From: Rhizodiscina lignyota
Lineage: Eukaryota
Direction of reading: 5' to 3'
Assembly (NCBI GenBank): GCA_010015805.1
Contig: ML978125.1
Location: 1,488,001-1,552,000, forward strand
Length of the DNA: 64,000 nucleotides
Part shown: piece after piece, positions 1-64,000 of the stretch
How the letters are laid out: each line of letters begins with the position of its first letter
Position numbering within the stretch: position 1 is the stretch's first letter
The notes under the pieces: generated by a model
What the model saw: the letters and a program-made list of their open reading frames with translations, nothing else
Database searches by the model: none
What the model was told of the DNA's origin: nothing
Made by a program: the position numbers and the translations under genes

Positions 1-738
1 CAGCCAGTTTGATGTAGGTGAACTGGAGGATTTGATTTGAGGAGAGCTGTTCAAGCAGAGCCTCGCGCTAATCGTTGATCTCTAAAGGCTTCGGTTTTCA
101 TGGTAACCGCTTTGGCACATCGCTCAGATCGGTTTTCTCGGACAATTGAAAAATGCCTGTACACGGCGCTTGGCTCCGACAATTCCTCAACGGTTCAAGC
201 CCTCCTTTTGGCTTACGGCATCGACGTGTCCAATACATCCAATGATCCAGAAGCCATCAAACCAGTCCTGGAGTTCGGCCACGACATCTGCTTCTACCAT
301 GCGGCAAAGGCATTTGCCAAGGTGTGGAGCGCATCTTCCGACAGCAAAGCGTTTCTGTATCATTTCAATGCCCCAAATCCATGGGACGGTGTTTGGAAAG
401 GTCATGCAGGCCATGTCCTTGATATAGCGTTCTTGTTCCAGAATTATAACGTCTATCTGTCACCTGGCCAGCTGGCGTGCGCTCAGCGCGTGGCCAATGA
501 TTTCATAACGTTTATCAATGGCCATGAGCCGTGGAAGGAGTATGAAGAGAAGGCAAATGCTGGCGCCATGGTGTATAACGCCGCTCCTGGTAGCCAAGAG
601 GATGAATCTGGGTACGTACGGGAGGAGGAAGGAGCTAGAATAGCTCGGCGAGATATCCTCCAGTCCTTCGAAAACGACCCGGGGCTGGACAAGTTGATGG
701 ATGCTTGGACTATATTCTTGTCTGGAGCAGTACAATAG
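1..738 (+). CDS. Type-B carboxylesterase/lipase family protein, 3' part (5' end lies outside the window)
   Basis: Intron 14..87 (GTAGGT..GCTAAT..AAAG) joins SQFD to ASVFMVTAL in frame. C-terminal motifs typical of fungal carboxylesterases: DICFY, AFLYHFNAPNPW, AGHVLDIAFLF (candidate catalytic His), FITFING.EPW. Confidence 0.75.
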
Positions 739-826
739 ACTGCTCAGATCACTAGGTTTCGGCGTCTAATTTCTGCGCTAGTGTCTACTGTGCCGCATGT
801 GCTGGCGACATTTCTCGCTGTGGGTC

Positions 827-3698
827 TTACGCTGCCGGACTTAGAGCGTCTTGCCAGTGAGAGTTGTAAAATTTGGCGAACTCGCGCAGAACCCAGGCCA
901 TGCGAGGTGTCACTATGGAATTGAGTGAGCCCAACAGAAAGATCATAGATGGGAGAAGGGTTATGCATACCGCCCCAGACCCAGGTATCATCAAGAAAGC
1001 TAGCCCAGACCCGAGCGACAGCAGCAGCAAGCGGCGAGTTGGCCTCGGGTTCGATATCACTTTCGGAATGCATGAAATTATAGATTTTACGCAACGCTTG
1101 ATCTTCGTCCGGATGCAACACGGTATTCTGGCGTTGCAAGCACTCGGTTGAATATACCCAACGGGTGAAAAAGAGGCCTGGAAGATTGTCAACCGAAGTT
1201 TACTTGTAGAAGTCATGTTCCAAACATACCGGTGTCCCACCAAGCAATGGCATGCTCGATGCTCCACGTAAGAGCTGCTGTTTTCCTGACCAAGTTTGCA
1301 CCTGCTCGCATTGGGAGCATCATTGCCAAAAATGCTCTCGTGACCGCCTCCGTTACTCGTGGGCCGCGCTGCTGCTCGCTGAGTACATAGGCACGTATCT
1401 CAGTGCATACAGTTGTTGGATCGCAACTCAGAAGGACTCTGCGATTGAACGACTTCTGACCATCTGTGTATTCCCTCATGAATGCGATCCTCAGCACTGC
1501 GAGACAGTTGAAAAGTAGAGGATCTTGCCACGGGTCACTTTCGGTTTTGCCTTGGTTGAAAGCCCTTTGACATTTGTTGAGCGCTTTGTTCATGTCCGTC
1601 CAGAATGTCGTTCGCATCGATTCCTGTCTGTTTAGAGGAAGAACCCTGAGCGACTCCGCTGCCAGAGCAATGTGCAGTATATGCACGTTCAGGGCATGCA
1701 TTGCTACTATCACAGCAAACAATGATGAATACCATCTCTCTCGCATGTTTTCTGCCCCAGCGTCTTCATTCATAATGTGAGCAAGCAGTTGCTCAACATT
1801 CATGGTGGGGTTGATGGACCGAGCATCAACCTCGTAATGCCACTGCGCCGAAGTCAGGCATCTCCAGAGGCGATCATCCCCTGGCATATCCATAGCGGCT
1901 TCTTCATAGTAATATCCAGGCAGAGAACCGTACGTGACAGCAGAAAGGCTGTCAACGATAAGTATGGCGCACATTGTCCTGAACAATTCGTTAGATTTGA
2001 ACAGAAAAGGTAGGGAATGTTTGGAACTTGCAGAGCACTTGCCTCTTTGTTGATTCTGCTTCAATCCAAGATTGCCAACATGGCCACCTGTCTGCTTGTT
2101 TGTTTCTCTCCAGCAGCGGAGCACGCCTACGGAATTCCTAAATTGGTCAGAATGCGGGCACAAGTCATATCTCATGAGTGTAGGTCATACCTGGGCAAGT
2201 GCCATTTGATCGTTCAAAGCTTCCTGGACCAGTCCACCATCCCAGGCGAAGAGTGCAAAGACATTCAGAAGAAGTCTACATTGTACTGCCCATATGGGTC
2301 TCTCTAGATCTTGTGCAGCCTCGAATGGTTGTCGGGGAGACGCAAAAACGTTAGAAAGGCGCCGGAGTCGAGGCTTCGCATGCATCTCCGACGAAGATAT
2401 CAAGTCTTCCGCTAGAGAATAGAAATCGCCCGCGACCTTTCGCTCAAGTCGATAAAGTGATCCAATTGCACACATTGCAAGAATCAGTGGACTTGGTGAA
2501 CCTTGCAAAACGAGTGTAGGAATATGTATGAACGGCAAGTGTGGATCGAAGCAGTCGATATATGTTCGAATGCAAGCTTGGATAATTGACGCGCGGGGAA
2601 CTGCGATATTGCCGGCGAAGGTCGCCATAGACCGGGCCCTGATGTCACGCAACAGATCCTGACGCATGTCTTCGGAAAAGGAGAATTTCGAAGGCTTCTC
2701 GGCTGCTTGTTCAAGCTTCGTATGATCTAAGGGCGCCCGAATGTTCCCATTGCTAGCTGCCAGGCTCTGCGTTGCGCCCGTTATTGCTGGAGGCGTGTTG
2801 AGAATCGCATCGTCTTGATATGTAGCAGAATTTCCCGAGTCAGAGAAGGGATGGTCGAGGTGCAACAGAGGAGCAAGGTTGATGTCCGGCTGCAGAAGAG
2901 CGTTTGCAGCCATGTCATCGAAACTGACCATTGCATTCAGCTCGAAATCTGTAAACGGAGAAAACATATTCGAATTCGATTGGACAGCGTTTGATATCAC
3001 AGAGTCTCTCGTACTAGACTCCGCTGCACTGCCCACGGCGGGTTGGTCAGGGGACAACTCCGTTATGGTAGTAATGCAGGTTTCACCTAATCCATGGCCA
3101 TTTGGGCGAATGCTGCTCGCAGAAGTATCTGAGTAGGGTAATCGCGTCACGTTGTCTATGCCTTGGGGAGTCGAGATTTCGACAATTCCGGCTACTGGAG
3201 CGCCAGCTTGGTGTCCATTTGGCCGACCTTGGCCAGGGCTGTGAAAGTGTGGGCTAATCGGCGGAGATTCTGTCCAGTGTAAGCTGTTACTATCTCGGTC
3301 TTTATGAGTAACTGCTAACCGCGTTGCACTCCCGGATTTGGTTGAAGACGACCTTCCGCTATGTCCCTGGCCTGTTGTTCGGCGTGGATCGTTCTCTCAT
3401 GTCGGACAACAAGATCACTTTAATATCCCGGTCAAACAGAGCCAGAGGAGTCCTGTAGTACACTTACGTCCTTGCATATCTGTGCTTGCAATATCTACAA
3501 CTGTAAGGCTTCTCTCGACTGTCTACAGAGCATCTTCGTTAGTACATAAGCTGGTGTACGGATATCAATGAGCTTTGACTGACGAGAGCGCTCATGACGG
3601 ATGCAGTGTTCGCTTCTTTTGAATTTCTTAAGACAAAATTTACAAGAGTACGGGGTCTTAGGCTTGGAACCCGGGGCTTCGATCGCCACCGTAGCCAT
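827..3698 (-). CDS. C2H2 zinc-finger transcription factor with fungal-specific TF domain (AmdX/Adr1-like architecture), multi-exon
   Basis: Spliced fingers read CKFC..KRSEHCIRHERSH-SREKPYSCRYCKHRYARTDLVVRHERTIH. Middle domain has YIDCFDPHLPFIHIPT, LILAMCAIGSLY and WIEAESTKRTMCAI. C-terminus has WSIEHAIA and DDTWVWGVTPRM, stop at 827. All introns keep the frame. Confidence 0.88.
1979..2042 (-). other. GC-AG intron in the C2H2 TF gene
   Basis: AAGAG|GCAAGT donor, CTAAC branch point and TTCAG acceptor. Removing it gives WIEAESTKR-TMCAILIVDSL in frame. Confidence 0.8.
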
Positions 3699-4618
3699 AG
3701 TTGAAATGACGGTCAATGTGGAGAGTCCAAGCTCATGAGTAACGGGTTCACTTCAAGGTCCAGCGAAGATGTCATGATGGACTCTCGCTACAGAAGCAGA
3801 ATCTGCTTTCGGGCGAGCGAAGGGAGTGGGCCAAAGCATTGCCCGTGACTGGTCATAGTGCCAGGCCATGGGGCCATGGTAACGAGCTGCACGAGGTACC
3901 AGGAGGAACTCTTCGGAGTCCATCCGTTCCCTCCTCTCGTCCCTCTAAAGCCGGCACACTCCCTGCATCGATCGTTCTGGGGACGCGGGGTAGAGGGATG
4001 TACAGGCTGTTGCGGTTGGAGAACTGGAGGTGGAGGTCAAGGGGTGCCACGGGATTCTCCGCATCGGCAGTTGAACTGCGCGCCGAAGAACAGGAGACAC
4101 CTGGAAGACTTTATTCGGCACTAAAATTGGAGAGAATTGTATACACACTACTGTTCGTAAATCTCCGTTGACACGAGCTAACATCTCTCATATGAATTGC
4201 CGATGGACGGTCTATGGCACAGCTAGATGGCTTCGGATATCGCAACACCACGGGCGCTGCTAACGGGCTCGATAGGACCTTGATACATGAGTCTGTCCAC
4301 GGAATGAAAGATGCGGCGAGTCGCTATGGGCGTCTGGTTCTTTTGTCCTCTGAGAACCCTTTGCCCCCAGTGCTGTGTACCCCACATCCCCGCCTTTGCG
4401 ACTTTTCCTATTATCTGAAGACGCGGCACATGATTCTAAGAGCAGTTCCATATTTCTGTCGAGCTTCTTTTATTGGTCCTCAATATCTTCTTTATTTTTC
4501 TTTGATGTGTAAACTGTCAGACTCTCATCAGCTCGGGGCGTCCAGTGGATACACTTCACATACTTTCAAGTTCTGCATGAAAGAAATTAACTCCGTTTAA
4601 TTAGACCGTTCTGATTCG

Positions 4619-5479
4619 ATGCTTCCTCGCATCATATATCATCCGAACGGCCAAACTACACATTGTTTAGATGATGACTTCACCGATCCGTGGAAAGCCA
4701 GCGAGATCATAGTCATCCAACACGGCTTTGGCAGGCACGCCGGATTTTGGTACCATTGGGTTCCAGCGCTTTCCCGTCAATATCGCGTCATCAGACGTGA
4801 TACACGTGGTCATGGACGCTCGTCTTTCCCCAAAACCTATACGACGAACGACAGAGGCGCAGGAGCAGAAAGCTATCAGTACACGCTGGACACTATCCTT
4901 GGTGAAATCATCGATACATTGGATCAGCTTGGGCTGGAGAGAGTCCATTTTCTCGGCGAATCTACAAGCGGCATGCTCGGTATTGCACTTGCTGCAAAGT
5001 ACCCTGAACGTCTTCATTCGCTTACGATCTGCTCTTCACCGACCTTTCTCCCATCGGCTGTTTTAAAGCTCTTTGCTTTTGGTCATTCCAGCTGGCCGGA
5101 TGCTTGTCGAGTCCTCGGGTCTCGCGGTTGGGCTAACGAACTGTCTAAGATACCTGGAACTGCTCCTGTCCATGACCCCGCGTACATGGCATGGTGGACG
5201 GATCAAGTCGCTGTGTCTGATGGAGAAGGGTTGGCCGGATATGCCGAGTTCCTCTCATCTTTAGATGCTAGACCATTCCTCGATAATGTCCAGGTGCCAA
5301 CGCTGATTCTGGCTCCTGCAAACAGTGCAGCGACAAAGGTTGAGGAACAGAAAGCAGTGTCGGGGAGGATCCATGGTTCGAAGCTAGTTATCGTAGACGC
5401 CCCCGGTCACGAAATATACGTGGAGCAGGCTGAATTATGCCAAAAGGAATTGTTACAATTCCTAAGCGGCCTGAAATAA
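4619..5479 (+). CDS. Intronless alpha/beta-hydrolase (enol-lactonase/epoxide-hydrolase-like fold)
   Basis: Single 286 aa ORF with oxyanion motif QHGFG, RRDTRGHGRS, nucleophile elbow GESTSG and C-terminal DAPGHEI (His). Confidence 0.85.
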   Translation: MLPRIIYHPNGQTTHCLDDDFTDPWKASEIIVIQHGFGRHAGFWYHWVPALSRQYRVIRRDTRGHGRSSFPKTYTTNDRGAGAESYQYTLDTILGEIIDTLDQLGLERVHFLGESTSGMLGIALAAKYPERLHSLTICSSPTFLPSAVLKLFAFGHSSWPDACRVLGSRGWANELSKIPGTAPVHDPAYMAWWTDQVAVSDGEGLAGYAEFLSSLDARPFLDNVQVPTLILAPANSAATKVEEQKAVSGRIHGSKLVIVDAPGHEIYVEQAELCQKELLQFLSGLK

Positions 5480-6145
5480 GAGAAGAGAACGGCCGTGTAT
5501 CGAGAAGTTATTACGGACAATTATAGATATCCAGTTAGAAGACGTCGATAAATTCATCACGTGAACTCCTCGAAATGCTCATCCCACTTCCGCAAGACAC
5601 AATCCAGCATCCTAGTTCAATTGCACGGAACGAAGAACGAAAACGTACATCGTGAGACTGAGAGCCGCACCACATTTACAACTACCCACCTCATGGGTCA
5701 TGTTTCCGGTTTCAAGTTGGGGAATGCCTGACGCCAAACGCATGTTTCATCTGGGCTCCCAGACTATGCATGCGGCTCTCCGTCAAAGCATTTGCTTTAG
5801 CTGCATGGGGCGGCAAAGTGCAAAAATTGAAGATCCGAGCGGGAGGATTGGAGCTCGGTTAGGTTCGTCAGAAGTACAGCTCCGGCTCGGAGTCAATGTG
5901 GAACCACGGCAAAGCAAGAGACGATGCTGGTATACTTGGTAGAACATATGGGATTTGTGAATATTGTAAGGACGGACACTAGGAGCTAGGAGCCTATCTG
6001 AAATAGCTCAATCTTAGTCTATATCGCATTTGTCTCATGTGAATTCATATATGTGACTATATCCATGGCAGGACTCCTGACCCTGAAGTGTCCCGAGCTG
6101 CCAAGTGCCTGATGTCCACTTCATCTAGCGCATTCTATCCTTCTT

Positions 6146-8576
6146 TCACGCCCGATACCTCACTGACCTTTTTACTGGTGCTGGCGCAAGGGGCGAGATT
6201 GCCGCAAGTGCACTAGACGGGCTCGCGGCAGGTACTGCCGCAGCAGCAGAAGGTGAAGCGACACTAGCACTCGCAGCGGAGCCGGCAGGTGGCGCGGCTG
6301 GAGCAGCAGCAGCCGGAGCCGGAGCTGCAAGGCCTCCAGTTAAGCCAGTTGACGCCGTCGAACCAGCTTGTGCACTGGATAGACCATCAACACTAGTGAG
6401 CATCTGCCCGATGAGAAGAGCGCCGCCTTGCTGTTGGATTTGTGCCATTGCTTGGATCTGTGCCATGGATAGGACAATGCCTTGGCCTCCCTGCTGAGCT
6501 GTGGGGGAGAGGAGTGTAGCAGCTTGTCGTTTCTTGAAGCTTCCACTCAGAGCTGCTGCCGCCGCTGCCGCTGCAGGATCTGCGGGAGTAACAGCATCCT
6601 GTGATGGAGCTGCTGAGCTCGCGGAAGGTTCAGCAACAGATGCGGAAGAGGAAGATGTGTCTGCGGCAGCCGACGATGCTGAGGCGGCATCTGTGGAGGA
6701 CGATGGTGCTGAAGAAGCAGCTTCAGCAGCTACAGAGGATGATGCGATCGGTGAGGCTTGGGTAGCAGCCGAAGATGATGTAGCCGCTGCTGCGCTTAGA
6801 GCGGCTGAGGAAGATGCCAGGGGAGCGGCACTAGCTGCAGGTTGTGGTGCCGCGCCAGGTTGAGGCTGAGCTTGGCTTTGTCCACTCTGCATCTGGACGG
6901 TAATGATGTACTCTCCATCGAGCTGGCTGACTGGGACTGCGATACGCATATTCAGTGGGTCAAAGAGGGCGTTATTTGCGATCGGTGTGAATGTCGGCGA
7001 GAGCAAGAGTTGAGTAGCAGCGGGATTTGCAGCGACACCTGAGGTAGTCGTCGAAGAAGTGGTGGAAGAAGTAGACGAAGTGGAGGAAGACGATGAGGTG
7101 GACTCGGAAGACGAGGAGGAAGTAGAAGATGAGGCGGACTCAGAAGACGAGGAGGAAGAAGCTGAGGTTGAAGAGACGCTGCTCGAAGAGCCTGTTTCTG
7201 GCTGTTAGCTATGTACGATGATAAGTGCTGGGTGAAGTGGTTGGAGAGTTTGGGTTGATGGATATGGTAGAGGATCGAGAAGTAGACATGCTGTTGGAGG
7301 TTGCAGTGCTTTGTGTGATAGAACTGGATGAGGTAGTACTTGGAGTGGTGGAGTTCGTACTAGATGAATTTTGACGTCTCATCCGGCGCTTGTTTGTTGC
7401 ACCAGTTGCGCCCTGTGGAAGACTGACACTCGCCAATGTGCCCGTAGCTCCGCCGGGATTGGCCTGAATAGGCCTCTGAGCAATCGCAAGGACCATGTTA
7501 GATGATGCCGTTGCACCCAATTGCTGGGCAATGCTTTGGAGTCTGACGGCATTTACTATATACTGTAAGTTTCTGTCGGAACTCTATACCATTCCAGATT
7601 TGGAGGGAGCCTTACGCGGTATTTGGACCACTGCGGCCAGATTGTTCAAAGTGGGCACAACACCACCCAAGTTTGTTGTGACAAGATAGCGGAAGTTGTC
7701 TATGAGATAGGTTAGTAGATTACAAACAATCAATTTGAGAAGCAGGATATACGTACTGACGCTCATAGTGCCAGGGCCCAATGCAGCCAACATGGTCGTG
7801 GCAATGCCGTTCTTCGGTACGGTGGTCATCTGCATGGGCTGCGAAGCCCTGATAGACATGCGGAAGCCGTCCGTAAATTCGACCTCCTGGATTCCAGAGC
7901 CGGGAATTGGAACGACAGCATTACCGGAAGTGCCGAACGGCACGAGAAAATCGTCAACCTCTGTGGTCACTCGGCCTAGGATTTGGTATTCGCCGTCTAT
8001 CATAGTCATCTTGACCATGCGCGTAGTCATGTCCGTACTGTACGTATATTAACCCTATGCTTCAAATATATAGTTCAACACGTACGAGTTGATTGACCGA
8101 AGTGACTCTTGGATCTGCCATGACTGCCGGTCTACCGAGAGCTTTGCAACAAAGGTGTTGTCAGGGTTTATTCCCATTTGCTGAATTGTTTGCATGTTCA
8201 TTGGTAGCTCTATTTGAGCGCCGACCAGATCAGTGGCACCATTGGTCTGGACTACTACCGAGTTCTGCTGTAAGGCCATGAATGGCTGGCCAGTTGATCC
8301 TGTCACCATATTGGCGCTCAAAGGATTGGGATTCTGGTTCACTATGACCTGGCGCTGTGTCTGAGAGAAGGTCTCCAGCTTTGTTCCGTCCGGGAACTGG
8401 AAAGAGTTCAAGGTCATCTATACTACTGTCATCCTTTGTGTCCTTCAATATGATGCCTATGCAGAAATACTCACGTCGCCATTGACGTTGAGGACTTGAT
8501 TAAATTGAACCGATTGAGACTGGGCGTATGCACCGCAGCCCATCAAAATCGTGAAAAGAAACGATCGAGACGCCAT
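6146..8576 (-). CDS. Uncharacterised secreted protein with Ser/Ala-rich tracts and dibasic (Kex2-like) sites, multi-exon
   Basis: ATG 8576 MASRSFLFTILMGCGAYAQ looks like a signal peptide and is followed by a GTGAGT donor. ORFs 8055-8417, 7584-8030, 7209-7520 and 6146-7006 are separated by short intron-like segments; not every junction was frame-checked. Confidence 0.7.
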
Positions 8577-9493
8577 AGTGATTGAATAGAAGCCGCCGGG
8601 GCCGATGAAAAATAATAATTAATACAAATTCAATGAATAGAACCGTTGACCTCCCAGCGGCCAAACTGAAGATGACGAAAAAAACTCAGAGTGAGGAGGA
8701 GTTTTAGAGGTTCATATTGCAAGCAACACTAGCAGAACTTGACCACGTAAACGTAAGAGTTCACAGGTACCATTCCGAATTCATTCTACCAAGCCGGTAG
8801 TTCACCTACCTGTCGATCACTTCGAGCCCCAATACGCGGCGGATGAGGGTTATCCGATGTCTGGAGGAAGCTTGCCAGAGGTTAGATGCCCAGCGATGAC
8901 TAGAATTGGCCTGATGGTTGTCGCGGACAAGCTTCCAAAACGCAAGTCGGCGAGAGGGATCAATGCCACTACGCTATAGTAGGCGAGTGAGGTTGTGTGG
9001 AGACGTTTAGGGCGTTTGAGGCTCCGTTCCAGGAAAGTTCTTGGCTTCAAGCGGAGCCGCTATCGGAGGGAAACAAGCGCATATTCCCCGCGCGAAGGCC
9101 ATACGATACATGAAAAGCTTCAGTTCTCGAATTCGTCCCCCGATTCGAGGGCAAGACACTACCAAACTCAGGGCTAATGCTTAGCGAGTTCCTCCAGAAG
9201 TCGAGATGGATTCCACTCGCCGAAATCGCACGTTAGGACGTCTCCCGTTGTTTGACCCTGCTAGCGCCCTAAGCCAATCTAGTGCTAGCTCTACCACGTT
9301 CTCTTGGCGCACGCTGTTTGATCTCCAATCGGCTCCCTTCCGCGTTTTCCTCACAACATCACCAACCAACCCTCGATGGCCGGTGAGACAGCTTTTGCTT
9401 CGACCTGGTATTCGCGCAGGCTCCCGATCTTCAGAGCTTCCAGAACCTCTTCTCCACATACCGCCGCGGGCTCTCGAGATTTCTCTCGAGTGC

Positions 9494-10708
9494 ATGCCTC
9501 TCGTTGACTATCCAAGTTCTGAGAGCGAAAATGACCAAGACGATCGTCAAGTCCAGGTGGCCTCCATAGCGAGTCAGCCTCAGCCAGAAGCACAACAGAA
9601 ACGAAAGCTCAGTGACAGCGACAAGAAAGGCGGCCCCCGTAAGAAGGTTGGCGTCCGTTTCAAAATTCCATCGGTCGCCCAAGCGGACTCTTCTGCAAGT
9701 ACACCAGTTACAGATACAGGCATTCTAGCTCCAGCCACAACAGCCACAAGTAGCGATGCTACAACCCTGTCAACGTCTCTGGTAACATACGCCAATCCAA
9801 ATAATGAAGACGAACAATGGACGCGCCCACCTTCGCCAAAACCGATTCGCAATGTGCCGCATCGAGAGGGCTTTTTTGCCACCCACTTGTCCATCGTCTG
9901 TAAGTTTCGGTAATTCCCTGTATTCGAGTACAGTTTAACTAATAAACTCCAACAGGGGACCCTAAACGAGAGGAACATCTCGCACTAATGAACGTCCTAA
10001 AGCAGCTCCAAATTGCTGCATCAGAAATGAGGGATTCCAAGGGTGAAAAGGTATGAGTTTTGCGACTACTCTTGAAGATATACTAACTCAAATCTTGAGA
10101 TCAACCTCACTCTCTATTACAATCTTCTTGAAAGCGGGCTGGGCGCTCCCCAGACCCTGCACATCTCTCTATCGCAGACTCTCTACCTGAGGAAGCACGA
10201 GCTCGAGAGGTGTCAGAAGGGCTTTGAAACGGCCATCAAAGAGATTGGGGTGCGGCCGTTCGAGGTCTCCTTGGGGGGCCTGGAATGGGTGTGGAACCAT
10301 CAGCACAATCGCTGTTTCTTGGTGTTGGGCGTGAATCGACCAGTAAGAGATGGTCTGAACCATCTTCTCAGCGCGTGCAACAAAGTATGCCGCGCAATTG
10401 ACCAACCAGAGCTGTACGCGCGTGCTGGCAGCGACGAGGATATGGTTCAGGGATGCCCTGGGGGCTTCCACATCAGCATTGGCTGGAATCTCGAGGGTCC
10501 GCCCAAGGAGTTCCAGCTGCTGATGGAGGCCCCTAGGATCAAGAAGGTGCTGGAGGATTTGAAGAGCATCACCTTCAAGGTGGATACAGTGAGCCTAAAG
10601 ATCGGTAATAGGTCTTCTGCAATTCCCTTGGGAGTTGGGAACAGGCATAGGTTAGGTAGCCTAGACTACGCTGTGCACCAACAGAAGCTTAGACAAGCAA
10701 ATAAATAG
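9494..10708 (+). CDS. USB1: U6 snRNA phosphodiesterase Usb1/Mpn1 (2H phosphodiesterase)
   Basis: N-terminus MPLVDYPSSESE, then IRNVPHREGFFATH. Two HxS motifs (LHISLS and FHISIGW). Introns 9900..9955 and 10051..10099. Confidence 0.88.
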
Positions 10709-11142
10709 CTTGCTGCTGATCCGCAGCGTAATCTAGCGCTACCTACACAAAATGCACATAACGTATGAATAGATGATTCGGCGTCTCCCAGACTAGCTCA
10801 ATTACTCGTCCACCTCAGTGATCGTCGAGTGAGCTTGGCTGGATTGAAGCTGTTTGAATAAGTTTGTGCACCTCGACGATGGGCTATTTCTTTTTGGACT
10901 ACGTCACAATTAACTGTGTGATCGAAAATGGAGCCTTCTCATTGGCGCTTTTAACTTAGAACGAAGAAATGCTATATGCGGAGGTCCAAGTCTGACTTTC
11001 AATGGAAGTAAGCGCACGGGCCGTTTCCGTACCCACGTCATCATTGGACAGCTTCAAGCACCCACCAACATCTTCAACCTCGCCTCTCTCGTGAACTCAC
11101 GACCCAATCTCCGCACATCCTCTTTACAGCACATCTATTCCA

Positions 11143-12527
11143 ATGGACCACGAAGATCTCAGCGAAGGTCGGTTAGAATGCACCGTCGGCGATCCGCGAA
11201 AAGAGAATGATGGCACCAAAAATGCCTACATTTCCTACCTAGTTACCACCAATGTATGCCTAGCCTCTCCTCCCATCCATCCTAATTCCACACTCAAGAT
11301 GCAGACGCTTATTAGAGGTCTCCCATTCACTCGAGCGCAATCTATTCTCATCTCACACAAAAGCTGCAAGCAAGATGCTAACAGAAACAGACCGACTTTC
11401 AAACCTTCCAATCGCCCAATGTCTCCGTCCGCCGCCGCTTCACCGACTTCGTCTTCCTCTACAAGACCCTCGTGCGCGAATACCAGCACCTCGCCGTGCC
11501 TCCGCTGCCGGACAAGCACAACATGGAGTATGTGCGCGGCGACCGCTTCGGTGCCGACTTCACGCGCCGCCGCGCCTCGTCCTTGTCGCGCTTCCTGAAG
11601 CGCCTGGCCCAGCACCCGCAGCTGCGCAGGGCGGCGATCCTGCTGACGTTTCTGGAGAGCTCCGACTGGAATGCGACAATGAAGGCGCGGCCGAACCGGG
11701 GCGCGAGCGTGACGAGCGAGAGCGGAGGCGCGGGGGTGTTTGAGAGCTTTACGGACAGCTTTCTTAATGCGTTTAGTAAGGTGCACAAGGCGGATAAGCG
11801 GTTCATTGAGGTGCGCGAGCGGGCGGATAAGCTCGATGACGACCTGAACAATGTGGAGAAGGTGGTTGCGAGAGTTGCGCGGAGACAAGGCGACCTCGAA
11901 ACGGACTACTCCGATCTCGCGACGCAATTCCAGAAGCTGGTGAACCTCGAGCCAGGCGTGGAGGGAGAGCTCACGAGCTTCGCGGCCAGCGTGGAGACGA
12001 ATGCGCAGGACTGGAAGAAGCTGAGGGAGCACACAGATCAGGACTACTTGAGCAGCCTGCGGGACATGGAGTCGTATGTCATTACTGTAAAGGCGCTTCT
12101 CAAGGCCAGGGATCAGAAGCAGATCGACTTTGAAGAGCTGACGAGCTACCTCCAACGGGCTGTGTCCGATCGCGATCAGCTGGCGAACCAGCACGGCTCA
12201 TCGGGGCTTGGTGCATCTGGATTCCTGCGCTCGAAGATCGAAGATGTGAGGGGCGTGGATCACGAGCAGTCACGTCGCGAAAGAGTCAGGAAGCTGGATC
12301 TGCAAATTGAGAGGCTGACGAAGGAGGTCGACGACGCAAAGAGTGTCAGCGAGCTGTTCGATGAGAACGTGGTGAGGGAGACGCAGGAGTTTGAGCGGAT
12401 CAAGGCGATTGAGTTTAGGGATACGTTGGGCGGCTTTGCGGATGCGAACATCGATTTCTTCAAGGGCACGATTGAGACATGGGAGAAATTCCTTGAGGGG
12501 ATGAAGACGGAGGAAGTGGCTTCATGA
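11143..12527 (+). CDS. SNX4: Sorting nexin-4 (PX-BAR)
   Basis: KENDGTKNAYISYLVTT, intron approx. 11254..11390, then VRRRFTDFVFLY and VPPLPDKH (PX domain), followed by a helical BAR region. Confidence 0.92.
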
Positions 12528-13219
12528 TATGGGTTCCGGAGGTGTAATGAACTTGGTGGCAGTGTCGATCGGTTCTGCTGAGATACGGCGTTTATGAAGC
12601 GTACGGGGATCGTGTCTTTTCAAATGTAAATATTCTATTTGTACGGAAGCCTGGCCAGATGAAGCCAGGTCAGCTATTGAGAAAGGTAATTCAATGAGAT
12701 CCAAGACTCCGATGAGGTTTCTGCACTGCTTCGTGTACGGAAGACCTCCTGCTGCAATGGTGTCAGCCTTAGAATCTCCCTCAGACGCCTTCCTCACAAA
12801 ATTACTCTCTGAGCCAGATGAGATGAGATGAAGGTACTTAGGTACATTCACGGGATGTTCAGGGACTGCACACGTTCCAGGCGCCCCGGATGATCGCTGC
12901 GCTGGGGCTGCGGGCACGTCCCACCCCGCAGCCAGACCATATCGTAATCCGTGCGACAGCATGGCGACATTTTCCGAAGCATCTCCTCAACAGCTCGCGC
13001 GACCATCTCTCCTTGACTTCCCTCCCACCGAGTCGCCATTAAATCTCCCAGCACGGCTGCGGCCTGCCTGCTCCATCATCGTTCCCATTGGACCTTGCGA
13101 TCAACGTTCCGCGGCCCATCATGGCATTCCTCTGACGTTTCCCGATATCTATCTACCTGTTGAGATACCTCCGAGTTCCGATACCAAATACCTAAATACC
13201 TTTATCATCAGTTCACATA

Positions 13220-14100
13220 ATGTCGCGCTTCCTGGATAATCAAGTTAAGAAGCTCTCGCGAGCAGCTCGCGTTATCCTCGTTGGCGCACCCGGAGTTGGC
13301 AAAGGGACGCAGACGGAGAGGTTGATGAAGCGATTTCCACAATTGTCGGCGATAAGCTCGGGTGACCTTTTGCGCGACAATGTTCGAAACCGGACGCCTC
13401 TGGGTATGTCGGATATGCTGTAAAGAATATCGGTATTCGCATTGTAGCTAATGGATAGATAGGCATTCGAGCCGAAGCGAAGATGAAGTCCGGCGACCTC
13501 GTTCCAGATATGATGATACTGCGACTCATTCTCAACGAATTGGACAAGCGTGGATGGGTAAAGCGAGGGCCTGTCGTTCCATACACTCTCAACTACGCTG
13601 CGGAGGATGCTGCGATCGAGCAAGCCGCAGACGAAGCTTCTATCCTACCTACCCTGCCAACCGAGTCTTTCCATTACTCCGATGCTCCCAGCGCCTCGTT
13701 CATCCTCGACGGCTTCCCTCGCAATGCTGCTCAGGCAGCTCAAATTGACAAAATCGTCCCAATCAACCTCGTCGTCAATATCAGTACGCCTACCGAAATC
13801 ATACTCGATCGGATTTGTAATCGATGGGTCCACGCGCCATCGGGCCGTGTCTACAACACGACATTCAATGCTCCCAAAGTTCCTGGAAAGGACGACGTCA
13901 CCGGCGAGCCTCTGACGAGGCGGCCAGACGACGAGCCAGAAGTGTGGAAGGCGCGGCTAGCAAAGCATGAAGAATCAAGCTTGTCGCTCCTCGAGCACTA
14001 CGACAAGAAGGGTGTGTTGTGGACTGTACGCGGGAATAGCAGCAATGAAATCAGCCCGAAGCTATATGCCGAATTTGAGAGGCGATTCAGCGAAGAATGA
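13220..14100 (+). CDS. ADK2: Mitochondrial GTP:AMP phosphotransferase (adenylate kinase 3 type)
   Basis: P-loop GAPGVGKGTQ, SSGDLLR, FILDGFPR, and lid RWVHAPSGRVYN..GKDDVTGEPLTRRPDD. One intron approx. 13405..13462. Confidence 0.9.
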
Positions 14101-14655
14101 GCTCATTGACTATTACAGCGTGGCGTCCGGGCGTTTAATCTTGTCTCGGCTTGTAAATATGGGCATTATCGGTGGACTTTTGACGACAACACAGTCGATT
14201 GATAGGTATCCTGGTGTTGTATGATACGATTCAGCTCCATACCTATTGTACCATTTAATATTTCTATTGACAACGATCTTTAGCTTAGACGTGTCTATTG
14301 AGCTTTTGGCCATCCAGTACTGCACAGAATGGAGAACAATTGGTATTGTTCATTCTATCAATTGTCACTCCCAACTTCTATTGTCAAAGGTTTCTATATA
14401 GCATTTTATCTCTTCCTCGAAACTCTTGCTTTCTTTCTCTCCAGAATTGACAACCAAGCATCCTCCTCTCCAAGTCGTACTAAGCAACAAGCAATTGAAG
14501 CTAATTTGCCCAAGTCACGAGCTTTGAGTAGAGGTGTTACACTATCAAACCCTTTCCCGAACAACACTTTCGGCTGAGCATTAACGCTAGTCCTTCCCTA
14601 TACCCTCTTCTCTTTACTTCCTCCTCTCTCCCTACAACACCTCCGCTCTCCAACC

Positions 14656-15936
14656 ATGGCTGGCTACCTCAACCCCCGCAATCTCGTCGCGACACTCGCA
14701 ACGGTCGGTGTCGGCTACCTGTTCCGCTTCTTCACAGAGCAAGCGCCGGAGTCGAGCGACGAGATCATTCCAACCACCACCATCGTCTACGACTGGGCGC
14801 CAACGCCCACATACACTCCAGCCCCCGTCACCTCCATGGTCTATGTGACCATCGTCCCCACCGCCAGCTCCTGCACTTACTTCCCTGATGAGCCCCTCGA
14901 AACACCTATCTACGAGGAAGCCAACACTCCAGTGACTGTCAACCCGCGTGTTGACAGCGCGTTCAATTCCGTGTTGCTACAGCTCTTCCCCATCGACCAA
15001 TGGGTGCAGCAGTACTCCTCTCACAACCTCGCCGCCCTCTTCACCTCCGTTCTCTTCTGGCTTCTCAATGCCAGAACCCTCTTCCGCTCTCTCCTCGCTC
15101 TCCTCTGCCGTCTCCTCACCCGAACCCCGAAGCTGTCCGCGATGCAGCAGCGCCTCCGGTACGAGCGTTTATCCCGGCAGGCACGGGCAGACAACACCAC
15201 GCAGCGAGACATGGAACGCGGATGGGAGCTCGCATACAAACTCAGTGTGCGGTTCCATCAAACATCCATGGAAATCTTCCACGCCAGGTCAGACCTCGCC
15301 ACCGCAGACGCCATGCACGCCGCCGCGCTCTCCGACCTCGGTGCCTTCACCAACCCGAAGCTCCTCCGCGCAACCGATGCATGCGCCGTCATGCTGCAGC
15401 ACTCCTCCCGCCAAACCGCCTCCCTCCAGTCGCAGCTGGCCGCCAAGACCGAGCGCGCCGTGTCACTGACCGCCCAGGTCGCGCAGCACTGGAGGGAGAT
15501 CGACGAGCTCAACAAGGCCAACAAGGGGCTCACGCGCAGCCTGGAGTACGCTGAGGGCGACATCGCCACGCTCAGGTCGTCCGCCCAGAAGCGACGCGCT
15601 GCGTACAAGGCTCGTGCGGACGAGCTGGCGCAGCTCGCGCGGGAGAAGGCCGATCTGGAGATGCAGCGCGACGACGCCCGGCGTGCTCTCAGCCTCGCGG
15701 ACACAAAGCTCGACATGACGGAGCGGTCGTTGGCCGCGGTCTACCGGCAGATGGAGGACAAGGACCGGCTCGGGGCGCACGTCACCGAGGGCCTGATTGC
15801 GGCACGGTGGACCGCCAAGCGCACTCTGGAGAAGCGGACAGCGGAGCTGCGGAAAGCCAGGGAGCAGGTCAATGCGCTGGCGCATGCAAGGGAGTTCTTG
15901 ATGGAGAAGGTGGAGAGGTTGGAGGGTAGGGCGTAG
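14656..15936 (+). CDS. Hypothetical membrane-anchored coiled-coil protein
   Basis: 426 aa ORF with strong third-position GC bias. N-terminal hydrophobic segment, T/P-rich stretch, second hydrophobic segment, then a long heptad-like A/E/R/L-rich C-terminus. Confidence 0.7.
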   Translation: MAGYLNPRNLVATLATVGVGYLFRFFTEQAPESSDEIIPTTTIVYDWAPTPTYTPAPVTSMVYVTIVPTASSCTYFPDEPLETPIYEEANTPVTVNPRVDSAFNSVLLQLFPIDQWVQQYSSHNLAALFTSVLFWLLNARTLFRSLLALLCRLLTRTPKLSAMQQRLRYERLSRQARADNTTQRDMERGWELAYKLSVRFHQTSMEIFHARSDLATADAMHAAALSDLGAFTNPKLLRATDACAVMLQHSSRQTASLQSQLAAKTERAVSLTAQVAQHWREIDELNKANKGLTRSLEYAEGDIATLRSSAQKRRAAYKARADELAQLAREKADLEMQRDDARRALSLADTKLDMTERSLAAVYRQMEDKDRLGAHVTEGLIAARWTAKRTLEKRTAELRKAREQVNALAHAREFLMEKVERLEGRA

Positions 15937-16144
15937 GCGGATAGGGGCTAGGGTTTGGGTAGATGGTTTGGGATTGGTTTCTTTCGGGTTTGATTGTTGT
16001 TGTATAGGATTTGGAGTAGAGGCTTTTGAATGGCAGATATTTCGCTGGCGACTATGTTTGAGGTTGGGGTTAACACTCCTGTGATGTTCGAAGTGAGGCT
16101 CAACACTCAGTGTCGGCTTGGTTGAACAGTGTGTTTGAGACAGA

Positions 16145-16250
16145 GAATAGAACACCCAGACTGATAGAGATGTTCGAACGCAGAGCCCAAAATATCCCGT
16201 TCGGACCGTAAGAGTTGCGTTCCCCTTAAGATTTTCAGAGAATGGAGGGC
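16145..16250 (-). pseudogene. Fragment of a Fig1/SUR7-like (claudin-like) membrane protein gene
   Basis: Translates as NLKGNATLTVRTGYFGLCVRTSLSVW, which resembles the Fig1-family loop motif (L.VR.GYFG.C). No flanking transmembrane-coding sequence is recognisable. Confidence 0.5.
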
Positions 16251-16409
16251 ATGAATACCCGCATTCTGCCCCGGTTCTACTCACATCTTTAGTTCACGTT
16301 CTACTATACTCACTTCTTAATATATCTTTTACATAAAGTGGTAACTTAAGATTGGATATTATAACTAGTGATTTGATACACGACGCTAATTCCTTCTAGT
16401 GAGCATCTC

Positions 16410-18150
16410 TTATCCGTTATTTACTGATTCTGTACCTGGAAAATTGAAGGCGCTCTGAATACCTTCGAAAACGTCCTGTGGATGTGCACCTGCTAGATCT
16501 GGCGTATTGGGACCTTGGTCAGGGGAAAGCGCACAAGTCTACGTTCACGCACATCAGTACCCTGCAGCACACAAATGAACCTCGATATGTTTTCTGGAAT
16601 CACTCACACTTTCGCAATCCGACGTATTTTCGTCGTCGGTAGCCCCACAAGCCGCCGGTGGGTTCTTGCTCGTATCAACAGCTACACCAGCGCCAGAGAG
16701 TTGCGAGAAGCAGCCTCCTTGCTGATCAGGGCACATGTTGCAACACCAGCGGATAGCGGAGGCGCAAGCGCTTACGCAATTTGTGATCGTCGGTGGTGAC
16801 TGGTTCGGCGCCGTACACGTAGGAGTCTCCGTTGTAGTTGGGGTATCTGATGGCGTCGAGGTTGTCGAGATTGTGGATGTAGTCGATGTAGTCGATGTAG
16901 TTGTCGGTGCTCCTGAATCGGCGCCGGGGATGAGAGGATTATTCGGGTATATGATATTCGTGATATTATAGAGTTCGCCGTCGATCTGAGCGATGCCGCC
17001 ATAGTCCACACTTCCCAGGATGCACGTCTGAACGATGGCAGTCAAAGATTCATTGCAGTGGGTGAGTTCCTGCGTGTCCGACGAGCGTTGTACAAGGATG
17101 TTGAGGAAGCCGTGGTTGAATGTCATATGTGTAGAGTCACCAGAGCCATCAAATTTGGCGGCGCAGTCTTGAGAAAATCCCGGCAAAAGCGCATTTGCAA
17201 CATCGGACGGAGATGGGCCACCAGTCGGAATATTTTGCTTACAGTTCACTGTAAGGCTCGCCGAAGTTGAGGTCGACGACGATGAGGACGATGAGGACGA
17301 CGAGGAAGAGCTTAGTGCCGTAGTAGAGAGCTGATTTATCGGTATTTGCTCAAGGTGGGTGATAAAGCTATTGCTTCCGCCAATGTTTCCAACGACATCA
17401 CTAACAGCGGCGGTGATTGTAGTTGTGATTGTAACGGTAACTCCAGAGGACGACGAAGAGGACGACGAAGACGAGGATGAGGATGCGGTTGATTCACCAG
17501 TAGATGTGGGGTTATTTCCATCGTCTGGAAACTCTTCAACGGCGGGATATAGCGAGCTTTCAAATCAGCTTCGTTCCTCTGACATGTATTTTATTGACTT
17601 ACAGAGTCAACCAAGGAGGAGCCGCCCCTGAGAGGATTGGGAAAACAAATGTGAAGTCCCCAAACAAAAGGACTGTAAAGGAGAACCCAAGAAGCGCCAG
17701 CGCTGCCGGAGCAGCGTCGCTTGCATCGGGAAGATTGGATCTTTGGGCAGGTGGTACGGTAGTTGTGCTGAATGCTACGCTTGAAGAACTGTCTGACGGA
17801 TCAAACACTACGACCGGCGTGACGCTTGCACTGGCAGAAGTAGTGGTGGGGAGTTGGATGGCGATGGAAACAGAATCCGTGGATGTAGGAACAACAAATG
17901 TAGTCGATTGACCTGCTGTCGGAGGCGTTGTTGTCCCTCCAGGCGTTGTTGTCCCTCCAGGCGTCGTCCCAGATACCGTCGTGTCAGAGGTCGTACCTCC
18001 AGGCGTTGTCGTCCCTCCAGACGTCGTCCCAGATGCCGTCGTGGTGCTATTGGAAAGGCTCATAGATGGAAAGCCATTTGATTGAGCAGACGTCAAACAA
18101 AGACAAGAAATGAAAATGACAATGAGCGAGTGCGCTATAATCAAAACCAT
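16410..18150 (-). CDS. Secreted Ser/Thr-rich protein with Cys-containing C-terminal domains, multi-exon (3' end uncertain)
   Basis: Signal peptide MVLIIAHSLIVIFISCLCLTSAQ and GGTTTP repeats. An intron at approx. 17555..17600 restores the frame into the 16554-17249 ORF. A further GTGAGT..CGTAG intron gives DCES-TCALSPDQG. Confidence 0.7.
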
Positions 18151-19872
18151 GATTGAGTGATCCTGTAGAACGCAATTCACTTCGTTGAATCCATTTCTTA
18201 TGATTCACCTACCCTTTTTATAAATCTGTTAATGCGCCGGCTTCGATACTAGATGTCTTCAAGGATATAAAATTATTATTAGAAACGAGACTGTGGCAAT
18301 CAGACCTACGGAGTGGATCGTAAGCCACCAATGAGATGTCTTGCATCGTCATTTTGTAACTTTTTATTATTATCTGCTTCTATACTATATCAGGATTCGT
18401 GCGCGATTCGAATTCCATGCACTTGCGAGAAGACGTATGTTTAAGCTCTGAATGCAGGGCTAAACAGACCAATTAGAGAGCAGCAATAAAGCTAAAAGAC
18501 TTCCGAGCGGGGCATTTAGTAAACGAGAAGGCTGTGACACTCTAAGGCTGACTATGCTGGCTGTGGTATAGGAGGCTTATATTTGCTGTTTCAGGATACG
18601 ATAGCTTATTTCGGCATTCGCTATTATCAGAATGCGGCTGCCTCCGCGCTACCACAAGAGTACAATAGTATCCATTCTCGAATAGAGCCTCTTACGAGTG
18701 TTCATGATAGCCCCTTCTTTTCTATCTTATGTAGTGTAGTACGAAATAACGTCTACTGAGAGGGCTAGGCTCTGCTAACTCTTCGGCGGAACCGCCGAGA
18801 GCCTTGTTGTCAGGAGGTGCCCAGAACGTCCTAGCGCGTGAGCACGTGCATTCGTGTATTATCATTTCTCCTTTAGAGATTTCTCTCTCTTTAATCAATC
18901 CACGAGATTCACCACTTCGTGCCTGCTACGTGCCCCCGATACTTGTGCCGGCCACGGTAGGCGTACGTGAGGCTCTCACACCCCAATTAGGAAAAGGTAC
19001 GCAACCAGAATAATATTCCTAGATTTCCAATCATCCCCTCCCGAATACCCTCCGGAGTTGATGTGGATGAGGTGATGATCTCTTTTAGGCTAGCCCATGT
19101 GGGATGGAGCTTATAAGTTAAGCTTATTTCAAATTTGACTACCTTCGTTAGACAACGAGCTAGTTGAACGGGACCTTGCTTCAGAAATTTGGCTGCAAGC
19201 GAACCGTATTGTCGAACGAATCTCACATTAAATCGTTGAAATTAGTGAGCATTCTCGAAAAGGCTTAGAAAGCTTGTGAATTAAAGGATTGAGAGGGCTC
19301 AGGGAGGAGAGGGCTCCCTGACCGATTATATACACTAAAATAAGGAGAAAGGGATCTGAAATTAGGACTCCGAAGCCCACGGCGACTCCGAGCCGTGCCA
19401 GTTGACTGACTCGTTCAATACGTATAGCCCCTTCATCACTTGTTTCCGACAGCACTGATCTAAGCCTGGCTACTCTAGTGCTATTCACAGGGCGTACGAC
19501 GCAACGACGACCTCTCGAGGTATCTTTGTCATCCTAAAGCAACGAATTCACCACGTACACTACAGCTATTCAAGAAAACAACGCCCCCGTGTGCGTGCTC
19601 TCCTCGAGCTAAGACTGGTCTGATTATTCAAAAAGGGCTCAGATAATCTATGCTGTATCCCCGGCATGTAGCTGCTCAGCCCCATTCCATTGCCTACTCC
19701 GCTTTTCAAACTTGTCCTCTTCTCCACATCTCGTGTGCTATTCTTTGCAGTCACCAAAATTATGTCTTGCGAGTTTTTGGGTCTGAAATTAGAAACCAGT
19801 CATAAAACGATATAAATCCACAAACCTCCACCCAGTAGTTGTCTACCGAACTCGCTTCAGACTAACATCAAA

Positions 19873-21401
19873 ATGAAGCTTACCAATTTCCCTTGTCTTT
19901 TTTCTCTTGTAGCTTCGTCTTTGTTCAGCCAAACCTATGCTTTCCCTCCGGTACGGCGTCAAGCAGGTAGCTCTTCCGCATCAACTATCGCTGGAAGCTC
20001 GTGTGCCTCACCTTCTTGTACTGTCTCATTTGATGTCATCCCTACGTTAGTGGTGTCACCTTCTGCGGCGACAGTTCTGCCCAGCGGTGCAGGATCTCCC
20101 ATCACCATCGACTTCGATCCACTCACAACGTCTGACATCACTCTTGGATCGATTGTCCTTCAAAACACCGACACTTCAGCAACGTTGACGCTCAGCAGCA
20201 CGACTCTGCCTTCTCTCACTACAACTATTCATACGTCATTCGCCCCAAGTGAGAGTCCCACTCAGGTAACGGCACTGGAGGTTGTCGCCGTCATCGTTCC
20301 ACAAGCACAAGAAGTCATATCGGACTCTGGAGCAACCTGCCCTATAGATCCTATCGGAGGCGAGAGCAGCTCCGTACAGTCTAAGAGAAGGAGCTTCGCA
20401 GACTCGCTGTTCAAGCGATCTAATTCTATCACCGGATGTAACACCGATGAGTCGAACTTAATACAGACATGGTTTTCAGATGCGCGAACAATCTTAAATA
20501 CTGTTGTCCCAATAATGACAGCAGACGATGCCGCGTATGCTACCTCAAATCACTGTTTCGTATCCCGTAGACTAACAGGTGCTAGTTACAAGACTTATTT
20601 CGCCCCACAATTCTTCGACGTCGTAAAGCAAATGGGCTCGCAGATACTAACCGCCTTGGATCCGAATAGCGATGTCTATAACATTAGATGGTTGTGCGAA
20701 GCGGCATCAACAGCAGCTAGACAGAAATGCACGTGAGTTCAAGGGCATCCAATCGCCAACATTTACTTCACTACGGAACTGACATGTCGCAACACCCAGA
20801 GAAACGCGTACTCTCATTCCATTTGCTGTGAATGCTATAGATACAGCTCATACTGCCAATTGCTTCGATTCCATCACTTACCTCTGCAACACTCTGCTTC
20901 AGGCCACAGACCTGTCGACAAAATTAGGGGACTTCCCCAATATCTGCGACATTGATCTAGTAAATAATTGGGAAACATTCTCGAAACTCGGAGGTTCGTC
21001 TTGGGCCCGCTAAATATAAAGCCAGCATCTTCTCACCTTCATTAATATAGCAAAAACCATCATTCACGAATTAACCCACGCCAATGCCATCGGCCAAGCG
21101 GCTGGTGTCAATCAAGGGACCACTCGAGTTAACGGCCAGACAACTTTTGGGTAAGTGTAATGACTAATAGCATTTAGAGAACGTCACTCATATCCTTACT
21201 AGAACGAACCAAGGCTTTTTCAGCGAGGAATTTTATGGCCGCCCGCTTGCTTCCTCAAGGACCAACTTCGCTCAGATAAACAATGCGGACACTTACGCAT
21301 GGTTCTTTTTGGGTACGTCTATTATAATATCTCGAATTAGCTGAATTGTAAATCTAATAATATTGCGTTAAATAGAGCGATACATTAACGCTAAATGCTA
21401 A
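19873..21401 (+). CDS. Secreted zinc metalloprotease, M35/aspzincin-like, multi-exon
   Basis: Signal peptide and S/T-rich pro-region ending FKR. Later short exons absent from the ORF track encode KTIIHELTHA (HExxH, approx. 21065-21079) and NNADTYAWF (approx. 21280-21305). Last exon ERYINAKC*. Confidence 0.8.
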
Positions 21402-21419
21402 GGAAGCGCCGCAAGATAG

Positions 21420-22160
21420 CAGCGCATCATTTTATCTGGAGTGTTAGCGGTTTTACCATAGACTATGCCGTGTAGCCTGATAGCTTTGTATCCTCACGAC
21501 GAAAACATCTATAACCACCTATTATGTAACATTTCTGTGTCTTCTTCTAGAGTATGATCTGGAACGACTATAAAGACTTGCGCTCGATGTGGATCGCATC
21601 TCTGTCTAGGATGAGAGGGGATGCTCCACGAGAATCCAGCGCTTAGTGCAGTGGCTACACCCGCGAGGAATATAGGAGCATAGGAACAGAACGCAATACA
21701 TCCTTAAGCCATCTCCTTGGAGATTTCGAAGAGGCCCCTAATACAAGTATACGTAAGCCTGGACGTTCATGAGCTAGTTAGAAGTCAAATTGCCACAAAG
21801 TAAATAGGCCATTCTCTGCGAGCTTCCTCAAAAAGGTGGACTGTACAAATAGGCTAACCTCCGCAGTCCGCATGTCGTGCGAGCTCAGCAGCACAAGGTG
21901 AAGCGGTAATAAAATAAAGTAGGCGCAACTTTCTTAAGCCTACGTCCCTAGTAATGTCAACTTATAATAGAAGCTTTGATATCTGATCCTAAGAATATCT
22001 AAGGATGGATAAATCGCTCTTACCTTTTGTAGATAGGGAATTCAAAGGTCATTCTCTAGATTCTCTCTAGATATTTGGATTACTAGCCTAATTAGGCTTA
22101 GCTTTTCCTATATTAGGCTAGCATCACAAATAACCTTATACAGGCTCTTCACCTAGAAGG
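21420..22160. repeat. AT- and TpA-rich degenerate segment, probable RIP-mutated relic
   Basis: No ORFs in any frame. Dense TA/CTAG/TTAG words (e.g. ctagcctaattaggcttag), most marked at 21900-22160, in contrast to the GC-rich neighbours. Confidence 0.5.
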
Positions 22161-22164
22161 TCAA

Positions 22165-25100
22165 TCACTCCACCGCATTCTGATCCGTCTCCGGCTTCCC
22201 CTCAAACGGCTCTTCAAACCTCGCCTCAAACTCGACTTTATCATTTAATCCGACAATTGGAAACAACCTCCCCCGAATATCTTTAAACTCATCCTCAAAC
22301 CTCTGCCCATTTTTACAAACCCAAATGGTATGCTTCACAAAGTCCACCCCGATGCCCACAACATCGCCCGGTCCATACCTCCGGACAGGGTTCGCGCCGA
22401 GATTCTTCCCATTGCTCGCGAACATGCCTCCATCATCTCCATGATAGCCCCACGAGCTCACTGCGGAAGGGAGCTTCTTCGGAGGCCAGCCGGGGAATTC
22501 GACGAACTCGCCTGCACGGGTCGCGAAGCCGATGCCGAGTACGGGGTTGGATGGCGACGCCATCCCCTCCCCGCTCGTGATCTTGATCTCGAAGTAATAC
22601 TCTTGAAGGCCGGCGGGGACGGGGTGGTCGGCCTCGATGACGACTCTGGTGCCGCCGGGGTGCTTTACTTTCGTCCCATCGACAATGTCAAACGGGCCGT
22701 CGCGCTCTTTGAACTTGCCCGGCCAACTTCCAAAGGTAGCCTGGCGCGACAGGAAGTCAATGGCATCTTCCTGTTGATGCTGCTTTGCTAACGCGTATGG
22801 CGTCCAGCCGTACTCGTCAGGGCGATTCAAGTTGGCCTTTGCTTCGTTCAGCTTCTGAAGAATCATCTTGCTATTGTTCAGGACGGCAGTGGCCACCAGT
22901 TGGGTGTCTTCGGCCGCAGAATGGGGATCGTGATCGATGAGGATGGAGACCGCTTGCTCGAAGTCGCTGCTACCATGGACGCTCCATTGCTCGTAGCAAA
23001 GTTCCAGTGCAGTCTTCCCATCTTTGTTTGGGCCGCTCTTCATCTTGGAGTCGAATCCTGCGTCGAGCAAAAGCTTAACGCATTCCGGCTTGCCACGGAA
23101 TGATGCTGCGTGGAGAGCATTGCGGCCCTTTTTCTCATCCGCGGCGCCGATTGCTTCGAGAGAAGGCGACTTCTCAATGAGAATTTTCACAATGTTGGTC
23201 ATGCCATGTCGAGCAGCTTGTCTGATCGGACACCTGCCTCCCTCTGTTATCACGTTAATGTCTTCGAATTTATATCCCTGTGCCAAGAGCTCATCCAGAA
23301 GAAACTGGGCAGTCTCGGGCGGACGGCCGGTCCGATTCTGGCATGCGGCGAAGAACGGGGTACGGCCGTGCCCATCTTTGTAGTTGATTGATGCTTTCCC
23401 TTCCCCGACCAAGAACTCCGTCACCTGCTTTTGATTCGCCTGGGCAGCTTCAATAAGAGCCGTGCGACCTTTGTTGTCAGGGTCGTCCACGTCGGTGACG
23501 TGTGGCATGATTAGCTTCATTGCTTCTATTTCACCTTCAAAGGACAGTTCAAAGAGCGGCCGCTGCGAGTCGTGGTCCTCAGCGTTGACGTCTGCACCAT
23601 GGTCTAGGAGGGTTTGAAGCATTGGTAAAGGGATGTTCCTCCTGCTGAGCAGCTTGTGTAGAGCCGTTTCACCGAAAGTGTCCTTGCAATTAATGATCTC
23701 CTTGATATCGGTGTCCTTCACGCTGTCAAGGAGCAATTGAAAAACAGCCGGGTCGTCCCCATCCCTGTCAAGGAAAGTCAGACACTATGCAAAAATTGTT
23801 ATTGCATCCGCTTACTGAGCATATTCATGAATGGCTGTCCATCCCCAACCATCTTTCATCGAGCAGTTGCCACCGGCTTTGAAAAGCAGTTCCACTTGCT
23901 CTGCGGTTGGTGCGGCTTCGATCCACCAAAAGAATGCTGTAGCGGCCCACCAGTTGGGATCCTTGCGCGGATATGGTGGGAAAGTAATATCGGCGTTGTG
24001 TTCAAGAAACAGCTTGAGCAGCCCTGTTCTGTTCTCAGGCGCATCGGCAGCTCTGTGAAGAGCAGTGCATCCATCGCCATCTGCCTCCATGATATCTGCG
24101 CCTTGCGCAATCAACCTCTCTGCTACACTCACTAGGCCAAGTATACACGCAACAGCCAGTGGAGACCACAGAGAATCAGGCTCATTCTCCATGTGCTGTA
24201 TCTGCCACTTGGCAAATACCTTTGTCTCATTTGTGAAAAATCGATCGAGCTCTTCGTAAAAAGCTTGCCACTCCTCACTGTGTTCACGTTCATCACGGGT
24301 CCATAATTTCTCCGCCTGTCTTGCGTGGTAGTACCATTTCTTGATCTCGTGGCGCTCCAATTTAGTTGGACTACCCCATCCTCCGCTGCTTTCTGAGGAG
24401 ATGTGGTTATCATCGGAGAAATCCTCACTGTCAACGGACGGGTCCTTATCATCTTCCTTCTTTTCTTCGGCATCATCTTCGTCTTCGGAATCACCCTTGG
24501 CTTCGATATTATCTTTGACTTCAGCATCGTCTTTGGCCTTTGCGGTATCGTCATCTTTGGTCTCTCCAACCGGTTCAGTGCTAGCATCAACTTTAAGATC
24601 TTCTTCCGCTTTGCTTGCGGGTTCCGCTTCAGTTTTACCTTCCTCCTTATTCTCCGCATCGGTTCTTAGCTCGGTTTCTTCTTTCTTTTCTTGTTCTTCC
24701 CCAGCTGCAGGTTCTTCTTTCGTGCCATTCGCTTCCCCCGACTGATCTTCTTGTTTTGCCGAGTCCTTCTCCTCTATCTCAACTTTGAAGAATCGCTTCT
24801 GGAATTGCGAAGAATTTAGGGATCGCACTGCCAACAACTTCTGTTAGTGCTTTTCACGTCAGCCAGGAGCGTCACATAAACATACCCGCGTTGAGTGCAA
24901 TCTGCAGATGTCCATGCTTTGGGGATACGGATAGAGGCCGTACAGTTGCAGAGCTGCGTCTGCAATTAGCACACCCTGAGTCCTCGTTTCCGTTCTTGAT
25001 CGTGCCATTCGCCTCTTCATCAAGGACGCAGAATGCTCGAATTGCGGCAGGATCGCGCAACTTCACAATGTCCTGCCCATTTTGTGGCTCGACGTCGAGA

Positions 25101-27094
25101 AAAGCGCTTCCAGCGATCCTGATCTGCTGGCTGTACAGGCTCAAATCAACTTTCGCATTCGAAGTGTCTAAAGTGACCTCGTTGTCCAGATCATAAGAAC
25201 CACTGTATGCATTCATGATCTCTTCTGCGGTAACCGGGCAGTCGGCCAGTAGCGTGTACGTCAAAGCTGTACACAACACATCCAAATAATTCGGTGCAAG
25301 CTGTTTGATGGCCTGGATATATGCTTCATTGACACCTTCCGGTAGCTGGGCCAACCGCTTAGAAAGCGGACGCTGCCATGGCTGCGCTAAGAAGGGAAGG
25401 GCAACCTGTGCAACATATTTGAACGATGCGCCAGCCTTTTCAAGGACCACTTTTCTCGCCTCTTCTCTCTCTGCATCTGACCAACCCGGATAGCTGTTCA
25501 GCTTGACCTTGATTGTCGTATCAATGTCATCTCTGTTGTGCTCGTGCATTGCGATAGCTGGAAATGCTTCCTTGAGAATGCGATCGTAGAATGGTCCATC
25601 TGAGCGACGACAGGAGACAACGATTTTGACATGGCTATCAGGAGCGCCGACCACTGAGCAGAGGCTTTCTGCCAAGGTTGTCTGATCTTTTTCCGAGAGT
25701 CGGTCAACCGAATCCAGCACGAAAATGAACTTCCGATTCAGAATGTCCGCGAGAGTTCCAATCGCCTCATCGAGTTCCGGAAGTTCGTCCTTTTTGGCCT
25801 TGCTAGAAGTGTCGCCTTTGCCGGTCTTGTTGGGAGATGCGCCTTTACTCTTGTCCTTCTTCGGATTCTTGAACAAATCGTTTGCACGTTCAAGGACATT
25901 AGGCGAATCGCTATGGTATGCCATCTCATAGATCTGATAGATGAGCGTGTGGGCAATGTCCTCGTATTTGAGGGATGCGATTCCGCCAGTCTCGCTTCTT
26001 CCGCCAAAGTTTGGATCGCAACTGATGGATTGCACAGTGAAACCATCACCATCGGACTCACTCTCGAGTTTCTTGATCAACGTAGCTAGAAGGTGTGACT
26101 TGCCAGTCCCCTCCTCTCCCCTGATGCTAAGGACTTGATTCTTCTCTGAATGTCGCCATTGCTTGTACTCATCAACATCAAAGATCCATTGGCATGTACC
26201 GTCTTGGATGTCTTCGTAGTACTCATCAAAGCAGCTCCCAGGATCAGAGAGTGGGTCCAATGCCTTCTTGTGCTTTTCGAAATCCGCCCTGGCCCAGTCC
26301 AATCGCGACTTGGGTTTCATGGTGTTTACGAGCTCGTCGATAGAAACCTTCAGTTCACTTTGCATATCCAAGCCGCGTTTGACAAGAACCTCAAGTGCGT
26401 CAAACTTGCCAAAGGTCTCCTTCTGGAACGCGGTCTGCGAGGTTTCAAGAATCTTCGCTTTCAACCCCATGATCGTATCGACCTTTGACTGGAAGATTGT
26501 CAATTCTGCTCCAAATATGTCTTGAAGAGCATGCTTGAAACGGCCAAGCTTTCCAGCCGTCAGGTGCTTGTGAACAGAGAACGAGTATCCGAGGATTGCC
26601 GAATACACCTTGCGGATATTTTCAAACAGTTGCTCGACAATGTCGCTGGTCTTGAAGTCTGAGGATCCGCGTTCATCGTATAGTTTGTCGTACGTCCGAA
26701 TGACGACCATCATGTATGTGATGTCCGACAGCGATGCTCCAAACAGATTGTAGAGCTTGTAGTTGCTCTGAATGGCGTTTAGAACTCCCTTTACTGCAAA
26801 CCAAGCTATACCGACACTTTCAGGAGCACCCTGCATGGCGAAGTTCGTAATGTTGACGAACATATCCATGTTGGACATGATGTTCGCGATGAACGACGTC
26901 GGCACAGTCTTTCCTGCCACCTCTATTTCGCCGTACTTGCGCCTCGACTCTGACTGCAACATTTGACAGCTGTCTCGCACATCTTCGTAGGATGCTTGGT
27001 CCTTGAGAAATTCCTGGATGAAGAGTTCGTCGTAGCCCCTGCCTTTGAGCTCCGCCACGAACGTGTTTCTGCCTTCCTCCCAAAGAGTCGGCAT
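22165..27094 (-). CDS. NLR-like protein: helical N-terminal domain, NACHT-type NTPase, ankyrin repeats, SPRY
   Basis: Walker A GEEGTGKS and Walker B FIFVLDSVD. Ankyrin repeats (GCTALHRAA, GETALH, GRTALIEAA, GRTPFFAAC, GRNALHAAS). SPRY motifs YYFEIKI, WGYHGDDG, GDVVGIG, GRLFPIVG. Two introns (approx. 24828..24885 and 23766..23815) join three ORFs in frame. Confidence 0.88.
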
Positions 27095-28312
27095 AGTCTA
27101 CGAAGCTGCTATACAGCAGCAAACGCGTGACAACTAGATTATAGAAAGAAGTACATTTACAGAACGAACGGCCATCAACAGTGCAAGATGTAAATGGGGA
27201 AATGAACAGCCTTGCCATACACAGTTGGCTCGAACGAACAATTAATAGAAAACCTACCTACGCAGAAGGTAACCACATCGATGCACCTCAATATTCATAG
27301 TCTCAGCTTCTCCACGCGTCAGGAGACGCATCACCTGAGCGGCTCCAGAGATTACCAATTAAGAACTTCAATCTTGGCCGGTGAAGGCAAAAGGTAGGGT
27401 TGGGGCCAGGTGGAGAGAGCAGATTGCATGTCTCCATAATTGCAACAATAGAAGTTGCATAGGCCAGCCAGGGACCTCTTAACGAGCGAGATTAAGTTTA
27501 ACCAGCGAGCGGTAGTGTCGGAGGACTGCAGGATTCGAGGTATCAGTTCCGCTCCCTGTAAGGCAGAAAGGGAGATGGCAGACAAGCAATGAAATGAGCC
27601 CTATCAAAGACGCGTTAGCAACAGACCCCTATTATTAAACCAACCCTGAGGCTCGAAGGATAGGGTAGCCTTGTGTTACAGCTGAACGCCATGGCGTCCA
27701 TTGTGCATGATCAAGGAATCGGGCATGCAGTGAAAAAGCGTCCGAAGCCTCCATTTTCCTTTGCGAGAATACGAAAAGTTGATGTTGTGGTTCGGTCCGA
27801 ACATTCTTGAGGATGTCTGCTAGCATGGGTGCATTGCGGGTGGTCCATTGGGAGCTCCGTGCCCAAACTTAGGTACGGGGCCACCCAAGGGCTAGGTGCA
27901 TCAGCGCCTCTTTGGTACGACGGCTTTGCACCAACCAAAACTGAGACAGTTGCTCCATAGTTTGCGTGCGACGAGAGTACAGAGCGCAATACGATAATCG
28001 TCTTATGCAGCATTAGAGAGCAGAGCACATGATCAGAGCAAGCCTAGCACTCCACGCAGCGTCCAACATCGACAAAGTGTCTCGCAGCACATGGGCATGA
28101 CGAAAAGCGCGGGTAGCGGTGCATGCCACCGCGCAAAGCCCATCAGTCACCCAACGCCTTACCTTTTGCGAAGCACCACCGCCGGCCAACGCCCTGCATC
28201 AGCCCAACGCACTGCCAGACGACAAAACCCGCAACAAATGTCCGATCGCGGCAAATAAGCGGGCAAGCACGAAACCCCGATCCAAAGATGAGAGCTCAAC
28301 CCGCGGCAAACG

Positions 28313-30010
28313 ATGGTCGACTCCCTCAGGCCATTGTCGCGCGCTGGCCGATCAACGAGACTGCATCCCCATCCCGCTGACGCTCCTCCTGAACCCACCA
28401 CGCGCGAACACAAACCCCCGACCGCGACCGCTGGCAGCAAGGCGGCGCGAGCGAACAACCACACACACAGCGACACGCCGGCGCGCGCGACGCGATCGCA
28501 CAAGATCGAGAGACCGGTGCAGAACGGGGTGGAAAAGAGGGTGCTGAGGGCAGATAATACTGTCGCGGGTCGTAAACGCACGCGGGCTCACACAGCCACG
28601 GAGCACGATGGTCGTGGAGGCCTGGAGAAGAGAGCGCCGATCAAGCACGAGCACGCGGTCGTACAGAAGCAGGGAGTAGCGCAGAAGCCTCCGCCTGCAA
28701 ACGGTATTCACGCACCGCGCAAGTCTGATAAAGAGCTGGAGGTGAAGTTCGTGCAAGGCGGTGTTGCTGCACCGCCGAAGCAGCAGAATGGGGCACCGAC
28801 CGCACCAGCGTCAACAACAACGGTGCAGACTGGAGGCGCAAACAACCAGGACAAGCGCACTCTGAGGTCACAAGATGGTGCGTCACGACTTAAAAGTGAT
28901 CTTGCGATCTATTTCCCCAATTTCGACGACATCATCAACGATGTTCCCCCAGAGCCAGAGTTCCTAGGCATCGAGACCCCTGTGCTCGTCGTCGACGAGC
29001 CGATCAAGAGCAACAATGCCTCTCCGCAAGATCTTCCAACGCGTAATAAGGGTGGTAGTAGTGAGAAGGGTCCCGTTAGCCCCAACATGTCGAAGAGCTC
29101 TCGGCGTGTCTCCATAAACGGTGCGACAACTGCTCAAGCCTCATCGATGGCAGCAGACTCTCTACAATTCAACGGTACACAAACCCTTGATCTTGAATCC
29201 TTAAGCCGGAAACTCTCCGTCGCCTCTTCAGCCTCCTCATCGCAAACGGATCCTCTTTCCGACAGCGTCTATTTCAAAGCACACCGTCGCGCCGAACGTA
29301 AGGAGAAGCAGCTGCGCAACATCGAGAAGGAGCGGGCACAGCATGAGAAGGTCCAACTGGAGGGGTTGCTAGAAGGACTGCAAGGCCCGGACTGGTTGAA
29401 AGTTATGGGTATAACAGCGATTACTGATGGTGAGAAGAAGGAATGGGAGGGCAAGAGACAGTACTTCATACGAGAAGTAGATGCTCTGTTGGACAAGTTC
29501 CGGTTATGGAGGGAGGAGGAGAAGCGATTGAAGGCAGAGAGGGAAGAGAAAAGGCTCGCTGAAGAAGAGGAGGAGGAAGAGGAAGAGGAAGAGGAGGAGG
29601 ACGTGGCAGACGAAGACGAGGAGGAGCAAGATGTAGCGAGCACCGGACCCAACTCTAGCGATCTGGACGCTTCTGCTGCACAGCAACTACTCCTTGAAGC
29701 GAGCATTTCGAGAAAGCGGCCGCCCAAGCCCAAGCTGGCCGAAATCAAGAAGCCTCCGCCTGACACGCCCTTCACCTCGTTCTACTCCAAGCCATATCTG
29801 CGTGCACAGGCCCTCGGAAAGACTAGGCATGGCAGAAGCGAACTCGCATTTGGCGTGCCACTTCCTGAGTTTCCCGAAGAAGATTTCGAGTTGCCCGAGG
29901 ACTTTATGACGCCGGAGGCAATGAACGCGCATGCACGAAAGAGGAGAAAGAAACGGAGGGAGAGTGCGGTTGAGAAGGCGGAGCATGGTAAGGGTAAGAG
30001 TAAGGTGTGA
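28313..30010 (+). CDS. SAS4: Something-about-silencing protein 4 (SAS acetyltransferase complex subunit)
   Basis: Core reads DPLSDSVYFKAHRRAERKEKQLRNIEKERAQHEK..LQGPDWLKVMGI. C-terminal PFTSFYSKP and AFGVPLP motifs. Confidence 0.8.
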   Translation: MVDSLRPLSRAGRSTRLHPHPADAPPEPTTREHKPPTATAGSKAARANNHTHSDTPARATRSHKIERPVQNGVEKRVLRADNTVAGRKRTRAHTATEHDGRGGLEKRAPIKHEHAVVQKQGVAQKPPPANGIHAPRKSDKELEVKFVQGGVAAPPKQQNGAPTAPASTTTVQTGGANNQDKRTLRSQDGASRLKSDLAIYFPNFDDIINDVPPEPEFLGIETPVLVVDEPIKSNNASPQDLPTRNKGGSSEKGPVSPNMSKSSRRVSINGATTAQASSMAADSLQFNGTQTLDLESLSRKLSVASSASSSQTDPLSDSVYFKAHRRAERKEKQLRNIEKERAQHEKVQLEGLLEGLQGPDWLKVMGITAITDGEKKEWEGKRQYFIREVDALLDKFRLWREEEKRLKAEREEKRLAEEEEEEEEEEEEEDVADEDEEEQDVASTGPNSSDLDASAAQQLLLEASISRKRPPKPKLAEIKKPPPDTPFTSFYSKPYLRAQALGKTRHGRSELAFGVPLPEFPEEDFELPEDFMTPEAMNAHARKRRKKRRESAVEKAEHGKGKSKV

Positions 30011-30522
30011 TCAGACGCCATCCTTTCGTCTATGGAGTTCGATGCCATGGCGTTGCGGCGAAGGGGAGTGTGACTGGCACAACGTTATGCTTGCTCAATG
30101 GAGTTGAAAAGCCCGGCGTTGATATTAATGGCACACGGGGTTTCGGCTTCTTCGAGATATCATCTGCTTAGTTGCTGAACGCTGTATCATAGAAATACCC
30201 AGCAAATTCGTCGAACCTTTCATGCAGTCTCTCCTTCGTGATTATTAGAAAAGCATGTACATCTCATACCCTCGCTTCTGTAGAAAACACACGTGTTTGC
30301 CAAGATTCGGGCATTTATTGTCAGTCACGTGATTGACAATATCATCATTTCCCAATACGGCAGAAACCACCGACCTACGAGGCAGCCAATTTCTCGCGAG
30401 CAACACGCCACACGTGGCTAATCTCCGGCAAATTATCGCTCCCGACAAGGTAGTCATTTCATACGGCATTGCAACAAGTACAAACACCATGTCATGTTCA
30501 TTGTCGAGAATGAGCATTCAAG

Positions 30523-32078
30523 ATGAGGCGGGATTATCTCCTTCCCGGTGATATGTTCCTCTGGACATGCCTAGGTATATCCTCACCGGTCCCACATTTT
30601 GCTTGCTTGCCTTCAGTTAACACAGCTATAGGTGTGATCTTCTTCGTTGTTGGCACCGAGGTCGGGCGCACACTGCACAGGCTCGCGGAGCTACCTGAGG
30701 AGGAGGAGGAGCTTCAAGAAGATCTCCCGAAACCGGCGCAGAACAATGATGAGCAGGTGAACGGTGAATTCAACCTACTGAAGTTGTCTCATCTATGACA
30801 CATCCATACTAACAACGATACAGCTATAAGCAACGAGTCACTCGCCCTCCTAGCCACACATCAGAACCCCAATATCCGCAACCCGTAAGCCCTACACCAT
30901 CCTCCCTCTTGGAACTATGACGTCCTCGCTCACAACCTATTAACAGCGCCACACAAATCTTCATCGAACGCTTCCTCGGAAACGACGAAGCCCGCGCGAT
31001 CTTCATCCATGACCTCACCTCCCCCGACACACCGCCAGACATCCGCGAAAAAGCGATCCGCGCTCTCAGGCTTCTCCACCGCTCTGGCTTCGGCGACGAG
31101 ATCCGCGACCTCCTCCGCTTCGCCGAGTTCGGCGACCTCCACGAGCAACACGCGCGCACGCGCAGTCTGGACGCAGGCAGCGACGGCGCGAACGATGGCG
31201 ATACAGACGGCTCAAGAGATGGAAGTGCCGAGGACAGGCTAGACCGCGCGTTCAGCAACGACATAAGGATTGCGCAGCAGCTGCGGGATGAGTTACCTCC
31301 GGGCTGGTCTCACGTGTCCGCGCCGGAGGAAGGGCTACTATCGGCCGATGGGAGATTCGTCCGCGCGCCCGGGCTGCGGAACATATTCTGCAAGATGATG
31401 GCGCTGGTGTATCTGCTCGAGAATGAGGAGTACCAGGCGCTGGAGGCGGAGGAGCAGATACGGCAGATTGCCCGCGCCACTCGGGACAGAGTGGACGGTG
31501 GGGATGCGGATCCAGCGCCGCTGTACCCAGCGAGATTCGACCATCCGGCCGCCGTCGCGCATTCGATCGTGGAATGCGGGTTCCTGGGCAATCGTGCGGC
31601 GGCGATGCTCCGCGCGCGGCTCCTAGGCTCCGGGTTGCGGATGCACGAGCGCCTCGTCATCCAGCAGTTTCTTGGGGAGATAGAGTCGGACGACGCTGCA
31701 GAGGCGGTGGGTGCAGCTCAGGCCAGTCGAGACGTCCAGCAGCAGATGGTGGTGCAATTCATGCTTACCTTCCAACCGCAGTCTCAAGCGGAGGTACAGG
31801 CCCGTCCGCGGCCGCAGGAGGAGAGTGTGGAGGAGGTGGCGAGGAGACGTCGGCGCAGGGAGGCGATGGTGCTGAATGAGGGCGATCGGCCGGTTAGTGA
31901 GAGGGATATCATCCAGAGGAGGAGGACGGATGAGATCCTTAGGGGGATGAGGGCGCAGGGGAGGATTCCGATTGGTGGAGGCGCGAACGGACAAGGTACG
32001 ACGAATGGCGAAGCAAATGCTGGATCGACAGCGGCATGGGGAGGCTTCTGGAGAAGTTTGGCTGTTCGTTGGGGATGA
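30523..32078 (+). CDS. Fungal hypothetical protein with N-terminal hydrophobic segment, multi-exon
   Basis: Short introns (approx. 30575..30625, 30757..30822, 30884..30946) give ISNESLALLATHQNPNIRN..ATQIFIERF running into ORF 31314-32078, which carries EESVEEVARRRRRREAMVLNEG. Confidence 0.6.
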
Positions 32079-32417
32079 GTACGCAGCTTGGAATTGGCGC
32101 ACGAGGTTTGACTTTGTATTGGACGACTGCACGGTTGCATGGCACTGGAGTACGACGGGTGGAATTTTGAAGTTCAGTTGAATTGAGGATAGTTCAAGTC
32201 TCAAACAATGGCAGCAAGTGCTCTCAACAACAAATCGCTTTGCGTATGCTCATGCCGGAATCAATGACGAAACGAACATGGAGATATATGCGCGAAGAGA
32301 AAAGCATCAATCCATGCACCAATGCTTTGCTGAAGGAACAAGAAACCTCGTATCCTGCCAAAAGGGAGCCAATAACGCCATATATTCGTCGCCTCATGCC
32401 AACCACATATACCCCCT

Positions 32418-34055
32418 TCAATCCTTCGCCTCGCGCATCAACATCCCTAATCCCCGCTCCATGGCATCCCTCCCCTCCAGCGTCTTCCACACCTCATGCG
32501 GCGCCTTGCGCACAACCGTCCACTCCAAACACTTGCTCGTAATCTTCGTCAAATCTCGCTGCTTGCGCTCCCACTCGCCGTCTCTCTTCACCTCAATCCC
32601 ACTGCTTACAAGCACGAGCGGCACCTCCTTATCTTGAATCGTCCTCGCGCTCGCAACCTCGTTCTTCGTCAGCGAGTCGGCCACCAGGTTCTCCTGGAGC
32701 TGCGCCTTGATGAACTTCCCGCTCTGATACGCCGAGCGGCCGTACACACGGTCCTCGCGCGTGCGGCCTTGGAAGATGGTGCCCACGAGGCGCGTGATGC
32801 CCAGCGGGCTGATGACGCCCCAGCCCCATAAGACGAAGCCGCGACCTGGGGACGCGATGCGGTGCAAAAGATCTTCATGTAGCGGGTCGATCATCATGAT
32901 GCCCTTGATCCCAGGCCCGTGGTTCGAGCTGAAGATGCGGCTGACGATACTGCCATACCCGGCGGACACAAGCACATACGGCCCGTCTTCACCTGCTCGA
33001 GCCAGTGCTTCGGCTAGAGCGCGCGCAGACATGCCGGCAGAGTGCGGGGAGGGCGCGTTGTCGCTCCATGCGTAGCCTGGACGGTCCCAGTAGCAGTATC
33101 GCTCGATAGTCTTGTTTTGAAACGCGTTATACAGCCAGCCCTCGAAGTCTCTCTCGGACGGGTACTCGCCCGCTTCCAGGATCACGGTGGGGGTGAGTTT
33201 GTAGCCGTCCTTGTCGAACGTGGCGTTACCGAGGCAGTTGAGGTGGACTTCGTATTTCGTGCCGTCGACGTAGTACCGCTCTCCAGGCGGTGCAAGGCTC
33301 GCGTCTCTGGCACGCAGGATCAGCGTTGCCGTCATGAGCACTGCGATTACGATGTATATGGCGAGGATGATGGTCGCGAGGAGAACGGCGAGCCACTCGC
33401 GCAGCGTGCGGCGGTTCTCCGGACGGCCTGTGAGCCGCTCTTCCTCCTCCCGTTTGCCCCATGCCACGATACGGTCGACAGTGGTGCACCACGCTGCAAT
33501 CACAGTGGCGTATACGACGCTCGCTATCCCCACCCATCCTTCCTCCACGCGTATCTTCGACACCGCCAGTATCATGATCATGTCCACAAGCAGTAGCACC
33601 GAGATGACGGCCAACAAGATGCGCATCACCCTGCTGGGCGTGAGGAAGAACAGTAGCGTAACCAGCAGGTTCCCGGCCGTCAGCGTTGTGTAGGAGAAGT
33701 CGAAGAAGCCGCTGCCACGGCTGTGCAGGCCGGGCGGGCTGACGAAGATGCTCACAAGCAGCAGCACCCACCAGAAGAAGGTGAGCATGAACAGGAAGAC
33801 TGTAGTGTAGCGGCTCAGGCGCACCGTCCACAGGTTGTTCGGCGACACGGCCGGGTCGTCGGGGTCGAGGTAGCCATCGTTACGGGGCCGATGTGGAGGA
33901 GGCTGGCGCGGGAGAAGACGCGTGCGCTCTGTAGGTTCGTCATGATGGTCTTGAGATGGACGGGGTGTTTCGTCGGATTCTTGAGGTTGTTGCTGGTCTT
34001 CTTCGGAGGGGTGGCCGTTCTTGCCGTCCTTCTTCGTGGACCAGAGGGAGACCAT
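32418..34055 (-). CDS. Integral membrane protein (approx. 5 TM) fused to a C-terminal alpha/beta-hydrolase fold
   Basis: 545 aa single ORF. GYLDPDDPAVSP.NLW precedes several hydrophobic helices, then VHLNC.G, CYWDRPGYAWSD, VLVSAGYG and APHEVW. Confidence 0.82.
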   Translation of the reverse strand: MVSLWSTKKDGKNGHPSEEDQQQPQESDETPRPSQDHHDEPTERTRLLPRQPPPHRPRNDGYLDPDDPAVSPNNLWTVRLSRYTTVFLFMLTFFWWVLLLVSIFVSPPGLHSRGSGFFDFSYTTLTAGNLLVTLLFFLTPSRVMRILLAVISVLLLVDMIMILAVSKIRVEEGWVGIASVVYATVIAAWCTTVDRIVAWGKREEEERLTGRPENRRTLREWLAVLLATIILAIYIVIAVLMTATLILRARDASLAPPGERYYVDGTKYEVHLNCLGNATFDKDGYKLTPTVILEAGEYPSERDFEGWLYNAFQNKTIERYCYWDRPGYAWSDNAPSPHSAGMSARALAEALARAGEDGPYVLVSAGYGSIVSRIFSSNHGPGIKGIMMIDPLHEDLLHRIASPGRGFVLWGWGVISPLGITRLVGTIFQGRTREDRVYGRSAYQSGKFIKAQLQENLVADSLTKNEVASARTIQDKEVPLVLVSSGIEVKRDGEWERKQRDLTKITSKCLEWTVVRKAPHEVWKTLEGRDAMERGLGMLMREAKD

Positions 34056-34778
34056 TATCGCGGAGCTTTATATGCAGCTCTCAGCGAAGGTGTAGGGAGT
34101 TTAGGACAGGACGAGGCACAAGCGGCTCTGCCCGGGAAATGAGGTGATGTTGACGAAGGCCAAACCCCAAATGCAATTCCACAAGGCGAAAGCAAAAGGA
34201 AAAGAAGACAGGGAAGGAAGGGAATGGTGCAGCAGTGCGCAATCAATTACGCCTTCTGCCTGGTGGTGGTGGAGAGATACCCCGCGACGGAGAGTTGAAG
34301 TCTGGTGATGCATCGTGAGGTCGACGCGGGCTGCGATTGGCGTATGAGGTCATGGAATCGGCACAGGGAGTGGCTGGGATCGGCGCACGGTTCGCAGTCT
34401 AGATCTGGGGGCGCGCTGCACATCACAACATCGCATGTCGAGCGGCACAAAAGCAATCGTTATCGTCAATCGCTGGTGGTGTGGGTCTGCCGCTACTGTG
34501 GGCCAAGCATCCTTTTGAACGTCATGGGAGTGTTAAACAGGGCACTGGGACTTTGTGCTCAGGACTTGTACCGCTAGCACACTGTAAGTTGCATACTTCT
34601 CTATCTCATCAGGCTTTGTTTACCTCTAGCTGCGCTATGTGCGGAAGATTGGTTTGGATGTCATTGGCCTGTTAAACAGGCCTTTGGGATTTGCAATCAA
34701 GTCTCTATAGTCGCCGCGCTGTCTCTCTAATAGAAATGTCAAATCACCTCGCCTGAGCTCAACTCGAGAACAGTGCCT

Positions 34779-34922
34779 AAACACGTAACCCTAACCCTAC
34801 CAACCGATCGAAACACGTTTGGAGTATGTTAGCTAGGGTTACTCAACCCTATCCGCCAACACAAACACCTTTGGAACATGTTGACTTAAGGTTTCGCAAC
34901 CCTAACCATCCACCCCAAACAC
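34779..34922. repeat. Degenerate approx. 53 bp tandem array with telomere-type (TAACCC/TAGGGTT) hairpins
   Basis: AAACAC starts units at approx. 34779, 34811, 34863 and 34917. TAACCCTAACCCTA at 34786-34799. TAGGGTT-ACTC-AACCCTA at 34834-34851. TAAGGTT-TCGC-AACCCTA in the next unit. Confidence 0.65.
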
Positions 34923-35352
34923 TATTGCGCATTTACAACAGCGTATCTTTATCTACAGCCATCTCGTATATGGAGGAATGGTTTGGGCCTGGCCGGAGTA
35001 ACCAGAACACCGCTGGAACCTCGCAACTACTATATGAAATGCTTTGTTGGCGGTGTAGTCTTGATGGGGACCAGTCATCGGCCTCATCTTTCCAGGGTCG
35101 CTACTCTGGTGTAAATACCAGCACGTATGGCATCCATCATTTGCCCTTCTAGATACGTGGCCCAAAAGTCATTCTCACGCGTTGTCGCCCCGCACACATT
35201 GCAAGGTGCGAAGCGTCTCAGATTGGCGATGTGAACTTTATGTAAAGGGGTATTTAAATATCGTTTCTGCTTACCTGGTGTCCTTAGTATCTACACGCAG
35301 AACACGAAGTTGGGTAAAGCGCACGGAGTCCACTAGCGTTGCAGAGAGAATA

Positions 35353-35828
35353 CCGGGATCTAAGCAACAGCACCACTGAAACATGATGATGCTATGGGGT
35401 CACCTCTGCTGATGATGAGCAAGAGCGAAACATAAAGATGCTTGTTGTCAAATAACACGCGGCCGTTTGGCAAAGCGCGTCAGAGATTGTACGGCCGTGC
35501 TGCTGCCGCGAACATTGTAACAGCGGCAACCGTGGCTGAGGATGAGTGGGTAGCGGAGGATGATGAGAACGGAATCAAGTTGGGAGCGCCTGGAAGATAT
35601 AAAGGGTTGAAGTCGAGTTTGCGGCCTTCGCAACATTGATGTTCTTGTGGACCTTCACAAAGGGAAACCGGATATGCATACAACTATTGTCGGCATTGTC
35701 TTGGAGCGAATTCGAACGCATTCGAATCACGGGCCAGGATTTGGACAGTAGCATCACCAGGACATGATACTATAAAGGTATCTCTGATGACAACGAGTAA
35801 GAGCAAAATGCGAAGACGCTTGCTGCCT
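35353..35828. repeat. Approx. 95 bp direct repeat pair (35353-35449 and 35734-35828) diverged mostly by transitions
   Basis: ccgggatctaagcaacagcaccac..gatgagcaagagcgaaac..aagatgcttgttgtc aligns by eye with ccaggatttggacagtagcatcac..aacgagtaagagcaaaat..aagacgcttgctgcc. Confidence 0.65.
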
Positions 35829-36483
35829 TGAAGCTTTAACTAAGCCATTCAAGCCCCACTGATGAAGGGGCTGAAGTACACATTCAGCCGTTAACCAACT
35901 CGCATCCGTCAAATCCTCCAAAGACGCGTATCGCCGACGCGGATGATTATATACATATTAGAGAAATGAAGCTAAACGTACATGCATCAATTAAACCAAA
36001 CCGAGAGAGTCATAACATTCCACATCATAGGAATGAAGACGGAGAGTAAATGGAAAATGGGGGGAAATGTAGCAAGGTGAGTGCAACAAAATCAAAAAGG
36101 GTGCGTTATACTTTCGTTCAATCGTGATCGGTCGTGAGATTATCATCATCAGGTTGTGCATCACGTGCACGGCGTCGACAGAAAAACAGCCCGCCACCCA
36201 TCTAAATCTACGAAAGCGTAGCTATGGATGAGAGCGAGAACCATCAGACCAGAAACGCCGCGCAGAGACCAACAGTACCAGTGACGCTGATAAGCGTGCA
36301 AGAACAGATCTACCGCAAGAGAAAACCTACCCCGATCTGTCTCACGAGACACGTTGAGATACGAAAATGAGGAGAAGGAAGAACCAACAACCAGAGATTA
36401 CAAGGTCGTGGGAGAGTGCAAGGATAATGGAAGTGCAAGGATCACGCAAACATGATGGTACAAGAGAGGAGGATCCATGTAGC

Positions 36484-38567
36484 TCACTGCTGCATGAATA
36501 GAGGCTCGAGATGAACTGCAGTAGGCATACCCTGCTGCTGAGAATTGAAATAGAGAGATGCGCTGTCTATACCGCACGTCTGAGGTGGGTTGTAGACATT
36601 GAAAAAATCGGTATTGTCGAATTGCGACACCGCGAAGTCATTGGAGTAGGACACTCCGTCAGCTTCGACGATGTAGGGACCAGTGACAGGTTGGTTGCTG
36701 ACAGGTTGGTTGCTGACAGGTTGGAGGTTCGTGCCGGCACTTCGCGGATCTTGGAATTGAGTCGGCATTGGGGTGCTGAAGGTGGAGGTCGGGGCAGATG
36801 TTGATAGATTGTTCATCGCATACTGCCCGTCGAACTCTTCCGAGTCGTCAAACGGAACGACAGAATCAGGGAGGACCTCCTCTTCAACTTCTTTGATCCA
36901 CCCCTGCTCTTTCAACTCCTCAATGCTGGGCGTGTCACCACCAGACTTGCCACCTTTCTTTTCGTCATCAGGAATCGGCGCACCTCTTCTTCTTCGGCCG
37001 CGACCATGGCCCTTGTCTCGTTTGTTGAAATGTAACCGGCGCAAATGGGCCGCAAGGTTGTAGTATGCGTAGTATTTCTTCCCGTTACGGCAATGCTTGC
37101 AGTTTGCGAGCATCTTCTTGTCCTTCGAGACATCCACAGCAATCCAGCACTTGCGACTCGTGGCATGTTGACGTTGTATATGCCTTGTGAGCTCATGATC
37201 GCCACGGAAGCCGTCAGGATGATCGGAGCAGTGCGGACATAAGAGCTTGGGCTTTTGCGGCCGCCGGTATGGGGCGCGTGGGATGGAAGCAACAGAGCGC
37301 GTTGTTTTACCATCAGCTGACGGTATTCTGATCGGCATTGGATTCGACATGGCTAGCTGCGGCCGTGCAACATGCGAGGTTGGTTGGGGAAAGGAGACGC
37401 CACGGCGACGGAGTTGCGGTTTAGAGTCGTTCGATTGCGAAATCTGGCCGACATATGCACCCTCATGCTCAATGCGACGTTGCAATGTCGCGTCAGGCGC
37501 ATTGAGTGAGGAGATGTCTGAGTGAGGCTGGATAGATGGAGTTATTGGCGTTGACGAGGGACATAATGAAAGCGGCGACGAGACCGCACCACCATAAACA
37601 CCACTATCGAAATTTGCGTGATTGACGATATGTGAATGAGAATTAGCTGTCAAGTCGTTGGACTTCACAGCAGATGAATCATAATTGCTGAAGGGTGACT
37701 CTTCGGCAATGTGAAGATTAGAGAAAGAAGAGGCATTCGACTCAAGACGAAGCATGTTCATGTGACCACCTATGCTTGTTTGACGACTCATGTCGCTGTC
37801 AAGAGTTGTGGCTTGCGTCAAAGCACAGCTCTGTGGGGTAGGGGGGAAGTTGCAGTCTTCGAATTCTGCAGTCCACTGGCTCTGAGCCGAGGACGGTGAA
37901 GGTCGTGGGGCTTGCAAAGATGAAGCTCGTCCGCTTCCGTCAGTGACGAGATGGAGTTGCGGTGGATATTGCTGCGTCTCGCCCGACTCGCTCTGCATAT
38001 GCTCAACGAACGCAGCGGGCTCGAATTCTTGAACGTTTGTGTGGAACACAGCGTGGGTTGGACGAGCAGTAGTGTTCGATGTAGTCCAGGTGTAGTGACC
38101 ACCTTGCTCATCAACACACTCGTAGCCCGGGTCAGACTGTTGCGGAGCCTGTACGTTGTTGACGAATTGGGGCGAATATGAGGGCGCGTCGACTGGCGAG
38201 TAGGTATGGTTGCGTGACATGGAAGGTGCGGCTGGAGCAGACTGAACGGACATTCCTTCGTTTCTGCTCATATCATTACAATTTGAAGAGTCCTGCTGAG
38301 GTTAATTCGGAGTAGGAACTTGAGAGCCACTGGACTTACAGTAGTTTGAGCCTGAAAGAAGGCAGGCTGTGTGAAGCTTCGAGGGACGTGGGGTGCGTTT
38401 GATATAGTTGGAGCGTTCGCAACAAGAGAGCAGAGAACGTCATGCTCGTGGAGGCTCCAAAGAGTCATTCGCTGGTCCTCTGAAGTATTTGAATGATTTT
38501 GCCAGAATGTTTGCTTTGCCTGTTTCCAAGCTTCGATGAAGGGGTGATCTGACAGAAGGGTTGCCAT
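36484..38567 (-). CDS. Atypical zinc-finger protein resembling the KLAP1 (key lime pathogenicity) family
   Basis: CPHCSDHPDGFRGDHELTRH..H, CKHC..KKYYAYYNLAAHLRRLHF and GGKSGGD.P. One phase-0 intron (GTAAGT..CAGCAG, approx. 38293..38339) joins ORFs 38268-38567 and 36484-38271. Confidence 0.72.
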
Positions 38568-39615
38568 TACTGAAGGCTGAAGAAGATCAGGTACAATGCG
38601 AACTGCAGATCAGTCTGCAAACACACGCGCAGTAACAAAACGTTTGAAGTGATCTGCTGCGTGGCGAAGGATTATGAGGGATGGAAATAATGTTCAACGT
38701 CGCAAATGAAAGACGAGGATAGGTAGTGAAGCGATAAAGTTAAGGCGATGAGTGAGAAGTAGAGCAGAGGGCGGACAACGGCCGGATCGCCAGTTCATAA
38801 AACGTGGGAGACTCGCACCTAACCCTCACCCGGGCGTGATGGACGCCTGCTTTGCTGTCGCATCCTTCTTGACAGGCCTAGCTATTGGCTTTGGCTTGAT
38901 CAGGTGGATGATTGTCGCCCGGCTCGCGCTGATTGGGAGGCGCCTCGGGCGGAAGACGGCTCGAACAATGCTGTGGAGTCGGCGTGGAAGTGAGGCCACG
39001 AATGGCAGCGAGCCGAGCCTCAACCCCGGCCGCGACCACGCCAGCCCATTGATCCACCATGACGGCCGCCCTCTGCCTTACCAACGCCCGCGCTCACCGA
39101 TTCTAGTATTCGTGATAGGGATCGTCAGTCGCTTGAAACTCTTCCCGCAGCTTGACGCCTTCAGAATCCGGGGTCCCTCAGCCATTTACGCCCAGCCCTG
39201 ACGCTCTTCACCCCACCCGCCACGACAATCCGCCCACGCTTGCGCAATTGTTCATCATGTACGCCATATTTGGGCTCGAAAGCTGGAACAGCCAACTAAA
39301 TTTCCGACTTACGGGTTTTCGGGCCGCCTTCCACGCAAGTATCACAATTTTCTGCTTCATATGTATCATATCAAACGCCAACTTGATACATCAGGCCAGC
39401 CACTTTCGTGTGCGTCATTCCGCCACAACATAATACTTTTCCTGAACTTCGCCACTCTACAAGCATCTCTGCTCGTAAATGCGATATATCACAATGATCG
39501 TCCCCAACAGGTCTTGTTTCGTTCAAATCTCCATCATTCAATGAAAGAAAACTCTGCCATAAGGCTGTAGCCGACCCCATAGACGCATCGAGATCGCACT
39601 TCATCACAACGACCC

Positions 39616-40676
39616 TTACAACAGAAACGTCTGCGGCACCGGCGGTCCCCAAATGTGCAAATTATCAGGTCCAGCCTCAGAGCGGGCAATTGGCGTGGTT
39701 TCGTTGACCAAGTCTCCGTCCACTATCAACTGTCAGAAAAAAAACGTCATAATCGGACCATGAGGCTCACCGTAGTGTTCTAGAATGAATTTCGACGGGT
39801 CATACCTGTCCTTGTCGTCAGCGCATCAATTTACAACAAGCGAAGTTAGCGACAGGACGGTACGTACCAATAGTCGAAGATCTGGGAACCCAGGACATGT
39901 CTGCCAACTCCCCAGACAAGCTCATAGTTCTTCTCTCGTAGCCACTGGTGCCCAAGAGATTGAATATCAAAGTCGTGGACTTCAAAGCTGGAGTGGTGGA
40001 CATGGAATTTCGGTCCCTCGAAAAAGAAGAAGACATGATGGTCCACTTGTTCCATACCTCTGTCGAGGTGCATGAACACGCTGATGTCCTTCCCCTCATG
40101 AGAGATGAGATCGCTCGGCTTAAAATTGAAACGGCTAGTATAGAACTCGAGCGCCTTTGCAAAGTCCGTTACGCAACATCCAAAATGGCCAAGTTTGTGA
40201 ACTGGAGCTGGACCGTGTTTGAAGCGTTGCGTCTTGTTGACGGGACGATGCTTTGCTTCGGGGAAGTTGAAGTCGAGCTCAGGGAGATGTGCCAACATCT
40301 CTATTTCGGCCTGGCCGTACACAAGGTGGAATGGGAATCCGTCTACCGGGTCATAGAAAGTCACACGCTTGCCTCCCCCGGGTGCATCAAGATCGTGGAT
40401 CGCCGTCGCTTCTGGGAGTATCCTCGTTGCGAGCTCAAGGTCTTCCATGGAGTCGACCACGAAAGCAGCGCCTCCGAAGGCATCTTCATCCCCTTTGGTC
40501 CCACAGTATACAAAAGGCGCTGTGCCATAGCCTTTGTAGAAGATTTTATCAGATTGCTTGTCTGTCACCGTGAACCCAAAGTCCAGACAGAACTGATGAG
40601 CCTTATCAAGGTCTTTGTGTGTATAATACACATGCGCTATGCGTTTAAGGCTGATCTTGTCCTGGGCATGAGGCAT
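39616..40676 (-). CDS. VOC-superfamily extradiol ring-cleavage dioxygenase (trihydroxytoluene oxygenase-like)
   Basis: Two glyoxalase/VOC domains with HKLGHFG, HVHHSSFE and WGVGRHVLGSQIFDYW. Two 3' introns add YDPSKFILEHY-VDGDLVN..LHIWGPPVPQTFLL*. Confidence 0.88.
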
Positions 40677-41150
40677 CGCGCAGAAGACGGCAGGAAGAGG
40701 ATATGCAGTGTGAAGTGACTAATGTATTGCCAATCCATCAGATGCTTCAGAGAATTCTCCATTTGATATGTCCCTTCGTTGAACCCGCGGAACACCGTGT
40801 ATCACCTAAACAATTCGTCAACTGGTGTCATCTTCGCCCTTTCTTCCTACAATTGAGTTCCCCGCAAAGATGTTGATGCGGAGATATGCCGAAAGCGGGC
40901 GAATTTCGACCTATTCCAGATTGCACGGCAAAACAGATGTGCCGTCATGGGTCCTTCTTCCTAAGATGGTCGTTGGTGACATGCATCGCTATACGCTATC
41001 ATTTGCGAGAGCAGGGAGGGCCTTGAATTGGCTCCTCCACCAATTTTATCTCTGGGGCTGAAACTTGGTGGGGGAACTCAAGCTGTGGGGTCCCGTTTGC
41101 TGTGGCCACGCGACTTCGTTATTATTTTGAAGGCATGGCTGCCACGAGCA

Positions 41151-41179
41151 TTTCGCGGAAGGAGCGCACTTCCGCGGAA
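41151..41179. promoter_or_regulatory. Candidate Zn2Cys6 binding sites (TTTCGCGGAA and palindromic TTCCGCGGAA) in a divergent promoter
   Basis: CGG-containing elements at 41151-41160 and 41170-41179, with a related CCGCGGAA at 40785-40792. Confidence 0.4.
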
Positions 41180-41417
41180 AGAAGATATCTCCAATAGCCC
41201 TCTTCGGCCGCCTCTGTGCGTCGAATACACCAGTCAGGCGACCTCCCGGCTACGCTCTAACGTGAGAGCAAACTGAGTTTGTCAGTGATTATCAAACTAT
41301 TTTCGCCCACATAGATCGTCATTTACTGCCAGAAAGGGCAGCTCTAAGGAACTTGGGTACTTCATCGCTTCATGATATATTCTGTGCGTTCGGTCACTGA
41401 ATGTAGCCCCAGCAAAC

Positions 41418-43437
41418 ATGGCTTCAACAACAGAGGGAGAGACTGTGAAGACGGAGCTCCTCATTGTCGGAGCTGGCCCAGCGGGCGCATCGCTGGCCTG
41501 CTTCTTGGCCTCTCATGGTTGGTTGCTCTGCAGGAGAAGCTCCACGAGTGGCTAATGTAGCGACAGGCCTGAAAGGCATAATGATCGCGGCCACTTCAGG
41601 CACATCAGAGACTCCAAGAGCTCATATAACCAACATGGCTGGACTTGGTACAGTTGTTCCAAATTAAAGAGATTAAAAAATCTTCGATACTGACATGAGA
41701 CGATAGAGACTCTGAGAGACATTGGCCTGGACGAACAATGCATCCAAGCTGCGACTCACGGCGAGAACATGGTGCACACGCGCTGGTGCAATACCATGGC
41801 CGGCGAGGAATATGCTCGTATTTATTCGTGGGGAAACGATCCCGCTCGAAAGGTGCGAAGCAATCAATTCGACGCATTCATATCAATTCCACTTTATTGA
41901 TATGTCGATTAGGGTGACTATGAAGCCGCAAGTCCATGCGATCATGTCGATCTGCCTCAGACGGAACTCGAACCCATTCTCACCAGACGCGCTATCCACG
42001 GAGGCTGGACCATGCGATTCAATACGGAATTTGTGCGCTTTTCTAGACCATCTCCGGACGTCGTCATCAGCGAGGTCCGCGACCGTGTCACAAACCACAC
42101 GTACAAGATCCAATCCCGTTTCCTCTTCGGTTGCGACGGCGCTCGCAGCCAGGTCGTCCGCGAGCTCAAGATCCCGCTGATCAAGAAGCCTGGCCAAGGA
42201 CTTGCTCTCAATGTGCTTGCTAAAGTGGATTTGTCCAAAGTCGTTGAGAATCGCATGGGCAATCTGCACTGGGTGTTCCGGCCAGAAAGAGAATACCCCA
42301 TATGGGGTTGGTCGCTAGTTCTACGGATGGTGCGGCCGTGGAAGGAGTGGATGTTCATATTCCTCCCACCTCCATGGGCTGATGTGACCGTTGATGCCAT
42401 GAATCCGACCCACGAAGAGTGCATCGCCCGAATTAAAGAATTAATTGGAGATGATTCGTTGCCGGTGGAGATTATGGATATGAGCAAGTGGTGGATTAAC
42501 GAAACCGTCGCAGAATACTACTCGGACGGTAATATGTGGGTGTGCCTGCTTTCAAACAGTGGCTCTAGTCCAGGCAACTGATACTCGTGTCCTCAGATTC
42601 TGTTTCGGCGATGCTACGCACCGACATCCTCCATTCAACGGCCTTGGATCCAATACCTGCTTGCAAGACGCCTTCAACTTGGCCTGGAAAATCTCATATG
42701 TAATGTCCGGTCGTGCTGGTCCAGAGCTGCTCGACTCCTTCAACGTCGAAAGACAGCCAGTTGGAGTCGATGTAATCACACGCGCTAATCAAGGCCTTCG
42801 GGATCACGCACTGTGGTTAGAGGCCATCGGTATGATGGAGGATGACGTGGAGAAACGGAAGAAAATCCTTGCAGAGTTCGATGATCCTGGCGAGAAGGGG
42901 AAAAGGAAGAGAGAGGCATTCCAAAAGGGCATCGAGAATACTGCTACCGAATTCCATGGACTGGGCATTGAAATGAACCAGCGGTACTTTTCAAAAGCTG
43001 TCTACGCAGCCGATGAACCTTCTCCGATGCCACCGCCTCCGGAAGACAAAGTGCGGGAGCATCAGATCACGACTTATCCTGGGAAACGGCTGCCGCACGC
43101 ATGGCTAAATACACGCTTACCTGGCAAGCCATTCTCAACTATTGATCTCGCCGGTCACGGCTGCTTTTGTCTTTTCACTGGACCGAGTGGAATGGCATGG
43201 AAAGATGCTGCATCCAATGTCTCAAAGCGTTTGGGAGTAGAGATCAGAGCCTACAACATCGGTTGGAAAGGGGATTACGAGGACGTGTACTTTGATTGGG
43301 CGAGAAGGAGGGAGGTTGACGAAGATGGCTGCGTGCTTGCTCGGCCGGATCGTTTCGTAGCTTGGAGGTCAAAGAGCATGATCCGGAATTGCGACGTGAA
43401 ACTGGAACAAGTTATGAAGAGCATTCTGGCATTGTAG
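41418..43437 (+). CDS. FAD-dependent phenol monooxygenase (PheA/TfdB family), 4 introns
   Basis: LLIVGAGPAG (FAD binding), TPRAHITN, DLPQT, FGCDGARS, GDATHRHPPFNGLGSNT..QDAFNLAWK, PGKRLPHAWL and LARPDRFVAWR. Confidence 0.92.
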
Positions 43438-43854
43438 ATAAGCGTGCTCGAGGGTAACAAAATTATTGGCCGCAGCTTTCAAGGCACTGAGCATCTGTTG
43501 TACATAACCTTTGCTAGCAATTTAGCGCGCAAGTTTTTCAATGTTGCGCTATTGTGAAATACACTTCAACATAGAACCAAGCTTTCGGAGGTAATTTCAT
43601 CTGCTTTGCAGTGCGAGAGGAACATACCATGAAGTGTTACAGTTTGCTCAGCTACCAGGTACTTTATCATTCTCGACACACGGCACAAAAAAGGCAAGCG
43701 ACTACGCGAATGCACAATGTTGTCTTGGCCAAGAAATTTGATTCTCAAACGAGCGTATGGTTACTGAAATAGCACTTAGTGTCAAACTAGAATCTCCCCA
43801 AGCCCCTCGGGCGAATTATCGAAGACAACATTTGCCCGCGCCTCATTGATCTTC

Positions 43855-44148
43855 TCACTTCTGTCCGCTTTGCTGGCCTTGCTGGCCCTGAGTTCCACCG
43901 GTGCCAGCTCCAGAAGAAGCTGCGTCGTTCTGGTTCTCATCATCGGCGCTTTGTGCACGAGCTGCAAAGCCACTGGAAGACATGTCCTTGTCGCCTTGGG
44001 CCTGGGAGAATATTAGCTTGAACAGATAGTCAAGAGGGAGAGATAATCGCTCCGCGTCGCTGCTCACCTGCGCAGACTGGATTCGGCTCGAGTCGTCTTT
44101 TGTCGTCGGAGTCTTCTGATCCCACCGAGTTGTTTTCTTGTCTGCCAT
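43855..44148 (-). CDS. Small hydrophilic SMP/LEA-like stress protein
   Basis: MADKK..TKDDSSRIQSAQ, intron (GTGAGC..GCTAAT..CCAG), then AQGDKDMSSSGFAARAQSA. TATAAA box at approx. 44267 on the minus strand. Confidence 0.65.
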   Translation of the reverse strand: MADKKTTRWDQKTPTTKDDSSRIQSAQVSSDAERLSLPLDYLFKLIFSQAQGDKDMSSSGFAARAQSADDENQNDAASSGAGTGGTQGQQGQQSGQK

Positions 44149-45146
44149 TGTTGTATCTTCCACGATTGTATTGAATTTTGAGAGGAGAATGTGTTCTGCC
44201 GCAAATTGAGGTTCGTCGAGATGCAGATGTGGTCTACTCCACAAAGACGAGAGAAGGAATGCTCCTTTTATATTCAAATTGAGAGTGGCATACTCATGAG
44301 AGATATTGAACGCAAACTTCATACTCCAGCTCTGTGGTATCCGAAGACCCCAGGCAAACAATAACGAATTCAACTTAAGCAACTGAAATCATTTGTGAAG
44401 ACATTTGCTCCAATAACTCGGAACTTAAAATATTAAATGGACTGCAAGATTGCTTGCTTCAGTGGCATAAAGACATGTGCTATTCGGAAGTTCCCAATCG
44501 ATACATATCGCCAACTTTGAAGAAGCTGTTCCTAAGGCCAAACTCACACTTAGCATCGCATTCGTACAGAATAGAAGACTCCTCAACCTGCTGGGCAATT
44601 TGAGTGAAAAGGTGGTGTCGAGACTCCACTTGGACATCGCAGTAGCTGCCGCAGTTTGTTTGTGCGAGGAAGCGAACTCTTTTGATCAACTGCTCATTGA
44701 GGACGGCTTGAGATAGTCATGAGTTCCCATACTCGAGAAGTGAAAACAAGCAAGAGATCATTTGCCGTAAATTATCACACCTCGGCCCTATGGATTGGAA
44801 GATCAGTCTTGGAGCATAAATTTTGATAGAAGATAAACAATGGGCCGCAATTTTCTTGGTACCCCTAACCTTTTTCGGACTTCGAGGTGGAGATGCGGGG
44901 AAGCGAGGACGGCACCCTGCATGGCGGTCAATTTATGATTGGCCATCCTGAACCTTGATTAGGCCGCAATATCAAACCTCACTTCTTCCGATCACTACTC
45001 TTGAAGTTACACGAGATATATGAGAGTAGTACAGACTGCATCTTGAATTCTAATGGAGCAACCATAATAGCTTGCATCTATTATTCCATTTAGCGATACC
45101 CACACAGCCAATTACTGCACAGTTTGCGCTTTCGACTAATATCAAC

Positions 45147-46904
45147 ATGCTCGTCATTAGCGGATTTGCCGTCTTGCTAGCGGGTACTCTGCTCTACCTT
45201 TTATTGTTTGTTGGGAGGAGAGACCGAAGGCTGCCACCCGGTTTGTCGTTTCACCTAAACTCATAACAAGTAATAGCATCTCCACTTACAAATGACCAGG
45301 TCCACCGACGCTCCCAGTCATCGGCAACCTGCATCAGATTCCAACCCAGCGAGCTCACTTGACGTAAGCTTCTTCTGATCCGACTTAATTTCTTTCACTA
45401 ACCCGAGCGCACAGTTTCACAGAATGGGCAAAGAAGTATGGAGAGATTTTCTCACTCAAAGTCGGTCCGGGCAACGCCATTGTCATCACTTCGCCACGAC
45501 TCATCAAGCAGCTAGTCGATAAGAAGTCAAGCATCTACAGCAATCGACCGCCATCTTATGTTGGCAATGGCATCATTGCAAGGAACGATCATATCCTCAT
45601 CATGCAGTATTCAGACAGATGGCGGACCTGTCGGAAGTTAATCCACCAATACTTCATGGAGAAGATGGTGATAGAAAATCATTTGGCACTCGTAGATGCA
45701 GAGGCAGTACAGATGCTACGAGACTTTCTCGTTGTGCCGCAAAGGCACATGAGACACCCGAAACGATTTAGCAACAGCATTATCATGAGTCTTAGTAAGT
45801 CAAAAGCTCTGGCTGAAGTGGCTGCCACTCGTTTCTGACGAAGTTCAAGTTTATGGCGTCCGCACGCCGACAATTGAGACAGAGCACATGCAGAAGCTCT
45901 ACCATCTCATGGAGAACTGGTCCAAGGTCATGGAGCCAGGCAATGCACCACCTGTCGATATCATTCCATTCTTGAAATATGTCCCAGAGCGGCTCTTGGG
46001 CATGTGGCGGTCTCGTGCACAAGACGTCAGCAATGAGATGAACAAGCTCTATAACCAATGGTTGACTCATGTCAAGGAGCGCCGCGAGAGCTCTGGTAGT
46101 CGGGACTGTTTCCTCGATCGGGTACTGGACCAGGAAGAGAAGCTTGGGTTCGACGCGCATTCCATTTATTTCCTGTGTGGGACATTGATGGAAGGTGGAT
46201 CTGACACGACCAGCTCAATTGTCATAGCATTCGTGCACGCCATGACGAAGTGGCCCGAAATCCAGAAAAAGGCACAGACGCAGATTGACGAGGTCGTTGG
46301 CGAGGACAGATCTCCCACATGGGCGGATTACGACAAGCTTCCATATGTGGCCGGGTGCGTAAAGGAAGCAATGCGGTGGAGACCAGTGGTACCTCTCGCT
46401 TTTCCTCACGCACTCGCGGAGGACGACTGGGTCGACGGAATGTTGCTGCCAAAGGGCAGCGACGTCATCATCAATGCTTTCGGCATGCACCACGACGAGA
46501 AGAAATTCCCGAATCCGGAGAGGTTTGACCCAGATCATTACAAAGGCCAGACAGCACTAGCTTCCGAGCTCGCGAATGGCGACTGGGAGAACCGTGATCA
46601 CTACGGATACGGAAGTGGTCGGAGGCTCTGTCCTGGTATCCACCTCGCGGAAAGAAATCTGTTCCTGGCCATCTCCAAGTTACTCTGGGCGTTCAACATT
46701 GAAGCAGGTGTTGATGAAAATGGCGAGCGCATTGAGCCAGAAGTGAGCAATGAGAAAGCTTACAGCGCTGGATTCCTCGTCTGCGCCGAACCATACCCGT
46801 GCAACATTACTCCGAGGTCTGAAGAGAGAAGAGCAACGATTCTGAAAGAGTTCGACTCCGCGAACGCGGAGGTGTTCTCAAAGTTCGAGACCCCAAAAGC
46901 GTGA
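45147..46904 (+). CDS. Cytochrome P450 resembling CYP619 (PatH/PatI m-cresol hydroxylase type), 3 introns
   Basis: Membrane anchor and PPGPP hinge, MQYSDRWR..RKLIHQYFME, HPKRFSNSI, I-helix EGGSDTT, EAMR (ExxR), and heme motif YGYGSGRRLCPG. Confidence 0.93.
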
Positions 46905-47345
46905 AAATATTTGCAAGTTACCTTCCTACGGACGGGGATCAGGCTGTACGATGACTCCAGGATTGATTAATAAAAATGATTGGATTGGCTCACTGATCTG
47001 TCGTTGATGGTGCGCCTCAAAGCTCGTCTTCCGCGTCCTCGAACTTGTGGTTGGGATGCTGTTTTAATGTGAACACTTTCTCTTCCACAGCCACTGTGCA
47101 CGTAGCTGAACGATAGTCTGAGCTGACAACAGCTCTTCCGTGACCCTAACCCTGGCTGGTGACACAACACATAAATTGGGCCGGTCGCTTATCTGCGATT
47201 TTACACGCGTACTTGAAGCATAATGTGACTTCTCTTGTAGTCAATGTACAGCGTTGCGCACGAGTTCTGCACGGTTGACTTGATGTCCCACAGACTTCTC
47301 AATGCTCCTGAGCTTTAGAGTTAATTTGTTCTATCACCAGCACGC

Positions 47346-49013
47346 TCATGTTTCGATCTGACCTGACATTGACCGCCATTTGGCATATCGAAATATCGCT
47401 GGTTGCAGAACAGGCTCCATATCTCCAAAGCTGTAGATGCCTAACATGATGCCACAAAAGGCCATTCCAACCAGAGGTCCCTGTGTCATGGTCGCCATAT
47501 TGATCTGAGCAACGTATTCCAAGTCCTCATTGCTCTCAAATTCCCTGAATCCGATCTTGTACCCTCGAGCATTACACAGAATGCTGAAGAGAAGCGCCCC
47601 GGAGCTGTGCACGAGGTCTCGTCTTGTGGTCTTGAAATTTCCCTTGCCATCAACTGGTGTTGTCACGACCAGCTCACGCCGGTCAGGACTGGGTCTCCGA
47701 AGTCCAATTGTTGCATAACAGTACTCGTGATGCCAGAGGATAGCGCCAGCTTCCCAGCGTGGGTTGGAGCGATTGAAGTCCATCTCCGTTGAAAACACGC
47801 CTTCCAGGTCTGATTGCTTTCGCAAGAGCATCGATGAGTTTTCCGCTGATCCCGGGGGATAGCTCCCACCCATCAGCTCAAGACCTCCAGACGAGAATGA
47901 CCAATAGCGCTTCAAGGGTGTCTTATTATGGTACCAGCCGAGCTCAAGCTCCGGGCCTGAGAAAGTGTCTTCCCAGTCTTGGTTGATGCTCAGCTCATAC
48001 GTGCCAGGCGATGGCACTCCTTCGAGAGAGACATTCCGACGGTGGTTGAAAACTGGCCAGTTGTCCTCCCAAGTGACAGGAACCAGGTACGTCTCTCTAC
48101 CAAAAGGGCTGAATGTTTGGAGCCTTCCGTCTGCTATCGTGACTGGCCTTACACCAAGAAGCACTGCCCACCAATGGCCATTTGCGTCTTCCAGCACATC
48201 AGCATGTCCGGTGCATTGAACACGCTCTGTGCCATTGTTATACCACAATGGCTGGCCCTCACTTCCAGGTCGCTCTTCCCAGGGACCAAATGGTCCGTGA
48301 GTGCTCCGAAAACACCACTCAGTGTGTCCGCTCTCAGTACCACCTTCTGCCGTGAGCAGGAAGTAGAAGTGTCCATATTTGAAGATATGGCTGCCTTCGC
48401 TGACTCCAGGGGAAACGGAGCTAGATCTGATCATCTTCGGAGGGGTCAAAGACGCTCCAGAGCCCAGGTCTACTCTTGATATATGGATTGCAAAATTCTT
48501 TGGAAACTCCCTTCGGTATGACACATCATCCTCATGCATTCGGTATGTTGTAGAGAGATATACGGAGCCATCGTCATCCCAGAAGAGGTCCTGGTCGAAG
48601 CCTGGCTGATCAAAGTAAATCGGATCTGACCATGAGCTCGAGTCCCAAATATTATCCGTCCACACAAAGAAACCGCGAGGCCAGACACGGTCATCGGCTT
48701 GTGGTCTGTATCGATCCCATTTGCATGTGCATATGTACCATCTTCCGTTCTTATGCCGGATTGTACTTGCCCAGATACCGCCGCCAGGTTCACATGTCCG
48801 GAGATCCAGTTGCGGCCGCCGCGTCAGCGCGTGTCCTACAAGACGCCATGATATCAGATCTGTCGAGTGGTAGATTGGGATACCCGGGAAGTACTCGAAC
48901 GACGACGTTATAAGGAAGATGTCGTTCCCTTTGCGAGCCCAGGAGGGATCGGGGTTGAACCCCGTAAGTATGGGATTTCTATACGGTCGAAGTTTGTGAG
49001 TATCTGCTGCCAT
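47346..49013 (-). CDS. GH43 beta-xylosidase/alpha-L-arabinofuranosidase, no signal peptide
   Basis: NPILTGFNPDPS (Asp), SSFEYFPG, GIWAS, FDQDLFWDDDG (Asp), SEGSHIFK (Glu), TGHAD and GRETYL, plus a C-terminal beta-sandwich. Intronless. Confidence 0.92.
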   Translation of the reverse strand: MAADTHKLRPYRNPILTGFNPDPSWARKGNDIFLITSSFEYFPGIPIYHSTDLISWRLVGHALTRRPQLDLRTCEPGGGIWASTIRHKNGRWYICTCKWDRYRPQADDRVWPRGFFVWTDNIWDSSSWSDPIYFDQPGFDQDLFWDDDGSVYLSTTYRMHEDDVSYRREFPKNFAIHISRVDLGSGASLTPPKMIRSSSVSPGVSEGSHIFKYGHFYFLLTAEGGTESGHTEWCFRSTHGPFGPWEERPGSEGQPLWYNNGTERVQCTGHADVLEDANGHWWAVLLGVRPVTIADGRLQTFSPFGRETYLVPVTWEDNWPVFNHRRNVSLEGVPSPGTYELSINQDWEDTFSGPELELGWYHNKTPLKRYWSFSSGGLELMGGSYPPGSAENSSMLLRKQSDLEGVFSTEMDFNRSNPRWEAGAILWHHEYCYATIGLRRPSPDRRELVVTTPVDGKGNFKTTRRDLVHSSGALLFSILCNARGYKIGFREFESNEDLEYVAQINMATMTQGPLVGMAFCGIMLGIYSFGDMEPVLQPAIFRYAKWRSMSGQIET

Positions 49014-49643
49014 TTCAATTCGAAATCGTGCTCACTGACACTTACCATTCGAATATTCCCAGGTACAGTACATAACGCTACCAATATATCGACATTATGG
49101 TGCAGAAGAGACGTTTCTCATTCATGGAATAATTGGCTCCGCTTTCGGCGCGACAGGGATGCAAGCTTGAGCGCGAGACGCGTCGGTGGTCGACATTCAC
49201 GCGTCAATCTCGCTCTTTAAATCTCTAAGTGGCCCAAGTTTCATGCAACCAAAATATGTTCCCTCTTACGAATTTGTTCCACGGTTTTTATTTCATAAAG
49301 TGGTGCAGATCGTGGAGATTCCGTCAACTGGCGCACTGTTACACGGACGCATTTGAAAGGGCGGGCGACAGGTCAGCTAGCCTGAGAAGTAGAGCAAATG
49401 CTTTTCCTTTTCGGTTTTGGCCTGAAGTCAAAAAGTGCTCTCGATCAGAAAGACATGGGTTTTCGAAATCTCCAGCGTTCAGCATTACGAGCTTCATCCA
49501 AGAGGCTATATTTTCGACCCGACTCCTCTCAGATGGCGAGTAGTACTCTTTGCCAGCTGTAACAAGTCGGTCTGCTTTTTATCCGCTGTGGAGAGTCCAG
49601 TCCAGTGACTGTCGTATCAACTATGTATCATTTTCCTTCGGAT

Positions 49644-50589
49644 TTACTCAAACACCATCTTGTTTCTGATCGATCCTATGCCGTCCACAGTAATTTCAAC
49701 CACGTCCCCATTCTTTACGAAGCCTTTGGGCTCCATGAACAGACCAACACCACTAGGCGTGCCAGTTTGGATTGCTGTTCCTTTTCGTAGCGTTGTTCCG
49801 CGGCTCAGATGTGCAATGATCTGCCTCACTGTCCAGATCATGTCCGATGTCTCTGTCTCCTGCCTAAGCTCGCCATTTACCTTCGTAGTGTAGTGCAGCT
49901 TTTGTGGATCTGGGATGAGTTCTGCAGAGGTTATGCAAGGGCCAATGGGCGCAAATTTGTCGAACGACTTCGCATAGCCATGTTGGCCGCCTGACACATC
50001 AGGCATCTGAAAGTTTCTCGCGGACACGTCGTTTCCGACAGTATATCCAAGAACGTAATTCAGAGCATCAGCTTCGGATACGTTCTTCGCGTCCTTGCCA
50101 ATGACGACTGTAAGTTCTCCTTCGTAGTCGAGATGGCTTTGGCATTCTGGATGAACGGGCACGTCTTCGTATGGTCCTGCTAATGCATCTGGCGGCTTCG
50201 TAAAGATAACCGGATTAGACGCGAGTTTGAGCTGCATGGTAATAAGCAAGGAACTCCAACCAAGATCTACTCCAAGATACAGTTGACGTACATTGGCCTC
50301 CGCTGCATGCTGTCGATAATTCAATCCGACACACATAACTATGGGGACACCGGGAAGAGGACATAGCAGCTGGGTATGGTCAATTTCGATTCCTCATGAT
50401 TGAGAAAATGTGAAGTACTTTGTGTATCTTATCCGTCTTCCCCGCCCTTGAAAATTCCGAATGGAGGTCCCCATTCAGAACCTCAACTTCCGCACCTTCT
50501 AATGACCCACTACCAGGCGCTTGCTTCAGATCTCCGAAGTGAATATTTCCGCTTGAATCTGCATATCGCACAAGCCATTTGAAGCTCAT
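49644..50589 (-). CDS. Fumarylacetoacetate hydrolase (FAH) family protein, 2 introns
   Basis: CVGLNYRQH, PVIFTKP, LDYEGEL, GYTVGNDVSAR, KSFDKFAPIGP and TGTPSGVG. Confidence 0.92.
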
Positions 50590-51132
50590 GTTGCTACGGA
50601 CTTTTGGCTGCGGAAATTACACTCTCAGAAAGATATGAGAATCAACTTTCTCTCTATGGTAGGAGTAGTTACATTTAATATGGGCGTCTGACATCCGACG
50701 TCTTCCCAAAGTGCCTCACTGTGCTTTCCAGAGTACTGACTAATGGAGCATGGGCGGAAATTGGCCGAGAACCCCGCGAGTGACCTGAAGTCAGCCTCTA
50801 CAGATAGATTCAAAATCAGCTTCATGTGTACATACGGAAATTTAAAAATGTCATGTAGCCCAGTATGGAAATTCAGAAGCTAAGGGTTTCGAACCGAAAA
50901 AATGCTTGATCAGGGTTTACTACCTAGGAACTAGCGCATGAGGTCGAAACAGCTGACAAAGCAGGCTGTAGGGCTACCACCCCTCATCTGCGAACGGTGA
51001 GAAATTCGTCCGACACCCTCCACTGATCTCACCGTCATTCATAACGGAGCATTCGCCCTCACTTCGGTGTGTTCCTCCAAGGACGTCGTCTATCTCAATA
51101 AGCCGTCACCACGGGCCTTTTCAATACCGCAG

Positions 51133-53886
51133 ATGGCCGATGAGGCTGAAAACAGTGGATCTGGAGAGCACGAGCATGTGGCTGAGAACGTCTCAGCAGA
51201 TGGCTTGTCACCATTGGCGTGCTTCAGCTGCAAAAGGCGAAAAGTGAAATGGTAAGGGAGCACAAGTACTTCTTCAGAAGCTTCACGCGCTGAAGCGGTC
51301 GATATGTTGTTTCCCTTCTGATATTGAACACTGCATTCACTCCATCGCTCAATGGACGCGTCTGATATTATCGCGCTCGTGCCATTCGAAAAGGGACGTC
51401 AAGCACTAACTATGATAGCAACCGGGCATTGCCGACGTGCTCGTTATGCACCAAGATCGGGGCGGCATGCGAATACCCTACGCATGCTGAAAAACCTGGG
51501 CCTAAAGCTGGTATGTTCGATTCCATGCACTACTCCAACATATCTTACGGCCGGTCTTAGCTTCGTCATCGGGGTAATCAAGGCTGTTGTGCTCCCAATA
51601 TTTTCCACGTCCATCTATAAGCGTAGCTGGATCAATCGGATCACAGTTTTGGGCACACTCTCGGAAACATTAGACGATCTGCTCGTTGCAATTCGTAGAT
51701 TAATGAATCTGCAGGAACCCCACAAAAGAACAAGCGACGTCGAATAGGCGATGGCCCAACAGCCACATCTACATCGGCCACTGCACCATCCGAAGATGGC
51801 CCTTCTCCCCCCACGGGCTTTGGGCTCGATATTATGGGAGGCGTCCGGGGCCTATCATTTGGCCGCCATGAGGGTGACATAGATCACCCACGTAGACACA
51901 GTGAGAACAACACTGCGGCTACGGGTACTCTCTCAATTCCTTCTGAGAGAAAGACGAGCCATTCGAAGGCTCCAACCTTGGCTCAAATCATGTATCCATC
52001 TCATGAATTGCAAACTCGACCTCAATCACCATTCACCCCGGACCCCTCCCCTGAGCGGCCGAATAAGGCTGGAAAAATGACGGTCGAAAGTGTCTGCGAG
52101 GGCTTAAAAATATCTACCGATACATATCATTTCCTGTAAGCTCAAGCACCCGCTGTTTCCGCTGTTCCACCGCTGACGGATGGATTTCCTTAGTATGGAA
52201 TGCTATTTCGCGAACATGACGACGTACTCGCTTTTTAAGCCGCATTCGATTGAGAGCAAACTACCCCAGATGCGAAGTCGAGCAGAAGCCGAAGCATTAA
52301 TCGCTGCCATGTTTTCTTTTTCCGCCCGTTTCGACGGCGGCCACGACTTTGCCGGCCGTACTGAGGATTGCCCGGCGCCCAATTATTTTGCGCACATTGC
52401 GTCGTCCCAACTGGACCGCGCATTGAACGAGTGCGGTGACATGACACCTCCATTATGGGTGTTGCAAGCTTGTATACTGGTGACATTCTACCAGCTCACA
52501 CGAAGTGTTCGCTCACGATCATGGCGAGCGCTTGGTAGCTGTATCCGGCTTGCTTATGACATGCAGTTGCATATTGTAGATGCTAACCATGATCGAGAGG
52601 CGGCAGCAGAAGGGCGTATTGACCTGAAGAAGTGGTCGGCCCAAGAAGAACGAAGAAGAGCCTGGTGGGCCATTTGGGAGATGGACGTTTTCGCCAGTAC
52701 GATCCGGAGACTTCCCACAGCCATCGACTGGGCTCAGAATATGACCCTTCTACCAGTACACGATCACTACTGGTTCAACGATTTATTCCAGAACAGCACT
52801 TTCCTCGTGCATGATATCAACCTGCGCTGGAAATGTCTTGCCAAGAGTGGCAACAACAGCCCACGAGCTTGGTTCATCGTGATAAATTCGCTGATGAGAA
52901 ATACGCAATTGATCGTTTACCCTCCCGGATCTGCAATGCAATCTCCGTATGAGAGACGAGCTGAATCCAGTCAGGCCGACCTTGACATCATGGCAAACTG
53001 CCTTTACTGCACAGTCGTGTCTCTCCCGCCGGAACTTTCGTACAGCGGTGAAACGCTTGACTTCCACACACGTGGCTCTCCTCGCGACATCAATCCGCGA
53101 CAGTACCACTGCGACAAATACAGCCTGCACCTCATGACACAGCTGGCACGGTTCATGTTCTACCATCACAAAGTCAGCGCCCAAGCGCCGTGGGTTCGTC
53201 CCACTGGGGAAGAACAGGCAAACGAGAGCAACGCAACGACGTCGGAGTGGTCAAACTACATCAGTGCGGCAGACGAAATCGTCACAGCGATCAGGAACAG
53301 CTCAAAGGATCATTATAAATATGTGAACCCATTCCTCATGAACTGCGTCTGGTTTGCTGCTGCCGCACAATGCGCCTGCAAGGTCTTCGGTCCAGCCACC
53401 TTCGACAAACGTGTAGCAGATTCGAATCTTGCTTTGCTACGACTCACTGTGGAGCGCTTCATTACGTTCTGGGGCAGTGCGGATACATTGAAGAGCAAAC
53501 TGGCTCGCATGGAGCAAGGCTTGAAGAGCTTGATGGCGAAGGAGAATGGAGAATCAGCCCCGAAGCAAGAACCGTCTTCCGCAACACGCCACGAGAGTAG
53601 TGCATCTCAACCGAGCTTCACGCCTCAAAGTACTGAGACATTGCCCGTGCCGTACCAAACTCCTGGTACGGATCAGTCCATGCCGTATACGGCTGTCGAT
53701 CCCGGCGATCCGGATGCTTCGCAAGGCTTAATGAGCAATCCGTATGACTTCACGCAGCCGTTTTTGATGCCGGATGTGAGTGGGTTCTTGAGCGGACCCA
53801 CAGAGTACTTCCCGTATGGGTTGGAAGAGCTGTTGATGTATGGATCTGCACCTGGACAACAGTTGCCTGCCCAAGCGCCGACATAG
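51133..53886 (+). CDS. Zn(II)2Cys6 transcription factor with fungal TF middle domain, 3 introns
   Basis: Spliced cluster ACFSCKRRKVK-C-NRALPTCSLCTKIGAACEYP, and EERRRAWWAIWEMDVFAS in the middle homology region. Confidence 0.9.
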
Positions 53887-54618
53887 TGTCAGCCGGAACG
53901 ATGGTGTAGATGACATTCTTTTGAATAGAGGCAAGCTATCATTTCGATGCTAGGCACACGTTATGTTAAAGGACATGAATCCGTTTACGTATTGATGTCG
54001 TAACTACCTGTAGAGTCTACCCTTCTTGTTGTTCACAAGTGATGGTCCGTGTTGTTCACCTGATGAGCGGAGGGTTCGGCCTTTACTATGGCACTTTCAT
54101 GAATATCCAGTGATGAGCGCCATCAACAGGGATGCGGCGAAGGTAAGCTTCGGTGGACCTCCATGGCGTTGCTCAACGAGAAACATTGAGCAAAAGTTCA
54201 CTTGGGTTGATTTAACTGGCACAATGACATTGCTGGAGTGAGAGGCATTGAGGAAGTCTCTGGTTCGTTCATTATTCAATGTTTAGATCTGGGTTTAAAT
54301 AACCTTCACAAATTTAATGCAGCTAAGGTCGGTTGTTTCTGACTACTTGTGATTAACGGTGCACAGGTCAAAAGAACATCTGGAACCAATAACCCTGGTT
54401 CCATTGGACTTGCGGCAAGGCGCATTCTGTCTCTTCCCATGTTTTACCAACAAACGAACACCTGCACGCGCTTCACAATTTCCACGTGTGCATGGAAGCT
54501 TTATGACACTCCATCTCCCTTCATTCTCTTAAATTATTTTTCTCAAAGCTTCTACTTTGCAGACTTTCTGTCCCACCATACCAAACACCGCGTCACAGTG
54601 CGCCTGGTTCTCGTCAAG

Positions 54619-55491
54619 ATGCTCGCGGGTGCACTGAAGATCGCTTTGCTCTGGTCCTTCGCGGGATTCTGGCAAATTGCGATGCTGTTCAAGTCGTTTG
54701 TCGGAATAGCGGTGTTGGTCGTTCTATCCATGGAAGGACTGCATACTGTGTGGAGATGGTACAAGACTTCAACTGCTTCGGCACTTCCTGTCATTCTGGT
54801 AAGTCTAGCGATATGGTCATCTTCTCCGCGTCGTATTACATTGAGTCTTCTGACAGCTTAACAGGAGCGCAAGGCCGATAAAGCCGCTGAGCGGAGGATC
54901 AGTGGCTTCCGGATCATGGATCTCCCCGCTGAAATTCGCGTTCAAATCCTTAATTACTGCGCAGAGATTCCGGTGTCGATCGATCAAAGACTCTTCCGCA
55001 AATATCAGCCAGTCATTGTCGCCACGACGATGGTCTCTCGCAAGCTCCGAAATGAGGCTGAAGAAACCTTCTATGCGCGCAACACTTTCGTTTACGACTT
55101 CGGCGCTCACCGCAATACCTTAGCAGAGAACTTCGAGGCCGTGCGAGACCGTAGAATGATGCGTCGCTACCTCCAACCCGACACGCCATACCCTTTCCCT
55201 CATCGCGTTCGCCCTATGATTCGACATCTCGCGCTTGTGCTTGTCGTGCCCAAGCCATCGGAGATGAGCCAGGCCGTCAAATTGTGGATGTCTCCACTGG
55301 TATCGCTGAAGCGTGATGGCTTCACGAAGTTGACGTCGCTGAAAGTGTCCTTCTCTGTAGTGTACGGACTTGCCGAGGGCAAACTGAAGCCTGCAGTGCG
55401 TGCCACGATGGAGCAGGCCGCGCGACGATTCGTCTCCGAGATCCAGCTTCCTGCGACCACTGTGGATATCGATTGGTCAGGTCTACAGTAG
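54619..55491 (+). CDS. Hypothetical protein: hydrophobic N-terminal exon plus F-box-like LPxEIR domain
   Basis: Intron 54799..54864 (GTAAGT..CTGAC..AACAG) joins a hydrophobic exon in frame to FRIMDLPAEIRVQIL..VSRKLRNEAEETFYARNTF. Confidence 0.65.
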
Positions 55492-55945
55492 GTGACATGG
55501 AGGGAAGACTGCATCTACGTGAGAGATGTAGTGGAGCAATTTCATACATTACGGTTTCGTGACAAGAATGGCTTGGGACATTGAAGGCGTCAAGTTAAAT
55601 GTCAGCATAGACATTAAGCAGGCGATCGGTGGCGTTTAGCGAGAATGTCTTCAGAGGATGTCAAATATACAACCTCAGTCGTTTCGGGGAGTTGCTAAAG
55701 TGGCTCTTTCTGCCTCTCGGAGTAGCAATAGCATAAGCTCTTGAAGGAGCAGGTACAACTCAATGATGAACATACTTACGCCACTTTACTCTCCTTGCTC
55801 CCATTGGGTTTCCACTTTCTCTCCTCATCTCGAAAGACCATCGTGGTTGTTCCCAATACAACATCCAAATCATCATTCTACTACTAATTCGAAAGTCTAG
55901 CATCACCAGCCTTTCCATTTCCCATTTCTGCTTTCTGATACCACG

Positions 55946-56855
55946 ATGACAGCAGCAAGATCCATCGAGTTGCCGTCAGGGGACGAAGCACAGCTCGTCT
56001 CCCAGAAGATGCGCGAGGAAGGCGGTTCTCACAAGGGACCAATGGCTGCTCATGTCCAGTCCGACGTCGCAAAGAAGCATGTAAGTCTGCATGTAGCATG
56101 TGTACTGCCATTAGCTAAGCCGACGCGAGCAGAACTTCGAGAAGGTTGCCGAAGCGATCCAGACAAAGATGGACTCTAATCCAGCGTCTGTAACAACGGC
56201 GGATGCTAGTCACATCCAGAAGCTTGAGGCGAGGGTCACAGGGGGCTGTGTGCCGAAGCATGGAGTGTCTGCTCGCGCTCAGCATGTCGCTGCCGTGAAC
56301 GGGCCAAAGACCGCAGAGGGCAGCGATAAGGCCGAGACAACCAAGGGAAACGGTTCATACGACGACAACCGCAGCGTCCTTGAGCGGTTCAAAGCCAAAA
56401 GCCGCCGTGAGAGGAAAGAGCGGGGCCACGATGATCATGAGATCGCTACTCTGAGCGCGGAGACGCAGGCAGCCTTTGATGGTCTCATGGCGGATCAACA
56501 ACATCGTTATATAGCAGCTGGGACTATAGGGATAACGAAAGCTGCTCTTCTCGCTATGCACTCCACATGCCCGAGCGGAGATGGCTGGCGCAAGATATTG
56601 GAGGAAGTCTTTGAGGGACTTTGGGAAGAACCACAGAATACTGGAAACAATGAGCAGTTCAAAGATTTGATGGCTGCTTACGAGAAAGCGGCGGACAATG
56701 TCCTTAGGCAGACAATTCCGAACAAAGATCGTCAGGAGCAGCTTTGCAAGAAGTTCAGGGAATTAATGCAAGAGCAGCTGGAGATGAATCTTGACAAAAT
56801 CGTGGAATCGTGGGACTCCCTGGAGAGCTGTACGGATGGCTCTGTGAAGAGATGA
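55946..56855 (+). CDS. SMP/LEA-like N-terminal repeats fused to an unknown helical domain
   Basis: GGSHKGPMAAHVQS, intron approx. 56081..56132, then VTTADASHIQKLEARVTG..GVSARAQ. Confidence 0.6.
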
Positions 56856-57319
56856 AGATTGCTTTAGATTACGGACGGACATCGTATACATGAAGGGGTA
56901 GAAGGCACAGAGGTACGGAGTAGAAGAGGATAAGAGTACAATCACGCTCCTTTATTAAATACTGCTTCTCCGTAAACTATGTGATGGACCTGCATTACCG
57001 AGGATTTGCAGCTCTCAAATGGCGTTTCACATGGCTGCAGGCATGTATTATAGTGTCGAGTACGCTCTCCAAAATAACAATGTTCCGCTGAGCTGTTGGT
57101 GGATTTATCTCGACACTGTAAGCGTGCAGGGATGGCAGGGGTCACGCTAGTCGCGGGGACACGAAATGCCCACCACCACCCAAAAACTGCTAGTAAACAA
57201 CTCACCGCTCTCTGCAAGCGACCCACTACTCCAACCACTCCGTGAATTTCCACCTTCCACATACCTTTCGCAGCGAGCTGTGCTCTGTGAACATCTAGCA
57301 AGGTCATCAAAACTTCATC

Positions 57320-59061
57320 ATGAGGGGCGAGGTACGTGATTTCAGCGCGTTTTTGCACGCGTCGCCGCAGGCATCAACAATTTCCCCTCTACGCCCCCTT
57401 TTGACACAATGAAACTGATAGAGCTCTTTCAATACAGGTTTGCCATATCCATATCGGCCAGGCTGGCACGCAGCTTGGCAACAGCGCGTGGGAGCTGTAA
57501 GCAGTCACTATCTTTACAGCGAGCTCGAAAATACAGCAATTGACGTCTCAAACACAGGTACCTCCTCGAGCATGGCCTCAAGGCGGACGGCAAGCCTGAT
57601 CCCGACCACAAGGAAGGGATGGAGGGAGGCTCCTTCGAGACTTTCTTCACCGAGACGGGCAACGGCAAATACGTTCCTCGCTCCATTTTCGTCGACCTTG
57701 ACCCTTCGGTACGTGAACGAGACGAATACACTCCAATGTCGTTAGTTGAGGACAATGACTGATATGTTCGTTAGCCAATTGATGAAATTCGCACTGGTGC
57801 ATACCGCCAGCTCTTCCACCCTGAGCTGTTGATCAGCGGCAAGGAGGATGCGGCCAACAACTGTATGTTTGGGATTGGTCTTAATGGGGAGCAGATTGCT
57901 AATATCGGAGATAGATGCTCGTGGCCACTACACCATCGGCAAGGAGCTCGTTGATAACGTGATTGACCGCGTTCGTCGCGTTGCCGGTATATTTGCTTCG
58001 CTGTAAAGCCCTGGGGAAATTTGCTGAGAAATTTGTAGACAACTGCTCCTCCCTTCAGGGATTCCTCATCTTCCACTCCTTCGGCGGCGGCACTGGCTCT
58101 GGTTTCGGTGCTCTGCTTCTTGAGCGTCTCTCGACTGACTACGGCAAGAAGTCTAAGCTCGAGTTTGCCATCTACCCGGCTCCGCGTGTCTCCACCTCCA
58201 TCGTCGAGCCCTACAACGCAGTCCTCTCGACCCACAGCACTATCGAGAACTCTGACTGCACGTTCCTTGTCGACAATGAGGCTGTCTACGACATCTGCCG
58301 TCGTAACCTTGATATCCCGCGCCCAAACTATGAGCATCTCAACCGTCTGATCGCTCAGGTTGTCAGCTCCATCACCTCCAGCTTGCGGTTCGATGGTGCT
58401 CTCAACGTCGACTTGAACGAGTTCCAGACGAACTTGGTGCCATACCCTCGCATTCACTACCCGCTCATCAGCTACGCGCCGGTCATCTCGACGAACAAGA
58501 GCGGCCATGAGAGCTTCAAGGTCAACGACCTGACCTTCCAATGTATGTTTCAGATTGTCGGGCGTATTTGTAATCTCCATCTAACACTCAGCAGGCTTCG
58601 AGCCTAACAACCAGATGGTTGTCTGCGATCCACGCAATGGCAAGTACATGGCCGTTGCCCTCCTCTACCGTGGCGACGTTGTGCCTCGCGACTGCAACGC
58701 GGCAGTTGCTGCTCTCAAGGCCAAGCAGTCCTTCAACTTGGTTGAGTGGTGCCCCACTGGGTTCAAGATCGGCATCAACTACACCAAGCCCCAGGCAGTC
58801 CCTGGTAGCGAGCTTGCCCCTGTCGACCGCAGCGTCTCCATGCTGTCCAACACGACTGCCATCGCCGAGGCTTGGAGCCGTCTCGACCACAAGTTCGACC
58901 TCATGTACTCGAAGCGGGCCTTCGTCCACTGGTACGTTGGTGAGGGTATGGAGGAGGGCGAGTTCAGCGAGGCTAGGGAGGACCTTGCGGCTCTCGAGAA
59001 GGACTACGAGGAGGTCGCTGCTGACAACCTCGAGGAGGGTGCCGATGAAGGCGAATACTAG
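57320..59061 (+). CDS. tubB: Alpha-tubulin, alpha-2 (tubB-type) paralogue, 6 introns
   Basis: [46 protein letters not shown], and C-terminal [26 protein letters not shown]. Confidence 0.93.
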
Positions 59062-59518
59062 ACTGTCAAGTATAAAGATTGCGGTGTTGGGGAATGCACA
59101 TTGGAGCAAGATGATCTCGACATGATTAATTGGATCGAGCACCCGTACGGCTGAATATTTCCTTTGTGCTTCTTGGACGGCTAGAGGTACATCAAGCAAA
59201 AGTGATATGAAGCGGGGGTTTTGTTGTTCAGATAGTATGAGTATCGAACAATGTTGATAGGAATTGGAAAGCCATCAATTGAGCAGTCTCACAAGCACAA
59301 CTGAACGTCCAATAGAAGTAACTCTGATTATGTATATGCTGGAGATCATTGCATTCTTTGAGATCTGCACAACCATGCATTCGCGTCATCTGTCTTACCA
59401 CCGACTATGTCCGATATGCACCCCGCCAAAAGACAATAGCTTCCCATCATCTCACCACCACGCAATTGCACTTCTTTCTCTTCTCTCCAACAGTCAATTT
59501 CATTGATTGATTTTCACC

Positions 59519-60895
59519 ATGTCCATAATCAACATATCCCTCCCCTTCTTCTCTCGTCGCGCCACCCATTCCTCCTCCGACCCCTCAACCTCAATCAAAC
59601 TCGACTCGGTCCCAATCCACAGAGTCGAGACACTCCATTCGAAGCCCGCACGAACGCTCAAGCACCTTATAAAAGCCAACCATGCAAACCACTCTGTCAT
59701 ATACCACGACCTCCGCTTCCACAACCACGCGCCTCACATCCTAGGCTCCGCATACATTCTCGGCGGCACATCAGAGCACCTCAACGCCATCTACGCTAAA
59801 GAAGATACTAAGCTCGAGCCATGGCACGACGCGCCGAGCGAGATCAGCAAGGAGGACTGGCGCGACTTCCTCGGGAAGCGGAACTACCAGCGCGCGTACA
59901 TCGACTTCTTCGAGGACCAGCTGGTGCAGTATGGGTACGACTGGGAGAAGATGCTGCATGACTTCTTGTATGCGGAGGAGGGGGAGCCGGGGAAGGAGGG
60001 GTTCAAGGGGCCGTTGATCAATAATATGATCAGTGGGTTGGGACATCCGCTGATTCATTTGGGGTATGCGGTGGAGCTGCATTCGAAGACGGTGGCGATT
60101 GAGGCGTTGACGCTGGTGGCATGCTTCTACGATGACTGGCATAAGTACTTGGATGATCCGAAGTACACCAAGGCAGTGCCGGATACGTTCTGGGGCGCAG
60201 AGGCGGATGGGAAGGGCAAAGGGAAGAGCAAGCCAACACCGCTGGAGCTGCTGCACAAGGCAGAGCAGGACAAGCAATTCGATGGCATGTTCTCGGAGCC
60301 CGGCGGGGATAACCTCAGTGAGCTGTTTGAGAAGAAAGAAGATGCGCTACTGGAATACTGGAACGCATGGGAGCTGCACCCCGATCCAAAGGACCAGTTC
60401 CACCTCTCACAACGCGCAGCTGTTGCGATTCTTGTAGGCACGCACGATGCGAGCCATCAATACGACTTCTTCTTCTGCCATCTCCTGACCACGAGCCATG
60501 CCGTACGTATTCTACTGCCCGCAATTGAAAGCAGATGGCACAAGAACCTCGTCCGGCAGTGGTGGTTATTCACCGCCTCCGTATACATCGCCCAGACACG
60601 TCCCAGGATTTCCGAAGCGTCGATCAACGATGTGAAGCTCGACGGAAGAGACTGGAAATGGGTGGATCACCACATCTTGACGTCGAAGTGGAGTATGGAT
60701 GCGCACCACGTCAAGGCAGCGCGGGCGATGAAGGAGGCAGCGGCGACGTGGGGCGATAAGGACCAGTTCTTCATGAAGGCGGCGGTGAAGTTTGTGAGCG
60801 AGTTCAATGGATGGGGTGGGTTCTCGGCGGCGGATAGGAAGGCCAGGGAGGAGAGGTTGTCGAAGACGGAGCTGTTGGGAACGACGATGGATTGA
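59519..60895 (+). CDS. Questin oxidase/AflY (HypA)-like oxidoreductase family protein
   Basis: FHNHAPHIL, SGLGHPLIHLGYA, DFFFCHLLTTSHA and DAHHVKAARA. Confidence 0.78.
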   Translation: MSIINISLPFFSRRATHSSSDPSTSIKLDSVPIHRVETLHSKPARTLKHLIKANHANHSVIYHDLRFHNHAPHILGSAYILGGTSEHLNAIYAKEDTKLEPWHDAPSEISKEDWRDFLGKRNYQRAYIDFFEDQLVQYGYDWEKMLHDFLYAEEGEPGKEGFKGPLINNMISGLGHPLIHLGYAVELHSKTVAIEALTLVACFYDDWHKYLDDPKYTKAVPDTFWGAEADGKGKGKSKPTPLELLHKAEQDKQFDGMFSEPGGDNLSELFEKKEDALLEYWNAWELHPDPKDQFHLSQRAAVAILVGTHDASHQYDFFFCHLLTTSHAVRILLPAIESRWHKNLVRQWWLFTASVYIAQTRPRISEASINDVKLDGRDWKWVDHHILTSKWSMDAHHVKAARAMKEAAATWGDKDQFFMKAAVKFVSEFNGWGGFSAADRKAREERLSKTELLGTTMD

Positions 60896-61371
60896 GGGAT
60901 AGCTGGCTGGCATCATGATCAGGGTCAAATTGATCAGGCATGAGGATTATGCATGGCAAATTGACATTTGCTTGGTGTATTAATAATAATGATAATGGGC
61001 TATGGAGCTAATGATAACATTTCCCCTAATTAATAGCGAACTTTTCGCACAGAAGTTGAAGACAGACCCGCCAATTTTGCCTCTACTACACACCTGGGTA
61101 TTTACCCACGACTCTATCTCCAACTCCATCTCCATTTCTACCTGTCCGCTGTCGGAAATTAGACTGCCGTATGAGAAGCTGAGAGGTTGGAATCGCTTGG
61201 TAAAATCATGCAAAATGGATTCTAGCCACTCTATATATAATTGCAGCATATTATGCATCTTTCATCCAGTCTCAGATAAACGCCTAGAAAAAGAAATATG
61301 ATACAGAGAGCTTAAGAAAGCTGAATGCAACGGCCCATCAACATTACTCCATACACCGACATTGAAGCTGC

Positions 61372-62295
61372 CTAAGCCATAACAGTATGAGACTCGTAAG
61401 AAACACCCCTCTGGTGGCTAGCAGACGCCGTAATCCCAACCTTGTCAAAATCAAGCTCGCGCATGTTCACAACCTCTTTCGCGCGGAAGATGCCAACAGC
61501 CTTGCGTCCATTCAAGATATTCCTCATCTGGCTGGGGTGCTTGAGGATGAAGATGAATACCACGCACACCATCAGGCCAGCGTCAAAGGCGTACAAGCAC
61601 CACTCGTGACTGAGACTGTAGCCGTCTTCGCCCTGGATGTACTCGACGACGCGGAAGACAGATCGGATCATGATGAGGATGCTGACCGTGTAGAGAGCGT
61701 AGATATGTGTGCGCCACGGGATGCGGTTGTACATCGAGCGCGGCGTGGGCCGACTGTGGAGTCGCGCGTGGAAGAGGATGGAGCAGAACATGAAGAAGCC
61801 GAAGAAGACGAGCTGCAGCACGAGGCCGCCGATGACGATGTATTTGCCGGTCTTCTGGGTATTGCCGTTCTTGCTTGTCAGCATTGAAGCACCGGTGGCC
61901 TGCGTCAGGAACGCGATGATGTCGCCGATGACAAAGATCTTTGTGAGGTAGCTCTCCCTGATCAGGCTGTGCTCTTCTGCATCGAGCACGAGGATGTAGT
62001 ACCCGAACGTCATATATATGCTGGCCGCGAACAAGATTGGTGGTACGAGGATTAAGAGCTCTTGAACAATGTATACCCCAAGGCTATAATCTGGAGACTG
62101 ATTGGCGGAGATCGTACGAGCCGCGAATCCACCGGTCTCGCAGAAGCAGCCGAGTAGAAGGGGGATCATGAACCATGATCGCGAGCGGAAGAGCTGGTAT
62201 GTATGATGGAGAGAGCTGTAGCCGAATAGGATGGCGAATATCAGTGCAGCCGCGACAGAGGGAGTGTATTGGTAGTATGACGAGTCGGAAGTCAT
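61372..62295 (-). CDS. RTA1-like (lipid-translocating exporter family) 7-TM protein
   Basis: YQYTPSVAAA, PILFAASIYMTFG, TKIFVIGDI, IRSVFRVVEY and HEWCLYAFDA. Confidence 0.9.
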   Translation of the reverse strand: MTSDSSYYQYTPSVAAALIFAILFGYSSLHHTYQLFRSRSWFMIPLLLGCFCETGGFAARTISANQSPDYSLGVYIVQELLILVPPILFAASIYMTFGYYILVLDAEEHSLIRESYLTKIFVIGDIIAFLTQATGASMLTSKNGNTQKTGKYIVIGGLVLQLVFFGFFMFCSILFHARLHSRPTPRSMYNRIPWRTHIYALYTVSILIMIRSVFRVVEYIQGEDGYSLSHEWCLYAFDAGLMVCVVFIFILKHPSQMRNILNGRKAVGIFRAKEVVNMRELDFDKVGITASASHQRGVSYESHTVMA

Positions 62296-62541
62296 GGTGA
62301 CAAGTCGGGTTTCGCCTGACGCCAATGAAGAGGAAGACTTGGAATGAAATTTAAAGGGGCTCAAATGTACGCCTTAAACGCTAGAATTGAGCAATTTAAT
62401 GAGTGAATTGACTGTTGAGATTGAGAGTGGAAGACTTGATGTGATTGCGTTTGAAGACTGATTGATGGCCATTGTGACTATGTTCGTCGAGGCCCCTATA
62501 TACCTACCTTCTTTCTGTACAGCCTCAAAATATCCAAGAAT

Positions 62542-62548
62542 TCGTATA
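62542..62548 (+). promoter_or_regulatory. Sterol-regulatory-element-like TCGTATA (Upc2/Ecm22-type site)
   Basis: Exact TCGTATA approx. 40 bp from a TATATA (62497-62502) in the RTA1/TF divergent promoter. Related TCGTAC at 62579 and 62764. Confidence 0.45.
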
Positions 62549-63039
62549 CCAAATCCTCAGGGGCTTGCGAGGCTCCCATCGTACCTGAACGACGAGCGTC
62601 GGAGGCTCTCCGCAAAATTCACTGTTCGGTGTCCGGAGGCGCTGTCGTGCTCGTTGTCGTCCGCAATTGCACCCAAATAGGAATAGTGTACGGCGAACGG
62701 ACCGCCTGAAAGCTCAGCCCTGCCGATGACAGCAACTTGCAGCGACTTAGCTATGCGACCGGATCGTACTCCTTTCCTACTTTGTCTTACGAAGCAACTG
62801 CTCGGAACAGCGACGCGTCTGGTTGGTTCCTCAATGCCTTGAACGTCGGCTTTTTTCAGAAATGCTTTCGTCAACCATTTCGTCTAAGCCGCCTTCCTCA
62901 GAGCGTACCTTTCAGTGATGAAGAGCTGGAGAAGCGGTCGAGTAGCGGTCGAAATGGTTGTCGGAAGTCTTAAAAAGCACTGCAATTGTCCAAAGAGTTG
63001 GCCCAAGCCAGTTCGAATTCGTCTATCAGTTTAGAGGAA

Positions 63040-64000
63040 ATGCCCTCGCGAAGACAACATACCAAAAGCCGTCACGGCTGCAACACATGTAAGCAGCGAA
63101 AGGTTCGCTGCGACCAGACCCGACCGATCTGCGAGAACTGCACGCGACTCAAAAGGGAGTGCAGCTACCCTGAGACAATTATATCGGGACCATACACGCA
63201 ATCTCATGAGCCATCGGCGGCATCTGCATCCTCGAGCAAGGATGCTGGCTTTGGGGATGTCTCGTCTATCACAGAAGAGAGCGCTCAGGACCTGGAACTC
63301 CTCCACCATTGGACAATGCATACGAGCAGCACCATGACCGACCACCCGGGAATGGAGGCGCTCTGGCGATCGAATGTGGTGGTGCATTCCTTCTCGCATA
63401 GATTCCTGCTGCACGGTCTCCTGGTGAGCAAACCCTGTTGCCTGAATTAGATCCATCTTGCAGTCCTTGCCCTGCCACTCCTGTAGAGTACTGTGGGAGT
63501 CTCCAAGTTTATGCACTTGTTCCGGCCACTGGAGTTGAAGGAGGGGCGATGCCCCCACCGAACTGTGTCAGATTAAGCGTTCAATAAGAGCGGAAAGCCC
63601 TCAAAGATCACTCGCTAATGCGTACGCATCACTTAGTCACTTGCTGCGCTGCACAAAGGCTATGAGGCTTATCCACCCGACCGAATCCGGTACACAGATC
63701 TAGCGAAGAAGCACCATGACCAGGCCTTGGCACAGTACATTCCACTACTGGGCTCCGTCAACGAATACAACTGCCACGCTCTCTTCGCACAATCCTCGCT
63801 CGTCGGCGGGATGTCCTTCGGGCTGATGCAGCTCTCGAACGACGACGAGTATGCGCCAGCAAATATCGTCCGGACCATGATCGGCTCGTTCGACTTGCTC
63901 CGAGGAGTCAGCGTCATGATTGAGCAAGGCCAAGAGTGGATCAAGCAGGGCGATCTGTCTCCGATGATTGGCCTTGAAAATCTGGAGACGATTCTTCAAA
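63040..64000 (+). CDS. Zn(II)2Cys6 transcription factor, Upc2/Ecm22-like type (runs off the window)
   Basis: RRQHTKSRHGCNTCKQRKVRCDQTRPICENCTRLKRECSY and DLELLHHW. Intron approx. 63424..63636 joins FLLHGLL to SLAALH. Confidence 0.88.

Follow-up and report, generated by a model that had tools for sequence, protein, structure and literature searches.

A conserved five-gene fungal cluster around a predicted VOC-type extradiol dioxygenase in Rhizodiscina lignyota

We describe in Rhizodiscina lignyota a cluster of five genes encoding a two-domain VOC dioxygenase, a FAD monooxygenase, a cytochrome P450, a FAH-family hydrolase and a Zn2Cys6 transcription factor (TF). The same five genes occur together in varying orders across fungal classes: the cluster is conserved and its grouping is not due to chance. 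A sequence-only reading of the window (the whole stretch of 64,000 nucleotides that was analysed) had proposed a self-regulated catabolic cluster with a monooxygenase, VOC, FAH and TF core; judging from linkage, fold, key residues and a promoter site, this is probably correct, and a CYP619-like P450 regularly belongs to the cluster. The genes look like an unstudied kit that would open the ring of small plant- or soil-derived phenols by means of a dioxygenase of bacterial style, and we see an even chance that they form an inducible catabolic cluster for a small, cresol-like alkylphenol.

The locus spans positions 39616..53886. All six genes previously placed in these roughly 14 kb are real and intact: gene modelling on the window gave GT-AG introns and no internal stops, and Pfam recovered the five enzyme families and the Fungal_trans domain of the TF. 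A seventh, small gene had been overlooked. The VOC gene (39616..40676, minus strand; exons 40676-39868, 39805-39771 and 39722-39616; 316 aa, PF00903) diverges, across a gap of 741 bp, from that of a class A FAD monooxygenase of the TfdB/MhqA type (41418..43437, plus strand; 596 aa, five exons, PF01494 and PF21274). Next come the overlooked gene, small, hydrophilic and SMP/LEA-like (43855..44148, minus strand; 75 aa after splicing of a presumed 66-nt intron), a microsomal, CYP619-like P450 gene (45147..46904, plus strand; 530 aa, four exons, PF00067) and an intronless GH43 gene (47346..49013, minus strand; 555 aa, PF04616 and PF17851). The second divergent pair, 543 bp apart, consists of the FAH gene (49644..50589, minus strand; exons 50589-50419, 50369-50292 and 50231-49644; 278 aa, PF01557) and the TF gene (51133..53886, plus strand; 774 aa, four exons, PF04082), with a six-Cys pattern found by script at residue 30. 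PKS, NRPS or terpene backbone genes are indeed absent, as had been stated: Pfam gave no match among the 96 ORFs of at least 120 aa outside the cluster. The flanks hold housekeeping-type genes, e.g. those for tubulin, SAS4, adenylate kinase and a PX protein. The host is a wood-decay fungus.

Our VOC gene model is identical to the deposited R. lignyota protein (P0001/KAF2099818.1). Residues H164, H228 and E279 align with H145, H209 and E259 of the 1han chain, and H214, H260 and Y269 with H194, H240 and Y249, which we take to be the metal ligands and catalytic residues of BphC. Five of these six C-domain positions are invariant in the VOC alignment (A1); the sixth, E279, lies beyond its first row. 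For an AlphaFold model of residues 1-269 (mean pLDDT 87), the best Foldseek matches, mostly extradiol dioxygenases, were 3b59, AphC, BphC, HPCD and C23O (E ~1e-15 to 1e-13, TMq ~0.7). By model and alignment, the enzyme has a type I extradiol-type fold with intact iron triad and catalytic residues, and is predicted to perform ring fission. It scores below the NCBIfam cut-offs for the named equivalogs HpaD, C23O, BphC and HsaC, at 25-77 bits against 320-450. Horizontal transfer of the VOC gene to or from Sordariales was considered and dropped: the window protein stands beside a Sordariomycete clade at only 89/72 in the VOC tree, and grouping it instead with Verruconis and Patellaria, both Dothideomycetes, is compatible with the data (p-AU 0.61).

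The monooxygenase carries the GxGxxG, DG and GD motifs and is 36% identical to a protein annotated MhqA, and 40-43% identical to three uncharacterised bacterial relatives. In the P450 we recognize a transmembrane anchor, EGGSDTT, EAMR, PERF and the heme motif. Three relatives at 78, 74 and 61% identity are labelled "cytochrome P450 family 619" by JGI; the atlas gave just "P450". The enzyme appears CYP619-like by this database label. As described in PMC3153204, CYP619C2 hydroxylates m-cresol to toluquinol, and the text of PMC5794859 names 3-methyl-1,2,4-benzenetriol as the product of AtE, which is 63% identical to PatI.

Both a VOC and a P450 relative were seen in 23 named genomes; the two lie one or two accession numbers apart in 17 of these and are unlinked in four. 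The linked cases span Sordariomycetes, Leotiomycetes and Eurotiomycetes and include Chaetomium globosum and Aspergillus nidulans; in the latter the pair adjoins (AN10624/AN5045), so the question is testable in a laboratory model. Eight of the 12 distinct metagenome loci among L001-L014 have at least one partner beside the VOC gene. All four partners are present in L005 (34-61% identity) and in the more distant L025; L005, L014 and L025 span P450 to FAH, in L009 we found no more of the P450 than its C-terminal part, and L002 and L007, with VOC proteins at 70-73%, show no partner within 20.8 kb. A backbone synthase was found in none of 146 ORFs from 12 fungal loci. Checked for conserved co-location, the cluster as first drawn stands for five genes (VOC and P450 in the 17 genomes; all five in L005 and L025) and not for GH43, which is beside none of 80 VOC loci.

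Homologues of the TF (34-46%) adjoin the VOC gene in L003, L005 and L009, and in one gene model (P0298) TF homologue and VOC are fused. A pattern derived from the promoters of other genomes, CGG-N3-AATT, emerged as a candidate half-site: it occurs in 8 of 11 training promoter regions versus 3 of 80 background pieces, counts obtained by screening a large number of patterns against a crude background. Both divergent promoters of the window contain it as a predicted, held-out match, at 40896..40905 (plus strand) between VOC and monooxygenase and at 51003..51012 (minus strand) between FAH and TF; a third match (43808..43817, plus strand) precedes the P450 start by 1.3 kb, the small ORF lying in between. 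In favour of the pattern, it is missing from all five promoters of unclustered VOC genes; against it, 7 of the 11 held-out cluster regions lack it, among them the 900 bp upstream of the window P450. Co-regulation by the cluster TF through this common motif is a candidate mechanism.

We propose the following pathway. The P450 and the FAD monooxygenase would each add one ring hydroxyl, in the simplest order from alkylphenol to alkylhydroquinone (P450, para) and then to an alkyl-benzenetriol (monooxygenase); the order could also be reversed, through an alkylcatechol. With Fe(II) and O2, the VOC enzyme would open the ring next to the diol. Because that ring carried a third hydroxyl, the fission product would tautomerise to a beta-diketo acid, which the FAH enzyme would split to pyruvate and small acids. 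The Zn2Cys6 factor would turn on the divergent promoters through the CGG-N3-AATT sites, the GH43 and SMP-like genes being lineage-specific passengers.

The same ring opening might instead act on a phenol of the resorcinol/orcinol type, on a naphthol or on an acid derived from a hydroxycoumarin; the P450 would then oxidize a side chain or dealkylate rather than hydroxylate the ring. This we consider possible but doubtful. Two of the three closest bacterial monooxygenases inspected adjoin an intradiol dioxygenase and a maleylacetate reductase, not a VOC relative, and such a layout is that of resorcinol/hydroxyquinol pathways. The monooxygenase family also includes the 1-naphthol 2-hydroxylase McbC, given as 55% identical to MhqA in PMC5141477. 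However, matches to the Hcd proteins are distant (HcdB 21% over 153 aa, HcdA a 72-aa patch), and across the fungal loci scanned we saw no aldehyde dehydrogenase, reductase, lactonase or transporter that is conserved, as would normally be expected for a bicyclic substrate or a side-chain route. It is quite improbable that the genes tailor a fungal metabolite, or protect the cell from it, with the synthase placed elsewhere and the oxygenases working as in patulin and terreic acid. The CYP619 enzymes described in PMC3153204 and PMC5794859 are biosynthetic, and Gluck-Thaler and Slot (10.1101/184242) remark that catabolic clusters are not easily distinguished from biosynthetic ones; yet neither the window nor the related loci scanned contain a synthase, and the FAH partner and bacterial operon context favour breakdown. 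Also against it, the epoxidases of those two pathways, AtD and PatJ, are cupins and not VOC proteins; terreic-acid AtD was therefore dropped as a precedent for a VOC epoxidase. As for a chance island of metabolic genes, it is hardly credible: two of the seven genes look incidental and the VOC gene is alone in L002 and L007, but the recurrence of the other five in differing orders across fungal classes, and the linkage counts, largely refute it.

The GH43 gene had been read as encoding an entry enzyme for glycosylated phenols, a role that its distribution speaks against. The catalytic D/D/E motifs align with 5z5d, GH43 and C2 domains are present and the N-terminus is not hydrophobic: by these features the protein resembles an intracellular beta-xylosidase/arabinofuranosidase. 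We find it unlikely that in this lineage it works as part of the cluster, cleaving xylose or arabinose off phenolic glycosides so that the aglycone can enter the pathway. It does lie, intact and cytosolic, between P450 and FAH, and forms a small separate clade with two Logan proteins (73% and 63%), being at most 51% identical to the named proteins compared; a search of representatives gave no full-length relative above 50%. Its promoter lacks an exact CGG-N3-AATT site but has a weak near-match with one extra base (49131..49141, minus strand), preceded by the same eight bases as the site in the VOC promoter, and a 12-mer common to both promoters occurs 14 times in the genome (control 10), two of them in the cluster. 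An 11-nt word shared by these promoters was discarded as proof of co-regulation, 21 of 69 background pieces matching or exceeding it. The glycoside idea is weak because the absence from VOC loci extends to L005, L014 and L025 and because GH43 and VOC are unlinked in all three named genomes compared: they are 261 accession numbers apart in Bisporella, where co-location had been considered and was ruled out, numbered PV09_05140 and PV09_01481 in Verruconis, and on different contigs in Thelonectria. Since no other full-length copy was found in the genome and the family is widespread, a general role on hemicellulose oligomers suffices, and its grouping with the cluster may be by chance. A second, unrelated gene also sits inside the cluster: the SMP-like one, assigned through an atlas lead (PF04927, score 0.86), has no match in the 80 VOC loci and is probably a passenger.

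Beyond this locus, chances are close to balanced that the cluster belongs to a widespread, undescribed VOC-type meta-cleavage family of Pezizomycotina, with several paralogous clusters in one genome (in R. lignyota the present one, C4 and C14), each tuned to a different phenolic, and with a CYP619 feeding benzenetriols to the dioxygenase in the present one. With the further clause that a divergent GH43 was added for wood phenolic pentosides, the reading becomes improbable. If the family is real, fungal aromatic catabolism would have an extra lower pathway, an extradiol route of VOC type equipped with hydroxylases and a regulator of its own. This would bear on lignin-derived phenols, on the detoxification of hydrolysates and on bioremediation, and would suggest a catabolic role for CYP619-like P450s, otherwise known from mycotoxin biosynthesis.

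Orcinol breakdown via 2,3,5-trihydroxytoluene was reportedly described for Aspergillus niger in the 1980s; our literature search returned nothing on orcinol/trihydroxytoluene in that species, nothing on the locus tags of the cluster and, key supplements excepted, no characterised fungal example of a VOC cluster. Fungal ring fission, as presented in PMC8283699, proceeds via intradiol enzymes and the gentisate route. The resemblance of the core to stilbene-degradation clusters, suggested earlier, reduces to analogy, since the three SCO cluster models set out in 10.1101/343673 use no VOC; by Pfam, the window in turn has no SCO, DHBD, cupin GDO or VAO. Model 2 there joins a cupin gentisate dioxygenase to a salicylate hydroxylase, a fumarylpyruvate hydrolase and a TF. 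Gentisate and SCO model 2 clusters likewise comprise a hydroxylase, a ring-cleaving dioxygenase, a FAH-family hydrolase and a Zn2Cys6 factor (PMC3914699; 10.1101/343673), and the Scedosporium gentisate-type cluster also has a P450 (PMC8283699). They differ in having a cupin dioxygenase, a salicylate/hydroxybenzoate-type hydroxylase and SCO, where the window has VOC and a TfdB/MhqA-type monooxygenase.

PatH/PatI and AtE, of patulin and terreic acid, resemble the window P450 through the CYP619 label on its 61-78% relatives. They hydroxylate cresols and methylcatechol, but belong to PKS clusters that also have cupin epoxidases, whereas the window holds a ring-cleavage module without PKS. Of 80 loci with bacterial relatives of the VOC, 68 include a FAH gene. 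The nearest named operon tested, mhqA-VOC-...-FAH on plasmid byi_3p of Burkholderia sp. YI23, shares flavoprotein monooxygenase, two-domain VOC and FAH with the window (36, 33 and 39% identity, full length, the last figure being for the FAH downstream of mhqA); it has a thiolase, a CoA ligase and LysR/LuxR regulators and, unlike the window cluster, no P450. Identities of 33-39% to named bacterial enzymes are too low to assign a substrate. From its operon position, the YI23 VOC, annotated just as glyoxalase/dioxygenase, would be MhqB; the Burkholderia methylhydroquinone operon mhqA/mhqB was reportedly the subject of work on NF100 by Tago et al. in 2005. A similar design is that of DntB, DntD and DntG in the lower pathway of 2,4-dinitrotoluene: a monooxygenase, a VOC extradiol enzyme acting on a methyl-benzenetriol (DntD, 2,4,5-trihydroxytoluene oxygenase) and a FAH-family enzyme. 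That pathway is bacterial and xenobiotic, the likeness is one of design alone, and DntD was not named among the matches listed in plasmid searches. Orthology with hcdABC of Pseudomonas mandelii was rejected on the distances of HcdB- and HcdA-like proteins given above, whereas HcdC-like proteins are 37-38% identical to the window FAH; the protein ends in these comparison loci match the published primers. Although it has no P450, hcdABC offers an experimental FMO-VOC-FAH triad, for 7-hydroxycoumarin (PMC6222606): as proposed for the window, a FAD hydroxylase yields a trihydroxy-aromatic, type I extradiol cleavage follows and FAH clears the product.

All six gene models, obtained by script after reading positions 38,000-56,000 of the window, are intact, as the sequence-only reading had claimed. 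They encode a VOC dioxygenase (39616..40676, minus strand; Pfam Glyoxalase), an FAD monooxygenase (41418..43437, plus; FAD_binding_3 and Rng_hyd_C), a P450 (45147..46904, plus; p450), a GH43 protein (47346..49013, minus; Glyco_hydro_43 and GH43_C2), an FAH protein (49644..50589, minus; FAA_hydrolase) and a Zn2Cys6 transcription factor (TF; 51133..53886, plus; Fungal_trans). The VOC model is identical to the deposited protein KAF2099818.1 of this Dothideomycete, Rhizodiscina lignyota. Both divergent pairs described earlier are present, with gaps of 741 bp (VOC/monooxygenase) and 543 bp (FAH/TF), and the reported lack of a backbone gene holds: none of the 96 ORFs of at least 120 aa outside the cluster matched a PKS, NRPS or terpene domain.

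One more small gene, the seventh, had been overlooked on the minus strand at 44148-43855; its SMP-like assignment is a lead only. An SMP/LEA-like ORF at 56115-56855 (plus), 12 kb away, forms a pair with it, their similarity being marginal (33% over 33 aa, E 0.1). Elsewhere in the window, three consecutive ORFs (22165-27097, minus) carry NACHT-like (NPHP3_N, AAA_16), ankyrin and SPRY domains and represent a fungal NLR-like gene, either intron-split or broken. Past the tubulin gene, at 59507-63450, lie a questin-oxidase-like gene, an RTA1 gene and a Zn2Cys6 domain, none of which adjoins VOC homologues in the loci searched.

The core of the original claim, that monooxygenase, VOC, P450, FAH and TF belong together, is borne out: this five-gene cluster is real and conserved. 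In named genomes, linkage was judged by the distance between accession numbers of VOC and P450 relatives, drawn from the best 120 matches per search and from three look-ups of protein clusters, each giving 10 proteins. Both relatives were placed in 23 genomes and lie 1-2 accession numbers apart in 17 of them: Echria macrotheca, four Chaetomium genomes (C. globosum CHGG_00016/00014), Apodospora, Coniochaeta ligniaria, Coniochaeta 2T2.1 (two copies), Podospora didyma, Cercophora, Madurella fahalii, Leptodophora, two Leptodontidium, a Mollisiaceae, Tolypocladium ophioglossoides and Aspergillus nidulans (AN10624/AN5045). They are unlinked in four (Capronia epimyces, Cladophialophora psammophila, Xylogone and Phialocephala); in Cladorrhinum samala and Penicillium daleae, counted neither way, both lie on contigs of equal length.

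The second, independent line is DNA: the window proteins were used to query 80 metagenome loci that surround VOC homologues. Loci L001-L014 represent 12 distinct loci, eight of which hold at least one cluster partner. L005 has P450 (60%), monooxygenase (60%), VOC (67%), TF (34%) and FAH (61%); L009 combines TF and monooxygenase with part of the P450; in L014, P450 and FAH are present; L001, L011 and L013 keep the divergent monooxygenase/VOC pair; L003 has the TF and L008 the FAH. No partner was found within 20.8 kb in L002 and L007, and L004 and L012, short on at least one side, are uninformative. All five genes recur in a more distant locus, L025. Gene order differs between loci, which argues for selection on linkage. 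Transfer between fungal classes was considered and found no support. A DUF7896 gene (36484-38301) adjoins the window VOC and is also its neighbour, inverted, in L002 (11460-13183), where other cluster genes are missing; the VOC position may thus be old, the cluster having been lost or assembled around it.

Conserved co-location does not extend to GH43, whose proposed place in the pathway was probably a mistake. It is found at none of the 80 VOC loci, even those that run from P450 to FAH, and it is unlinked to VOC in Bisporella, Verruconis and Thelonectria. An exact CGG-N3-AATT motif (see below) is missing upstream, where there is only a near-site, and no other full-length member of its kind was found in the R. 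lignyota genome. In favour of inclusion, the protein differs from the usual Dothideomycete orthologue and groups with two Logan proteins (73% and 63%) in a small clade. Membership seems unlikely, and a fair reading is that GH43 is a passenger, unless shown otherwise.

In alignment, the VOC protein matches the functional residues of BphC at all six key positions (H164, H214, H228, H260, Y269 and E279), and its predicted structure resembles type I extradiol dioxygenases; it scores below every NCBIfam equivalog cut-off. Bacterial VOC relatives (34-44%) have an FAH gene at 68 of 80 loci and some flavoprotein monooxygenase at 48. Among six such loci that were annotated, five have the layout regulator-FAH-VOC; a nitroreductase-family gene and a transporter lie nearby and so, in four of these five, does an aldehyde dehydrogenase. 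The closest bacterial relatives (40-44%) lie in such operons of Pseudomonas and Halomonas (L088, L091, L097, L098, L042). One of the 80 loci, L106, looks fungal though filed under a Deltaproteobacteria MAG: it has a Zn2Cys6-type TF homologue and the match pattern of fungal locus L063, and the contig is probably fungal contamination.

On Burkholderia sp. YI23 plasmid byi_3p, a gene annotated mhqA is followed by a VOC homologue and an FAH gene (36%, 33% and 39% identity to the window proteins). MhqA is described as a flavoprotein monooxygenase and MhqB as an extradiol dioxygenase, both acting in the metabolism of methylhydroquinone (PMC4572682; PMC5141477). Closer than MhqA to ours are three bacterial monooxygenases (40-43%), all uncharacterised, two of them adjoined by maleylacetate reductase and intradiol dioxygenase genes. 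Relatives of the window P450 are labelled 'family 619', and its family placement comes from these labels.

The cluster is very probably a catabolic extradiol pathway for some phenolic. Our best reading, to which we give an even chance, is that P450 and monooxygenase would turn a small alkylphenol into an alkyl-benzenetriol, which VOC would open extradiolically; FAH would hydrolyse the resulting beta-diketo acid, and the TF would control the pathway genes. The Dnt (2,4-dinitrotoluene lower) and orcinol pathways combine an FAH partner with a third hydroxyl. From these and from the Pseudomonas 7-hydroxycoumarin (Hcd) pathway, an FAH partner instead of an alpha/beta-hydrolase leads us to expect a third hydroxyl here. 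CYP619C2 converts m-cresol to toluquinol (PMC3153204), AtE converts 3-methylcatechol to a methyl-benzenetriol (PMC5794859; PMC12720273), and hcdABC is proof that a triad of FMO, VOC and FAH can work via a trihydroxy-aromatic (PMC6222606); proteins of loci matching hcdABC primers are distant from the window genes. As with HcdB, the ring-fission product of the window VOC may lack colour.

The substrate is the weak step of this reading, and a different phenolic class is its foremost, if somewhat unlikely, competitor. Biosynthetic tailoring is improbable; when 146 ORFs of 12 fungal loci were scanned with Pfam, no synthase and no additional conserved enzyme turned up. Chance grouping, for genes co-located on two lines of evidence, is very remote.

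A gapped-word search on 11 promoter regions, from loci of eight other genomes, ranked CGG-N3-AATT second (8/11 regions vs 3/80 background pieces). With the pattern fixed, it occurs in 4 of 11 held-out cluster regions, namely both window divergent promoters, FAH/VOC of L025 (twice) and the paralogue on contig C14 (once), in none of five unclustered VOC promoters and in 3 of 69 background pieces. A looser form is found seven times in the window (3.5 expected; 6 of 100 shuffles reach seven), three times in intergenic gaps of the cluster. These counts suggest a candidate Zn2Cys6 half-site, short of proof.

Since contigs C4 and C14 of R. lignyota carry more VOC clusters of like design, the window cluster is one of a family. 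The second (G000:C4:2562001-2581000; L174, L175) comprises thioesterase, NmrA-like, P450 (36%), Zn alcohol dehydrogenase, FAD monooxygenase, FAH (54-61%), VOC (40%), another monooxygenase (24%), Zn2Cys6 TF (27%) and MFS transporter genes. The third (G000:C14:182000-193000; L176, L177) has VOC with FAH, FAD monooxygenase, carboxylesterase, NmrA-like and AMP-binding genes; here the motif lies in the divergent FAH/monooxygenase gap, with a looser match upstream of VOC. A fourth VOC (37%; G000:C2:1609001-1627000; L178, L179) neighbours FAD monooxygenase, acetoacetate-decarboxylase-like, CocE/S15 hydrolase, P450 and GMC oxidoreductase genes.

Our literature search, covering few subscription papers, found no characterised fungal VOC ring-cleavage cluster. 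Fungal extradiol-type cleavage is already known via gentisate (PMC8283699), a paper on a Scedosporium genome mentions a 'trihydroxytoluene oxygenase' by annotation only (PMC5716253), and the set may figure as an uncharacterised model in the supplementary tables of Gluck-Thaler and Slot (10.1101/184242). The five-gene cluster is apparently uncharacterised so far; its main interest is that it is testable in A. nidulans. The link to stilbene clusters, suggested earlier, is probably wrong, and the cluster is not one of them: unlike it, none of the three stilbene cleavage oxygenase (SCO) models lists a VOC gene (10.1101/343673; PMC3914699). Although membership is established in none of the three, the cluster would work similarly to the bacterial Mhq (methylhydroquinone), Hcd and Dnt modules.
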